52,613 nt of DNA, taken from NCBI GenBank assembly GCA_044337765.1, contig JBIIMX010000001.1, positions 1 to 52,613 of the forward strand. The letters are read 5' to 3'. This document shows, one piece after another, positions 1 to 52,613 of the stretch (positions are counted from its first letter, which is position 1; the number at the start of each line of letters is the position of its first letter). A program made the translations under genes and the position numbers. Source of the DNA: Pirellulales bacterium. Lineage in GTDB: Bacteria > Planctomycetota > Planctomycetia > Pirellulales > UBA1268. The notes beneath the pieces are model-generated. The model was not told the DNA's origin and made no database searches. It saw nothing but the letters and a program-made list of their open reading frames with translations.

Positions 1-2168
1 GCATACCGTCGCACGATCAGGCTGGGGTCCTCGAGGGCCTCGACGAGCTTGCGACCGACGCCTGCGGCCAATTCCTCATCGGTAAACCCGCGGGCCATCG
101 CCCAGATCTCGTCTGCTCTGCCGTGCGGCCCGCGATTGACGAACGACTCGTAGAGTCTCGCAGAGGCGTTGCCACCCCGGGCCAATGCCAGCGGCACGGT
201 AGCGTTCTCCCACTGCGACCACTGCCGCTGTTCCAGTTTTTGTGCGGAGGACTCGGCCGCGAGTTGCTCCACGAGATCGTCGAATTCCCCGAGCAGTGCG
301 AGTGTCGAAGCAGCCAGCATCCGGTTTTCGACACGCCGGTCGGTGGCGAGTTCGCGGAGGGCGCGAGAGAGCGGGGCCACAGCCGCAACCTTGGCGGCCA
401 ATGCCTCGCTCGCTGATCTCTCGAGCCTGTCGGGCCTCGACCCCGATTCAATCCAGGCGGGCAGCCCGCGATTGCGGACCACCGAGACTCGGCCGGCGTC
501 GTTGCTCGACCATTCCAGCGACATGCCCGCATCGAGCATGCCCTGGGCGTCGATTCCCTCGAGCGGCTGTTCGACGGGAAGCCCGTTCGCCGCCGTCTGC
601 CGCCATGCGAGGCCTTGGGAGGCCGCATAGATCCGCGACCGCACCAGTGGCGGCGTGCTGGCAGGGTCGGCGCCTGGCATGCGATCAAGCTGCACCTCGA
701 TCGCCACCGGATTGAGGAGTCCGGCATCGACCGTGCCGAGCAGTCCGCCAGCGGTTATGCCCAGCCTCGCGTCGGCCCGACTTGCCCGGGCCACGGCGCG
801 GCCAAACACCACCTCGATCCGCGGCACCCCATCGGCATCGAGCGAAAGCACGGCGCGGGTCGTGGGCAGCAGGCGAATCGTCACTCCGCGCACGTGAAGT
901 TCGGGCTGAAACGCCGGCGGCACGAGCAGGTCCTCGCGTTTTCCAAGTGGCGAACCCACGGGAAAGAAGGTCCACTCCGCGTTGCCCGCTTGCGCCGACA
1001 GGTGGAGAAGCACGCCCTCGCCGCCGACAAAGCCCACGGAATCCTGGGGCTCAGCGGCAGCGTCACTTGCGTCTGAAGCGAACGCGGGGGCGGGCGCGGG
1101 GGCGGGCGCAGCGGCTGGTGCGGAGGCGGGCGTCGCGGCCGGCGCTGAAGGCTGCACTGCCGCCATTGCACCAGGCGGCGCGACAGGTGCCGCAACAGGC
1201 GGCGCCGTTTGTGGTGGATTCGCAGGCGCCGGCACATCACCGACCGCAGCTGGTGGAGCAGCCGCTGGCTCGGTCGCCGCCGGCCCAATGGGCTCCGTTG
1301 CCTGAGCCGGCAGACCGACAACTGCTGCCGCCGGCGTGGCGTCTCCCACCGCAGCAGTTGGGTCGACGGCCGGGACGGCCGGGGCCTCGACGGGCGGGAC
1401 GGCCGGGGCCGGGTCAACGGCCGGCGGCTGTCCCTCCGCGGCTGCCACATCCTGCGGCTGATGTCCGCCTCGCCTCGTGAAATTCCCGCCCAGCAGCGCC
1501 CAGCCAAGCACGCCAGCCAACAACAGCAACAGGGCCACTGCAAGCCCTGCGGCCAACCAAGCGGCCAACGACGAACGCCCCGAGGGCGGCCGGCCTGGCC
1601 GCCGATGCGGGTCAACGACACCGTTTCCACTGGGTGCAGTCGCATGCTGCAGGCCGTTCGCCACCGAAACCGCGTCGCGGATGGCACGGGCCGTCTCCCG
1701 CGATTCGCGGTGGTTGTCACCGGCGGGTGTTGCCGCCTGTTCCGTCGCGGCCCGATCCTGCAGGCCTGCCACCAGCCCGCGTAGCCGCTGCTGAATCCGC
1801 TGCAGCTCTTCACCGTGCAGCCCGTGCTGCACCTTGGGATCGCGGGCCAGTTCAGCCAAGAGCCCATGGCAGGCCGCCACCTCCGCCAGGTGCACATCCG
1901 ATTCGATGCAGATCCGCTCGAAGGCCTCCAACTGGTCGGAAGAGAGCGTGTTGTCGAGGTATTCGGCGACGGAGTTGGGGTCTTCCGTGAGTCCGCGGCC
2001 GTCCGTCTTGGGGGCACCGATTGCCGTCCTGCCGACCGCCGCACGGATCCGCTCCACCAGGTGCGTGGCCACCGTGCTCGATGACACCTTTGCACCCAAT
2101 TCCTGCTGCTCGCCATCGGGCAGCACGCCGTCCAGCCAGGCCAGCAGGGTTCTGAGGGTAAGCCGCAT
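1..2168 (-). CDS. Conserved membrane protein with anti-sigma-factor-like N-terminus (start in window, 3' end runs off the left edge)
   Basis: Absent from the ORF track because no stop lies in the window. Manual reverse-strand translation from the ATG (complement of 2166-2168) is open to position 1: MRLTLRTLLAWLDGVLPDGEQQELGAKV...FERICIESDVHLAEVAACHGLL... This is followed by one TM stretch (LAAWLAAGLAVALLLLLAGVLGWALL), a Pro/Ala-rich linker and a globular C-terminal part. Listed ORFs overlapping it (881..2116 -, 782..1480 +) have Arg/Pro-rich shadow-frame composition. Confidence 0.7.
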   Translation of the reverse strand, partial: MRLTLRTLLAWLDGVLPDGEQQELGAKVSSSTVATHLVERIRAAVGRTAIGAPKTDGRGLTEDPNSVAEYLDNTLSSDQLEAFERICIESDVHLAEVAACHGLLAELARDPKVQHGLHGEELQRIQQRLRGLVAGLQDRAATEQAATPAGDNHRESRETARAIRDAVSVANGLQHATAPSGNGVVDPHRRPGRPPSGRSSLAAWLAAGLAVALLLLLAGVLGWALLGGNFTRRGGHQPQDVAAAEGQPPAVDPAPAVPPVEAPAVPAVDPTAAVGDATPAAAVVGLPAQATEPIGPAATEPAAAPPAAVGDVPAPANPPQTAPPVAAPVAPPGAMAAVQPSAPAATPASAPAAAPAPAPAPAFASDASDAAAEPQDSVGFVGGEGVLLHLSAQAGNAEWTFFPVGSPLGKREDLLVPPAFQPELHVRGVTIRLLPTTRAVLSLDADGVPRIEVVFGRAVARASRADARLGITAGGLLGTVDAGLLNPVAIEVQLDRMPGADPASTPPLVRSRIYAASQGLAWRQTAANGLPVEQPLEGIDAQGMLDAGMSLEWSSNDAGRVSVVRNRGLPAWIESGSRPDRLERSASEALAAKVAAVAPLSRALRELATDRRVENRMLAASTLALLGEFDDLVEQLAAESSAQKLEQRQWSQWENATVPLALARGGNASARLYESFVNRGPHGRADEIWAMARGFTDEELAAGVGRKLVEALEDPSLIVRRY

Positions 2169-2457
2169 GATCGTGCTCCGGGCCGCCGTTAGGGATCTGG
2201 GGGAGTTTAGAAAGGAGTCTCTGCCGCCGGGAGCCCGCTTCGAGATCAGGGTCCCCCTACAACAGTGGCGAACTGTCGGAATTTTCGTACACGCCGGCAA
2301 AAAAACCAGCCAAAAAGAGAAACCGTCCCGTGGCGACCTCTCCAGCCGGGACGTGCGTAAACCAAGAAGAGCAGCCGTTATTTTCCGGCAGACTACACTT
2401 TCTGTGTTCCGCGGAAGGCCCGATTCCGCGGAGGGCACCTGGAGACAGCTTGCATCC

Positions 2458-3039
2458 ATGACCGCCACGACAGCCACGACAGCCATGCCCCGACACCGTC
2501 GCAAAGCCATCCTTCGAGAGGCCTCCGGCTACATCGAGCTGGGTGAACTGCTCGTGCAGCAAGACACCCCCGTGCCGCCGAGCGGCCAGAGGCTCTTGCA
2601 GCGGGCGATTGATCTTCTGGCGTCGCTGGAGGAGCCGACACGGTCTTCAGCGATTGCGAAGCTGCTCGAAGGGGAGGCGCTTCGGGCCCTGGGCCGCTTT
2701 GAGGAGGGGCTCGTCGCGCTTGAGTTGGTGGCCAAGGAGGAGCCCAAGCGGCTGGAAGCGTGGCTGGGCATGGGCTGGTGCCTCAAGCGACTGGGGCGGC
2801 TTGACGACGCAATCCTCGCACTCGAACGAGGCCTGGCAGCTTCGCCCCGGCAGCCGATCCTCCTCTACAACCTTGCCTGCTATCATTCGCTCGCAGGCCG
2901 TGTTCAGGCGGCCATCGAACATCTCACAAAGGCGATCTCGCTTGACGATCGATTTCGGGATCTCACCGGAGCCGAGCCCGACTTCGATCCGATCCGGCAG
3001 GATCCACGGTTTGTTGCAGTCACGCACATCACCGTCTGA
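2458..3039 (+). CDS. TPR repeat protein
   Basis: C-terminal part of listed ORF 1834..3039. TPR-like repeats: GEALRALGRFEEGLVALELV, AWLGMGWCLKRLGRLDDAILALERGL, LLYNLACYHSLAGRVQAAIEHLTKAI. I place the start at the internal ATG 2458 (MTATTATTAMPRH...) because the upstream part overlaps the 1..2168 gene and looks non-coding. Confidence 0.7.
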   Translation: MTATTATTAMPRHRRKAILREASGYIELGELLVQQDTPVPPSGQRLLQRAIDLLASLEEPTRSSAIAKLLEGEALRALGRFEEGLVALELVAKEEPKRLEAWLGMGWCLKRLGRLDDAILALERGLAASPRQPILLYNLACYHSLAGRVQAAIEHLTKAISLDDRFRDLTGAEPDFDPIRQDPRFVAVTHITV

Positions 3040-3054
3040 ACGTGTCGATCCATT

Positions 3055-3891
3055 ATGACGAGCCCAGCCCTCCAGGAAGTCGTTGCCCTGCTGGGCTGTC
3101 CCGCGGCGGGCAACCCCGCGCAGTATCTGTTTGAGCGGATGATCGCCGCTGCTGGTCTCGACTGGCAGTTTGTCACGCTCGACGTGCAGCCCGAGCGGCT
3201 GATCGAGGCGATTGCTGGCGTATCGGCCATGGGGTTTCGCGGCTGCCTGCTTGCCGGGCCGCTGCGGGCAGCGGCGCTTTCGGCGGTGGCATCCGCCAGC
3301 CCGGCGGCCACGTTTTCCGGCGCGGTCGGCCTGATCGATCGTCAGCCGACCGGCCCTGCGGGCCACATGACCGACGGCCGCGGCGTGCTCGAGTCGCTGC
3401 GATCGCACATCGACCCGACTGGGAAACAGGTGCTGATCTTCGGTGCCGGGGCGGCGGCGCGGGCCACCGCCCTGGAGCTGTCGCTGGCCGGCGTTGCCGA
3501 AATCCTCGTCTGCGATCGCACGCCGGAGCGGGCGGCGTCGCTCGTCGAAGCGCTCACCGGTCTGGCTGCAGCACCGGCCTCCGCCCTGCCGTGGGAGGAG
3601 GCGATCGCGATCCCCGAACGTGTCGGCATTGTCGTGACCGCCGTACCGACCGACGGCCAGAAGCCGGTCGTGCCATTCACCGGTCTGCGTCCGGATCTGG
3701 TAGTGGCCGATCTCGCGCTCGTCAGTCAGCCCGCCCCCGTGGTGACCGCAGCCCGCAGTGCCGGGGCCTGCGTGATCGACGGACTCGAGATTCATTGCGA
3801 GCGAACGGCGATCGACTTCCAGTTGCTGACGGGGCTGGTGGCCGACACCGAAATGCTCCGCGACGCCCTCGACGAATTCTTCAGCGCGTGA
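3055..3891 (+). CDS. aroE: Shikimate dehydrogenase family protein
   Basis: 278 aa. N-terminal substrate-domain-like GNPAQYLFERMIAAAGLDWQFVTLDV. Rossmann motif GKQVLIFGAGAAARATALELSLAGVAEILVCDRTPERAASL, typical of the AroE family. Confidence 0.8.
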   Translation: MTSPALQEVVALLGCPAAGNPAQYLFERMIAAAGLDWQFVTLDVQPERLIEAIAGVSAMGFRGCLLAGPLRAAALSAVASASPAATFSGAVGLIDRQPTGPAGHMTDGRGVLESLRSHIDPTGKQVLIFGAGAAARATALELSLAGVAEILVCDRTPERAASLVEALTGLAAAPASALPWEEAIAIPERVGIVVTAVPTDGQKPVVPFTGLRPDLVVADLALVSQPAPVVTAARSAGACVIDGLEIHCERTAIDFQLLTGLVADTEMLRDALDEFFSA

Positions 3892-3896
3892 CCTGC

Positions 3897-4901
3897 TCAG
3901 GTCGGCTGTTTGGACAGCCGCTTGATCTTCTCGAGGACGGCCGTTGCGCTTGTTCGCACGTCGCCCACCGGATCACGAGTGAGCTGCTCCACGCTTTCGA
4001 GCAGCTGCTTGGGGGGCGGTTCGTGGGTGGTATCGACGAGCAGCGCGAGCCCCCGCAGGGCATTGACGACCACCAACGCACGCTTGTATCGCCGAGACTG
4101 CGCGGTCATGTCGGCCGCCGCGTCGGGGCCCACGACCACGTCGGGCAGGGCGAGCATTTCCGACAACGTGTCGTAGGATTCCACGCGGCCCTGTCGGGCC
4201 TGCGCGAGCGCCGCGTTGAAACGCACATCCTCGGCCGAGTCGCCGGCCAGTTGCCCGAGCCTTTCGATTGCCGCATCGCCACCGAGCACGCCGAGCGTGA
4301 AGGCGGTGGCCGACCGCAACTGTGCGTCATCGCTCTGCGACGCGGCGACCACTGCAGCGGTCACGCCTGCGGCATCGTCGAATGATCGGCCAGCCACGGT
4401 GAGGTTTGTCGCCAACACGGCCAGTGCCTCGACCGCCGCACGGGCGGTCTGCGGATCGGAGATGGCACGGGCCCGTGCCACGAGTGGTTCGGCGGCGGCA
4501 GGAATGGCGAATTCGCCCAATGCCCGGCAGAGGTAGAGCCGCAGGGTCTGCGACTGTTCGCCAGTACGGCCGCTGGTGGACTCGTCGCCGAGGATGCGGC
4601 CCAGTTCCGTGGCGAGAGATGCGTCGGCTTTGAGGGCTGCGCCGCCCGGGCCGCGCAGGTCGTTGGCAAGATTGAGGGCGGCCTGCCAGCGGCCTTCGTT
4701 GTCGCGGCGGAGCGTTTTCACATAGGCCTGCGGGTCGCTGCCGAGGTGGGCGAGCCAATGGAAGGCCAGCCACACGCAGACGATGATGGCGACGATCACG
4801 CCGGGCACGAGAAACAGCTGCACGAGAAACGCGGCGTTGGGCGGCTCAACGGGCGGCAGCGAGTCGTCTTGGGAGACGGTCCGGCGGGGTGTGTCGGCCA
4901 T
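3897..4901 (-). CDS. Membrane-anchored HEAT/armadillo-like repeat protein
   Basis: 334 aa. N-terminal TM (FLVQLFLVPGVIVAIIVCVWLAFHWLA) followed by repeated helical Ala/Leu-rich units (ARAAVEALAVLA, LRSATAFTLGVLGG, DVRFNAALAQAR, DVRTSATAVLEKI). Convergent with aroE across a 5-nt gap. Confidence 0.7.
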   Translation of the reverse strand: MADTPRRTVSQDDSLPPVEPPNAAFLVQLFLVPGVIVAIIVCVWLAFHWLAHLGSDPQAYVKTLRRDNEGRWQAALNLANDLRGPGGAALKADASLATELGRILGDESTSGRTGEQSQTLRLYLCRALGEFAIPAAAEPLVARARAISDPQTARAAVEALAVLATNLTVAGRSFDDAAGVTAAVVAASQSDDAQLRSATAFTLGVLGGDAAIERLGQLAGDSAEDVRFNAALAQARQGRVESYDTLSEMLALPDVVVGPDAAADMTAQSRRYKRALVVVNALRGLALLVDTTHEPPPKQLLESVEQLTRDPVGDVRTSATAVLEKIKRLSKQPT

Positions 4902-5027
4902 AGGGTATGAATCAGCCGGATGACGCGACGCACGCTGTTTGCGGCGCGAGGGGTGGTGAACTGGCGGAGATCGGCGAGAATCAGCGGTGGGCCCGCATGC
5001 GCTGCGTTGCCCGCTTCAGCAGTCTAG

Positions 5028-5840
5028 GTGGTCACCCCCGTGCGTCAACGTCCCGACCTTCCCGCAGCCCCCCCCCCTGCCCCGGCTTTGGCCGCGGTCT
5101 GGCTCGATGTGTCGTTGCCGACGGTGGAGGAAAATCTCGCGCTCGACGAGGCCCTGCTGGACCTGGCCCACGAGGGGGTGGCCACGGCGGCCTGCGTCCG
5201 CACATGGATGGCGACGGAGCATGCCGTCGTGCTCGGTTCGTCGAGCCGCGTGGAGGAGGAGATCGATCTGCAGGCCTGTTCGGCGGCGGGGGTGCGGGTG
5301 GTGCGGCGGCCGAGCGGCGGGGCGACGGTGGTGCTTGGGCCGGGGTGTTTGATGTGGTCGGTGATCACGCCCCATGCCGCGGGTGCGCCGCCGATCGAGT
5401 CGATCCATGCGGCGATGCTCGAGCCGCTGGCGGCTGCGATCACCGCGGCGTGGGCTCCCTCTGCCGGCCGGCGAGTTGCCCGTCGCGGTACGAGCGATCT
5501 GGCGGTCGTCACCGAACACGACGCGACGGAGCGAAAGGTATCGGGCAATGCGTTGCGGGTGCGGCGGCATGGGGTGCTTTACCATGGCACGCTCCTCGAT
5601 GGCTTCGATCTTGGGCTCGTATCGCGGGTGCTGAGGCATCCTCCCCGCGAGCCTGATTACCGTTCGCAACGTTCGCACGGTGACTTCCTGGCGAATCTTG
5701 GGCTCGGGCATCGGCGGCTCGAGCAGATCGTGCGGGTGGCGTTCAACGCCACGGTGACCGACGGAGTCTGGCCTCGCGACCGCGTGGCCCGGCTCGTTGC
5801 GGAACGCTACGCCGCCAAAGAGTGGACCCATCGGCTCTGA
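5028..5840 (+). CDS. Lipoate-protein ligase / octanoyltransferase family (BPL_LplA_LipB domain)
   Basis: Motifs NLALDEALL, RRPSGGATVVLGPGCLMWSVI and the lysine motif RKVSGNALRVRRHGVLYHGTLL match the LplA/LipB catalytic fold. The listed GTG start at 5028 is uncertain; a downstream start is possible. Confidence 0.75.
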   Translation: MVTPVRQRPDLPAAPPPAPALAAVWLDVSLPTVEENLALDEALLDLAHEGVATAACVRTWMATEHAVVLGSSSRVEEEIDLQACSAAGVRVVRRPSGGATVVLGPGCLMWSVITPHAAGAPPIESIHAAMLEPLAAAITAAWAPSAGRRVARRGTSDLAVVTEHDATERKVSGNALRVRRHGVLYHGTLLDGFDLGLVSRVLRHPPREPDYRSQRSHGDFLANLGLGHRRLEQIVRVAFNATVTDGVWPRDRVARLVAERYAAKEWTHRL

Positions 5841-5850
5841 AGCCGATGGC

Positions 5851-6038
5851 GTGGCAGCGAGTTTCCAACTTGCTGTATCCCATCCCCGTGGCAGCGAGTT
5901 TCCAACTTGCTGTGTCCCATCCCCGTGGCAGCGAGTTTCCAACTTGCTGTGTTTGGCTCTGCACAAGTTGAAAACTTGTGGCCACGGGGCCAAAACCTCC
6001 GGCCACCCCTTCCGTGGCAGCGAGTTTCCAACTTGCTG
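5851..6038. repeat. Array of REP-like hairpin repeats (4 copies of GTGGCAGCGAGTTTCCAACTTGCTG plus 1 variant hairpin)
   Basis: Copies at 5851-5876, 5888-5913, 5925-5950 (37-bp period) and 6014-6038. Each folds as CAGCGAGTT-TCC-AACTTGCTG, a 9-bp stem with one G-T/U pair. The variant GCACAAGTTGAAAACTTGTGGC at 5961-5982 is a perfect hairpin. The array starts immediately downstream of the ligase stop. Confidence 0.9.
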
Positions 6039-6315
6039 AATATGCCACCCTAAACCCCTTGCCCCGCTGTCAATCTAGGCAAGCCGGACCGGCAGTGAGG
6101 GATGGGCGGTCTATCGATTGCAAGGTAATCGCGATCGCCGGGATCGGCCGATCCTCCTAGTGGCGGATGGGATTCGGTGTCGGGATCGCGGCTGGTGGAC
6201 GAAAGAAAACAGTCTTTCGTCAGCGGCCGCTCCTGAGTAGGGTTCCCGACCCGATCGACAGGACGTCGTTCGATAGTTCGCACCAGCGACAGCCAGCAAC
6301 AGGAGGTTGCCTATC

Positions 6316-6585
6316 ATGCGTTTACACATGAATGCCGCGGACGTGCGGCGATTGGTCACGCATTACTTCCTCGATCTCGGCGTGGACAGCGTCGAAGTCG
6401 ATGACATCCAGGAAAACATCCGCATCGACCGCGGCCGTTGCGTAGCTCGCTGCTACCGCGTCGCGGACATGTTCGCGATGTGGATGATCGACGTCGGCGT
6501 GCTGCAGTTCTACGACGCCGACGGCGAAATGTTGCACACCGTGAACCTGTTCACGGAAATGCAGCCGCAGCGGGCCGCAGCCTGA
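6316..6585 (+). CDS. Small hypothetical protein
   Basis: Listed ORF 6307..6585. I use the ATG at 6316, which is preceded by AGGAGG (6301-6306). Balanced, non-shadow composition (MRLHMNAADVRRLVTHYFLDLGVDSVEVDDIQENIRIDRG...). No recognisable domain. Confidence 0.5.
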   Translation: MRLHMNAADVRRLVTHYFLDLGVDSVEVDDIQENIRIDRGRCVARCYRVADMFAMWMIDVGVLQFYDADGEMLHTVNLFTEMQPQRAAA

Positions 6586-6764
6586 TCGCGGTTTCCCGGC
6601 GAAGTTCTCGGGCATCGTCCGACGCAGGTCGTGCGTCGGCGTGCTTGAGTATTCACCCGAGCAAGATCTGACTCATGGCGGTGTGTGGTTTGGGGGATGG
6701 TGCGCGCGGAGGCGAGGCCGCGCCGTGGATCGAGTGACCGTGGTCTGTAGGCCGGGGGGTGGCG

Positions 6765-7826
6765 ATGTCTGACACATTTGATCTGGTGCGATCGCCGCGA
6801 CTGTCGATCGTCATTCCCACGCCGGCAGACACCGCGGCCATGGAAGAAACGCTGGTGAGCGTTTTGGAACACCGGCCGGACGACTGCGAGATCGTGGTCG
6901 CACTTGGCTGCGAGTATGCCGACCCGTGGAACATCCGCGAGGAGGTGCGATTCGTGCAGGCACCGGCGGGTTCGAGCCTGGTGGGCTGCGTGAATTTGGG
7001 GGTGGCGGCGAGCGCGGGCGACGTGGTGCACATTCTGGCTGCGGGCTGGCGGGCCACGGAGGGCTGGACCGATCTGCCGGTGGAGCGGTTTGAGGATGAC
7101 GACGTGGGAGCTGTGGTGCCGCTGGGCATCGCGGCCGACGATCGTGACCATGTTGTGTCGGCGGGCGTGCGATGTGCCGTCGGGGGGCGGCGGATCGATG
7201 TGGCCTCCGACGGCAGGTGGCGGCGCGTGAAGGTGGCGGCATGCCCGCCCGCGGGTGCGCCGGTGCCGCAGGGGCCGGTGCTCGAGACAGGTTTCTGGCG
7301 GTCGGACGTTCTTGAGTTGGCGGGCCGTGGGTTCACGACGGTGTGTGGGGATAAGGCGGCCGACGCTGACATGGCGATCACGCTGTCGCGGAGTGGCTGT
7401 CGGGTGGTGGTGGAGCCGCATTCGTTGGTGATCGCGCCGGCGGCGACGGCGGGCAGGGCTCGCACGCGTTCGTTCGCGGCTGGTCTGCATGCGGAGCGGC
7501 TCTTTTGGCGGAGCGTGGCGGGTTCATCGATCCTGCCCGCGCTGGTGATGCATGTCGTGGAGATCGTGCGGCATGCGGTGGCGCGAGCGCCGTTGGGCAC
7601 GCTTCCGATGCTTGTGGGCCGGCTGGTGGCCGTGCTGCAGTTTGGGTCGTATGTGTCCCGTTATTCGCAGCTGCGGCATGTGATTGCTCGGGCGGCTGGG
7701 CAGAGCGGTGTGGGAGTGGAGGCCGAGGAGCAGCCGTCGATTCGGATCGACGGGCGGCATGAAGGTTTTGGTCGTCCGCGGCAGCGTGGGTCGCGGGAGT
7801 CGGTGCCGCTTCGGAAGTCGGCCTGA
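6765..7826 (+). CDS. Glycosyltransferase family 2-like protein
   Basis: N-terminal PRLSIVIPTPADTAAMEETLVSVLEH resembles the GT2 SIVIPT motif. Hydrophobic C-terminal region. ATG at 6765 (listed GTG at 6759). Confidence 0.6.
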   Translation: MSDTFDLVRSPRLSIVIPTPADTAAMEETLVSVLEHRPDDCEIVVALGCEYADPWNIREEVRFVQAPAGSSLVGCVNLGVAASAGDVVHILAAGWRATEGWTDLPVERFEDDDVGAVVPLGIAADDRDHVVSAGVRCAVGGRRIDVASDGRWRRVKVAACPPAGAPVPQGPVLETGFWRSDVLELAGRGFTTVCGDKAADADMAITLSRSGCRVVVEPHSLVIAPAATAGRARTRSFAAGLHAERLFWRSVAGSSILPALVMHVVEIVRHAVARAPLGTLPMLVGRLVAVLQFGSYVSRYSQLRHVIARAAGQSGVGVEAEEQPSIRIDGRHEGFGRPRQRGSRESVPLRKSA

Positions 7827-8038
7827 GCGGGGCACGGCGTGTGCGGTGGGCCGCCTGTGCGGTGGGCAGAGCGCCGTTTGCCGAATGGGCCCAGAGTAGG
7901 TTGGGCAGCGGGCTGGATGGTGCTTGGATCGACTAGCCTGGGGCTTTGCAGCCAGTGGCGGGCGGGGTTTTCACCGGCAGACGCGGCGATCCTGTTATCG
8001 CGGGCCCGGGGCTGATAGAATTCGGGTGGTTGAGTCCT

Positions 8039-8112
8039 GCCCTCGTAGCTCAATTGGATAGAGCGTCAGCCTCCGAAGTTGAAGGTTACAGGTTCGATCC
8101 CTGTCGAGGGTA
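8039..8112 (+). tRNA. tRNA-Arg (anticodon CCG)
   Basis: Hand-folded 74-nt cloverleaf: acceptor GCCCTCG/CGAGGGT (one G-U pair), D arm GCTC-AATTGGATA-GAGC, anticodon arm TCAGC-CTCCGAA-GTTGA (U33, CCG at 34-36, A37), variable loop AGGTT, T arm ACAGG-TTCGATC-CCTGT, discriminator A. CCA is not encoded. Confidence 0.9.
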
Positions 8113-9376
8113 TTGGGTTTGTTGGTCTAGCTCGCGAAGTACGCGTTTTCCCGCGTGTTTCGTGAAGGTCGGACGGCGTCGGTCTGCCGCTGTCGGCTCC
8201 TGACTGTGCCGGGTAGTGTGCCGGGTTGGAGGCGGCTCGGTCGAAGTCGGCGTCGGTCGTCGAGAGGTAGTGGCTCCGAGCCACGGCGGCCGTATGGCCG
8301 AGCCAAGCGAAGACGACGTGAGCCGGGAACGTCTCCAAGAGCTCGATCTCCCGGCTGGCCCTGAGGTTCACGAAGAGCTTCGGCCACTTCGGCACGCTGG
8401 CACGCTCCAGCACTTGCTCGGCATACCGCCGGAGGTTCCGGCCGCCGCGAGCTCGTGGCACGACGTAGACGGCTCCCGGCTCGGCCGCGTCGAAGGCCGC
8501 CTCAAGGTATGGCCGGAGCTCGGCGAAGATCGGCACGATCCGCTCCTCGTGGCCGGCGAGGTGCGACTTCTTCGGCACGCGTACCGTGATTCTGTTTCTC
8601 TCCCAGTTCACGTCGCTCCACTTGAGCTCTTCAAGCTCGCTCGGAATCCGTAGGCCGGCGTATCGAGCGAAGGCGAAGATCAGTCTCCAGTCGTGATTCG
8701 GGCAGGCCGCCAGCACGGCCTCAATCGTCTCACGCTTCACGAAGTGCTTGCGGCTCGGGTTGGCCTGAGAGCCGCACCTAACCTCCTCAAACGGATTGCG
8801 GTCGATCACGCGACGCCGGACGGCGGCCTTGAAGAACTGCCGAGCACGTCGAAGATCGACCGACGCTGACGCTGGAGCGAAGCCCTTGCGGGACTTCGTC
8901 GGAGCCAGGAGCCACGCCTTGTAGTCGTCGGCGTCTCCTTCGTGGATCGTGTCGATCCGACGCTCCTTGCCGAAGAACTCCTCCAGCAGTCGTCGAGCTC
9001 GGCCGTAGTTCAAGGCCGTCATGCGCTTTTGCTGGCCGAGCGTGCTGAAGTAGTGCTCCAAGAAGGAGCCGACCGTCCACTCGATCGCGGTGATCTTCTC
9101 GCGTGGCTCTACGAGGCCTACTTTGGCCAGCTTGTCGTGGATCACGTCGCCGATCTCGGAGAGCCAGCCGGCCGTCTGGGAGTCGATCGGGAGGCCGGCG
9201 ATCTTCGCGGCCAGGAGCGACTCGATCTTGAGCTTCACGCTCTCGGCGAGCTTCTTCGGCAGCTTGCCGAGCCGGATCGTCTGCCGCTTGCCAGTCGGAT
9301 CGACGAAGAGCACGCGGTACGTCGTCGTCGTCGAGCCGTCGTCGAGCTTGAACTTTTCAGTGCTGAGCGTGGCCAC
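8066..9376 (-). CDS. int: Tyrosine recombinase / phage integrase
   Basis: 436 aa. Catalytic-domain motifs ARYAGLRIPSELEELKW, HLAGHEERIVPI, LRASREIELL and WLGHTAAVARSHYL (the R..H-x-x-R..H/W..Y pattern). The last 47 nt of the ORF overlap the tRNA-Arg 3' half. Confidence 0.9.
   Translation of the reverse strand: MATLSTEKFKLDDGSTTTTYRVLFVDPTGKRQTIRLGKLPKKLAESVKLKIESLLAAKIAGLPIDSQTAGWLSEIGDVIHDKLAKVGLVEPREKITAIEWTVGSFLEHYFSTLGQQKRMTALNYGRARRLLEEFFGKERRIDTIHEGDADDYKAWLLAPTKSRKGFAPASASVDLRRARQFFKAAVRRRVIDRNPFEEVRCGSQANPSRKHFVKRETIEAVLAACPNHDWRLIFAFARYAGLRIPSELEELKWSDVNWERNRITVRVPKKSHLAGHEERIVPIFAELRPYLEAAFDAAEPGAVYVVPRARGGRNLRRYAEQVLERASVPKWPKLFVNLRASREIELLETFPAHVVFAWLGHTAAVARSHYLSTTDADFDRAASNPAHYPAQSGADSGRPTPSDLHETRGKTRTSRARPTNPIPSTGIEPVTFNFGG
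8093..8116 (+). repeat. att core repeat (tRNA-proximal copy)
   Basis: Exact 24-nt match to 15742-15765. Covers the T-loop to the 3' end of tRNA-Arg plus 4 nt. Confidence 0.85.
8206..8228 (+). repeat. Tandem 11-mer GTGCCGGGTAG / GTGCCGGGTTG (candidate integrase arm-type sites, left end)
   Basis: Two copies with a 12-bp period, 90 bp inside the left att core and within the int 3' coding region. The same 11-mer pair occurs at 15680-15702. Confidence 0.4.
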
Positions 9377-9377
9377 G

Positions 9378-9596
9378 TTAGCTCCTCTTCTTGGGTTTGG
9401 GTTGCTTCTTCTTCACGAACACGAGGCCGAGCTCCAGGCCGATCCTGTCGAGCGAGTCGAAGGAGAGACCCGGCCGCTGCCGGAGAACGAACTTGGAGAG
9501 CGAGCACTCGCTGACGCCGGTTCTCTTGGCAAGCTCGTATCGAGTGATCCCGGCCTTCTCGATCGCGTCTCGGAGTTGCTCGCTCAACGGTTTCAC
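9378..9596 (-). CDS. XRE/Cro-type helix-turn-helix regulator
   Basis: 72 aa. ITRYELAKRTGVSECSLSKFV is a classic HTH. Its stop is 1 nt from the int start. Confidence 0.7.
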   Translation of the reverse strand: MKPLSEQLRDAIEKAGITRYELAKRTGVSECSLSKFVLRQRPGLSFDSLDRIGLELGLVFVKKKQPKPKKRS

Positions 9597-9623
9597 AGGG
9601 TACTGTCCTCTTCGTCTAGCAGT

Positions 9624-10193
9624 CTACCGATCCTTGAGACGCTCCGCCGGAACCCAGCGGACGCGAGCCGACCTTGCGGCCTCCAGCACGTCCGGCGGGA
9701 GCTTCAGTCGCTCGGCCACGAGCTCGACGGCCTGCCGCCAGAGCGTCTCCGCGTCCGGCCTCTTGGCCAGGAGGGACAGTATCGCCGGCTTGTGAGCCGC
9801 GACGCGAGCCTTGAGAGCCGCGTCCACGGCAGACGGTGGCGAGAGCCGTAGCCGGCCGTCCACGGCCTCCACGGCCACGCCGGCGGCCGCCAGGTCGTCG
9901 AGCACTTGGTCGGCGTCCACGAGCTCTACGAGCACGTCGCCGTGGCACGGCAGCGGTTTGCACCAGCACGCGAGCCGCCGGCCTCGTAGCTCGTGGAGAC
10001 GCCGCAGGAGCTCCGGCTGGCCGAGGACGTGCTGACGAAACTTCTCGATCACGTCGTCCCTCGTGCCGTCCACGTCCACGACGTACGGATTGGCGAAGGC
10101 CGACTCCGCGAGTCCTCGCCGATTGTTCTTGCGTCCGACGTAGACGGCGTCGCCGAGCTCGTCGCATTTGAGATTCACAACGCGGCCGCTCAT
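9624..10193 (-). CDS. DUF4326 domain protein
   Basis: N-terminal half matches the DUF4326 pattern: VYVGR...ANPY...DDVIEKFRQHVLGQPELLRRLHELRGRRLACWCKPLPCHGDVLVELV. Confidence 0.7.
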   Translation of the reverse strand: MSGRVVNLKCDELGDAVYVGRKNNRRGLAESAFANPYVVDVDGTRDDVIEKFRQHVLGQPELLRRLHELRGRRLACWCKPLPCHGDVLVELVDADQVLDDLAAAGVAVEAVDGRLRLSPPSAVDAALKARVAAHKPAILSLLAKRPDAETLWRQAVELVAERLKLPPDVLEAARSARVRWVPAERLKDR

Positions 10194-12628
10194 AGTTCGA
10201 GGTACTCCTCGTCGGCCATGGCCTGCCGCTCCGCTCGACTGTCGGCGTCAGCGTCAGCGGAACCCAGTTTCGCGGCCTGCTTCGGAGGTTGTGCTGACGC
10301 TGCCTGCCCGATGAGCACGAAGAGCCGTGTAGGCCGACCTCCCTCGCCGCTCGTCGGCTTGTCGATCCATAAGCCACGGCCGGCGTCCACGAGCCTCTGG
10401 AGAGCTTCTCCTGCCGCGTTGGCGTCGGCGATCGACCGGACTCCAGCAATCACGTCGCGGACGGCCACGCTGCCGCCGTGAGCGATCACGAAGGCCGCCA
10501 GCCGGTCGTCGGCCTGACGGGTCGCTCGCTCGGCCTCACTCTCGGCGAGCAACGCGTACACGCGACGCGTCTCGTGCTTGAACCAGCCGGTGAGCTCGAT
10601 CGCGGCAGCCATGCTACCGGCGTCGATCTCGCCGGCGACGACGTGCTCTCCAGCCGCGAGCCTGGCCTCGTGGACGACCAGTGCCAACCGGCCAGCGGTC
10701 TCCTCAAGCTTGCTCCACGCGGCCGCCAGGTCGCCGGTGAGCTCGTTCGTCTCGACGTTGTGCTCGTCGTGAAACTCCACGAAGAGCGTCTCGGCGTCGC
10801 GGTTGAGCCTGACGATCCTCGACTCCTGTCGGCCTGCCTTGAGCTCGTGCTCCAGGCTGTAGAGGTTGTCGAGCACGCGGACGAAGTCGCCTCTCGTCGT
10901 CCACCCGATCGTGTCGGTTGTCCACCGCTTCGGTCTGCGTGGTGGAGCCGCCAGTAGCAGTCGAGCCAGGAGTCCGCTCTCTCGCCGTTCAATGCCGAGA
11001 GCACGTCGGAGCACGCCTGGCTGGATCGTGCCAGTCAGCCAGACGGCGGCCTGCCGAATGTGGACCGAGCGACCAGTCCGCCTAGAGACGTTGTGAGAGC
11101 GGCCGCTGTAGGCCTTGAGAAAGAGAGCTTCGTCGGCGGCTGGCGTGCCGTTGTACCGACCCATACTGCCAAGGAGGCCGGAGAACTCGTCGGTGGCCAC
11201 GATTAGGCCTCGCGGGTTGTCGGCCAGTGCCGAGACAAGAGCCTCGCTTGTGGCGTCCTCGACGAGCACGCGACGTTGGATCGGCTCACGCGGTCGCTTC
11301 GGTGGCGGATCGTCGCTCTTCTTCGCGTGCCGCCAGGTCGAGCGTGCTTTCTCGTAGTCCTCGACCTCGACCTCGTAGGTCTGCCGCTCGGCCGCGTACT
11401 CCTCGTAGAGCCGATCCTCACGCTCGCGGACGTGATCGAGCGACACGTCGGCGGCTGGCGACTTCTGAGAGCCGCTCTCCGCGACCGTCACTGGCCAGAC
11501 GATCGGCAGAGCACTCCAGCCTGGCTTGAGCTCCACGCGTCGCGTCGTGCCGACCGCCGATCCCAGTACGGCCAGGAGCGGTAGGCTCACGAAGGCCTCG
11601 TCGCAACCGATCGCACGAGCGGCCTCTTCGATCAGCGTCGAGACGGCCTTCGGCAGAGCCGGCGTCGGGAACGGCCGCCAGGCCTCGACCGACGAGCTCG
11701 TGGAGGACGTGCTCGGCGTAGCCGGCGTCGTGCTGGCCGTGGCGGCCTTCGGCTTGAGCGGCTCGGTCTCGACAGCCTGCCGCTCGATCTTCTCGCGTAG
11801 AGCCTTGAGCTCCTCCTCGTCTCGGCAGGCCTCGTACAAGTCCGCCACGTCGCCTCCTGGCTCCAGGCCGTCGAGCTCGACGACGCGGACCGTCGCTGGA
11901 GGATCGAGCTTGTGGAGGATCGTGGCCACGTCTGCCGCGTACTGGCGGCCGGCGGCGTCGTTGTCCGGCAGGATCACGACCTCACGGCCGGCGAGCGGCG
12001 ACCAGTCGGTTTGTCTGGCCGCGTTGCTGCCACCGGAGCTCGTCGTGGAAGCAAGGCCGAGGCCGCCTTCAAGGAACAACGCGTCGCAGCACTTCTCGCC
12101 CTCGACGACGTAGACGCGATCGGCGTCCTCAAGAAACTCGACTCCGAGGAGCGGCCGTGGCTCGGTCATATGCGTTAGCCGCCAGCCGTCAGCGTGGCGG
12201 CTGAGCGGACGTATCACCTTCTCGCCGGCCGGCCGATCCCAGCGGAGCACGCGGCCGACTGGCTTGATCGTGACTGGATCGCGGTACTCCCACGAGCGAG
12301 TCGGTTTGCCGAGCGTTCGCTCGTAGGCCTTCTGAGCCTCGTTGGCGGTCGGATACGCCTTGCTTGTCGCCTTGCTCGACGAGCTCTTCTTGGCTGGCGT
12401 GGAAGTGGCGTCAGCGTCGAAAAGATCACGCTCTTCCAGGCCGAGAGCCGCGACGATCTTCTTGTGATCGCATCCGGCGTGGCACTTGAGGAGTACGCGG
12501 CCGTCGTCGCCGACGCCGATCGACAGACTGGCTTGCCTGTCCTCGTGAGCCGGACAACGTGCCGACCAGCCGCTCGAGGTTTTCTTGACGCTGTCGAACT
12601 TCGTCAGGAGCTTGGTAGCAGCACTCAT
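10190..12628 (-). CDS. Primase (Zn-finger + Toprim) fused to a DUF3987-type helicase-like domain
   Basis: 812 aa. Zn-binding SARCPAHEDRQASLSI...LLKCHAGCD. Toprim motifs VYVVEGEKCCDAL and VVILPDNDAAGRQYA. The large C-terminal region is typical of P4/satellite-type replication proteins. Confidence 0.8.
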   Translation of the reverse strand: MSAATKLLTKFDSVKKTSSGWSARCPAHEDRQASLSIGVGDDGRVLLKCHAGCDHKKIVAALGLEERDLFDADATSTPAKKSSSSKATSKAYPTANEAQKAYERTLGKPTRSWEYRDPVTIKPVGRVLRWDRPAGEKVIRPLSRHADGWRLTHMTEPRPLLGVEFLEDADRVYVVEGEKCCDALFLEGGLGLASTTSSGGSNAARQTDWSPLAGREVVILPDNDAAGRQYAADVATILHKLDPPATVRVVELDGLEPGGDVADLYEACRDEEELKALREKIERQAVETEPLKPKAATASTTPATPSTSSTSSSVEAWRPFPTPALPKAVSTLIEEAARAIGCDEAFVSLPLLAVLGSAVGTTRRVELKPGWSALPIVWPVTVAESGSQKSPAADVSLDHVREREDRLYEEYAAERQTYEVEVEDYEKARSTWRHAKKSDDPPPKRPREPIQRRVLVEDATSEALVSALADNPRGLIVATDEFSGLLGSMGRYNGTPAADEALFLKAYSGRSHNVSRRTGRSVHIRQAAVWLTGTIQPGVLRRALGIERRESGLLARLLLAAPPRRPKRWTTDTIGWTTRGDFVRVLDNLYSLEHELKAGRQESRIVRLNRDAETLFVEFHDEHNVETNELTGDLAAAWSKLEETAGRLALVVHEARLAAGEHVVAGEIDAGSMAAAIELTGWFKHETRRVYALLAESEAERATRQADDRLAAFVIAHGGSVAVRDVIAGVRSIADANAAGEALQRLVDAGRGLWIDKPTSGEGGRPTRLFVLIGQAASAQPPKQAAKLGSADADADSRAERQAMADEEYLEL

Positions 12629-12852
12629 GCTGTCACCTCCTGACCGACGCGGCGGCTCTTGAGAAAATCCTCCAAGGCCTTGAGCTCGTAGAGCCTGACG
12701 CGGCCTACGAGTACGCTCATGATCTCGTTGGACTTCGTGAGTCGCTCCAACGTTTTGATGCTGACGCCGATTGACGCGGCGGCCTGACGTGGCCGAAGAG
12801 CGAGCGTGGCCGCGATCGGCTCACGGTTGCGGTAGAATGAGTGCTGAGCCAT
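12625..12852 (-). CDS. Excisionase/MerR-type HTH (HTH_17-like) protein
   Basis: ALRPRQAAASIGVSIKTLERLTKSNEIMSVLVGRVRLYELKALEDFL. I use the internal ATG at 12852, preceded by GGAGG, rather than the listed start at 12927. Confidence 0.6.
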   Translation of the reverse strand: MAQHSFYRNREPIAATLALRPRQAAASIGVSIKTLERLTKSNEIMSVLVGRVRLYELKALEDFLKSRRVGQEVTA

Positions 12853-12923
12853 ACGTCCTCCTGTGACGTGGTGGTTTCGCTCGGAGTCGCTGGTTCCCGC
12901 CAGCGGCTCTTTGCGTTGGTGGA

Positions 12924-13193
12924 TCACTTGGTCGGCGTGGCAACGTGCTCACGCTGAGAGAGCCAGGCCTGGACGGCGGACGCCGGATACCTCACGAGCC
13001 GGCCGAGCTTCACGAAGCGAGGCCCGTTAGCCGGAGCGTGAGGCTGGCTCTTTGAGCGGAACCTCCACTGAGAGAGCGTCGTCACCGGAATGTCGGAGAG
13101 CTCGCTGAGCTCACGCGGACTGAGATGCTTTTCAAGAAGCACGAGGTTGGTCTCCTGAGTAAGCACGGTCGATTCACAAACGACGACCGGCAT
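12924..13193 (-). CDS. AlpA/excisionase-family HTH protein
   Basis: 89 aa. LSPRELSELSDIPVTTLSQWRF...PRFVKLGRLVRYPASAVQAWL matches the HTH_17/AlpA pattern. Confidence 0.65.
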   Translation of the reverse strand: MPVVVCESTVLTQETNLVLLEKHLSPRELSELSDIPVTTLSQWRFRSKSQPHAPANGPRFVKLGRLVRYPASAVQAWLSQREHVATPTK

Positions 13194-13361
13194 ATCTCTG
13201 GGTTACAGGAAAGACCCCGGACCCTTGCAGATAGGGTCAAAGCGGCGAGTGCCAGCGGAGGAGGAAAAAGCTTGGCAATTCGCGGGTAAAACAGGCTTTT
13301 ACGGGTCGATCGACGCCGAAAAAAATCTGTTGTGTACACAACAAGAGTGTACTGGCGACCA

Positions 13362-13832
13362 CTACGCGAACATGAGCCGGTCGAGCTCGTCGAGCTCGGG
13401 ATCGGCTGGCTCCTTGAGCACGCCGGCCGACTTGAGTCTGGCGTGGCTCGCGGGATCAAGGCCGAGAGCGGAGCCGTACCGCAGGAGCGTTGCTCGCACT
13501 CCCTGGAGTGCCTTTGCGGCCGGGTTGGGAAGTCTGCCGTGAGGAGTCGAGACGACGTGGCCTTCGGAGAGCACTTGGTCGGTGAGCCGATCGCACTCGT
13601 CGGCCATGCGGACGTAGTTCGTGAAGCACTCCCGCGTCTCGCGTCGGAGCCTGCCGTCCTCGACGAGCAACGGAACGAGCTCTTTCCAGCGTCGAAGAGC
13701 TCCTGGCGTCAGGCCTGCCGGCGGCTTGAGGAGCTGTTTGGCTTCGTCAGGCTTGGCGGCTTTCTTGGCTTGCTCGGCGAGCCACGCTCCGCCTAAGAGC
13801 TTCGACTTGCTGAGCGGTCCTCGACGACCCAT
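13362..13832 (-). CDS. Phage terminase small subunit, P27 family-like
   Basis: 156 aa. N-terminal GRRGPLSKSKLLGG..., then P..L.P.A...W..LVP.L...G.L...D, then RATLLRYGSALGLDPASHARL. These match the P27-family TerS architecture as I recall it. Confidence 0.6.
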   Translation of the reverse strand: MGRRGPLSKSKLLGGAWLAEQAKKAAKPDEAKQLLKPPAGLTPGALRRWKELVPLLVEDGRLRRETRECFTNYVRMADECDRLTDQVLSEGHVVSTPHGRLPNPAAKALQGVRATLLRYGSALGLDPASHARLKSAGVLKEPADPELDELDRLMFA

Positions 13833-13953
13833 GTGATCGGCCTCCGTATCTGGGAACTACCCTCATGCGAAAACCCGCAGCCGTACACTTCGATGAGACA
13901 TCCGTGGTCCGACGGGTTGAAAATCGGACGTGATTTCGACGTGCCCGGTTAGG

Positions 13954-14637
13954 TCAACCTGCCGCGAGCTCGCGGAGTCGGCCTGAGAGTCTCTTGGCTT
14001 CCGTGGTCCTCCAGGCCGAGCTCCTCGCTTCACGTCTCGCCGCTTCGATCGCCTGCCTGTCGCCGTGAGGAGCGAAGTACGCGATCGCTGAGCGGTACGC
14101 CGGACGCTGGCCTTGAGGAACCAGAGCGACGTGATCGAGCCGAGCCGAGCGGATCACGCGAACGACCTCGCGGCCGACTGTCCGGTGCTCGACCTTGCTC
14201 GTGGTGAAACCGACCGAGAGGCCGATACCACTCCGACCGGCAGCGGCGACGAGCATCCGAGCCAGCGGCTCGTCGGCCAGGTCGGCCTCAACGAGAAGGC
14301 CGAGCTCGTGGTCGATCGAGAGCCTGAGAGTGCCGTCCGCCGTGGTGGCGAGTTGTCCGCCGTGGTGGCGAGACTCAAGCCGGACAGGCTTCTCCTTGGT
14401 GATCGCGGCCAGAGCGTCGTGCCACGCGGCCACGTCGAAGGTCTCCGGCAACTCCCGGCGATCCTGAGCACAACGGACTGGCACGCTGACGCCAGGAGCC
14501 GCGACGCCGCACAGCACGCTGGCGTACGTTGGCGATAGCGGCTGAGCCACTCCACGCCGCACCCAGTCGGGAGCGTTGCGGAGCTTCACGGCAACGGCCG
14601 CCGGATCGAGAATCGCACAAGCTCGCTCGATAATCAC
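13954..14637 (-). CDS. HK97-family prohead protease-like (peptidase U35/S78-like) protein
   Basis: The pattern RLESRHHGGQLATTADGTLRLSIDHELGLLVEADL...GIGLSVGF...ARLDHVALVPQGQRPAYRSA follows the prohead-protease consensus H...G...D..GL.V...L....G.S.GF....L.EVSLV..PA. Confidence 0.5.
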   Translation of the reverse strand: MIIERACAILDPAAVAVKLRNAPDWVRRGVAQPLSPTYASVLCGVAAPGVSVPVRCAQDRRELPETFDVAAWHDALAAITKEKPVRLESRHHGGQLATTADGTLRLSIDHELGLLVEADLADEPLARMLVAAAGRSGIGLSVGFTTSKVEHRTVGREVVRVIRSARLDHVALVPQGQRPAYRSAIAYFAPHGDRQAIEAARREARSSAWRTTEAKRLSGRLRELAAG

Positions 14638-15188
14638 AGCGTGGCCTCCACGCTCGCGGCCTTGCCGATCCGACGAGACCGCTCCTCAATCAAGTCGTCC
14701 GCGACGTTGGCGGCCGGCTTGAAGAGTCGCGGGTTGTCTGCCGCGACGCGGTTCGCAGACTGAGCAATGCCGACCTCCGAAGTCATCAAGGCCGTGATCC
14801 GCCGGAAGAGGAGCGTGATTCGCTCGACCTCCTTCTTGGCCGCGTCGAGTGCTGCGTTGAGCTCTGGAGTCTGAGCCTCAAGAGCCTCTCGCTCGGCTCG
14901 CTTCATGGCGGTCTTATCGACCAGCCGCTTGTGCTCGACGAGAGCGGCCACGTCGTCGGCCAGGGAGTTGTGCGGCAGGCTAAGCCGCTCGGCGATCGCG
15001 GCGAGCTCGGCCAGAGTGGCACCGTCCGGCTCGCGGCCGCCGGCGATCGCTCGACAGATTTCACCCCATCGGGTTAGGTCGCCGGCCAAGGCCTCTCGTC
15101 GGAGCTCCTGGGTACGTTGTGACGCGTCGGCGAGAGCCGTCCGCCAGTCTCCAGTCGGTTTCTCGATCGTCTCACTTCGCCGTGGCAT
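14634..15188 (-). CDS. Hypothetical coiled-coil protein
   Basis: I use the internal ATG at 15188 of listed ORF 14634..15407 (MPRRSETIEKPTGDWRTAL...). The upstream part is Arg/Ser-rich and overlaps the next gene. It overlaps the downstream gene by 4 nt. Confidence 0.5.
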   Translation of the reverse strand: MPRRSETIEKPTGDWRTALADASQRTQELRREALAGDLTRWGEICRAIAGGREPDGATLAELAAIAERLSLPHNSLADDVAALVEHKRLVDKTAMKRAEREALEAQTPELNAALDAAKKEVERITLLFRRITALMTSEVGIAQSANRVAADNPRLFKPAANVADDLIEERSRRIGKAASVEATL

Positions 15189-15432
15189 AGCGTGCTCCTT
15201 GCGGGTTGGCTTTTCGGTCGGTCGCTTCGTGGACAACAAGTCCGCGAGCGGTACGAGCGGAGCGACTGATCGCTCCCTTTTTTGCAGCGGCGGCCAGGTG
15301 GCCGACGATCGCGTTGACGCCGACCTCGAGGCCGTCCGCGATCTCGCGGAGGCTTGGCGGGTAGCCGTGCTTGTCGGCGTACCGCCGACAGAAGAGCACC
15401 ACTTCACTCTGGCGTGGCGTGAGTCGATCCAT
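15172..15432 (-). CDS. Stand-alone LexA-type winged-helix DNA-binding domain protein (candidate island repressor)
   Basis: MDRLTPRQSEVVLFCRRYADKHGYPPSLREIADGLEVGVNAIVGHLAAAAKKGAISR matches the LexA N-terminal domain consensus (LT.RQ.EVL.F......GYPPS.REI...L......V..HL..L..KG.I.R). No S24 peptidase domain follows. Start taken at ATG 15432. Confidence 0.65.
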   Translation of the reverse strand: MDRLTPRQSEVVLFCRRYADKHGYPPSLREIADGLEVGVNAIVGHLAAAAKKGAISRSARTARGLVVHEATDRKANPQGARYATAK

Positions 15433-15679
15433 ATGGCCTCCTGGCGTGTTCATACTTGCAGGGTACGAACGGCCACCGGAGCCTTGCAGAAGCGAGACCG
15501 CGTCAGCACAACCCCAGCGGATCGCGGTCGCCACGAGGTTGTGCTGACGCTGACGCGATCACGTCGCCGGAGAGCGAAGGCCTTGAGCGAGTGCCAGGAG
15601 AGCCGACCGCTCCTCCGGCGTTAGACCGGCGAGCACGCGAGCGAGCTCGACCAAGTCCGCCGTCTCGTTGGCCGACACT

Positions 15680-15702
15680 GTGCCGGGTAGCGTGCCGGGT
15701 AG
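15680..15702 (+). repeat. Tandem 11-mer GTGCCGGGTAG x2 (candidate integrase arm-type sites, right end)
   Basis: Two exact copies with a 12-bp period, 40 bp inside the right att core, in the same orientation as the left pair. Confidence 0.4.
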
Positions 15703-15741
15703 ATCACCAGAGTCGGCTTTCTCGCGGCGTACGGAAGAAAA

Positions 15742-15765
15742 TTCGATCCCTGTCGAGGGTATTGG
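15742..15765 (+). repeat. att core repeat (distal copy, tRNA 3' fragment only)
   Basis: Exact 24-nt match to 8093-8116. No 5' tRNA half is present upstream, so this is not a tRNA gene. Confidence 0.85.
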
Positions 15766-15924
15766 TTTTCTGCGATTCGTTCCCGAGACTGCCATCTGAT
15801 AGTCGGCCGTCGCCGTCTTCTTCCGGGGACCGATCACCGCAAACACCTTGTCGAGATGCTGCCCGAGCGTCACGGCCGTCGGCTACGCGAGCGGGTTGCA
15901 TGCCGCTGGAGGGCTGCCAGAAAG

Positions 15925-16923
15925 TCATTGCGACGGTCTGCGATCAAACGTGGTCACCATAGTCAACGGCTGGCCTACCGTCGCCACAGGGCGAAATCGC
16001 TTGACTTCTCCATCGACCAATACCGCGACATCGACTGGCATGCGGGCCTGCCCTGACCAGCTCCTGAAGTGATGGATCGCAACGGTGTAGCGACCGTACG
16101 GCGCCAGACCTTTGGCCCAGAAAACATTCTCGACCGGGGTTCGTGTGAGCATGCCGTGATTGGCATTGGCGTCGACATCAAGAAAGCCCCCGCACAGCCC
16201 CCTTCTGTTCATCCAGCTGATCATCGAATACGAACCACCGGCTAGGGGCTCGACCATGACATGGACATCGATGTCATCGACGCTGTCCCACGCAATTGAT
16301 ATCTGCACATCTCCTGTCTTCGCTCCAGCAGCAGCAAGCCTTCGGCCCATCTCTCCGCCGAAACCACCCCCAACGCCCCCTTCCCTCTCCGACTGTCCCC
16401 CACGACCGACAGTCGCTGCAATGCGCTTGGGCATATTGGCAGGCCGTGCCGGCCGAGCAGCGTGTGGCACTTCCCCGACCAGGTCTGAGAAATCGGGTTC
16501 TACCGGCGGCGCATCGGCCACAAGTGAAACAAGCTGCACATCGCCCACGTTGACGGCGTCAGTCTCGGCAAGCAGTCGGTCTGAAATGATTTCTGCCTGC
16601 TCGACGTTGCTACTCGCAGCTTTGTCCGTCGGCATCAGCAACTCGTCCGACTGCAGATCCACCTCCCCTTGAGCGGTGCGGCTGAAATCAATCGCCAATC
16701 TCACCGGCACCGTGCGAGTGTCGGGGCCAATCAGCGTGAGGGCGAGTGCGAGCAGCAGGACCGTATGCACGATGATGCTCTGGACAATACCGGTGCGATA
16801 CAGATCGGCGACAAGAGCGTCGAGTGCATTGAAGCCTCGCCGGGCCGTGCCCACGCGAGGTGCCGCAGATGCCGCATCCCACTGCACCTTTTGCTCGAAC
16901 TTCTTCGAGCGGATGCTATTCAT
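15925..16923 (-). CDS. Membrane-anchored hypothetical protein with beta-rich C-terminal domain
   Basis: I use the internal ATG at 16923 (MNSIRSKKFEQK...). One TM (IVQSIIVHTVLLLALALTLI). The C-terminal ISIAWDSVDDIDVHVMVEP...GGFLDVDANANHG...VENVFWAKGLAPYGRYTVAIHHF is reminiscent of DUF2135/YfaP-type domains, but the match is weak. Confidence 0.55.
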   Translation of the reverse strand: MNSIRSKKFEQKVQWDAASAAPRVGTARRGFNALDALVADLYRTGIVQSIIVHTVLLLALALTLIGPDTRTVPVRLAIDFSRTAQGEVDLQSDELLMPTDKAASSNVEQAEIISDRLLAETDAVNVGDVQLVSLVADAPPVEPDFSDLVGEVPHAARPARPANMPKRIAATVGRGGQSEREGGVGGGFGGEMGRRLAAAGAKTGDVQISIAWDSVDDIDVHVMVEPLAGGSYSMISWMNRRGLCGGFLDVDANANHGMLTRTPVENVFWAKGLAPYGRYTVAIHHFRSWSGQARMPVDVAVLVDGEVKRFRPVATVGQPLTMVTTFDRRPSQ

Positions 16924-17295
16924 GCCCAGAGTCCTCGAAATATCCGCTATCGGGCAATACGGCCTGGAAACATCGATGTCTCGACAATACAGCGAGTCAT
17001 GCGCGGAGTAATTCGCCGACCCCGACGAGGCGGCACAGTCCACACGCGCCCCTACTAGGAAAGGCGTAATTCATGTCACCGAGGGGCAAAACCCATGACC
17101 AAGAGGACCGACAGCCGCCAAATCTCGGGGTTCGTCGTGTCTCTGTCCCGAGAATGCCGCTAAAAACGACATCTCGCTGTATTACGGGGTTTCTGCACCG
17201 CAGCTGAGGAGTCGCTCAGAAGCCGCCCGAATCCGCACGAGGGGATACACTCCCTGTTCGAAAGAGTTCGCGCTCACCAAAAAGCAGGCATTCAT

Positions 17296-18348
17296 ATGGG
17301 CGTTCCCAGCAGATACGGCTGTTCCATCGCATTCTTGACTGGCAGTCTCTTCGTTTCGGTCCCAGTCGCGGAGCAAGCGACGCACGCAGGCGAGGTCTCG
17401 GCTGTCGAACCAGCCACCGCTCCGGGCGTACAGTCATCGCGAACCGGGGGGGCCGGTGGAACAACGACGGTTGGGCACCCTCAGCCATCGTTGCTGCTGC
17501 TGGCAACCAATTACCGGTCGATCCGTCTCGTAGGAGACGATGAGAGCTTCGAGCGAGTCGAGAACGTTCTCGCTCGGCCCTACGAGTTCGACTTCACTGA
17601 ATGTCCCCTGCGTGACGTGGCGAGCGTCGTTTCCGATCGCACGGGCCTTCTGGTGCGTTTTAACCACCGTGCACTGGAGGATATGGGGCTCGACATCGAT
17701 ACCACCGTAGTGACCTCGGGGGCGGGCAAGCTGCCACTGAAGGATGGCCTCGGCACGATTCTGGATGCTCTCGACTTAGCTCTCCTTGTGGAGGACACGG
17801 GTATCGCGATTTCCTCACGCGACGCAGCTGACGCATCGCTCGAGCCTCGCTTCTACCCAATAGCGGCCACGGTCGATGCCGATCAGTTGATCACCGTGAT
17901 CCAAGACAGCGTGTCGCCTTTGTCGTGGGATGTCGTTGGAAACCAAGGCCATGCATGTGTCATCTCCGAAAACATCGGGCGCGGACTCGTTATTCGCCAA
18001 TGCCAGCGGGTTCACGATGACGTCGAGCGATTCCTCGCAAACTTGCAAAGGGCGGCATGGTATACAGACCCAGCGTCTCCGGAGGCCGCACCCATAAAGC
18101 GGGTCTATCGCATCGAACAGGGGGATACCCGACGTGAACTGGGAGAGAAGCTCGTAGGATTGTGCAACGAGGCACTTGCTCATGATCGAGATCCAGCGGC
18201 GACGGTCACGGTCGTGGGACCATGTGTCATCGTCAGTTCTCGGTCGCGTGTCTTCCACGTCATGGCCGGGGAACTGATCGGCTCTATTTCCGGAGTACCG
18301 CTTCATACACCAGACGCCGCGTCCGGAATGGGTGGAGGAAGCTTTTAG
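17296..18348 (+). CDS. Exported hypothetical protein
   Basis: 350 aa with a hydrophobic N-terminus (CSIAFLTGSLFVSVPVAEQA). No confident domain. The C-terminus abuts a transposase fragment and may be altered by it. Confidence 0.5.
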   Translation: MGVPSRYGCSIAFLTGSLFVSVPVAEQATHAGEVSAVEPATAPGVQSSRTGGAGGTTTVGHPQPSLLLLATNYRSIRLVGDDESFERVENVLARPYEFDFTECPLRDVASVVSDRTGLLVRFNHRALEDMGLDIDTTVVTSGAGKLPLKDGLGTILDALDLALLVEDTGIAISSRDAADASLEPRFYPIAATVDADQLITVIQDSVSPLSWDVVGNQGHACVISENIGRGLVIRQCQRVHDDVERFLANLQRAAWYTDPASPEAAPIKRVYRIEQGDTRRELGEKLVGLCNEALAHDRDPAATVTVVGPCVIVSSRSRVFHVMAGELIGSISGVPLHTPDAASGMGGGSF

Positions 18349-18601
18349 CGCGGGAGGAGAACACCTCGGTGGGCTCAACGACGATCGCATCGGGCGAGCA
18401 CTCGCCGCGTTGTTCGCAGCCGACGTCCCAAGCCTTGTGCTCTCGGTCATGACCCATGTCGTCCGGGAGTTCCGGGTGTCTCTCGACGAGCTTCATAACG
18501 ACTCCACATCGATCTCCTTTCACGGCGATTACACCGAGGCTCCCACCGCGCGACGGGGAGTTTTTGGCTTGCGTCCCTCTAAACGGCACCACTCGCAGTA
18601 G
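18332..18601 (+). pseudogene. Fragment of an IS1634/IS4-like transposase (N-terminal piece only)
   Basis: LNDDRIGRALAALFAADVPSLVLSVMTHVVREFRVSLDELHNDSTSISFHGDY matches the conserved N-terminal region of IS1634-family DDE transposases as I recall it. The ORF stops after 89 aa and no DDE domain follows. Confidence 0.55.
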
Positions 18602-18853
18602 GAGACTCTGGGCACTCGCCGCAGCCGGTGGCCCGTTGAGCCGTGGCTTTCTGAACCGGCGGCCGAGTGCGGCCGCTTGGGCCGCGCCGCGCTTCATGCG
18701 GCGGAGCATCGTGACTGACGACGGTACCCACGCAGGCGTAGTCCACGAAGGTCAACGGCTCCAGTAGGCGCGAGTAGGTATCCCCCCGATACTGAGGTGG
18801 CGTCAGACACGATGCCCAGGTGACACAAAGTATTCAACAAAGGTGACTCTGAG

Positions 18854-19453
18854 GTGAATAAACGAACGCTCTTCACGGCATGTGCTTTCATGGTCGTGTC
18901 CTTGGTGGCATCAGGAGTGGCCCGCTCGCAGCCCGCTGCACCGCCGGAGGTGGTGGGCACCTATCTGTTGACGATTCTGGAGCAAGGTACGAAGACACTG
19001 AAGCATGCCGTTTGTGAAATTAACGGTAACGAGTTGCTGTTAGACGACAAACCGTGGGGGACTTGGCAGGCCGTCTCCACTACTAAAATTGAAATCACCG
19101 CAAAGGACCAACAAAACGGGTTAGTGAAGCTATCGAGATTGCCCGCAGGGAATCTATTGGGTCAGCAAAAAAGTCAAGCGAGCAACGCGAAATGGACGCT
19201 GGAGAGAATTTATGTCGTCTCGAAGTGGAATCACCAGGCTGGCAATGGACAGCCGTTCGAATTGTCACTCTGGTCGAACGGGCGTGCGCAGAAGCCTGAC
19301 AGTCGCATACAGTGGAAAATAGTTCCTGCGGCTCGGGAACTCATTCTTCAATGGCCGGAGGCTACCGATCGATGCAAGTTGTCGGCTGATGGTCGTCGCT
19401 ATGAGGGACGAAACGAGCATGGAATGCTGATCACGGGCAAGCTGATTGAGTAA
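18854..19453 (+). CDS. Exported hypothetical protein
   Basis: 199 aa. Signal peptide MNKRTLFTACAFMVVSLVASGVARSQP. The DNA is visibly more A/T-rich than its surroundings. Confidence 0.6.
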   Translation: MNKRTLFTACAFMVVSLVASGVARSQPAAPPEVVGTYLLTILEQGTKTLKHAVCEINGNELLLDDKPWGTWQAVSTTKIEITAKDQQNGLVKLSRLPAGNLLGQQKSQASNAKWTLERIYVVSKWNHQAGNGQPFELSLWSNGRAQKPDSRIQWKIVPAARELILQWPEATDRCKLSADGRRYEGRNEHGMLITGKLIE

Positions 19454-19815
19454 CTCGAAAGGTCGGCATCGTGGCATCTTCAGTATGGACTACGACCTGC
19501 CCCCTTTAGCGACGCAATTCTCGGAGCGACAGTCCGCGGTGGCTGAATCCACGGGAGGGCAATCCATGCCACGCAGAATGAGTAAACTGGCTGAGGATAT
19601 CGCTGAGAATCTCCGCGTGGTGGACGGCACCGGTGCCGCTGGGGCCGGCCGCTGCGATTGAAGGCCTCTCGACGCCGCGCCGATCAGAGGCTGCTACTGA
19701 AGGGGCCATCTCCTCCTGCCGGCCGAGGGCCTTCGTGCAACTGCGGCGATGAACCAGCCGCCCTTTCGATGACGCGGTTGTCGCTGAACCTTTTATTCCT
19801 CAACGCGAGGTTGCG

Positions 19816-20061
19816 ATGTTTGCAACGCGAAGGCTCTGTTCACTGGTGATCGCCATTACTGCGACGGTTGTCTCTGTGCCGACAGCTGTTTTGGCGAACG
19901 AGCTCGAGAGACTTTTGTCAGACATCCATTCACTGGAGCAGAATGGCGATTATCGCGACGCTATTCCGCTTGCTCGTAAACTTGTCGCTGATGTGGAGAC
20001 CACGCCTGATCGATCGGCCGCAGTGGTCGTCCTCGCGAGGAGGGGTTATGATACCCGTTGA
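19816..20061 (+). CDS. Possible small exported protein or truncated gene
   Basis: 81 aa. Signal-like LCSLVIAITATVVSVPTAVLA followed by one TPR-like helix pair. Weak call. Confidence 0.3.
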   Translation: MFATRRLCSLVIAITATVVSVPTAVLANELERLLSDIHSLEQNGDYRDAIPLARKLVADVETTPDRSAAVVVLARRGYDTR

Positions 20062-20112
20062 TGGAGTGGCAAAATCAAACGGTGGCACATGGAGCGAAAA
20101 AGGGAATCGAGC

Positions 20113-22248
20113 ATGCGGACGTGCGCGTATATTTCAACAGCCTTGATGCTCGTGAGCCTTTCGACAGAGAAGTGTATGGGCCAGTTGCCGTCCGCTCCGC
20201 GGACGCTTGAAGACCTCCTCGATGACTCCTCGAAGCCGCCACTGCGCATGCCTGAGCGTATGGCGGATGCTCCACAACAAGCTGTTCCCAGCGATGACGC
20301 GATCGCGGATGCAGTCGAATTGATCCGGCAGGCCTACGAAAGCGACTATCAGGCGAGCGACAAGAATCCGGAGCCGCTCATCCACAAGCTGCTCTCGGCC
20401 ATGAGCCAAACGGATGTTCCGGCCCGCAAGTACGCCTGCTTGCTGGAGGCCGAACGGGCGGCGGCCAAGGCGGGCGATTACCAGAGGGTGTTGGAACTCA
20501 CAGATATCCGGGCCGTCGAATTCGAAATCGACGGCATCCAGACACGGCTCGATCGGTTGGCGGAATTCCTCACCCCGGCGGCCAAGCGAGACCCGGCCGC
20601 GCTAGCGAAACTCTACGGTCACGCGATCGAGACCGCCGAACGCGGCCTGCAACAGGAGACGATGGCCGCAGGCAAGGCGGCGGCCGACATGGCCGTGGGA
20701 ATAGCCAAGGCGACCCAGATGTTGGGACGGTCTAAAAAAAATCCTGATCTGATCGCGGCGGGAGAAGAGAAACTACGGGAAGCCCAGGACCTCGTGAAGA
20801 CCATCCAGAAGCGACGCGAATCGCTGGCGAAAATGGAGGCGGCGACCGCGGTGCTGAAAGACAATCCGGCTGATCCGGTGGCCAATGATACGGTTGGCAG
20901 GTATCGCTGCTTCGCAAGCAGCGATTGGGAGGATGGGCTGCCGATGCTCTCCAAGGCCGATGCCGGCGAACTGAAAGACATGGCGACTGAAGAGATCGCC
21001 CTGCGCGAGACCAATCCGCCCGATGTACGTCGCGTGTTTGAGGTCGCCGGCCGGTGGTGGAAATATGCCGAGGCACCAGGTTTGTCGACGCAAGAGAAGG
21101 GCGCCGTCAAAAAACATGCCGGCACTCTCTATGGCGAAATCATGGATCGCCTGACTGATCCACTGGAGGGTCAAGTCGCACAGACGCGATTCGCCAGCAG
21201 CGGGGCGCCGAAACCAAGCAGGGATGATTGGGTTGTCCCCCCTCCCCTTCCCGAGTCTGGGCCGGGGCCGGGGCCCCGGCCGGACGACACACTCTCTCCG
21301 GTGATCGACAAGAGTCTCGAGTGGCTGATCGCCCATCAACTTGGTGACGGGGGCTGGTCGTTCGAACATGGCCAGTGCAAGAAATGCAACGGTCAGTGCG
21401 ACAATCCGGGTGAAGGGAAGACCGCGGGTGATAGGTCTGCCGCCACTGCGTTGGCCATGATCGCTTTCCATCGAAGCGGCCACTCCCACAAGGAGGGCCG
21501 CTACAAAGCCCAGCTGCGGCAGGGGATCAGGTTCCTGACCGCTCTGGCCGCGAAAGGCGGCGGCAAATGCTACGGAGAGGAGGGCTCCCTGTACACGCAG
21601 GGTTGTGCCACCATCGCGCTCGCGGAAGCCTACGCATTGACCAAGGACGTGCGGCTGCGGCCAGCCGCACAGGCGGCACTCAACTACATCCAGGATTCGC
21701 AGGATCCGGCCGGAGGTGGTTGGCGCTACGCGCCGCGACAGGCGGGTGACACGTCTGCAACCGGTTGGCAGGTCGCTGCGTTGGCAATAGGTCGGTCAGC
21801 CGGACTGGCGGTCAGGCCCGACGTGCTGGTCAAAGCCGATCGCTTTCTCAATTCCGTCCAAGCCGACCAAGGTGCCGCCTACGGCTACACGGATGCCGGC
21901 ACGGCCCGAGGTACGACCGCCGTGGGCCTTTTTTGCCGCTCGAAGCTCGGTTGGACACCGCAGACGCCCGCTCTGAATCGTGGTGCAGCGACGTTCGTGA
22001 AGACCGGACCGTCGGCCGACCTCTACTTCGATTACTACGCCACGCAGGTCACGCAGTACGTGGGCGGCGAGACCTGGGACGCATGGCGCACGCCGATGCA
22101 CGACAAACTCGTGCAGTCGCAGGACCAGCGGGGCCACGCTGCGGGAAGTTGGTACGACGGTGTTTCCGGCGGCCACGGAGCAGACATTGGCGGACGGCTT
22201 TACTGCACGACTCTCGCCACGATGATCCTCTGCGTGGGGTCGCCATAG
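20113..22248 (+). CDS. Exported protein with C-terminal prenyltransferase/terpene-cyclase-like alpha/alpha-toroid repeats
   Basis: ATG at 20113 (MRTCAYISTALMLVSLS...). The C-terminal half carries repeats such as WLIAHQLGDGGWSF, ATALAMIAFHRSGH, TQGCATIALAEAY, YIQDSQDPAGGGWRY, TGWQVAALAIG and VQSQDQRGHAAGSWY, typical of the squalene-cyclase/prenyltransferase repeat fold. The N-terminal half is helical. Confidence 0.7.
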   Translation: MRTCAYISTALMLVSLSTEKCMGQLPSAPRTLEDLLDDSSKPPLRMPERMADAPQQAVPSDDAIADAVELIRQAYESDYQASDKNPEPLIHKLLSAMSQTDVPARKYACLLEAERAAAKAGDYQRVLELTDIRAVEFEIDGIQTRLDRLAEFLTPAAKRDPAALAKLYGHAIETAERGLQQETMAAGKAAADMAVGIAKATQMLGRSKKNPDLIAAGEEKLREAQDLVKTIQKRRESLAKMEAATAVLKDNPADPVANDTVGRYRCFASSDWEDGLPMLSKADAGELKDMATEEIALRETNPPDVRRVFEVAGRWWKYAEAPGLSTQEKGAVKKHAGTLYGEIMDRLTDPLEGQVAQTRFASSGAPKPSRDDWVVPPPLPESGPGPGPRPDDTLSPVIDKSLEWLIAHQLGDGGWSFEHGQCKKCNGQCDNPGEGKTAGDRSAATALAMIAFHRSGHSHKEGRYKAQLRQGIRFLTALAAKGGGKCYGEEGSLYTQGCATIALAEAYALTKDVRLRPAAQAALNYIQDSQDPAGGGWRYAPRQAGDTSATGWQVAALAIGRSAGLAVRPDVLVKADRFLNSVQADQGAAYGYTDAGTARGTTAVGLFCRSKLGWTPQTPALNRGAATFVKTGPSADLYFDYYATQVTQYVGGETWDAWRTPMHDKLVQSQDQRGHAAGSWYDGVSGGHGADIGGRLYCTTLATMILCVGSP

Positions 22249-22251
22249 CGA

Positions 22252-22342
22252 CCCCTTCAACGGCACCATATCCAGTGAGCGAGTCTGGGGGTTGACGTCA
22301 CACCCCTAGATTCTCTCTCGAGAAGTGGTGCCGTTGAGGGGG
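22252..22342. repeat. Long-range inverted repeat (17-bp arms, 57-nt loop) with a nested TGACGTCA palindrome; possible terminator or structured RNA
   Basis: CCCCTTCAACGGCACCA (22252-22268) pairs with TGGTGCCGTTGAGGGGG (22326-22342) with one G-U position. It begins 4 nt after the stop at 22248. Confidence 0.5.
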
Positions 22343-22487
22343 GGCAGGTCAGTATTCCGCCACGCAATGCGTCGCACCGGTCGAGGTGAGACACGCGAGC
22401 CGCCGCCTGTTGCCGCCGGTTTCTGCGGAATTTGACGACGCGGAGACGGCGAACTAGCCTCACTTGAAGGCCCTGAGGTGTTGAGAC

Positions 22488-22985
22488 ATGTGCATGCGCG
22501 TACGACTATTCAGCAGGATTGTCTTTTTGATTCCGTGCTTGATCGCGGGTTGGCCGACTCCTCACCTGTCGGCCGGTGAAGCGAAGACGGCGACCACCAC
22601 TGCCTCGAATCCGTTTGCGATTCCAGGAATCGACCGGTTGGTTGAAGCCGCTACTACAGAGGTAAAACGATCGGGTGATCGATTCCGGATCGCCGCATTC
22701 GACGACGTGCGCGACGTCATGGCTCATGCATCGGAGTGGATCTGGTATTCACGAGACAATGGCGTCCTGTTGGCTATCCCGGTTCGCGAGCGGCTGGGTA
22801 TTGCAGCCAAAGTCGAGGGTGAAAAAGCCTTGGCGGACGTTGTCCGACGACTCATCAATCAGGCCGGGTGGGGCAATCCACCGGTGCAGGTCGTCCTGAT
22901 CGAGCCCGAAGAGCCTCGCTTCGTGCCTCAATACGGTCGACCGTCCGCACCTATTCCGGCCATCTCTTGTTGTGGCTGCGACTGA
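22488..22985 (+). CDS. Small exported protein X1 (paralog of 42169..42765), Cys-rich C-terminal tail
   Basis: 165 aa. Signal peptide RIVFLIPCLIAGWPTPHLSAG. Shares EWIWYSRDNGVLLAI / DWHFYSRDRGILIAI and VVRRLINQ...VQVVLIEPE / VVEAVIRQ...VMVIFIDPA with X2. Ends in SCCGCD. Confidence 0.7.
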   Translation: MCMRVRLFSRIVFLIPCLIAGWPTPHLSAGEAKTATTTASNPFAIPGIDRLVEAATTEVKRSGDRFRIAAFDDVRDVMAHASEWIWYSRDNGVLLAIPVRERLGIAAKVEGEKALADVVRRLINQAGWGNPPVQVVLIEPEEPRFVPQYGRPSAPIPAISCCGCD

Positions 22986-23001
22986 GTCTACGCCAGCACG
23001 G

Positions 23002-24984
23002 TCATGGCACGAGGCTGCTCGCGTCGAACCAGAAGGCAGCCCCGCCTCGGGACTTGAGGGCCCTGCTCAAGCCGTCGACTCGCTCCGACAATCGACCAAT
23101 CTCCCTGGCAGCTGCCGGTCGATCCTTTTCGTAGGCGACAGAGGGGAACGGCAGCGCGGCCTTCAGCCGGAGCCCGAAAATATCCTCTAGGAAAACGCCG
23201 ACACTTCTGCTCTCCACAGGCATGCGATTCCATGCTGCACGCATGCGATCGCCGATCAGCCGATGCTTCGACACAGACTCGAGATCATCCGCCAGGGCTG
23301 CGATCACCGCATTCCCGTCGATCTGTTCACCACGGGCGAACGTGTCGCGCAGGTCGTCGAACATCCGGCCCACCGCCTCCTGCTCCGGTTCGGCGAGCAG
23401 GAAGAGTTCTCGGAATTGGGGCTGAGCCAACCCTGCGTCTTTCGACGTCGGGTGGAAGAGCCAACCACGTGACGGAACAAAGTATTGGAGATATCGATCG
23501 TCGAACGCTGCACGATCCAGCCCGCGTTTTTTCATGGCCTCGAGGAGTTTGGGCCCCGGGGCCGTGTACGGGGTCCGGGATTCCATCCGTTCGACCACAC
23601 GGCGTAGTTGCAGCCGCCGCAATTCAGTGGCCTCGCTCGCTGCCTGGAGCGCCTCCTTCAAGTTGTTGGTTCCAGCTTCCTGGTAGACGACGAGTCCTTC
23701 CGTATCCCCCAATTGTTTTACGGCCTCCGCAACTGCGGCACTGTCTTCCTTGAACAGCATCTCGTCCGGTGTCCTGCGCCGTCCCACGTGCATGAAGAAG
23801 ACAGACGCCCCCGTGTCCTCGATTTTTCTCGCGATGTCCGCCACGAGCGCCGGTTTCGCCGGGTCATCAGGCTCGTGGCCCGTATCCCCGAGCACCGTGA
23901 CGAACAGCGTGGCCCCGCGTTCGAACTCGAGGTTTGCCAAGCAATCGCGCAGCCCCTCCAGCATCCTCTCCGGTGGATTGGCGTACTCGCTGGGGGGGAG
24001 GAAGTGTCCGAGCTTCTCCACATCGTCGGCGAGCGACTCGACGTCCGTGGCCTCCTTCACATCTTGGAAGTCGCCCAACGTGACGCGAAGTTCGCCCTCG
24101 TCTGGCGTGTCCGCGGGACCGTCCCGATACGAACACACCGCCATTTTCACGGGCGTCGGTCGCGCTTCGGCGACCTCGCCCGCGTCGCGGATGAACTTTG
24201 CGACGATTTGACTGAACGGCGCCATACTCACCGTATCGTCGATGACAAACACCATCTCGAGCCCCTTTTCCTCGGCGGCCATCTCCCTGCGCTTTTCCAG
24301 CAGCTCCCTGTCAACTGGTCCACCGCAGACGGCCCCCATGTGGACGAGTCGATTCTCGATCGGGACGCCGAATCGGAATGTTGGAGTCGTATCGGGGTGC
24401 TTCCGATCCCGCTTCTCGGGTGAGATTCGCAATTCGACGAATGGAACCACGTCGTCAATCGTGACCGGCTCCCAGGTCTCCGCCCCCTCCCGTTCGTTCA
24501 CTACGACCGTTTTCTCGGCTCCCTGGAGGTTGCCGTTTACCTGCGCCACAAGCCGCTCGTAACTCTCCTTCGAGTCGTCGTGCAGGTCGGCAAGCCGCTC
24601 GCGCTTGCGTCGGGCGAAGGTGTATGCATAGCGACTCTGGAGCAGGTGCACGTGCACGCCGCGTGCCCATCCCAGCGGCGATTCGGCCGTGTAGCCGTCC
24701 TGCAGAAGGTGCCACTCGGCACTGGCCGAGTCGGTCCGCGTCTCGACGACGAAATACGGCCGAAAGAGAGGCAGCACCGTGTCCAGTGGCTTGCCGCCGG
24801 GGCCATCGTGAACCCGTAGCTCGTCGATGTCCTCGCCATCCAGTCTTCGGACGCCCATCGCCAGCTGTGGCACGAGCGAATCGCCCACGAACCCGCATGC
24901 GGACGGAGGCGCCGCCGTAACAGCCGACGCCGTAGCCCAGCAGGCCGCAACGCACACGAGTGTTTTCTGCCACCCGCTCATCAT
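23002..24984 (-). CDS. Exported von Willebrand factor A (vWA) domain protein V1 (paralog of 40155..42149)
   Basis: 660 aa. Signal peptide TLVCVAACWATASAVTA. MIDAS-like MVFVIDDTVSM plus downstream VLGDTGHEPDDP. Many blocks are shared with V2. Its start overlaps the C1 stop (ATGA). Confidence 0.8.
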   Translation of the reverse strand: MMSGWQKTLVCVAACWATASAVTAAPPSACGFVGDSLVPQLAMGVRRLDGEDIDELRVHDGPGGKPLDTVLPLFRPYFVVETRTDSASAEWHLLQDGYTAESPLGWARGVHVHLLQSRYAYTFARRKRERLADLHDDSKESYERLVAQVNGNLQGAEKTVVVNEREGAETWEPVTIDDVVPFVELRISPEKRDRKHPDTTPTFRFGVPIENRLVHMGAVCGGPVDRELLEKRREMAAEEKGLEMVFVIDDTVSMAPFSQIVAKFIRDAGEVAEARPTPVKMAVCSYRDGPADTPDEGELRVTLGDFQDVKEATDVESLADDVEKLGHFLPPSEYANPPERMLEGLRDCLANLEFERGATLFVTVLGDTGHEPDDPAKPALVADIARKIEDTGASVFFMHVGRRRTPDEMLFKEDSAAVAEAVKQLGDTEGLVVYQEAGTNNLKEALQAASEATELRRLQLRRVVERMESRTPYTAPGPKLLEAMKKRGLDRAAFDDRYLQYFVPSRGWLFHPTSKDAGLAQPQFRELFLLAEPEQEAVGRMFDDLRDTFARGEQIDGNAVIAALADDLESVSKHRLIGDRMRAAWNRMPVESRSVGVFLEDIFGLRLKAALPFPSVAYEKDRPAAAREIGRLSERVDGLSRALKSRGGAAFWFDASSLVP

Positions 24985-26666
24985 TTCATACCCTGCCCAA
25001 GGTTCAGCCGAGCGTCTGGTCGGGCTCCGATGGCATCGAGAACGTCGTCAATGTGCTCCACGAGCTCATCCGATTTTGGTGAGCGGGCCGTGACCTGGCC
25101 GTCGCTGACCTCGTCCTTCATCGCCTCCCCGAGCGCCCGGGCCCGTTCCGGATCGGCGTCTGGGCAAAGGAACGACACGGCACCGCAACCTTCGGAAGCC
25201 AGGGAACTGAAGACATGGAGGTTGGTCGCCGACACCAACTCCCGCTCGGGCCAGACGACGACCGTGCGGATGTCGGGGTTTGCTGAATCACGTCGCGCGC
25301 GGACGATGGTCTCCACGACCCGCTCCACCTGGCTCTCGAGGTCTTGGCGGGAAGTGGTGAATGGTTTGAACGCTTTGGCTGCCTCCGGCGGTTCGCTGCT
25401 CTCGTTGAGCAGCGTGTCGGTGCCATCGGCGTTGATCACGATCGCACCCTGATTGTAGGGCTTGCGATCCTTGATTGCTTCCCGGACTTGAGCCGTGATG
25501 ACATCACCCGGTTCGTGCAGACGCTGATCGTTCACGAGGTAGATCATGAAGTCGGCCGGTTTCGGCTTGCCACCGCCAGCTCCACCACCGCCAGCTCCAC
25601 CACCGCCAGCTCCACCACCGCCAGCTCCACCACCGCCAGCTCCACCACCGCCTGATCCACCACCGCCTGATCCACCACCGCCTGATCCACCACCGCCTGA
25701 CACACCACCACCTGGTCCACCCGTTGGTGCGCCACACACGCCGCACGAGCCACCTTTGCCATCACAGGGGCCGCACTTCCCGCTTCCGCGACACGCGGGA
25801 GAGTCGCCGCCTTTTCCCTTGCATGCATCGCATGAGCCCGAGCCTCTGCATGCCTTGCACGGGCTGCCGGCGCCCTTGCATTTGTCGCACATTCCGCTCC
25901 CAAGGCCGCAGGCCTCGCAGCCACCGGATTTGCCACCACATTTGGGGCATGCCGGCTTGCCGGACGGCTCGCATCCGCATCCCTTGCCGCCGCACTTCTT
26001 GCAACTGCCACTCTTGCCGCACGAAGCGCAACCTCCTTCTTTGCCTTTACAGTCGCCGCATGCTCCCTTGCCGTCACACTGATCGCAACGATCACCCTTG
26101 CCCTGGCACCGATCGCACTCAGGGCGTGTGGAGTTGCAGGCATCGCAGCCACCCTTGCGGTCCCCGCATTTCGCACAGGGCTTCCGGCACTTCTCGCATC
26201 CGCCGGACTTGTCGCCACACTGCGCGCAGGCCGCTTCGTCAGCAGGAACGGCTACGGGAACCCCGCCGGCAGCACCAGCTTGGCCGTTCCGCACGACGAA
26301 TGGGCCCAGTCGCACCATCCGCTCGCCAGCGGGGATGACTCCACCCGACTTGAAGGCCAATCCCCGCATGGCCAGCGTCACAGGGTAATCATCTTTGAGC
26401 GGGCGTGTGATCTCGGCCACAACCCAGAATGGCTCCCCCTGACGCCAACTTCCGATCCGTTGGCCCTCCTCATCTTCGAGCTGAAAACGGACCGCGGCCA
26501 GCGAGCTCGTGTCACCGCTGAGTGCGTATGAGGAGCACGAAAGCCCCACCATCGCTGCGGTCAGCGCGACGTGCAGCAGGCGCCATCTTCCGATTGCCGG
26601 GTAAAACGATCGGTCTGTAGCCATGTCGAGTTCCCTGTTCACGATTGCGCTTTTCCCGAGCTTCAT
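24981..26666 (-). CDS. Exported/anchored protein C1: conserved N and C domains split by a DnaJ-type CxxCxGxG zinc-finger-like array and a (G4S)n(G4A)n linker (paralog of 38374..40158)
   Basis: 561 aa. Hydrophobic WRLLHVALTAAMVGLSCSSYALSG. 16 CxxC motifs between aa 147 and 311, for example CDKCKGAGSPCKACRGSGSCDACKGKG. Then GGGGS and GGGGA repeats, then a C-terminal domain shared with C2 (IRTVVVWPERELV, VSFLCPDAD). The start could instead be the internal Met at MATDR. Confidence 0.8.
   Translation of the reverse strand: MKLGKSAIVNRELDMATDRSFYPAIGRWRLLHVALTAAMVGLSCSSYALSGDTSSLAAVRFQLEDEEGQRIGSWRQGEPFWVVAEITRPLKDDYPVTLAMRGLAFKSGGVIPAGERMVRLGPFVVRNGQAGAAGGVPVAVPADEAACAQCGDKSGGCEKCRKPCAKCGDRKGGCDACNSTRPECDRCQGKGDRCDQCDGKGACGDCKGKEGGCASCGKSGSCKKCGGKGCGCEPSGKPACPKCGGKSGGCEACGLGSGMCDKCKGAGSPCKACRGSGSCDACKGKGGDSPACRGSGKCGPCDGKGGSCGVCGAPTGGPGGGVSGGGGSGGGGSGGGGSGGGGAGGGGAGGGGAGGGGAGGGGAGGGKPKPADFMIYLVNDQRLHEPGDVITAQVREAIKDRKPYNQGAIVINADGTDTLLNESSEPPEAAKAFKPFTTSRQDLESQVERVVETIVRARRDSANPDIRTVVVWPERELVSATNLHVFSSLASEGCGAVSFLCPDADPERARALGEAMKDEVSDGQVTARSPKSDELVEHIDDVLDAIGARPDARLNLGQGMK
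25569..25721. repeat. Perfect 15-bp in-frame tandem repeats encoding the (G4S)/(G4A) linker
   Basis: On the plus strand, GCTCCACCACCGCCA occurs five times, followed by CCTGATCCACCACCG-type units (three or more). This lies inside the C1 coding sequence. Confidence 0.9.
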
Positions 26667-26675
26667 TGGGGGTGT

Positions 26676-26704
26676 TTGCGTAGTCCCAACCGTTTAGATA
26701 CTAT
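26676..26704 (+). promoter_or_regulatory. Candidate sigma70-like promoter for the core operon
   Basis: TTGCGT (26676-26681), a 17-nt spacer, then TACTAT (26699-26704), about 100 nt upstream of the ATG at 26807. It lies in the 140-bp divergent intergenic region between C1 and the core. Promoter rules for this phylum are poorly known. Confidence 0.3.
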
Positions 26705-26806
26705 CCCCCCAACCGAGGTGCGGTCCAATATGGTGCCACACCTTTCATCAGATGGGCACATCACCGCATAGGACTGCGGTGCGACTTCATTAACGGAATC
26801 GGTGCG

Positions 26807-28270
26807 ATGGTCGAGTGTGGCGTCACGGCTGACACATCTGCTTGGGAGCCCATTGCCTACGCCGCAGATCTCCAGCCACTGTACAGCGAGTTTGGAGACT
26901 ATCCAAGCCACGCGTTTGTCCGAGAGTTGGCTCCTGGAGTCGAGTATCACCAACCCGCGAGCATCGGCGGCCTGAGGACATGGTTACATCGCAAAGTTGA
27001 GTGGCAGTCGCGCTACTTGATGCCCTACCCAGGCGAAGTACCGCCGACCTCGGAAGACCTGCTCGACATCCAGGCCAGATTTGCCGGCCAAAGAGCAACG
27101 TTGAAGGACGGCGATGCCGCCCTCACGAGACTCGACGCGATCATCGATCAGTTCCTGGGCCTGGTGTGCGAGTTGCACGAAAACCAGATGCCGCTCGGGT
27201 TCGTAAATCCCCGGTCAGTGCGATTTGTCCGAGACGCAAGCGGCTCCGAAACCGTGCAGCTGCCAGACTTAGGTTTTGTCTTCAACGTCAACTCGCGCGC
27301 AGCTGCCCTGCCGAAGTGGCTCGAAGATCCCTCCATGAACGTCCTGTTTGACAGCGGCGCTGAGGCGAGGAATGAGGCTTACTATCAATGGATCTGCGAC
27401 AAAAGCCACGCAAACTTCGAGACACTGGCCTTCCAGGACGTGAAAATAGTTGGGCGGCTCATTGCATTCGCGTTGGCTGGCGAGTCGCAAGTGCGGAGGT
27501 GGGGTGGTGGTGAATGCCTGCATACCATCCCGCCACCCGCCGGCACGTTGAACGACACGGCCTGTGGCCCCGTGTGGGATGCAGTGAGTCGGGCAATCTC
27601 CGGTGAAACGCTGTCCGTTGCGGAGCTTCGGGAGGCTCTGCGCCGCGAGGACGCACGGCCAAGCAGGCACTTTCTCGTAAAGCCGCCCAAACCGCCGCCA
27701 CATTGGGTGGTGACGCTGGTGAAGCGGATCGCGAAGCCTGCTCTCGCGTCGGCAGCAGCGCTGCTGGTTGCGGGAGCAACGTGGGCGGCGTGGCAGGCGT
27801 TCGGCCCCCGATACACGTCGATTTGTCCGCATGTCTGGTCGTGGAATAGAGAGCTCTATCCGAGCCTGGTGGACCTCGAATCGCAAAAAGGCGCTGCAGC
27901 CGCGAACGACGTTGCGAAGCAGCGATTCCGTGAATCCCTCAAGCAATACGTGCAGTTGCTAAGGTCCAGCGCAAGTCACCCGTGCGATGGATCGTGCACC
28001 GACACACTCGTCGCATTGACCGAACCGTGGATCGACGATGAAGTCGACGGGACCTTGGAAACCCTGAGGCTGCAGCCTCGACAAAACGATGACGAAGTGG
28101 CGATTCTGACAGCCACAAAAGCCATCGTCGATGAGCTCAACTCGTTGCGCCGCGAAACGTCGCCACCGCTTTTTCAGTCGGCCGCGCAGACGCTTGACAG
28201 GCAACTGTCGCTCCGCGGGGCGGCCGAAGCAGCCGGAGATCGGTCCCCAGTGGAAGACGCCAAACCATGA
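26807..28270 (+). CDS. Single-pass membrane protein; cytoplasmic N-domain with a possible degenerate protein-kinase-like motif
   Basis: 487 aa. TM at ALASAAALLVAGATWAAWQAF. The segment LVCELHENQMPLGFVNPRSVRFVRDASGSETVQLPDLGFVF resembles the kinase catalytic loop plus DFG region, but the HRD Asp, Lys and Asn are substituted. No clear Gly-loop or VAIK. Confidence 0.6.
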   Translation: MVECGVTADTSAWEPIAYAADLQPLYSEFGDYPSHAFVRELAPGVEYHQPASIGGLRTWLHRKVEWQSRYLMPYPGEVPPTSEDLLDIQARFAGQRATLKDGDAALTRLDAIIDQFLGLVCELHENQMPLGFVNPRSVRFVRDASGSETVQLPDLGFVFNVNSRAAALPKWLEDPSMNVLFDSGAEARNEAYYQWICDKSHANFETLAFQDVKIVGRLIAFALAGESQVRRWGGGECLHTIPPPAGTLNDTACGPVWDAVSRAISGETLSVAELREALRREDARPSRHFLVKPPKPPPHWVVTLVKRIAKPALASAAALLVAGATWAAWQAFGPRYTSICPHVWSWNRELYPSLVDLESQKGAAAANDVAKQRFRESLKQYVQLLRSSASHPCDGSCTDTLVALTEPWIDDEVDGTLETLRLQPRQNDDEVAILTATKAIVDELNSLRRETSPPLFQSAAQTLDRQLSLRGAAEAAGDRSPVEDAKP

Positions 28271-28314
28271 ATGCTCACTTTTGCCCGTTGTCTCGTTGTC
28301 TCAGGAGAATCACC

Positions 28315-29637
28315 ATGTCTCGCGTCCTAAAATCCGTAGTTGTCGCGGCAGCTCTCGCGGCCGCAATGCCGGTTGGCACGGCTGTCGCGCAGGGGACCAT
28401 CACCAAAGGCGGCGGGCAGGTTCGTATGTCGCCGAGCGAGAAAGGTTCGCGGTCGGCGGATGGGCGGCGGGATAGCGCCCCCCGCAACATTTACATGGTC
28501 ATTCAAACGGACTCGTTGATGAGTCAGCAGGAGCTGGCGTCCAAATTCGAATCAGCGCGCAAGTCGACCCAAGGGTGCTCGTTTCAGAGCTATGACATTG
28601 ATCCAATTGATCCGAACACCTATACGCTGCTCAAGTCAATTCTGCAGAACGGTGTCGTCCCGCCGAACGCAGGAAGCCAGGGCGCAGTGTCGATCGAGCC
28701 TCTGGAAGGCCAGGACGGCGTGTGGACGGTCAACCTCAAGTCGGACTCCAAATATCTCGAGTCCGCCAAGGTGAAGGTCGCAACCTCCGCACAGGGCGAC
28801 GAGGAGTTGACGATGAAGGCCGAGCCGAAAGACAAGCTCAGTGCCAATCTTCGTTACCACAGCCCCGGCGTCTACATCCTCAAGATGCCGCCCGGTAGTG
28901 CGCCGAAGTCCGCCACGCTCATGGTGTCGGATGAGGCCAAACGCGGGCAGGATGCTCCCGTGGCGATGGAGGTCATTTGGCCCGATGCCGGGCGCTGCTA
29001 CCTCGCAACGCTCAAGGGCGTCGAGGGCGACGAGAAGGAACTGTACGACACACTCAAGGATGGGAAAAAGATCGCCAATCCCATCAAGGGCATCGAAGAT
29101 GCGACGAAAGCAGCCATCGTGGTGGCGAGCTTCAAGGAGGTACTGGCGGAGCCGATCGTTTTTAAGGACGATGCGATTCAGCTGTCATTCCCGAAGCCCG
29201 GCAATGTCGAGCCGAAGCGAATGTGGATGCGGTTCCCGTTGACCAAAACAGAGGAGACCGCGATCCGTCAGGAGCTCGACGCAAAGTTTGCCGGCGACGG
29301 CTTTAAGACGGTGCCCGCGTGGATCCGGGAGAATCAACTCGGGGAGAAGCTGACTCCCGAGGGTTCAACCGGCTGGTTTGAGCTTCCGTGGAATGCCGAG
29401 CATCAGGCATTCGAGCGAACTCTGCCGATCGACACGAAGTCGTGGCAGGAGCGTCTCGTCAACAACAAGGAGTTCATGGGCGACAACGCGATCCTGATCT
29501 ACGAGTTTGAGGGCGAGGATAAGACGCAGGAAATCATCAAGATCGATGGCGGCAAGCGGTATCGGCCGTACCAGGTCGCGGGCTGGCTGACAGGCCTGCC
29601 GAGCGCGCCATCCGCGGGCAAGGGCGGCGGCAAATAG
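28315..29637 (+). CDS. Exported hypothetical protein
   Basis: ATG at 28315, preceded by AGGAG. Signal peptide MSRVLKSVVVAAALAAAMPVGTAVAQG. The alternative start at 28267 forms an ATGA overlap with the previous stop. No recognised domain. Lys/Glu-rich and more A/T-rich. Confidence 0.7.
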   Translation: MSRVLKSVVVAAALAAAMPVGTAVAQGTITKGGGQVRMSPSEKGSRSADGRRDSAPRNIYMVIQTDSLMSQQELASKFESARKSTQGCSFQSYDIDPIDPNTYTLLKSILQNGVVPPNAGSQGAVSIEPLEGQDGVWTVNLKSDSKYLESAKVKVATSAQGDEELTMKAEPKDKLSANLRYHSPGVYILKMPPGSAPKSATLMVSDEAKRGQDAPVAMEVIWPDAGRCYLATLKGVEGDEKELYDTLKDGKKIANPIKGIEDATKAAIVVASFKEVLAEPIVFKDDAIQLSFPKPGNVEPKRMWMRFPLTKTEETAIRQELDAKFAGDGFKTVPAWIRENQLGEKLTPEGSTGWFELPWNAEHQAFERTLPIDTKSWQERLVNNKEFMGDNAILIYEFEGEDKTQEIIKIDGGKRYRPYQVAGWLTGLPSAPSAGKGGGK

Positions 29638-29753
29638 CTGCACGGCGTGGCGCGCGGGCCGCGAGGTCCGCGCGCCACACACACACCGACTGCTCCCGGT
29701 GAAATTGGCTTCGAGTACCGAAAGACCGGTCGAAAACTGAGGAACGATCATTT

Positions 29754-31856
29754 ATGCCACTTCCCAGAGCATTAACTGTCGAGGAGTGCAAACTTCTCCA
29801 AAAGGACGATCTTGTCGAGCGGTACCGTCAGTTCCGAACGGTGCTGGAGACGGTCGAAACGACTTTGGGCGATTTCGCGAAGCGGCCGGCGTTCGCCTCA
29901 ACGTGTGAGGAACTTGATCAACTGGCTGTCCGCATGTCACGTGATCGCTACCGCATCGGCTTTCTCGGCGTCTCGCAGGCTGGCAAATCGACCACCGCCG
30001 GTTGCGTTGTCGATGCGGTCGAAGCCAAGGACAATCCGGCTCCTCCGGGAGGCAAGGGCAAGGCCGCGACCGCCGTAGCCACGCGCATTCGACCCGTTCG
30101 GTCGCCCCACACCGAATGCCCACCAGGCGAAAAGCATCACGTCCAACTCTTGTTCCTCACCGAGGAACAGTTTAATCAGCGAGTGAAGGACATCTTTGGC
30201 ATTCTGGACTTGACCTTCGATGAAACTGCCGGAACTGACGCCTGGCTCGATGCGCTCAACGCTCACGGCACGTCACATCCAACCACCAGCGTGGACGACA
30301 GGGACACAGCGATACGTCTTATTCATGCAAGAAGGAAACACGGCGAGTTGTTGAAGCCGGACGGGGATTCGCCTGCCACTAAGAATGGGAGCTTCGATTT
30401 GGATGCACGACGATCGTACGTCGTGCATCCAGACGACGACACTCAATCGGAGACCCTCCAGTATGCGCTGCTTCGCGAGATGCGCATTTGGTACTGCACC
30501 GACGGTGATAAAGTTCCAGTGACGCTTGAGTTAATCGACTTGCCAGGCTTGGGCGTCGAACGAGAGAGCGACGAGGCCCTCACAACAGCTTTCCTCAAAG
30601 AATTGGACGGAGCATTTCTTTTCAGCGACCGCCAGCAACTCACTGGCAAGCCAGCTGCAACGCTAGCCAAGCACTTGCGTCAGCAGTTTGGCGAGACACT
30701 TTCGGGGCGCATGTGGCTGGTTGCGACGTTTATGCACGAACTGCAGGACCTTGACGACGTTAAGGGCACTATCAAAACTCTTGACGAACAGGTCACGAAG
30801 CATGGTTTTGTCAAAGAGAACGTCGTTTTCGTTGCTACCGGCGTGTTCCAGGCACTGAATGATCGGCAGGAGCCATCAAGAACTGCTTCCATCGATGCAT
30901 GGAAAGCATGCAAGCCGCCTGCTGCATTTCATCCTGAATACGACGACAACAACGAGCTGATCATCCCGCCAGCGATTCAAGCATTTGCAGCTTTTCGTGA
31001 AGCGTATCGAGGTCTGGCGGTAGATGGCGGTATTTCTCGCATTCGCAATTTGATGACGAAGAACGTCGAAGCCGACGTACGCAGGCAAACGCAGGAACAT
31101 GCAGTCGACGTAATGAATCGCCTCATCCAGGCCTTGAGTAAAGACTTGGCAGCATCTCGGCAGATGGGCGGAATGTCCCACGAGCAGATGGTAGACGCCG
31201 CAAAAGCGGCCAGCGCAATCGAGGTGATTGCCGAGAGTCTCAGGCGGCCGCATCAGCAGGTCGACGGCATCGCGGAGGACATCATCGCAAGCCTGGGAGA
31301 ACTGCTGGAGGAACTCTTCGAGAACCGCACTACCGATCCAACCAAGTCTGACAATGCCAGTTGTGGCAATGCCCTCAAGCGGCAAGGCATCGTCAGGGCC
31401 AAACAAGTCATCACGGATGTTGTGAAGGGCGTGCGAGACGACGTTGAAGCACTCACGAACGACTGCTCGGCGATGAGCGTCGAGACGATCAAGGCGGCGA
31501 TTCAGAAATGGAGAGATGACTGCAGCACGCTCGAGACGGGATTGAGCCCAAAGAGTGGCACAGATTTTTCCGAACAGTGCCTGAGTGGGCTCCAAATGCA
31601 GAGCGGATTGGTGGACGAAATGTGGTCCGACGGTCGTGGCCCCAGCATCGCCGATTATCGAGGCTTGATGGAGAAAAAGATCGTGCTCGTAGCACATGAA
31701 TTCGTGTCTCGTCTGGCCAAGGAGTTGGCCGACGCAATGGCAGAGCTTTCTGGCCGCATGAGAAGCGTCGGGGATGAAAGTGCCGCTGCGAATCCTGTGC
31801 ATCTCGAGTCAATCAAGATGATCGAAGGCGAACTGCATCAACTTCAAGCCACCTAG
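29754..31856 (+). CDS. Dynamin-family (bacterial dynamin-like) GTPase
   Basis: 700 aa. G1 RIGFLGVSQAGKSTT and G3 LELIDLPGLGVE (the dynamin-type DLPG), followed by a long helical region. I could not identify a canonical G4 by eye. Confidence 0.7.
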   Translation: MPLPRALTVEECKLLQKDDLVERYRQFRTVLETVETTLGDFAKRPAFASTCEELDQLAVRMSRDRYRIGFLGVSQAGKSTTAGCVVDAVEAKDNPAPPGGKGKAATAVATRIRPVRSPHTECPPGEKHHVQLLFLTEEQFNQRVKDIFGILDLTFDETAGTDAWLDALNAHGTSHPTTSVDDRDTAIRLIHARRKHGELLKPDGDSPATKNGSFDLDARRSYVVHPDDDTQSETLQYALLREMRIWYCTDGDKVPVTLELIDLPGLGVERESDEALTTAFLKELDGAFLFSDRQQLTGKPAATLAKHLRQQFGETLSGRMWLVATFMHELQDLDDVKGTIKTLDEQVTKHGFVKENVVFVATGVFQALNDRQEPSRTASIDAWKACKPPAAFHPEYDDNNELIIPPAIQAFAAFREAYRGLAVDGGISRIRNLMTKNVEADVRRQTQEHAVDVMNRLIQALSKDLAASRQMGGMSHEQMVDAAKAASAIEVIAESLRRPHQQVDGIAEDIIASLGELLEELFENRTTDPTKSDNASCGNALKRQGIVRAKQVITDVVKGVRDDVEALTNDCSAMSVETIKAAIQKWRDDCSTLETGLSPKSGTDFSEQCLSGLQMQSGLVDEMWSDGRGPSIADYRGLMEKKIVLVAHEFVSRLAKELADAMAELSGRMRSVGDESAAANPVHLESIKMIEGELHQLQAT

Positions 31857-31873
31857 GTTTTCGCGGAGTAACA

Positions 31874-34420
31874 ATGTCGAAAAAACCGTTCACGATACTG
31901 TTTCCCGAAGACTGCACCGAGCTGACGGGGGTACGTCGATGTGATTGGAAGTTGCAGGTCACAGACCTCGTTGTGAACGTGCCTTTCACGCCGGGCGACG
32001 TCCCAAAGATGCAGCACTGCACGGTGTTCTTCCATTGGCCCAGCGACTTTGGTTTTCTCTCTCTACAGCCCAAGGTCGCTAGCGAATTGCATAAGTCCGG
32101 TGAGGCTGCGCGCGTCGCAGCCGTAGAGTTCTACAAAAAAAGCGGCAACCCGCTCCGCGGGCAGCTCGTGGCCGACAACTGGTTCGCGTACCGGTTTGCC
32201 GCCGCGGGTCCGCATGAAGCCAGCAAGGATGGCCCCAAGGTGGTCGGCGTCACCATCAACATCGACACCTCGCACGAGCTGTTTCGAGAGCACGTAAAAA
32301 ACATTCCTGGCCAGTCGCTGACAGTAGACATTGACATCGACATCGGCGGTGCGAAGGTAAATTCGAAAACGGTTGAATTGCAGTACGATAAAGTTGTTCT
32401 CAAGGTAACGATTCCAGCCCGACGGCTCGAGCCGTATGACGGTGTCGTCGCGATCGATTTCGGTAATACCAACTCGACACTCGTCGCGTGTCACGATAAT
32501 GCCGGCGTTGCATTTATTCCTTGCGAATACCGGACAATAGCGTCGGGGCAATCACTGGACTCTGTAACGGCGCACGACCCGGTGCCCACTGTGCTGGAGA
32601 TTGTCGAGTACAACGAACCTGCTGAGCAGGGCAAGGCGAGCACGTACAGTGTCAACTACGGCCTGCAGGCTCTCGATACCACCCAGCCCGCCAGGCTCAT
32701 TACCGGCGCGAAACGGATGCTGGCAGATATGCCCGAAAGCAAGTCTGCCCCGCGAACGCTGCGCGTACTTGTAGGCGATGGTCCAGTTCCCGTACCAATT
32801 CCCGCCCACGATCCCGCGGAGATTTTTATCAGCCACATGTTCGCTGCTTTTCTGCACTTTGTGCGAAAGGAGCCCAAACGAGTGGCGATAACCTGCCCCA
32901 GCACATTTTCGGAAACTGAGGCAAACAGGGTGCGCATCGCGACGGTCAACGGGTTGCGCCGCGCCCTACGGCAACACCCGCTGCTCCCTTCTGAGAAAAA
33001 AATAACCGACACAGCCGCAGCCAACACCGTGAAGCCGTGCCTCGATGAATCGACGGCTGCGGCATTCTGGTTCATCCAACAAGAAGTGCTCGAAAGGCGT
33101 GGACGGGGAGCGATCGAATTCCAATACCTTTACCCCAAAGGAATGAACGTCCTCATTTACGACTGCGGCGGAGGTACAACCGATATCTCCCTTGTAAAGG
33201 TCGGGTACGCACCAGGCACGACACGGCTGAAGATAGATGTTTTAGGTCGGCGTGGACACCGAACATTTGGCGGCGATTTCATCACCCTGCAGTATGCGAA
33301 GTATGTGAAGTACCAGATATACGCACGGGATAAGGGTGAACCCGATGACGAGGAAATAAACCAGTTTTTTGCCGAATCTGCAGGCGGCACCAAACAGCCA
33401 CTACTTGCGAGCGTCAATAAGGTTATCCCGACACTTTTTGACAGTAATGCCCCTCGCGTTGGCGCTGCTGCGGAGGCTCGTGCACGCGCTTGGTCGCTAT
33501 GGATTCTTGCCGAGCGGTTGAAGTGCCTTGGGTTTGAATCCGATGAAACGAATGATTCACAGAAGGCGAGTGACTATCGAGAAGACGCGTTTCGGATATT
33601 CTTCAACCGAATTGAACCACCAGCGCCACAAGGGGACGAGAAAAAACGACTGAGTGCCATAATTGGGAAACATGGCTTTGCGGTTGACAAGGAACATATT
33701 CGTACAATGCTCGCGCCGGTGCTTGACGAAACCATTCGCTACGCGAACGAGCTCATAAAAGGTCGCCTGCCCAAGGACGAGGAGGTGCACCGTGTCTATC
33801 TCGTCGGCAACGCGTCACGGTTCCCGATCATCAGCGAGCGAATGCTGGATGCCGAGCGCGGTCTCGGCGTCCGTTTTCTCTCCGAGAAACTCGTCCAGGG
33901 CGGCCCGTCCAGAAGCGACGGATCCCGTCCTGCGATGAGTTACGATGACTTGAAGAACTGCGTGGCCAAGGGCGCCGCAGTGGCGATTGCGCTTCAAAGC
34001 CAGCAGAAGGCGATTGCCGACTGGGATGAAGACGTGATGAAAAAGCTGCCTTACAGTATCGAGTATCAGGATCCAGCCAGGGCTTATCCCCGCGTCCTGT
34101 TTGACTGCGGCACACTCATGGAGGCCTCGAAGGAAGCCAACGAGACGATTCAGATCCACGCCGACGCAAAGGGTCGCGTGCTGACGGATCGGATCCGGTT
34201 GAGTCGCCGGTGGCCAGGGGCAGGCGATAAAGAGCTCGAGGAGTTCCTGGTTTTTCGCTTCCCGGTTCCCTTGGTAGAGGGGCGCTATCGGGTGAGCTAC
34301 GATGGCGAGGGGGGCTACAAGGCGAGTTGCCTGGAGAAGTCGCATAAACAGCTCGTTGCAAAGGGTGAACCGATAATTTTCCCGCCCACGGTGCCCCCGA
34401 GTCAAAGTGGCGAGTTCTAA
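31874..34420 (+). CDS. Divergent Hsp70/actin-fold ATPase (DnaK-NBD-like) with about 190-aa N-terminal extension
   Basis: 848 aa. All Hsp70 nucleotide-binding-domain signatures occur in order: VAIDFGNTNS (phosphate 1), ITCPSTFSETEANRVR, LDESTAAAFWF, VLIYDCGGGTTDISLV (phosphate 2), GHRTFGGDFIT, VYLVGNASRFPIISERM. The start is 17 nt after the dynamin-like stop. Confidence 0.8.
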   Translation: MSKKPFTILFPEDCTELTGVRRCDWKLQVTDLVVNVPFTPGDVPKMQHCTVFFHWPSDFGFLSLQPKVASELHKSGEAARVAAVEFYKKSGNPLRGQLVADNWFAYRFAAAGPHEASKDGPKVVGVTINIDTSHELFREHVKNIPGQSLTVDIDIDIGGAKVNSKTVELQYDKVVLKVTIPARRLEPYDGVVAIDFGNTNSTLVACHDNAGVAFIPCEYRTIASGQSLDSVTAHDPVPTVLEIVEYNEPAEQGKASTYSVNYGLQALDTTQPARLITGAKRMLADMPESKSAPRTLRVLVGDGPVPVPIPAHDPAEIFISHMFAAFLHFVRKEPKRVAITCPSTFSETEANRVRIATVNGLRRALRQHPLLPSEKKITDTAAANTVKPCLDESTAAAFWFIQQEVLERRGRGAIEFQYLYPKGMNVLIYDCGGGTTDISLVKVGYAPGTTRLKIDVLGRRGHRTFGGDFITLQYAKYVKYQIYARDKGEPDDEEINQFFAESAGGTKQPLLASVNKVIPTLFDSNAPRVGAAAEARARAWSLWILAERLKCLGFESDETNDSQKASDYREDAFRIFFNRIEPPAPQGDEKKRLSAIIGKHGFAVDKEHIRTMLAPVLDETIRYANELIKGRLPKDEEVHRVYLVGNASRFPIISERMLDAERGLGVRFLSEKLVQGGPSRSDGSRPAMSYDDLKNCVAKGAAVAIALQSQQKAIADWDEDVMKKLPYSIEYQDPARAYPRVLFDCGTLMEASKEANETIQIHADAKGRVLTDRIRLSRRWPGAGDKELEEFLVFRFPVPLVEGRYRVSYDGEGGYKASCLEKSHKQLVAKGEPIIFPPTVPPSQSGEF

Positions 34421-34438
34421 CAACGCAAGGAGTGCGTC

Positions 34439-37400
34439 GTGGGTGCTTCGTCCAAGGAGGAGCTTCGCAGCCAGCTCGCGAATGAATTTTCGCATGCAGC
34501 AGACCTGTATCGCCAGGTCGCAGGCTTACTCGAGCAGTCCGAACCCGGGCTGAGTCAGGTGTGTCGCGCTTTGCTGGCAGAGCCTCCGGGGTTTCAAGGG
34601 CAGCCCGACCAGATTGCTGATGAAGCAGCCAGCGACAAACCGCAACACGTTATCCACCTGATGCAATGGTGGGCAAGCTACGGTGACTTCGAGGCCGTGC
34701 TGATGAGCGCAGCACCGTCCACTGGAAAGCCGGGCTTTTTTGCTTCGAAGGACAAAGGCTTATCAAAGGCCAAGCTGGAGATCGCCCGTGCAAAGGTATA
34801 CGGCAATCAAGCATGCCGTCCTTTGAACTGGTATGTGCAGCTATCCAAGAGCACAGCCAAAGATAGTTTGTGCAGTGCGGCCGTAGCCGAGGCACTACGC
34901 GTCTATGCCAACGGGGATTGGAAGACGTTTGACGATCTCAAAGTTGATTTTTTCGATGCAGTTACTCGGTCGATCGGGTTGCGGATGCTCTTACTCTGCC
35001 GCCATGATCGGGGACTGTCTGAGAAGGATCTATGCGAACTCGCCGACCAACTGGGGCTCGCCGTCAACAGCGAGCCGGCATCGGAATCACCCGCTACTTC
35101 GGGCGCGGTCCGACCTGCATTGTGGGATTTTGAACGGTCGACAAGGAACATCCGTCCGGCGTTTCGAGTGTCCGGACACCTTCTGCCCGCCACATGCTTG
35201 GTCGCCAGGCCCAAGTCGTACCTGCGTATGGCATCGAAATACGAGAGCGACCAACATGCGTGGAAGCGGGAGAGGTTGATCAAGGCGGCACGGCACAGTT
35301 GGCCGAGCAGTCAAGATTTCGCCAAAAAGATCCTCGGCCTCTTGAGTACGCCCGAGAGGGCGCACAATGGCGTGTCCGCGCTAAAGGCCTTAGCAGGATT
35401 TCTTACACTTGCACTCGAGACCGCACCAGCCAAGGAGCAACTCAAGGAGAAGCAGTCAAACTTCTTCACGCAATTGCAGGAATGCTTGAAGGTAAGCGAT
35501 ACCCGGATACTCGCCGTACGTCCGAACACAGATCGAGCATTTCGTCGAGTTCCGTGTCGCACTGCCGAACAGGAAAACCGCATATGCTACTTGAAGATTG
35601 ACAGAGAAGATATCGCGATTGGGAAATTACGCAGGTGCGAAGCCGAAGACGACGTGTTCGATGCGGTGTGGCTGTACGACCTACACCTGTGGGCGGTCGA
35701 CGAGGTGTCGCAACGATCGAAGCACCTTGGGTACACGGCGTTGATGGCTGCCCTGAATCAAGCAGGCTGCTGGGACAATGCCTGGGAAGAGATCAAGAAA
35801 TCGTTGCTCGGCCTGACCTCTGATGCTTCGGCCGAGGCTATTGCGCAAGCGTTCTCCGCACTGTGGCCCCGCGTGCTAGCTTTTAGGGCTGTAGCGGCCA
35901 AGGAGAAGAGTGGTGCAGAGCAACTGTTTGATGAAGTGGATCAATTACTGAAGGAGATGGTCCACGCCACGCTTCAACTGCTTGAGAAGCGAGGCGGGAC
36001 CACCTTTCCGCCGCGATTCAGCAGGGTTGAGCAGGCTGGCGAAATCGATCTGAAGCAATGGCTGGCAGAGGACGGGCGCTGGCAGGATGGCCACAGTGTC
36101 GAGATTGAGGTGCGTTCCGGTGCAGGGCCGGAACTCGTGGAGGCAGCGGCTCCGACGCGGCTGCAAATGGACCTGCCGGGCTTCGATGAACACAACCCGC
36201 ACGATGTTCGACTTGTGAACATGCCGGGTGTCTTCTTCTGGCGCGGCGGTGATCCACCGCCCTACGTCCGACTTATTCACCAGCACGTCTGCGAGCCAAT
36301 CGTTGCAGCGTTCAGCGGCGGCAGTCCAGCCCCGGTTGATTTCGGCACAGCCCTGAAATCCCTGAGACAAGCTTTCTCATCGGGCGACGGAGCGAAAGCC
36401 TTCGACGGCTTGGTCAAGGCGGCTGTCGAAGGTAATGACAATGCCACAAGGTGGTTGGATTATTTAAAGGAGGAACCCCGCTTTCAACTCGACTGCTTCC
36501 CGAGGATCGAGAATCACGAGGGTAAATGGATACCGTCTGCCCCTGGCGGTGATGACGAGTACGTGCAGTGGGACTACGACGACAGATCCCCCAAAACATT
36601 GATCCGCGTGACGTATGCCATGAACTCAGCAGCCTCCGCCGCTGTTTTCAGCAAGGGTCCCCGGGATAAGTTTTTAGAACTAGCGGCTGCTGACGCTGTG
36701 AACCAATGGTGCGTGCGGGTTGGCGGCGAAGCTACCGAACGGGGCAATGACCTGCTCCGAGCAACGGAGCGGCATTGGGCGTTCGACCATCCGCTTGGCA
36801 CGACTGTTCGGCTTGCTGCTGAGTTGCTCGACCAAATCGGCGAGGCCGGCACCATCGGCAAAACTGTAGATCCGAGCGAAATCGACAAGCTTCGTGACGA
36901 CGGTTATCAGGCCCTGAAGGCCTGGCTCGCCGCTGTCGAGGGAGTCGTGACGCCCGACGACTGGTCGGCCCGGGAGGGGAGCGACCCTCGTGCGGAAGAC
37001 CGCGACACACTCTCGTGGGCTTTCAGTTCCTTGGTGCCGACAGGCCGCACCATCGTGCATGAGTTTGGTGTAAAAGCTTTCGACTACGAAAAGCCGTTTG
37101 CGGGCGCGCTGTCTGCTGGAAAGCCATTTCCGGGCTATGAAGAAATCGATGACATGTCACGCACGTTCTGGACTGGGGCGTGGGCAGAACTCGCAGCTAT
37201 GTGGAACCGTGTGCCTGGACTTTCGGACAAGAACAGACGCGCCCGCGTCCTGTACCAAATCTATCAGGATTTGTCGTTGCGAGAGACTAACGAGTCGGTT
37301 TCCTGGTACGCGAGTGCGAAGGACAAGCTTGTGTCGATTCTTGAAGCTGAGTTTGGATGGGAGCCGTTCCCAGATGAGGATGAAGTTGAGCTGGGGCCCT

Positions 37401-37540
37401 CTCTGGCGGTCGATCGAGTTGAGCTCGAGGACGGGCGAAAGGCTGTGAGCGGCGCAGTAGTGAAGGTAATCGCGAAGGGCTTCAAGCAACGAACTGACCG
37501 AGATGGCGTAACGCAGCCCGCCATCGTCAAACAAAAGTAA
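34439..37540 (+). CDS. Large orphan protein (1033 aa) with GrpE-like C-terminal tail
   Basis: Long uninterrupted ORF with ordinary composition, starting 18 nt after the Hsp70-like stop. No domain is recognised except the last roughly 70 aa (LEAEFGWEPFPDEDEVELGPSLAVDRVELEDGRKAVSGAVVKVIAKGFKQRTDRDGVTQPAIVKQK). This resembles the GrpE C-terminal beta-domain pattern FG.E......DP..H.A.......  G.V..V.QKGY......RPA.V.V. Confidence 0.75.
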   Translation: MGASSKEELRSQLANEFSHAADLYRQVAGLLEQSEPGLSQVCRALLAEPPGFQGQPDQIADEAASDKPQHVIHLMQWWASYGDFEAVLMSAAPSTGKPGFFASKDKGLSKAKLEIARAKVYGNQACRPLNWYVQLSKSTAKDSLCSAAVAEALRVYANGDWKTFDDLKVDFFDAVTRSIGLRMLLLCRHDRGLSEKDLCELADQLGLAVNSEPASESPATSGAVRPALWDFERSTRNIRPAFRVSGHLLPATCLVARPKSYLRMASKYESDQHAWKRERLIKAARHSWPSSQDFAKKILGLLSTPERAHNGVSALKALAGFLTLALETAPAKEQLKEKQSNFFTQLQECLKVSDTRILAVRPNTDRAFRRVPCRTAEQENRICYLKIDREDIAIGKLRRCEAEDDVFDAVWLYDLHLWAVDEVSQRSKHLGYTALMAALNQAGCWDNAWEEIKKSLLGLTSDASAEAIAQAFSALWPRVLAFRAVAAKEKSGAEQLFDEVDQLLKEMVHATLQLLEKRGGTTFPPRFSRVEQAGEIDLKQWLAEDGRWQDGHSVEIEVRSGAGPELVEAAAPTRLQMDLPGFDEHNPHDVRLVNMPGVFFWRGGDPPPYVRLIHQHVCEPIVAAFSGGSPAPVDFGTALKSLRQAFSSGDGAKAFDGLVKAAVEGNDNATRWLDYLKEEPRFQLDCFPRIENHEGKWIPSAPGGDDEYVQWDYDDRSPKTLIRVTYAMNSAASAAVFSKGPRDKFLELAAADAVNQWCVRVGGEATERGNDLLRATERHWAFDHPLGTTVRLAAELLDQIGEAGTIGKTVDPSEIDKLRDDGYQALKAWLAAVEGVVTPDDWSAREGSDPRAEDRDTLSWAFSSLVPTGRTIVHEFGVKAFDYEKPFAGALSAGKPFPGYEEIDDMSRTFWTGAWAELAAMWNRVPGLSDKNRRARVLYQIYQDLSLRETNESVSWYASAKDKLVSILEAEFGWEPFPDEDEVELGPSLAVDRVELEDGRKAVSGAVVKVIAKGFKQRTDRDGVTQPAIVKQK

Positions 37541-37573
37541 AGCCGGTGCACTAGGCCTGATTATGGAGATGGC

Positions 37574-38377
37574 ATGGGTTCGAATCTAAATGCGTTGATT
37601 AAGGAAGGTGTGGGCGGAGGCGCATCTTGGTGGCTCGACGCCCTAGGGATTGTCACGGGCATGATCGCGGCAGCTGTGATCATACTCATCGGGCGGCCCG
37701 CAGGCGGGTGGGCCCAGCAACTCGGGGCAGCCACGGTGATGGCGATCGGGATGTGTGCGGGCGCGGTCTTGCCGTTGCTGTGGCGAGTCGCCGGTGCCCG
37801 CTCCATAGGAAGCCGCTTGGCGGCGCAGCATGCTCCGCCTGACCCGAGTGGTCTTCGGAGTCGTTTTTCTGCGGGCGTATTTCAAGCCAGCAATTTGTCG
37901 CCCGATCGGTGCAGTTCCGAGGACTTACGGCGTGCCGCCGCGCACGCATCCGCCGAATTCGCACGGTTCGCGGCACGCACTGCGATTCCTGCTAGTTTCG
38001 TGGCGTTTCTGGCACCGGTGGTAGCGTTGGTTGGAGGCTGGAATGTGGCGAGGCAGGCCGGGCCGAACACCTATTCATTCCAGTCGATGGCACCGTCGAT
38101 GATCGCGGGAATCGCCTGCGCCGCCGTCGTGGTTCTGCTGATCGAGCTTTACGTGGTGGCCATGCGCGCAGCTCCGTCACGGTGGGCCACTTCCGTGGGT
38201 GGCTCGGGAACGACCAGTGTGCCTGATCATGGCTCAGGGTCGAAGTCAGGGGCCGGCGACGCCCCCCCGGATTTAAAATCAGGTTCTACGATCGACGTTC
38301 CGCCCGTAGCAAAGGGAATGTCGGTGGACGAGTTCACCAGACTATTTGATGGCCCGGGCACATCCGGCGATTCGTGA
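37574..38377 (+). CDS. Polytopic membrane protein, hypothetical
   Basis: 267 aa with at least four hydrophobic segments (LGIVTGMIAAAVIILIG, ATVMAIGMCAGAVLPLLW, FVAFLAPVVALVGGW, MIAGIACAAVVVLLIELYVV) and a Gly/Ser-rich tail. Its stop overlaps the C2 start (GTGA). Confidence 0.7.
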   Translation: MGSNLNALIKEGVGGGASWWLDALGIVTGMIAAAVIILIGRPAGGWAQQLGAATVMAIGMCAGAVLPLLWRVAGARSIGSRLAAQHAPPDPSGLRSRFSAGVFQASNLSPDRCSSEDLRRAAAHASAEFARFAARTAIPASFVAFLAPVVALVGGWNVARQAGPNTYSFQSMAPSMIAGIACAAVVVLLIELYVVAMRAAPSRWATSVGGSGTTSVPDHGSGSKSGAGDAPPDLKSGSTIDVPPVAKGMSVDEFTRLFDGPGTSGDS

Positions 38378-40158
38378 AGGTTACCGTGTCTCGTTCAGGC
38401 GAACCGCAGTTATCGCCGTTCATCATAGCCACGCCGTGGGCGGTGTGGGTCTACGTGTTGTCGCTCGTTTGCTGCCTTCTGCCTCAGGGCGAGAAAAGCG
38501 AGCCTTTAGAAAGATCCGTCCTCACCGTCTCGAACTCCACAGTTCATGTGCCTGAGAACGCACCAAATGGGCTCGCGAACGCGGTGGCTTTCGAACTAAG
38601 CAAGCCGCTCGACTTTCGCCTCGAGGTGCCGGTGACCGTGACTGACGGCTCGGCGAGGCTGGGGGAACACTACGCCATGCGGCGCCGGCCGCGGGTGATT
38701 TTCGAGGCAGGTTCCAAGCAGGGCGTGCTGTCTGGAGACGGCGATGGATGCGACGTGGTCATCACTGACGACCACGAACTGCTCGACGGGGAGCCACGCT
38801 CTTTCGACATCACGCTCGGAACGGTTGAAGGCATCGTGGAACTGGACGCGAGCCGATCGACGTGCCGCGTCAGCATCGATGATGACGAGAAACCACCCAC
38901 CTCTCGCGTCAAGATCCGGTTCGCTTTCAGTGGTGGCGAATTGACGGAGTCGCAGGTCGCAGGTCATTCGCTTTCGGTGCAAGCGGAAAAGGCCCCGGAG
39001 GAAAAGTCGGAGATGACCGTCGTCGTCCAACTGCAGTCCGGCAAGGAGCCGAAGGATCTTGGACGCAAGACTTTCTTCCTCGAACCAGGGCAGACCGCAC
39101 TCACGTTCCGCGTGTCCGACGTTGTGCCGCTCGAACAGCTGAAAGCCTTCGGCCTGACCGATGACGATGCTCCTGGGCCATCTTCGGAGATCATCGTGCG
39201 GCTGCGCGGCCAGCATCCGCTCTACGCCGACGAACCACGGGACCTTACGTTCCGGGTGACCGACAACGACCCAGCCGCGAAACTGTCCATGGCGATCCAA
39301 GACACGGCCGGCCAACCACTCGACCGAATCCTGCCCGGCTCCCCCTTCTGGGTCGTCGCCGATGTGGATCGCGGACTCCGCCTCGGATTGCCCCTTCAAA
39401 TCAACCTCGACAAGGGCGGCCCGATTGTCACCGGCACGCTCGCCGCAGGAGAGCGAAGCGTCCGTCTCGGACCACTGAGTGCAAGCCCGGGCCCTGAAAG
39501 GACGATCGAGGTCGCGATGGCGGTGCCCGCGAACGCGGCTGCGCGACCCTTCGTCGAGCTGCCCGTTCCCGAGAGTCTTCCCAAGGGGCCCAAGGACGAC
39601 AGTCGATTCGCGGTGATCGTCGTCAACACGTCGCGACTGCGGGAACCGGACAATGGCATCCTGGAGGCCGTGTGGAAATACATGATACCGAACGGAAAAT
39701 CTTCCTTCCGGAATGGCATGCTGCTCGTGGGGCCGGCGCGACCGAAGGTTCTTTCGGGAGAGACATTGCCGGTTGAGAGTGTGGGCTTCACCCCGCTCGT
39801 CAAGGACGGCCAGGGCGTCTCAGCGCAACTGAACAAGGTCTTGGAAGTCGTTTCGTACGTGCGGCAGGAGAACCAAGATCCCACCATCCGCATCGTCGTT
39901 GTCTGGGCAGAACGCGGCCTCGAATCGTCAGTCGCGGCATCCCGACTAAAGCCCATCGACCGGGAGAAGTATGGACCGATCTCGTTCCTCTGCCCGAGCG
40001 CTGACGTCGATGGCAGGGGTGCGATACGAGATGCCCTCGTCGGAGTCGGCAGCGCCGATGTCGAAAGCGTGACCGTTCGCTGCCCGGACGTGGACGAATT
40101 ATCCGAGCACATTCGCTGGGCGATCGATGGATTCCGAGCACCGGAAAAGACCAAGTGA
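38374..40158 (+). CDS. Exported/anchored protein C2 with Calx-beta-like repeats (paralog of C1)
   Basis: 594 aa with an N-terminal hydrophobic segment. Calx-beta-like unit: VPVTVTDGSARLGEHYAMRRRPRVIFEAGSKQGVL...VVITDDHELLDGEPRSFDITLGTVEG, with further similar units. The C-terminal two-thirds aligns with C1 (GSPFWVVADV, AGERSVRLGP, IRIVVVWAERGLE, ISFLCPSAD). Confidence 0.8.
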   Translation: MKVTVSRSGEPQLSPFIIATPWAVWVYVLSLVCCLLPQGEKSEPLERSVLTVSNSTVHVPENAPNGLANAVAFELSKPLDFRLEVPVTVTDGSARLGEHYAMRRRPRVIFEAGSKQGVLSGDGDGCDVVITDDHELLDGEPRSFDITLGTVEGIVELDASRSTCRVSIDDDEKPPTSRVKIRFAFSGGELTESQVAGHSLSVQAEKAPEEKSEMTVVVQLQSGKEPKDLGRKTFFLEPGQTALTFRVSDVVPLEQLKAFGLTDDDAPGPSSEIIVRLRGQHPLYADEPRDLTFRVTDNDPAAKLSMAIQDTAGQPLDRILPGSPFWVVADVDRGLRLGLPLQINLDKGGPIVTGTLAAGERSVRLGPLSASPGPERTIEVAMAVPANAAARPFVELPVPESLPKGPKDDSRFAVIVVNTSRLREPDNGILEAVWKYMIPNGKSSFRNGMLLVGPARPKVLSGETLPVESVGFTPLVKDGQGVSAQLNKVLEVVSYVRQENQDPTIRIVVVWAERGLESSVAASRLKPIDREKYGPISFLCPSADVDGRGAIRDALVGVGSADVESVTVRCPDVDELSEHIRWAIDGFRAPEKTK

Positions 40159-42149
40159 CACAATTCACGCTGCTGATTCGGACATCGTTTTTGGTATGTG
40201 TCGTCGCACCCGCCTGCATAGTGGCAGCAGGCGGACGGAATGCCCATGCGCAGAGCGGTGCGCCACGCGCATCGCCGCCATCGACCGCGGCACACACCAC
40301 GTTTGTGCCGGACACGCTGATCCCGCGGCTCGCCATGGGGGTGAGACGAGGAGTCAAGGACTCGAGAGAGGTCGCCGAATTGAGGGACCGACCGGGCGGT
40401 GCGATCGTAGGACGAGTTCCACTGTTTTCAGCGATGTTCGTCCACGCTGAACAACGACTCGACTCCCAGGACTGGGTTCTGCTCGCCAGCGGGTACGCGG
40501 GCGACAAGGCAGGCAAGCGGGGCTGGGTGCCCCGCTCCGATATCGAGGTGTTTTCAACCCGCTACGGCTACGTCTTGCACGACACGGGAAACGCGACGGA
40601 GTTTTTCCCGACGCCCGGGGACGCCTACGCGATCGTCCCCGGAATCGGCCCCAAGGGCCAAGCGACGCCCTCGCAGTCGGCCTCCGTGCTTGGGCGGCCG
40701 GACGCCGCTGGCTGGCAGCCGTTGCGGCGAACTGACCAGATGCCCTTCATGGAGTTGGAATTTGATCGGCGGTCTGGTTATCCGTCGACCACTCCATCGA
40801 TTGCGACGCCGTACGACGGCCGGCTTGTACGCGTCGGAGTCATTTGTGGCGGCCCGGTCGACAAGGTGGAGCTTGCGAGGCTCAAGGAAGAGGCCGACCG
40901 GAAGCCCGCGATCGAGATGTTGTTTGTCGTCGATGAGACGTTGAGTATGGGCCCATTCTTCCCTGGTGTGTCTGACTTCATCCGAGCGGTAGGCCAGGCG
41001 GCGGGCAACGGCCGGCAACCCCGAATCGCTGTTTCGTACTACACGGATGGACCAGCAGGTGAAAGAACGACCTGTGAGCCTTTGCGAAACGCGACGCCAC
41101 AGTTTGTCACGGCATTGGCGAATTCGGTGAAGCAGCACAAGCAGAAGATTCCCCCTGGAGACTTCATCAATCCGCCGGAGCGGATGCTTGAGGGGATGCG
41201 GGACGCGATCCAGAAGGCAGGATTTACAAAAGGTAACACGTCGATCGCCGTGGTGATCGGCGACACCGGCCACGAGCCGACGGACCCTGACAAGAAGAGA
41301 TTGCTCGACGGAGTGGCCGGAGTGGTTGCTGACCACGGCCTCATGGTCTTCTTCGTGCATGTAGGCCTAGCGAACAATCAAATGAACCCGGCTCAACAAC
41401 TGTTCAAGGATGACATGCTTGCATTGCAGACGCGTGTCGCCAAGCGTGACAAAGCTCTTGCCGATCGCGTCATATACACCACGGCGAATGCCGGCAACCT
41501 GACCGCGGAACTCGAGGGATTACGGCGCGAGGCTGACCGATTGGCCGAGCAGGCCCAGTTGATGGCTGGCCGTATCACCTCGCGCAACACCAACACGATG
41601 CCGGGGCCGGCCCTGGTCGCCACGATGAAGCAGGACGGCGTGACCTTGGCCCAATTCAACGACGCGCATCAGCAAATCTACGTGCCAAGCTATGCGTGGA
41701 TGGCATCACCGAGAGACGCGGGGGCGAATGGCGGATCTCGCGCCCGTCTGTCGAGATACATCTGCCTCGCCGCGGAGGAACAACAGGCACTCGCCGCCCT
41801 GCTGGAGTCGGCGCAGAGGAATGTTGACGCTGGATTGGCCGTCGATCACGACAATGCCGTGCAGGCGTTCGTGCAGTCGCTGCGGGCTGCAACGACGGGC
41901 TCAGCCGCCGTGGAAGCCGCTCACGCGAACTGGAAGAAACTGGGGCCCGATCGAACGGCCGGCGGATTTCTCCACAAATTCCTTGGCCTCGGCATCCAAG
42001 CAGAGATGCTTTTCAGTTCGAGCCCACCAGGCAACACTGAAGAGATGGCCGATGCGAAAAACTCACTGCAGGCCCTGACGACCGTGGTACGCGAGGCCAG
42101 CCGTGACAAAGACAGGTTTTGGTTCGAGGCCACCAGCCTGGCGCCATGA
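40155..42149 (+). CDS. Exported vWA domain protein V2 (paralog of V1)
   Basis: 664 aa. Signal-like FLVCVVAPACIVAAG. MIDAS-like MLFVVDETLSM and VIGDTGHEPTDP. Shares LAMGVRR, ICGGPVD, NPPERMLEGMRD and FWFEATSLAP with V1. GTGA overlap with C2. Confidence 0.8.
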   Translation: MTQFTLLIRTSFLVCVVAPACIVAAGGRNAHAQSGAPRASPPSTAAHTTFVPDTLIPRLAMGVRRGVKDSREVAELRDRPGGAIVGRVPLFSAMFVHAEQRLDSQDWVLLASGYAGDKAGKRGWVPRSDIEVFSTRYGYVLHDTGNATEFFPTPGDAYAIVPGIGPKGQATPSQSASVLGRPDAAGWQPLRRTDQMPFMELEFDRRSGYPSTTPSIATPYDGRLVRVGVICGGPVDKVELARLKEEADRKPAIEMLFVVDETLSMGPFFPGVSDFIRAVGQAAGNGRQPRIAVSYYTDGPAGERTTCEPLRNATPQFVTALANSVKQHKQKIPPGDFINPPERMLEGMRDAIQKAGFTKGNTSIAVVIGDTGHEPTDPDKKRLLDGVAGVVADHGLMVFFVHVGLANNQMNPAQQLFKDDMLALQTRVAKRDKALADRVIYTTANAGNLTAELEGLRREADRLAEQAQLMAGRITSRNTNTMPGPALVATMKQDGVTLAQFNDAHQQIYVPSYAWMASPRDAGANGGSRARLSRYICLAAEEQQALAALLESAQRNVDAGLAVDHDNAVQAFVQSLRAATTGSAAVEAAHANWKKLGPDRTAGGFLHKFLGLGIQAEMLFSSSPPGNTEEMADAKNSLQALTTVVREASRDKDRFWFEATSLAP

Positions 42150-42168
42150 ACCAATGTTGCCTGAAATG

Positions 42169-42765
42169 CTAGCGGCATTCGCACGCTTGGCTATTTGAAA
42201 CGCCTGTCGAAAAGCCTGACCAGGGAGCGATCCCAACAGGATTCATTCCGTATCCCCATCCCGACTGACTGCCGCTCTCGATTGGGGAGGAATAGACGGG
42301 GCGGTAGTGTGACTGCCGCGTGCTGGATTCGTGGATGGCGGGATCGATGAAAATCACCATAACGCGGTCGCTGATCGCCATATCCCGCTCTTGGCGAATC
42401 ACGGCCTCGACCACACGGGCGATCTTGGATGGACCGGAACTCCGAGTCGCCAGAGATACGTCGGGCCCAGCGTCGATCGCGATGAGAATTCCGCGATCAC
42501 GGCTGTAAAAATGCCAGTCGGCTGGGGCGGCAGTGACGATCCTCACCAGTTCAGCGTTCTCAAAAGCCGACCCTTCCTTGCTATCCGTGTATTCAGTTTT
42601 GATGTAGTCCGCGCTCTTAGACGCAATATCGGCACCGTGAGCAACGACCCACCTCCCCTCTGGGGCTGAGATTTGGCCGCATGCAACGTCGCACACAAGA
42701 GCGATGAGAAGGCATGCGGCTGCTCTGACCGGCATAATACGCATAATCCGCAAGCTCCTGGCCAC
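42169..42765 (-). CDS. Small exported protein X2 (paralog of X1), Cys-containing C-terminal tail
   Basis: 198 aa. Signal peptide VRAAACLLIALVCDVACG. Blocks shared with X1. Ends in SQACECR. Convergent with V2 across a 19-nt gap. Confidence 0.7.
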   Translation of the reverse strand: MARSLRIMRIMPVRAAACLLIALVCDVACGQISAPEGRWVVAHGADIASKSADYIKTEYTDSKEGSAFENAELVRIVTAAPADWHFYSRDRGILIAIDAGPDVSLATRSSGPSKIARVVEAVIRQERDMAISDRVMVIFIDPAIHESSTRQSHYRPVYSSPIESGSQSGWGYGMNPVGIAPWSGFSTGVSNSQACECR

Positions 42766-42932
42766 CTCAAATTTCCGAGTTTAAAAGACCTTAGCTCAGG
42801 AAGATGGGTTGTCAAGTTGGGACGGCGCGCCACCCTGCATGGCTGACAACCCGCCTGGCACCAAGTGGGGTATCTGTATTTCCAATGCGGGCTACCATCT
42901 CTTGTTCTTATCTGCCTTTTTGAAGGCAGCCA

Positions 42933-43616
42933 TCAGAACCGGGCTCCCGCAGCCCCGACGGCGAGCGCCCACCAGACCCCCGTCGTCACGCACCCGAGCG
43001 TACCAATACCGCCGAGGATTGCACCCGCGATCGCCAGGCCGCGATTCGCCTGATTCGTCCCGTTTAAAGCAACGAGACTCAAAATAAACCCCAGTGGTGC
43101 GGTGCAGCCGAGCATGGAGAGTACGAACCCGGCAATGGCCATGCCGTTGGATGCTTCCGCTTTTGGCTCTTCCCCCTTTCCGACGAACAGAGCCAATTCA
43201 GGAATCGATCGTACGACGACCCACTTATCCCACCCCTGTTTGCAGACAACATCGTCTTTTTTGATGATGCCGCTGGCCAGATACTGCTGCAGGGTTGCAA
43301 GAGGCACCGGGTCCGGTTGCTGCGTGCCGTGCAGCACGATAAACCAAAGATCCTGGCTTGGGCTTAGCTCGGGGTTGGTTATCGCAGGCACCGAGGCCCC
43401 GTTCTCAATTACGGGCGCGGGGACAACACTCGGTTTCCGGAATATCTCCGGAAAATCACCGGCCTTTCTCCAGTCAACGCCGTCTCGCGAAACTTCCGAA
43501 CGGCTGCCCACCATGCCACGTTGCACTCGCTGCTGCATCTCGGACAGCGCAAATGGACCGAGCGTACTGCCTCGCACCCGGAAGAAATAGGGACGGGAAT
43601 CGCCTGTATCGTTCAT
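42933..43616 (-). CDS. Tandem GYF_2 (DUF4339) domains + DUF4190-like membrane domain protein
   Basis: I use the internal ATG at 43616 (MNDTGDSRPYFFRVRGSTLGPFALSEMQQRVQRGMVGSRSEVSRDGVDWRKAGDFPEIF). Second GYF_2: LWFIVLHGTQQPDPVPLATLQQYLASGIIKKDDVVCKQGWDKWVVVRSIPELA. The C-terminal Gly/Ala-rich double-TM region (GMAIAGFVLSMLG...GLAIAGAILGGIG) is typical of DUF4190. Confidence 0.7.
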   Translation of the reverse strand: MNDTGDSRPYFFRVRGSTLGPFALSEMQQRVQRGMVGSRSEVSRDGVDWRKAGDFPEIFRKPSVVPAPVIENGASVPAITNPELSPSQDLWFIVLHGTQQPDPVPLATLQQYLASGIIKKDDVVCKQGWDKWVVVRSIPELALFVGKGEEPKAEASNGMAIAGFVLSMLGCTAPLGFILSLVALNGTNQANRGLAIAGAILGGIGTLGCVTTGVWWALAVGAAGARF

Positions 43617-43656
43617 AGCGGGTAGCTCGCACAACCAAGAGGCGTCACCGGGTAGA

Positions 43657-45051
43657 TCATGCCCCTGACCGCCTGACCGCAGATATGAAGAAGACGCCAA
43701 CGACAAAAAGAATAAACACGAGCAGCAGGCCAACAACGGCGGCGATCGCAATTTTTTCCTTGTAAACGATGCGATCACGGCTCGCTTTCACCAAGTTACG
43801 GCAGGCCTCGAGTTCGGCGAGGCGAGCATTCGTCGAGGTGGGCACCAAGCCCGGACTCCTTTCGCACAGCCTTTTCGTCGCAATACGCAGGTCGCTCTCA
43901 CGTCGTAGCCACTCCGCGGACCGCTGCTTGAACTCCTCCCAGCCGACTGCAGATTCGGGGGCTTTTTCGATCAGTTTCTGAATGTCGTCTTCTTTCTTGC
44001 CGAATGCCGCCCTTCCTTCCTCGAACTGCTCCTGTTGGGCAAGCCACGCGAGCGACTGCTTGGCCGACTTTTCGACCGCCTTTGCCTGCTCGAGAAACTT
44101 CATTTCGATGGCGACCGCTGACGTCTCCGGCACCGAATTGGCAAGCTGCAGTGCCTGGACGAAGTCTTTTCGGAGCGAGAGAAAATGCCCCTTCGCCTGG
44201 ATCGCGGCATTGAGCATCACTGGAAACGAAGGCGAGTAGACATTTTGAATGTGGGACAAGTCGCGACACCTCACTGCGAGCAGCGAGGCGGCCTCCTCGA
44301 GCGAATGAATTCCGTCGCGACATGTAAAAAGGTGTGGCACGGCCTTGGTGAGCGCGGCAAGAGGTCCTGAGAGCTGCCCCTCCCAGTCCACGGCTTTCAC
44401 CTCCTCAATAAGGCGCGCAAGTTTCGTAAAGTTCCGTGTCTCAATTGCAGCGCGGACTTCCGCCTCAATCTGACCGGCTCGCTGGCGGCGGATCGGCGCA
44501 ATCATGTCGGTCCAGATTCCGCGGCCCGGGTCGATATTGCGGATCGAGGTGAGGAGCGTCAGCCGCGTGCCAAGATCACCACGAAGGAGGACATTTCTCC
44601 GGAACGCATCGAGTTGATCTTTCAACCAGTGACCGGAGACGCTCTGGGAGGACAATTCCTCGAACATGGCGCCTACCATGCCCCGAAGTTCGCGGTCGAA
44701 CTGCGGCACCGAAACTTCACGTGCATCGAGCGCTTCCTTCCAAGCCGCCCAGCCATCCCTGTCAAATGGCTCGAGCAGTCGCTCTCCCACTTCGAAGAAG
44801 CCCTCAGCGTGCCACTGCTTCGCCTCGTCGCGCAGTCCACGGCTGGCGAGTTGCCAGCACGTATAGAGTGATGCATTCCACTCATCGACAGCCTCCGTCC
44901 ACTCCGCCATCCGGCCTATCAAAAGATCCATACCTGTTTCGCCGCCTATATCGAGAGCGGTTTTGACCGCGGCAGCAATCTCGCGCCACTGCTCCAGCCG
45001 CTCATACGTGATGGCCGGAGGCGTGCCCGTGTTTCCGTCGGGTGGACTCAT
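43657..45051 (-). CDS. All-helical, C-terminally tail-anchored protein (possible GTPase-associated helical component)
   Basis: 464 aa. Composition suggests a helix-rich protein. Single C-terminal TM (IAIAAVVGLLLVFILFVVGVFFISAV). ATGA overlap with the upstream GAP1-like gene. Confidence 0.65.
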   Translation of the reverse strand: MSPPDGNTGTPPAITYERLEQWREIAAAVKTALDIGGETGMDLLIGRMAEWTEAVDEWNASLYTCWQLASRGLRDEAKQWHAEGFFEVGERLLEPFDRDGWAAWKEALDAREVSVPQFDRELRGMVGAMFEELSSQSVSGHWLKDQLDAFRRNVLLRGDLGTRLTLLTSIRNIDPGRGIWTDMIAPIRRQRAGQIEAEVRAAIETRNFTKLARLIEEVKAVDWEGQLSGPLAALTKAVPHLFTCRDGIHSLEEAASLLAVRCRDLSHIQNVYSPSFPVMLNAAIQAKGHFLSLRKDFVQALQLANSVPETSAVAIEMKFLEQAKAVEKSAKQSLAWLAQQEQFEEGRAAFGKKEDDIQKLIEKAPESAVGWEEFKQRSAEWLRRESDLRIATKRLCERSPGLVPTSTNARLAELEACRNLVKASRDRIVYKEKIAIAAVVGLLLVFILFVVGVFFISAVRRSGA

Positions 45052-48000
45052 TGTCTCTGCTCGTCAGGTTGCGTGACCTTGACTTCCTTCCCGCCATGCT
45101 TGATCTCGAATCGTTTCACTGGGATCGGGCCGCCCTCCTGCGGCATTTTCCAAAGAAGCGAGAGCGTCGCCGACACAAGAGTCTCGAGCAAGATCTCGCT
45201 GCACTCCTTTTTCACCGGGTCTACCTTGTCATGCAACGCGATCCAGGCATCGATGCCGAGAACAGCGCGGGCGAAGTCATGCGGGTCGGTGTCGCCATCT
45301 TGACCTGGTGACTCATCAAGAAACCTCGCCAGCCAGAGCGGCGAGCACAGCCATTGGTCTAAATCCGCATTCCACTCCTCAATGGCTTTATCAGTCGATA
45401 CTTTCGTTGCGTCATACTTGCTCTTGGCGATCTTGTACTTGTTCATAGCTTCAGCGTCGGCCTCTGATGCCGGCGCTTCGGGGGGCGGCGGCGACTGCGG
45501 TCGCTTGCCACGTTCCCTCACAAACGCTGCTTGTACAAACGCATGAAACGGGCCTTCCTGTTTTTTTACAAAATCAAACGCTTGATCCCGCCAGGCCTGC
45601 AGCCTCATCTTTTGCTCAGTTGGTTTGAGCGAGAGAGCCGTGTCGATCTTTTTCTCAAGGGCATCGACCGTATTTTTGGGATTGCGATGGCCTTCATCGA
45701 GCATCACTTTGAACAGTCGCACGAATTTGTCTCGGTTCCATTCGGCGGAGAGCGGTGGCCATGGCTGGGTCAGGTCCCGAGCTTTGAAACGGGTGACGCG
45801 AGCGGTCCATGGCTGGGAGTCCTTCCGCGACAGGAGAACAGTGAGTCCGCCGTCAGCGGCGTCGAACTTACTCTCCAGTGATTCGAGCCATACGCGGCGA
45901 CCTTTGTTGGCATCGCCGTCGGCGATGGTGCACCATAGGTCTGTCGTGCTTTCCAGTGAGCCATTGCCTGCACGGGTTTCCAATTCCAATACACGGGTGC
46001 CGTTCGGGCGGCCGCTGTTCAACGTCATCTTGAGCACATTCGGTCCGCCGAGTAGCGAAGGGGCGACTTTCAGAGACTGACTCATCTTCAAGGAAACAGC
46101 GTCACCAGTGAGTACGTCGGAGAGGCTACAACTCTGTCCATCGGCGCGACTTGCCTCTACCTCGTCCGGCGCGGCGACGGCGGGGAGTGTGATCAGTTGC
46201 GGTGTCGGGCTGGCATCGGATGCAAAAATGAAAGGAACATAGAGATGGTCCCGAGGCTCGTTCGCGCCCAGCTCGGATTTGAAGGTCAAATTCCCCTTCC
46301 CTCGGTCGAGCCTCACTGTCCCCCAATGTTTGTGCAAGTCGTCAGGCAGGCCCGTCAACTTCCAGATCCGCTGGTCTCCTGCTTCAGCCGACGGCGACTC
46401 CACCTTGGGCTTCCAATTACCAACGGATGGCAAGGACAGTGTGAACGTGAGATTCTTGGCATCCAGATCGGACGCGAGAATCACCGGCTTGGCATCAATT
46501 TCTCCGCTTGGCCTTGGCTCATACTGGATGAGTGCTTCCTGGAGTGCAGTGAATGCCTGACTGGCCAACTCGGCTGGGGAGAACTGAGGCATTTGATCGG
46601 GCGTGGACTCGATCACAGAGGTTTTCTCCTTGGCGATCGCTTGATCGATGGCCGCAACAGAACTGTTGAGTGTGTTGGCCGCGTCGTTGTAGGTCAGGCC
46701 GGCTTTATTCGCGGCAAGTGTCTCTCGAAATCGTTGCATGATCTTTGACCGAGTAGCCGGCGGAAGTCGGCCAGGCCAGAGAAATTCCACTGACGCCTCA
46801 CCCAATACCTGCCGCAACTTTCCCTGCGGCTTGTCGAAGGCCGCAGCCACGACCTGTGTTGCGGCATCGATGGCCCGTTGCAGCGAGTTGACGTCGCGCA
46901 CCTTCGGCGGCTTTGCGTTCGCCGCAATCCAGCCCGCTACGAGACTTGCGACGGCAGTTCGAGCTTGGCCCTCCTCAGGGGCAGTGACATGTACCCCGAG
47001 CTTTTCGGCGTTTGTGAGCACATCCTTGCCTTGCAGTACGCCCTGCACCGCGGACAGCAGGTCTGAACGTCGTTGTGCCGATTCAACACGAGATCTGTCG
47101 ATCGCCTTGGTCGCCAGAGCGCTCAGAAGTAATGAGAACTCGGTTTCTACCGGAATGTTATTGTCGTCCCAGAATGCGTGCTGCCATTCCCCGAGCGTCG
47201 GCTGAGTATCTCCTGAGAAGGGCTTTCCGACATCGGAGTCGGCATACGCGTAGATCTTGTCTTGGCAGCCTTTCGCGGCCAGTACGTCCAACCAATACCA
47301 CACGGCGACCGAACCAGCGACAAGCACGATGGCCGCCAGCAACGTGCTGCAGAGAATATACCAGTGAAGCCGCGACTTCGGCTCATCCTCATCCCAACTG
47401 CCCGGCGCCGTCGGCGGGCGATGCGAATGAACCATCGCCTGTCCGGCCGCCGTCTGACCGACCGGCAACATCGGCCCCGCAGCCTCTTCCAGCGACGGCG
47501 GCATGCTCGGGCCCCGGGAAGGCGCACGCGCCACAGACTGCTTCGGTCCCTGTCGCGCGACGGCGACAAAATCATCCGCGGCCAGATTGGCGGGCACGGG
47601 GTTACGGCTCGACAGATCAACGATCAGCAAGCCGGCATGCCCGGCCGCGGATTCGGGACTCCCAGCGTACGTTCCGCGGAACGACGACAAAGAACTGCCT
47701 ATGACGGTGGTGTCGAACGTAGTGCGCCACCGGTTGTCGGGAGGAAGAAGGGCAAACGCTTCTTGAAAAAGCTCCAACAGGGTTCGGCACCAGGCAGGCG
47801 AGCAATCGGGCGCGATCACCAGCGATGGCTGGCCACGCATCGCCCGCTGCGCAAGTACTCCACCCCAACCGGCGTCGCCCGTCACGCCCTCCCAGCGATG
47901 ACAGACAGCGGGCTGCACGGGCGGCGCCGAGAGTGCGAAGGGGGCGGCTCGTTCTTCCGGGCCGCCCTTCCAGACAGTCGCAAGCCGCGCCTCGTTCGCG

Positions 48001-48341
48001 GCGAGCACGGCCGCCGGCGAGGAATTCCGGAGAGCCGCCATTTCGTTGGGATCCACGGCCAGCAGGTGCGACAGTTTGTTTGATCTGTTTGAAAAGTCGA
48101 TACCAGCATCAACTGTGCGACCGAGCACGTTGAGTTGCCCGGTGGCCCCACGCACAGAGCGAAAACTGTAGATCACCGGATTTCGGCCACTTCCCTGCGG
48201 GATGTGCCGATACACAGCCAACTGCTCGAGGCTCGTCATCAAGTCGTCGCTGACGCCAGCCGTGCGCATGACGGTCTGAAACCCGGTACGACCATGTTTT
48301 ACGCCGCGAGGGACGCTCGTAACGACGATTTCCTTTGCCAT
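45048..48341 (-). CDS. GAP1-like (GTPase-associated protein 1-like) large membrane protein
   Basis: I use the ATG at 48341 (MAKEIVVTSVPRGVKHGRTGFQTVMRTAGVSDDL...), 22 nt after the GTPase stop. This N-terminus follows the pattern I recall for GAP1-N domains (hydrophobic-x-YTS..RGL..G..GFQ.VA.S.G). Central TM WYILCSTLLAAIVLVAGSVAVWYWL, then a long C-terminal region. The listed ORF extends to 48383. Confidence 0.6.
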   Translation of the reverse strand: MAKEIVVTSVPRGVKHGRTGFQTVMRTAGVSDDLMTSLEQLAVYRHIPQGSGRNPVIYSFRSVRGATGQLNVLGRTVDAGIDFSNRSNKLSHLLAVDPNEMAALRNSSPAAVLAANEARLATVWKGGPEERAAPFALSAPPVQPAVCHRWEGVTGDAGWGGVLAQRAMRGQPSLVIAPDCSPAWCRTLLELFQEAFALLPPDNRWRTTFDTTVIGSSLSSFRGTYAGSPESAAGHAGLLIVDLSSRNPVPANLAADDFVAVARQGPKQSVARAPSRGPSMPPSLEEAAGPMLPVGQTAAGQAMVHSHRPPTAPGSWDEDEPKSRLHWYILCSTLLAAIVLVAGSVAVWYWLDVLAAKGCQDKIYAYADSDVGKPFSGDTQPTLGEWQHAFWDDNNIPVETEFSLLLSALATKAIDRSRVESAQRRSDLLSAVQGVLQGKDVLTNAEKLGVHVTAPEEGQARTAVASLVAGWIAANAKPPKVRDVNSLQRAIDAATQVVAAAFDKPQGKLRQVLGEASVEFLWPGRLPPATRSKIMQRFRETLAANKAGLTYNDAANTLNSSVAAIDQAIAKEKTSVIESTPDQMPQFSPAELASQAFTALQEALIQYEPRPSGEIDAKPVILASDLDAKNLTFTLSLPSVGNWKPKVESPSAEAGDQRIWKLTGLPDDLHKHWGTVRLDRGKGNLTFKSELGANEPRDHLYVPFIFASDASPTPQLITLPAVAAPDEVEASRADGQSCSLSDVLTGDAVSLKMSQSLKVAPSLLGGPNVLKMTLNSGRPNGTRVLELETRAGNGSLESTTDLWCTIADGDANKGRRVWLESLESKFDAADGGLTVLLSRKDSQPWTARVTRFKARDLTQPWPPLSAEWNRDKFVRLFKVMLDEGHRNPKNTVDALEKKIDTALSLKPTEQKMRLQAWRDQAFDFVKKQEGPFHAFVQAAFVRERGKRPQSPPPPEAPASEADAEAMNKYKIAKSKYDATKVSTDKAIEEWNADLDQWLCSPLWLARFLDESPGQDGDTDPHDFARAVLGIDAWIALHDKVDPVKKECSEILLETLVSATLSLLWKMPQEGGPIPVKRFEIKHGGKEVKVTQPDEQRQ

Positions 48342-48363
48342 AAAACAAATGCACCGTGGTTCG

Positions 48364-49674
48364 TTAGCAATGGGGACCGACAAGGAGGTGGGGAACGCAT
48401 ACGTGCATCAGAATGAGAAGCGGCACCTCCGACCACATCGGCTTGATGTTTCCAGCGAGGTGGTAGTAGCCCTGCTCGTCCTTCCCGGTCGGTGGACAGC
48501 CCGTCGCACTCACCGGCACGAAAAACGTCAAGTCGGGATCGCAGTATGTTTCGATGCGCGACAGCATCGAAGCGGCATAATTGGACATCATTTTGCGACA
48601 GGCATCCGAAACCCTCTTTACGATCTCGAATTCAAAGGCGACGCGATCATCACCGTTGCTGGCAGCTTCGACACCCTGCCACAGGTCTGGAAGCCGATCT
48701 ATGTTGGTGAGCGAGTTCCAGGCATCGAATTTGGCGATGGCGACAATCAGCGGTTTTCTCACGCGCTCGCTTTCTGACAATCCGGCGAACCGCTGGACTC
48801 GTTGCATCGCGGAACTGAATAGTGACTGCTGCTGGCTCATGCGTGAGTCTGTCCACTGCAGGTCTTCGCTTTTTTGGGAACAAGCCTGCCGGAATGAGTT
48901 TTCCTGAGTTGGATCGAACACGAACATCAGCCCATCCGCCTTGGACATATGCCGCGTGACAGGACTTTCCTCTCTCTCCATCCCAGGCTCGAAACTCTCT
49001 CCGGCATTGTCGTAGATTCGCAGGATACGCCCCGCCTCCGACCCGGCAGCATGCGCAGGATGCCCCGCCATGGCGTCGAGCTTAAACAGGAACGGTTTGG
49101 GCAGAAGCTTTGTGCGTCTTCCGAATGCCACCCTCGTATACCAGTCCCCCTCGAGGTCGGTCTTCAAGAGCCGCACCTTGGTGCTGGGAGTAGGCGCCTT
49201 GAAGAGTTGGGACTGGTAGTCCCTGATAATCACGTTGGTTTCAGCGTCTGCGTCGTCGATGGAGATGCGACATTTGTCGAGCCTTTGCTCCGCCTGATAG
49301 GTCATCGATGTCAGCAGGTACGATTTACTGCTCGACGGCGATCCGAAGATCGAGAGGGCGAGCGTGCGGCGTGTGGCCAACACACGCGGCACCTTCAAAT
49401 GGCAGTTTGGGCACGCCGTTTCCGTGCACACGCCGCCAAGCGGATCAACCGCATCGCCTTGGATCGTAAACTGGCTTGGCAGAAACCGGCGGTACGCTCC
49501 ATCGGGTAACCGATGGTCAAATGCGAGTTCGGCGCTGGTCGCGATGAAGTGCATCTGCTCCGGAGGAAACTCGTGCCAGCAGTGCGGACAGACTATCGTG
49601 TCGAGGAGAAACCCTTCATCGGATCTGGATTCCATTTTTATGAAGCACAATGGAGCCGTAAGGGGGTGGCACAT
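48364..49674 (-). CDS. Zinc-ribbon-fused TRAFAC-type P-loop GTPase
   Basis: 436 aa. Zinc ribbon CPHCWHEF...CPNCHLKV. G1 SIFGSPSSSKSYL, G3 RIYDNAGESF, G4-like VAIAKFDAW, G5-like VPVSATG. The start may instead be the ATG at 49635 (MESRSDEGF...). Confidence 0.75.
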   Translation of the reverse strand: MCHPLTAPLCFIKMESRSDEGFLLDTIVCPHCWHEFPPEQMHFIATSAELAFDHRLPDGAYRRFLPSQFTIQGDAVDPLGGVCTETACPNCHLKVPRVLATRRTLALSIFGSPSSSKSYLLTSMTYQAEQRLDKCRISIDDADAETNVIIRDYQSQLFKAPTPSTKVRLLKTDLEGDWYTRVAFGRRTKLLPKPFLFKLDAMAGHPAHAAGSEAGRILRIYDNAGESFEPGMEREESPVTRHMSKADGLMFVFDPTQENSFRQACSQKSEDLQWTDSRMSQQQSLFSSAMQRVQRFAGLSESERVRKPLIVAIAKFDAWNSLTNIDRLPDLWQGVEAASNGDDRVAFEFEIVKRVSDACRKMMSNYAASMLSRIETYCDPDLTFFVPVSATGCPPTGKDEQGYYHLAGNIKPMWSEVPLLILMHVCVPHLLVGPHC

Positions 49675-49886
49675 CGCGTGACAAGCTAGTATTCTCGGGG
49701 GGATAAAGGGAATCTGTCAAGGCTTCGCAGCGGGCGAAACACGAAAGACACGCGGGTCGAAGGCGTTGTGGATCCCCGCGGCGGAGTCTCACTCGCGTGC
49801 GTTCCCTGAGTCGCAAGGCACTTCAACCACCGAATTCGCTGCCATGACAATCGCTTTGCACACTCGCTTGACGCGGAGTCGACGGC

Positions 49887-50672
49887 ATGAGTGAAGAGTG
49901 GTACGTCGGCAGAGGTGGACGGCAGACAGGCCCCTTCACTCTGCAGCAATTGAGGCAGATGGCAGCCTCTGGCCATTTGTCGAAGGCCGATCTGATTTGG
50001 AAGGACGGTTTTCCGAACTGGGTTCCTTGCTCGTCAGTCACTGATCTCTTTCCATCGGCTTCGGGTGTTTCCCCCACGTCATTGCATCGGCCTACACCCA
50101 GGCCAACGGCGCCACCTCCATCAGTTTCGGTGCGAAGCGAGGAAGGCCTTGGCACTTCGGAGGCGTCCACAGGAGCGGACCCGGGTTGGGCATTCCAGAC
50201 AACGCCCAACGCGGCCACAATTCCTGGCGCACCACTTCAACTTGCGGAATTTCTACCACGGGTCGGAGCCGCATTGCTCGACGGGCTGTTTGTCAGCCTG
50301 ATCGGCTGCATTCCGAACGGGGTTATTGTCGGACTTCTGTTGGCCGCCATCAACAATAACCGCGACAATGCCGAAGCTCTGGCTTTTCTGGCCAACATTT
50401 TCACCAGTGCCATCGGATTCCTCATTGGGGTCGTCTACTGCGTCACACTTGATGCCTCTGCCAAACAGGGTACGTGGGGCAAGCAGATCGTCGGCCTCCG
50501 AGTGACCGACCTTGATGGCCGCAGGCTCAGCATCGGCCGCGCCATCGGCCGTTTCTTTGCACGTTATCTCACCATCTGCACATGCGGTATCGGCTACCTG
50601 CTTCCACTGTTCACACAAAAGAGGCAGACACTGCACGACCTGATATGCGGCTGCATTGTTGTCAACAAATGA
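49887..50672 (+). CDS. GYF_2 (DUF4339) + RDD family membrane protein
   Basis: EEWYVGRGGRQTGPFTLQQLRQMAASGHLSKADLIWKDGFPNWVPCSSVTDLF is the GYF_2 domain. The RDD domain shows RVGAALLDGLFVSLI...GTWGKQIVGLRVTDLDGRRLSIGRAIGRFFARYL. Confidence 0.75.
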   Translation: MSEEWYVGRGGRQTGPFTLQQLRQMAASGHLSKADLIWKDGFPNWVPCSSVTDLFPSASGVSPTSLHRPTPRPTAPPPSVSVRSEEGLGTSEASTGADPGWAFQTTPNAATIPGAPLQLAEFLPRVGAALLDGLFVSLIGCIPNGVIVGLLLAAINNNRDNAEALAFLANIFTSAIGFLIGVVYCVTLDASAKQGTWGKQIVGLRVTDLDGRRLSIGRAIGRFFARYLTICTCGIGYLLPLFTQKRQTLHDLICGCIVVNK

Positions 50673-50692
50673 TCGCGGCATCCGGCAGATCG

Positions 50693-51199
50693 ATGACTCC
50701 AGCCGGCCACCACGAGGAGCCGATCCTGGAACAACGGCGGTCACCGCCGCCGCTTCCCCGTTCCGCACCCTCTCGAGCAGAGCGCGGGGCAGCCGGGGGG
50801 TTCGCGTTGCTTGGATGCCTCGTTTTTACGGTGGCGGCGATCCTTTGCCCCTATGACCCGGAAGGTCGGCCACTTTCACACGGCACTCACCGACAGCTTG
50901 GCTTGCCACCCTGCGCCATACAGGCACTCACAGGCCTTCCCTGTCCCTCCTGTGGCATGACGACGAGCATTTCGCTCGTCATGCACGGCGACCTTGCAGC
51001 TGCGAGCGAGGCCAACTCAGCCGGGCTCATCGTGGCGGGCCTCGGTTTGTTTACGACTGTCTGGCTGGCAGCCGTGGCGGCCGGGATGCCCGCTGGCACA
51101 TTCACCGTAGATGAGACGATCAAATGGCTCACCGTCGCAGGTACGACAGCCGCAATGCTCCGCTGGCTCGCATTGGCGGCCACATGGCTTGGACAGTGA
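50693..51199 (+). CDS. DUF2752 domain membrane protein
   Basis: I use the internal ATG at 50693. The CP.CG motif (LTGLPCPSCGMTTS) is followed by hydrophobic helices, typical of DUF2752. Confidence 0.6.
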   Translation: MTPAGHHEEPILEQRRSPPPLPRSAPSRAERGAAGGFALLGCLVFTVAAILCPYDPEGRPLSHGTHRQLGLPPCAIQALTGLPCPSCGMTTSISLVMHGDLAAASEANSAGLIVAGLGLFTTVWLAAVAAGMPAGTFTVDETIKWLTVAGTTAAMLRWLALAATWLGQ

Positions 51200-51565
51200 T
51201 GCGTATCGGCGACGAGGCAGCGTCCCGAACTACTTCCCACTTCCTCCCAGTGGTGACCCATTCGTAACCCAGTGCAGGCGACGACTGGGCTGGGTTTTGC
51301 AAAGCAGGCCACTACGGCATCACCACCTTCGAGTCCCTGCTCCTCCATCAGCTTTACGATCCTGGCGGCGTTCTCCGCTTGTCTGGTGTCGCGGGGCAAA
51401 GACACGCCTTCCGGCACATCGACAACGTTTTTTCCGTCGGCGGCCTGCATCGGGCGTCGCTCTGGAAGATTTTCGGCAGAGCGGGCGAATGGCAATATCC
51501 TCCACTCCCGAGTATCTTGTTCCGGTCGCGGACGTGTCCGGCTCGTTTTGAATGGATTCCCACAC

Positions 51566-52613
51566 ATGGACAGCCTGTTTGCCTGGACGATCACCGCTCC
51601 CGCACTCATGCTGCTGGCCGCTGGTCTCATCCCGCGGGACTGGGCGAACGAGCACCTCGATTTCATGCGGCGGCTGGCCAAAACCTTGACCGTGGCGGCT
51701 GCGGTCCTTGCTGCTGTCGTTGCTGTGTGGCTGGCCTTCGGAGGGCCGATCGACGTTCGCTTGGCGGTTGTGCCCGGTCTGCCCGCCCTCAACTTCGGTG
51801 TCTACTTTGACGACCTCGCAGCGATCATGCTCCTGCTGATCAGCTTTATCGGTGCGGTCATCTGTCGGTACGCGGTCCGCTATCTCGACGGCGATCGCGA
51901 GCAGGGGCGATTCCTCTGCTGGATGCTCTTCACGCTCGGCGCGGTGCTCCTGCTGGTCACCTCCCGGAACCTGCTCCAGTTCGCCACCGCCTGGCTCTTG
52001 GCAGACCTCGGCCTCCATGAACTCCTCTGCCACCACCGCCATCGGTCCTGGGCTCTCTGGGCCGCACGCAAAAAACTCCTCATCAGTCTGCTCGGCAACG
52101 TCTTTCTGATCGCCGCCTTGGCGGTGACGTATGTCAGCCTCGGCAGCTTCGACTACACCGACCTATTCGCCAAGGCCGTGGCCCTGCGGGAGCAGTCGGC
52201 ACCGAACTCGATGCTGGTCTGGGCCATCGGAAGCCTGTTTGTGTTGGCGGCGATGACCAAGTCGGCCCAGTTTCCCTTTCACAGCTGGCTGCCCGATACG
52301 ATGGAGGCGCCCACGCCGGTTTCCGCCCTGATGCACGCTGGCATTATTAATGCCGGAGGGTTTCTCGTGATCCGGCTCAGTCCGCTGCTGGTGCTCTCGC
52401 CCGCCGCTCTTGGCCTGCTGGCGATGATCGGCGCGATCACCGCGCTCCTCGGTGGCGTCGTGATGCTCTCTCAGACGAGCGTGAAACGTTCGCTTGCGTT
52501 TTCGACGATTGCCCAGATGGGCTTCATGATGCTCCAGTGCGGGCTCGGCGGCTTTTCCGCGGCTTTGCTCCACATCGTCGCGCACTCGCTCTACAAGGCC
52601 CATGCCTTTCTCA
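51566..52613 (+). CDS. Proton-conducting membrane transporter, NuoL/MnhA/DabB family (5' complete, 3' end runs off window)
   Basis: Not in the ORF track because there is no stop in the window. Manual translation from ATG 51566: MDSLFAWTITAPALMLLAAGL...KSAQFPFHSWLPDTMEAPTPVSALMHAGIINAGGFLVIRL...STIAQMGFMMLQCGLG...LLHIVAHSLYKAHAFL. This is the Proton_antipo_M signature. Confidence 0.85.
   Translation, partial: MDSLFAWTITAPALMLLAAGLIPRDWANEHLDFMRRLAKTLTVAAAVLAAVVAVWLAFGGPIDVRLAVVPGLPALNFGVYFDDLAAIMLLLISFIGAVICRYAVRYLDGDREQGRFLCWMLFTLGAVLLLVTSRNLLQFATAWLLADLGLHELLCHHRHRSWALWAARKKLLISLLGNVFLIAALAVTYVSLGSFDYTDLFAKAVALREQSAPNSMLVWAIGSLFVLAAMTKSAQFPFHSWLPDTMEAPTPVSALMHAGIINAGGFLVIRLSPLLVLSPAALGLLAMIGAITALLGGVVMLSQTSVKRSLAFSTIAQMGFMMLQCGLGGFSAALLHIVAHSLYKAHAFL

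Follow-up and report, generated by a model that had tools for sequence, protein, structure and literature searches.

GTPase-centric systems of the GAP1-N2 type were defined computationally by Kaur, Burroughs, Iyer and Aravind (eLife 2020, PMC7159879; Pfam PF19993, PF20013 and PF20014), and their label of "conflict system" is a published prediction of that work. In the same paper GAP1-N2 proteins are frequently fused to transmembrane (TM) segments, a planctomycete partner with twin GYF domains and TM segments is described, and the all-helical protein GASH is assigned to GAP1-N1 systems, which are mutually exclusive with the N2 type. Another point of comparison is the GltJ/MglA/AglRQS focal-adhesion switch of Myxococcus xanthus (Attia et al., Sci Adv 2024, PMC11135422), a GTPase-controlled membrane complex in which GltJ, a membrane protein carrying GYF and zinc-ribbon modules on its cytoplasmic side, acts with the GTPase MglA and the AglRQS motor, a proton-driven unit of the TolQ/ExbB type. 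The GYF domain of GltJ binds a proline-rich sequence, and the authors propose that GltJ-type proteins relay signals across the membrane.

The window analysed here, a stretch of 52,613 nucleotides from a Pirellulales bacterium (contig JBIIMX010000001.1), carries a four-gene cassette that very probably is a DO-GTPase2/GAP1-N2 GTPase-centric system, in a planctomycete variant with a twin-GYF membrane partner. An ORF check of the window gave four co-directional minus-strand genes (42933-49674), ordered from gene 1 to gene 4, with longest reading frames at 48364-49674 (gene 1, 436 aa), 45048-48383 (gene 2, 1111 aa from a TTG), 43657-45051 (gene 3, 464 aa) and 42933-43778 (gene 4, 281 aa from a GTG). 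Starts of genes 1, 2 and 4 were chosen by the lengths or N-termini of homologs, and the likely ones are M14 at 49635 for gene 1 (423 aa; homologs of about 424 aa), the ATG at 48341 for gene 2 (MAKEIVV, 1097 aa; homologs with the same beginning) and the ATG at 43616 for gene 4 (MNDTGD, 227 aa; homologs of 225-235 aa). A first-pass annotation had described the genes as tightly linked, and the junctions are exactly as it claimed: a 22-nt gap between genes 1 and 2 (a 20-nt overlap if the TTG start of gene 2 is used), an ATGA overlap between genes 2 and 3 (45048-45051) and a 40-nt gap between genes 3 and 4. Comparison of gene neighbourhoods found the four genes co-conserved, with the same order in each of the 41 related loci whose downstream sequence is long enough and at GTPase identities from 87% down to 35%; the cassette is therefore a real operon and not a chance neighbourhood.

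Gene 1 (48364..49635, minus strand; 436 aa from the upstream ATG at 49674) encodes a soluble zinc-ribbon P-loop GTPase, as seen from motifs, Pfam and alignment, and the motifs claimed for it earlier (GSPSSSKS, DNAGE, AKFD, SAT, CPHC and CPNC) were all found. Fifteen aligned homologs, the most distant at 39% identity, all keep the Walker A K-S, the Walker B D-x-x-G-E, the K-x-D, the S-x-T-G and four cysteines, and the invariance of the Walker B Glu and of the ribbon cysteines matches the published description of the family (PMC7159879). These cysteines (C16, C19, C75 and C78 in the 423-aa numbering) belong to the CPHC...CPNC zinc ribbon (49399..49590, minus strand), which contains a conserved insert of about 55 aa with the sequence RRFLP. 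The C-terminal 20 or so residues are conserved and hydrophobic and may be a membrane tether. DO-GTPase2 is the sole Pfam family matched by gene 1, at 18.4-18.6 bits and thus under the cutoff of 27, and it is the top family for 13 of the 15 aligned relatives (best E = 2.5e-7); a precomputed PF19993 tag is attached to many homologs, and NCBIfam gave no match for gene 1. Judging by the Pfam matches of the relatives and the invariant motifs, gene 1 is a divergent DO-GTPase2, and its earlier reading as a zinc-ribbon GTPase stands.

Gene 2 (45048..48341, minus strand, as are all its parts) encodes a GAP1-type single-pass membrane protein of 1097 aa, a description drawn from the reading frame, Pfam, TM prediction, alignment and a structure model. 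The GAP1-N signature suspected in the first pass proved to be of type N2, with residues 1-116 (47994..48341) matching PF20013 at 64.3 bits (E = 1.6e-17, cutoff 24). Residues 147-211 (47709..47903) are GAP1-M-like (PF20014, 18 bits, under the cutoff of 24), and the Rhodopirellula baltica ortholog matches GAP1-M at 52.3 bits. A proline-rich linker follows on the cytoplasmic side by the membrane (residues 261-328, 47358..47561), with P274, P278, P281, P282, P293, P309, P310 and P313 conserved in the alignment, and leads into the single predicted TM helix (residues 329-347, 47301..47357). Throughout the family the TM helix lies at about residue 330-360, and in many members it is flanked by proline-rich stretches. 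The ectodomain of about 750 aa (45051..47300) is modelled as helical at about 380-605, beta-rich at about 620-840 and again helical at about 870-1050 (pLDDT roughly 70-87); a structure search with it returned no significant fold match, with weak, non-significant FN3/Ig-like hints alone. The N-terminal part of the model is unreliable (pLDDT below 40). Within the window's clade the N2+M module is 79-86% identical whereas the ectodomain is 29-55% identical, so that on this comparison the ectodomain is fast-evolving.

Gene 3 (43657..45051, minus strand; 464 aa) is modelled as all helices (pLDDT 83.5) with no fold match, and has a predicted C-terminal TM anchor (residues 438-456, 43684-43740, minus strand). 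Together with the central helix of gene 2, this agrees with the TM segments described in the first pass and with its view of gene 3 as a helix-rich, tail-anchored protein. The protein belongs to an unnamed family of 517 cluster representatives that is present in every related cassette with enough sequence (41 of 41). GAP1-N1 systems with GASH share with this locus a DO-GTPase and GAP1 core and an all-helical third protein, but the proposal that gene 3 is a GASH analog is not supported: in the 2020 paper GASH goes only with N1, gene 2 is N2, and neither gene 3 nor 32 of its relatives matched any Pfam family. The effectors of the N1 type (calcineurin-like, TIR, PNPase) are also absent here.

Gene 4 (42933..43616, minus strand) encodes a pair of GYF_2 domains with a two-TM hairpin after them, in all 41 loci. 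GYF_2 scores 74.4 bits in two stretches, and the hairpin (42984-43127, minus strand), located by TM prediction, is DUF4190-like at 29.3 bits, under the cutoff of 35, in support of the domain content proposed before. The GYF_2 partner and the membrane architecture had been considered atypical; they turn out to be the rule, with the same layout in 41 of 41 loci and TM fusion of GAP1-N2 common in the 2020 paper. By analogy with GltJ, the GYF domains may have their ligand in the proline-rich linker of gene 2.

A relative is encoded in at least 576 species-representative genomes, and all 80 retrieved are Planctomycetota (Pirellulales, Planctomycetales, Gemmatales and Phycisphaerae). The GTPase tree largely tracks taxonomy and its main clade groups by family, which indicates that the main form of the cassette is mostly vertically inherited. 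At least two paralogous cassettes are found in one MAG (L007 and L012). The GTPase has no relative in plasmid or phage collections, in which planctomycete plasmids and phages are barely sampled. Following the cassette in 25 of the 41 relatives is a stator-like trio composed of a MotA/ExbB gene (Pfam, 46.5 bits) and two genes that each encode a single TM segment with an Asp, as in ExbD/TolR/MotB. This trio was not found in the window's clade, where a variable array with dynamin-like, HSP70-like and vWA genes adjoins the cassette instead.

In the window, this array of eight genes, A to H (26807..42149, plus strand), is convergent with the cassette and is characterised by motifs, weak profile matches and adjacency. 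It comprises A (487 aa), B (456 aa, secreted), C (700 aa, a dynamin-like GTPase), D (848 aa, an HSP70/actin-fold ATPase), E (1033 aa), F (267 aa, four TM segments), G (594 aa) and H (664 aa, a secreted vWA protein). Beside it lie m_561 and m_660 (23002..26666, minus strand), a paralogous pair of copies of G and H recognised by sequence comparison and motif; m_660 matches H at 33% identity along its entire length and carries the MIDAS motif of vWA domains, DDTVS. A single survey scan starting from the array genes returned one 5.7-kb contig.

The cassette is like the published GAP1-N2 systems (PMC7159879) in that a GAP1-N2 protein comes immediately after a zinc-ribbon GTPase that has a Walker B Glu, GAP1 is joined to a TM segment, planctomycetes are among the hosts, and a constant core lies by variable linked genes, some of them encoding HSP70-like and vWA proteins. 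Unlike them, it has one GTPase rather than two, one four-Cys ribbon rather than two ribbons, and no FNIII-repeat protein, the third component of N2 systems, detectable by sequence. In the paper the HSP70 and vWA themes are given for actinobacteria and firmicutes and not for planctomycetes, the gene 3 family is unnamed in its text, and its main text mentions neither the MotA/ExbB trio nor a dynamin-like partner. The GTPase tree that largely tracks taxonomy, the stator-like trio and the dynamin-like/HSP70-like/vWA array beside the cassette in the window's clade are new context. With the GltJ switch (PMC11135422) the cassette shares a cytoplasmic GYF membrane protein alongside a GTPase, a zinc ribbon and, in relatives, a TolQ/ExbB-type unit of the kind that powers the proton-driven motor. 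Here, however, it is the GTPase and not the GYF protein that carries the ribbon, a DO-GTPase takes the place of the Ras-like MglA, homologs of MglB, AglZ and Glt are absent, and no stator gene lies in the window; the two resemble each other in logic and not through common descent of the system as a whole. Among PADLOC models, the MotA/ExbB-type channel of most relatives weakly matches ZorA of Zorya and array protein C weakly matches LeoBC of Eleos (LeoA/LeoBC), but these matches are at the generic-domain level (13-21 bits), no ZorB, ZorC, ZorD or LeoA is present, and the PADLOC check proposed for the four cassette proteins returned no match. We found no experimental study of this system in the literature, in keeping with the first-pass statement that no member had been characterised.

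The analysis itself establishes how the genes are ordered, which domains they encode, the conserved motifs, topology features, co-conservation and unequal evolutionary rates; all contacts between proteins, the way the signal runs and the role proposed below are inferred. The cassette would form a GTP-driven switch complex at the cytoplasmic membrane, which we consider an even bet. The soluble GTPase would dock on the cytoplasmic GAP1-N2/M module of gene 2, whose fast-evolving ectodomain would sense an extracytoplasmic cue, while gene 3 and the twin-GYF gene 4 would act as constant membrane-anchored adaptors, the GYF domains probably binding proline-rich linkers such as that beside the TM helix of gene 2. 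GTP binding and hydrolysis would act as a timer or set a threshold for relaying the signal to linked, lineage-specific output modules, namely the dynamin-like/HSP70-like/vWA array in the window's clade and the MotA/ExbB stator-like unit in most planctomycetes. The role, which we assign tentatively, would be envelope surveillance against invaders or competitors, in line with the prediction of the 2020 paper. Identity, mechanism and role taken together, we put this reading at a probability of roughly 0.45.

The GAP1-N2 and DO-GTPase2 assignments, the family-typical invariant residues, the published TM fusions and twin-GYF partner, the fixed gene order, the contrast in rate between the N2+M module and the ectodomain, the paralogous cassettes, the GltJ precedent and the weak likeness of C to LeoBC all speak for this combined reading, as does the pairing of a constant core with a variable array, the signature pattern of these systems (PMC7159879). 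Against it stand the lack of a PADLOC match and of any recognisable toxin or enzymatic effector in the cassette, the subthreshold DO-GTPase2 and GAP1-M scores, the undetected FNIII component, the lack of GTPase relatives in plasmid and phage collections that barely sample planctomycetes, the unreliable N-terminal model of gene 2, and a main form that tracks taxonomy and stays the same throughout the phylum, as mobile defence islands rarely do. The wide distribution, planctomycete in all 80 cases retrieved, the mostly vertical descent, the invariant core free of enzymatic effectors and the PADLOC result would suit the same parts and switch logic in a non-immune, lineage-specific envelope machine, for example for surface transport, uptake, envelope remodelling, motility or division. 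In such a machine the GTPase would determine where or when a membrane complex powered by the proton-motive force acts, much as MglA-GTP, GltJ and AglRQS work together in Myxococcus gliding, where GYF-domain membrane proteins are adaptors of the GTPase-regulated Agl-Glt machine. The stator-like trio at 25 of 41 loci fits such a machine but does not discriminate between the roles, because MotA/ExbB-type units also occur in Zorya defence, and the window's own clade lacks the trio. DO-GTPases, moreover, are not MglA-like, and the very fast divergence of ectodomain and array, with several paralogous cassettes per genome, fits an arms race or surface recognition better; we regard the envelope machine as possible, though less likely than not. 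A reading of gene 1 as a standard housekeeping TRAFAC GTPase (Era/Der/Obg-like) in a chance neighbourhood is improbable in the extreme: a marginal MMR_HSR1 match (E = 0.0058) in one of the 15 aligned GTPases is outweighed by the lead of DO-GTPase2, the invariant Walker B Glu and ribbon, the NCBIfam result and the strict linkage to GAP1-N2, gene 3 and the GYF gene.

The extent of the system is a separate matter, compatible with either role. The array is probably linked to the cassette, and the two adjoin in three ways: the array follows gene 4 in the same orientation (L001, L088, L089 and contigs of P0003 and P0020), precedes gene 1, again in the same orientation (L010, with a GTPase only 42% identical), or is convergent with the cassette (the window); L086 also has it adjacent. 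This adjacency, kept across two or more divergent forms of the array, and the linkage of HSP70 and vWA genes to GAP1-N2 systems in other phyla (Kaur et al., PMC7159879) argue against a self-contained cassette, with its GYF-RDD and DUF2752 neighbours, beside a separate array system that is near by shared ancestry of the region. We nevertheless give the latter a real chance, somewhat short of even: the array is missing beside the cassettes of L090 (GTPase 83% identical), L002 and L008 and beside most planctomycete cassettes, lies on the opposite strand in the window, and diverges at a very different rate, its A-D genes reaching only 29-40% identity between loci with 57-85% identical cassettes.

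Three nucleotides past the stop codon of gene 4, a 7-bp hairpin read from the sequence (CTGCCTT-CAAA-AAGGCAG, 42912..42929, minus strand) may mark the end of the operon; it has no T-run and was not reported by a consensus terminator scan. A consensus scan placed a promoter-like site, TTGACA-18-GAGAAT, 5′ of gene 1 (49691..49720, minus strand), which is weak evidence, as one site was found against 2.1 expected by chance. Divergent from the cassette are neighbour J (49887..50672, plus strand; 261 aa), a GYF_2 and RDD membrane protein (61.7 and 77.6 bits, respectively), and neighbour K (50669..51199, plus strand), a DUF2752 membrane protein (53.3 bits) whose likely start at 50669 gives 176 aa (homologs 168-176 aa) and makes the start codon overlap the stop of J in an ATGA. 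Neighbour J is kept beside the cassette in the window's clade, at 59-69% identity in L001, L086 and L088-L090.

The four cassette genes on the minus strand (42933-49674) all passed an ORF check as real genes. Homolog lengths and N-termini were used to set the likely starts, which place gene 1 at 49635 (423 aa; homologs about 424 aa), gene 2 at the ATG at 48341 (1097 aa, with the MAKEI N-terminus found in all close homologs), gene 3 at 45051 and gene 4 at the ATG at 43616 (227 aa; homologs 225-235 aa). With these starts we reproduced the junctions described in the first-pass annotation, with gene 2 directly following the GTPase gene after a 22-nt gap (or a 20-nt overlap with a TTG start), then an ATGA overlap and a 40-nt gap. 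The membrane layout read from the sequence alone, with one central transmembrane (TM) helix in gene 2 and one C-terminal in gene 3, was recovered by hydropathy, which also gives a TM pair in gene 4. Promoter and terminator scans at the cassette returned counts not above chance, and sequence searches with genes 1-3 against solved structures had no match. An ORF of 198 aa with a signal-peptide-like N-terminus (42169-42765, minus strand) lies between gene 4 and the end of the neighbouring gene array; it has no family match and may be lineage-specific or not a gene, and we do not count it in the system because no related locus holds a homolog.

The GTPase motifs and both CxxC pairs noticed earlier in gene 1 are present and invariant across 15 aligned homologs, down to 39% identity. 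They comprise K104-S105 of Walker A, D209, G212 and E213 of the Walker B motif DNAGE, K302-x-D304, S376/T378/G379 and the four cysteines of CPHC and CPNC, which make up a single four-Cys zinc-ribbon site. DO-GTPase2 (PF19993) is the sole family matched by the window protein, at 18.4-18.6 bits and thus below the cutoff of 27, yet it also ranks first for 13 of the 15 aligned relatives (best E = 2.5e-7), and a precomputed PF19993 tag is attached to many homologs at 40-58% identity. By transitive homology through these relatives, gene 1 is predicted to be a divergent member of the DO-GTPase2 family. A housekeeping GTPase of the Era/Der/Obg type, against which the first-pass annotation had cautioned, does not fit the lack of any NCBIfam match or the GAP1/GYF cassette context; MMR_HSR1 is matched by only one of the 15 relatives (E = 0.0058). 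The protein has no TM segment by hydropathy, and its last ~20 residues are hydrophobic and conserved.

The GAP1-N signature proposed for the start of gene 2 was confirmed, with GAP1-N2 (PF20013) scoring 64.3 bits against a cutoff of 24. GAP1-M reaches 18 bits in the window protein, below its cutoff of 24; the R. baltica ortholog is above both cutoffs, at 97.6 bits for GAP1-N2 and 52.3 bits for GAP1-M. No further GAP1 model in Pfam matched gene 2 at E <= 0.1. GAP1-M is followed by a Pro-rich linker, the TM helix and an unrelated ectodomain, and across the family the TM helix lies at about residue 330-360, commonly with Pro-rich stretches on either side. Within the window's clade, identity is 79-86% in the cytoplasmic N2+M module, 62-76% in the Pro-rich linker and only 29-55% in the ectodomain. 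A structural model of moderate confidence has the ectodomain pass from helical to beta-rich and back to helical; Foldseek gave no significant fold match for it, the beta-rich part showing a weak FN3/Ig-like resemblance (best E = 0.12). The model of the N-terminal 322 residues is unreliable, because the underlying alignment is not diverse enough. A domain swap, by which the window's gene 2 ectodomain would be that of the long gene 3 forms, was rejected (hhalign probability 0.1%).

Gene 3 has no match in Pfam (E <= 0.1, save a chance-level CHASE3), NCBIfam or PADLOC. Its model (pLDDT 83.5) is all-helical and ends in a long TM helix, and a Foldseek search of this model against the PDB gave nothing significant (best E = 0.029, TM score below 0.25). 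A profile of the family collected 517 cluster representatives out of 1.84 billion, falling into four length classes of about 375, 460, 665 and 970-1050 aa. All share an N-terminal core of ~250 aa followed by the TM helix, and the long forms add ~600 aa beyond it; none of 32 tested relatives matches any Pfam family. For gene 4, the proposed pair of GYF_2 domains with DUF4190 was borne out by a GYF_2 match of 74.4 bits across two stretches and by two TM segments that form a DUF4190-like hairpin.

These features correspond closely to a class of systems defined computationally. In the GTPase-centric systems of Kaur et al. 2020 (PMC7159879), DO-GTPases have a Walker B Glu and N-terminal zinc ribbons, usually two, and are followed downstream by a GAP1 gene of type N1 or N2, whose product may carry variable C-terminal fusions and TM segments. 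Planctomycetes are among the phyla enriched in N2 systems, where GAP1 is often TM-fused; FNIII-repeat proteins belong to N2 systems, and GASH proteins to N1 systems only (PMC7159879). The cassette shares with the N2 systems a Walker B Glu GTPase with an N-terminal ribbon, an adjacent GAP1-N2 gene and a twin-GYF/TM gene, and the window therefore holds a member of the described variant. It differs from them in having one four-Cys ribbon and, at the sequence level, no FNIII protein: fn3 profiles are absent from gene 2, gene 3 and the 32 gene 3 relatives, the long ectodomains of which were covered by sequence and may hold divergent FNIII repeats. As the paper treats planctomycete GYF-coupled systems separately, we take the missing FNIII to be a difference between variants and not grounds for exclusion from the family.

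The cassette is thus of a computationally described kind that was already known, and the first-pass identification of its four genes was largely right. Two of its interpretations do not survive the comparison. The membrane architecture and the GYF_2 partner, which it took to be atypical, are the published norm (PMC7159879), and gene 3 as an analog of GASH assigns it to the wrong subtype, since the GAP1 protein here is N2, which excludes GASH (Kaur et al. 2020, PMC7159879); nor is there homology to GASH by sequence, gene 3 and the 32 tested relatives having no Pfam family at all. Genes 1-4 have no match in PADLOC-DB v2.0.0 at E <= 0.1, PADLOC matches being limited to neighbours, namely the GYF-RDD gene to the C-terminal part of PD-T4-6 and the dynamin-like gene C, weakly, to LeoBC. 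A literature search found no experiments on DO-GTPase or GAP1 proteins.

Gene 1 has 1065 homologs at E <= 1e-3 in a clustered protein database, and relatives are encoded in at least 576 genomes of a one-genome-per-species collection. All 80 GTPase loci retrieved are from Planctomycetota, and cultured members of Rhodopirellula, Stieleria, Botrimarina and Allorhodopirellula are among them. When the six-frame ORFs of the first 85 loci were searched with iterated HMMs, 81 loci had a GAP1 homolog. Where at least 10.5 kb follow the GTPase start (41 loci), every locus has both gene 3 and the GYF gene, always in the order 1-2-3-4 and on a single strand, which upholds the expectation that the four genes would be co-conserved elsewhere. 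A GAP1 match, co-conserved genes and a non-housekeeping GTPase are therefore what we found on the three points where the first-pass annotation considered its proposal open to refutation. Gene 3 is a fourth constant component within the sampled loci, one that goes unnamed in the text of Kaur et al.

In a neighbour-joining tree of the GTPase, the main clade, which has the long gene 3, resolves into Pirellulaceae, Thermoguttaceae, Lacipirellulaceae, Planctomycetaceae and Phycisphaerae, each clustering together, and this grouping by taxonomy indicates that the main-clade cassette was probably inherited mostly by vertical descent. The window's cassette belongs to a separate paralogous clade with a gene 3 of ~460 aa and a gene 2 of ~1100 aa, and a single MAG holds cassettes from two different clades (loci L007 and L012). 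The GTPase had no match in plasmid and phage collections, which is weak evidence because these hold few planctomycete replicons.

Three further genes follow the cassette in 25 of the 41 loci (for example L022 17730-20351 and L004 18176-20956, defined by sequence features). The first is a MotA/TolQ/ExbB protein (Pfam, 46.5 bits), and the second and third each have one N-terminal TM helix carrying an Asp (FQDIITSVTG..., LLDAISNTFGG...) and then a coiled coil. An Asp-bearing single TM helix is the hallmark of ExbD/TolR/MotB partners, and judged by these features the trio looks like an ExbB/ExbD-type stator unit. The main-type cassette has other recurrent neighbours, upstream or downstream: 13 loci have a Ser/Thr protein kinase, 10 a protein combining TPR with a trypsin-like peptidase and 8 one combining GYF_2 with vWA, with examples at L023 5612-8518, L070 353-2623 and L078 18918-20300. 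An HMM search found none of these in the window: neither the trio nor the kinase, TPR-trypsin or GYF-vWA neighbours. The main text of Kaur et al. 2020 (PMC7159879) does not mention MotA, ExbB, TolQ or dynamin.

The window's clade has neighbours of its own. Upstream of gene 1 a divergent pair encodes a GYF_2-RDD protein (49887-50672) and a DUF2752 protein (50669-51199). Three close relatives, whose GTPases are 83-85% identical to the window's (L089 7259-8558, L090 3902-5294 and the contig of P0003), carry two additional genes for small membrane proteins where the GTPase and GYF-RDD genes adjoin, encoding a TM2-domain protein of 152 aa and a second GYF_2/DUF4190 protein of 181-185 aa; both are absent in the window, which has a 212-nt intergenic region at that place.

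On the other side of the cassette lies a plus-strand array of eight genes, A to H (26807-42149). C (29754-31856) is a dynamin-like GTPase with dynamin-type G1 and DLPG motifs, D (31874-34420) an HSP70/actin-fold ATPase with all three nucleotide-binding motifs, E a 1033-aa protein of no assigned family and F a 4-TM protein; G and H are secreted, H being a vWA protein with a MIDAS motif. Paralogs of G and H form a pair on the minus strand at 23002-26666, and one of the two has a long Cys/Gly-rich low-complexity stretch. The only Pfam match above cutoff in the array is a partial one to HSP70, and a sequence search of C and D against solved structures gave a partial DnaK match for D alone. HSP70 and vWA partners are linked themes of N2 systems in other phyla (PMC7159879). 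In the window the array is convergent with the cassette. In L001, L088, L089 and the contigs of P0003 and P0020 it shares the cassette's strand and follows gene 4; in L010, whose GTPase is only 42% identical, it is again on the cassette's strand but lies upstream of gene 1; and beside the cassettes of L090, L002 and L008 it is absent. When the window is compared with L088/L089, identity is 57-85% for the cassette proteins and only 29-40% for A-D, whereas L087 has an array closer to that of the window (D 63%). The array thus occurs beside cassettes in at least two divergent versions, and divergent versions adjoin near-identical cassettes. A metagenome scan with protein D for linkage on the array side returned one contig of 5.7 kb, too short to tell. 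Beyond the array, a plus-strand gene at 20089-22248 has a 719-aa product whose repeats weakly resemble those of squalene-hopene cyclases or prenyltransferases; L086 and L036 also have homologs of it close to the cassette, which may reflect plain synteny.

From the anatomy, conservation and evolutionary rates observed here we infer a membrane GTPase switch, for which all contacts and the direction of signalling are our proposal. Gene 1 would bind the conserved cytoplasmic N2/M module of gene 2, while the variable ectodomain of gene 2 would sense something beyond the cytoplasmic membrane. Genes 3 and 4 would act as constant adaptors, and the twin GYF domains of gene 4 may bind the Pro-rich linkers, by analogy with the bacterial GYF domain that binds a Pro-rich sequence in the GTPase-controlled GltJ complex (PMC11135422). 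The nucleotide state of the GTPase would then gate a lineage-specific output module.

What such a switch would serve can be read in two ways. GTPase-centric GAP1 systems are predicted to be regulated conflict systems (PMC7159879), and this published classification, together with the rapid evolution of the ectodomain, the divergence of the neighbouring arrays, the presence of several paralogs in a genome and the weakly LeoBC-like dynamin, leads us to give a conflict role a probability of roughly 0.4. The phylum-wide breadth and vertical descent of the cassette speak for a cellular envelope machine, as do an invariant core without an enzymatic effector, the stator-like trio in most loci, the lack of a PADLOC match and the lack of plasmid or phage copies (a weak test); we regard this second role as only slightly less probable. 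The stator does not decide between the two, because MotA/ExbB-type units also serve defence in Zorya. If the cassette is an immune sensor, a membrane GTPase switch without an enzymatic effector would join the known forms of bacterial immunity; a cellular role would add a new GTPase-controlled envelope system to a phylum with poorly understood cell biology.

A more specific, and in our estimate rather unlikely, form of the second role would make the cassette a phylum-wide, vertically inherited envelope machine, in which the GTPase and GYF adaptors steer a proton-driven MotA/ExbB-ExbD-like stator, and the window's clade a paralog in which a dynamin-like/HSP70-like/vWA membrane-remodelling array has replaced the stator. 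Such a machine would parallel the Myxococcus MglA-GltJ-AglRQS machine in function and offer a first handle on uncharacterised planctomycete cell biology. The Agl-Glt machine, with its switch-linked MotA/TolQ/ExbB stator, serves as a working analogy only, such a stator being found in 25 of the 41 relatives and not in the window. The window alone is one more member of a described class; the wider comparison adds a universal gene 3 family, the stator trio and a variable array, and these, taken with vertical inheritance, make the question of conflict versus cell biology testable. With its fixed four-gene core, relatives in at least 576 species-representative genomes and its presence in cultured strains (Rhodopirellula, Stieleria, Botrimarina), the planctomycete form is a good test case.

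Separate from the GTPase cassette, a small mobile element is integrated at a tRNA-Arg(ccg) gene (8038-8113) and occupies 8038-15786. It encodes, on the minus strand, a tyrosine integrase (8066-9376), a DUF3987/Toprim primase-helicase (10190-12628, 234.9 bits) and a Caudovirus prohead protease S78 (13954-14637), and its GC content of 62-68% exceeds that found elsewhere in the window. The 24-nt 3′ end of the tRNA gene (TTCGATCCCTGTCGAGGGTATTGG, 8093-8116) is repeated exactly at 15742-15765, and the two copies are predicted att-like boundaries of the element, about 7.65 kb apart.
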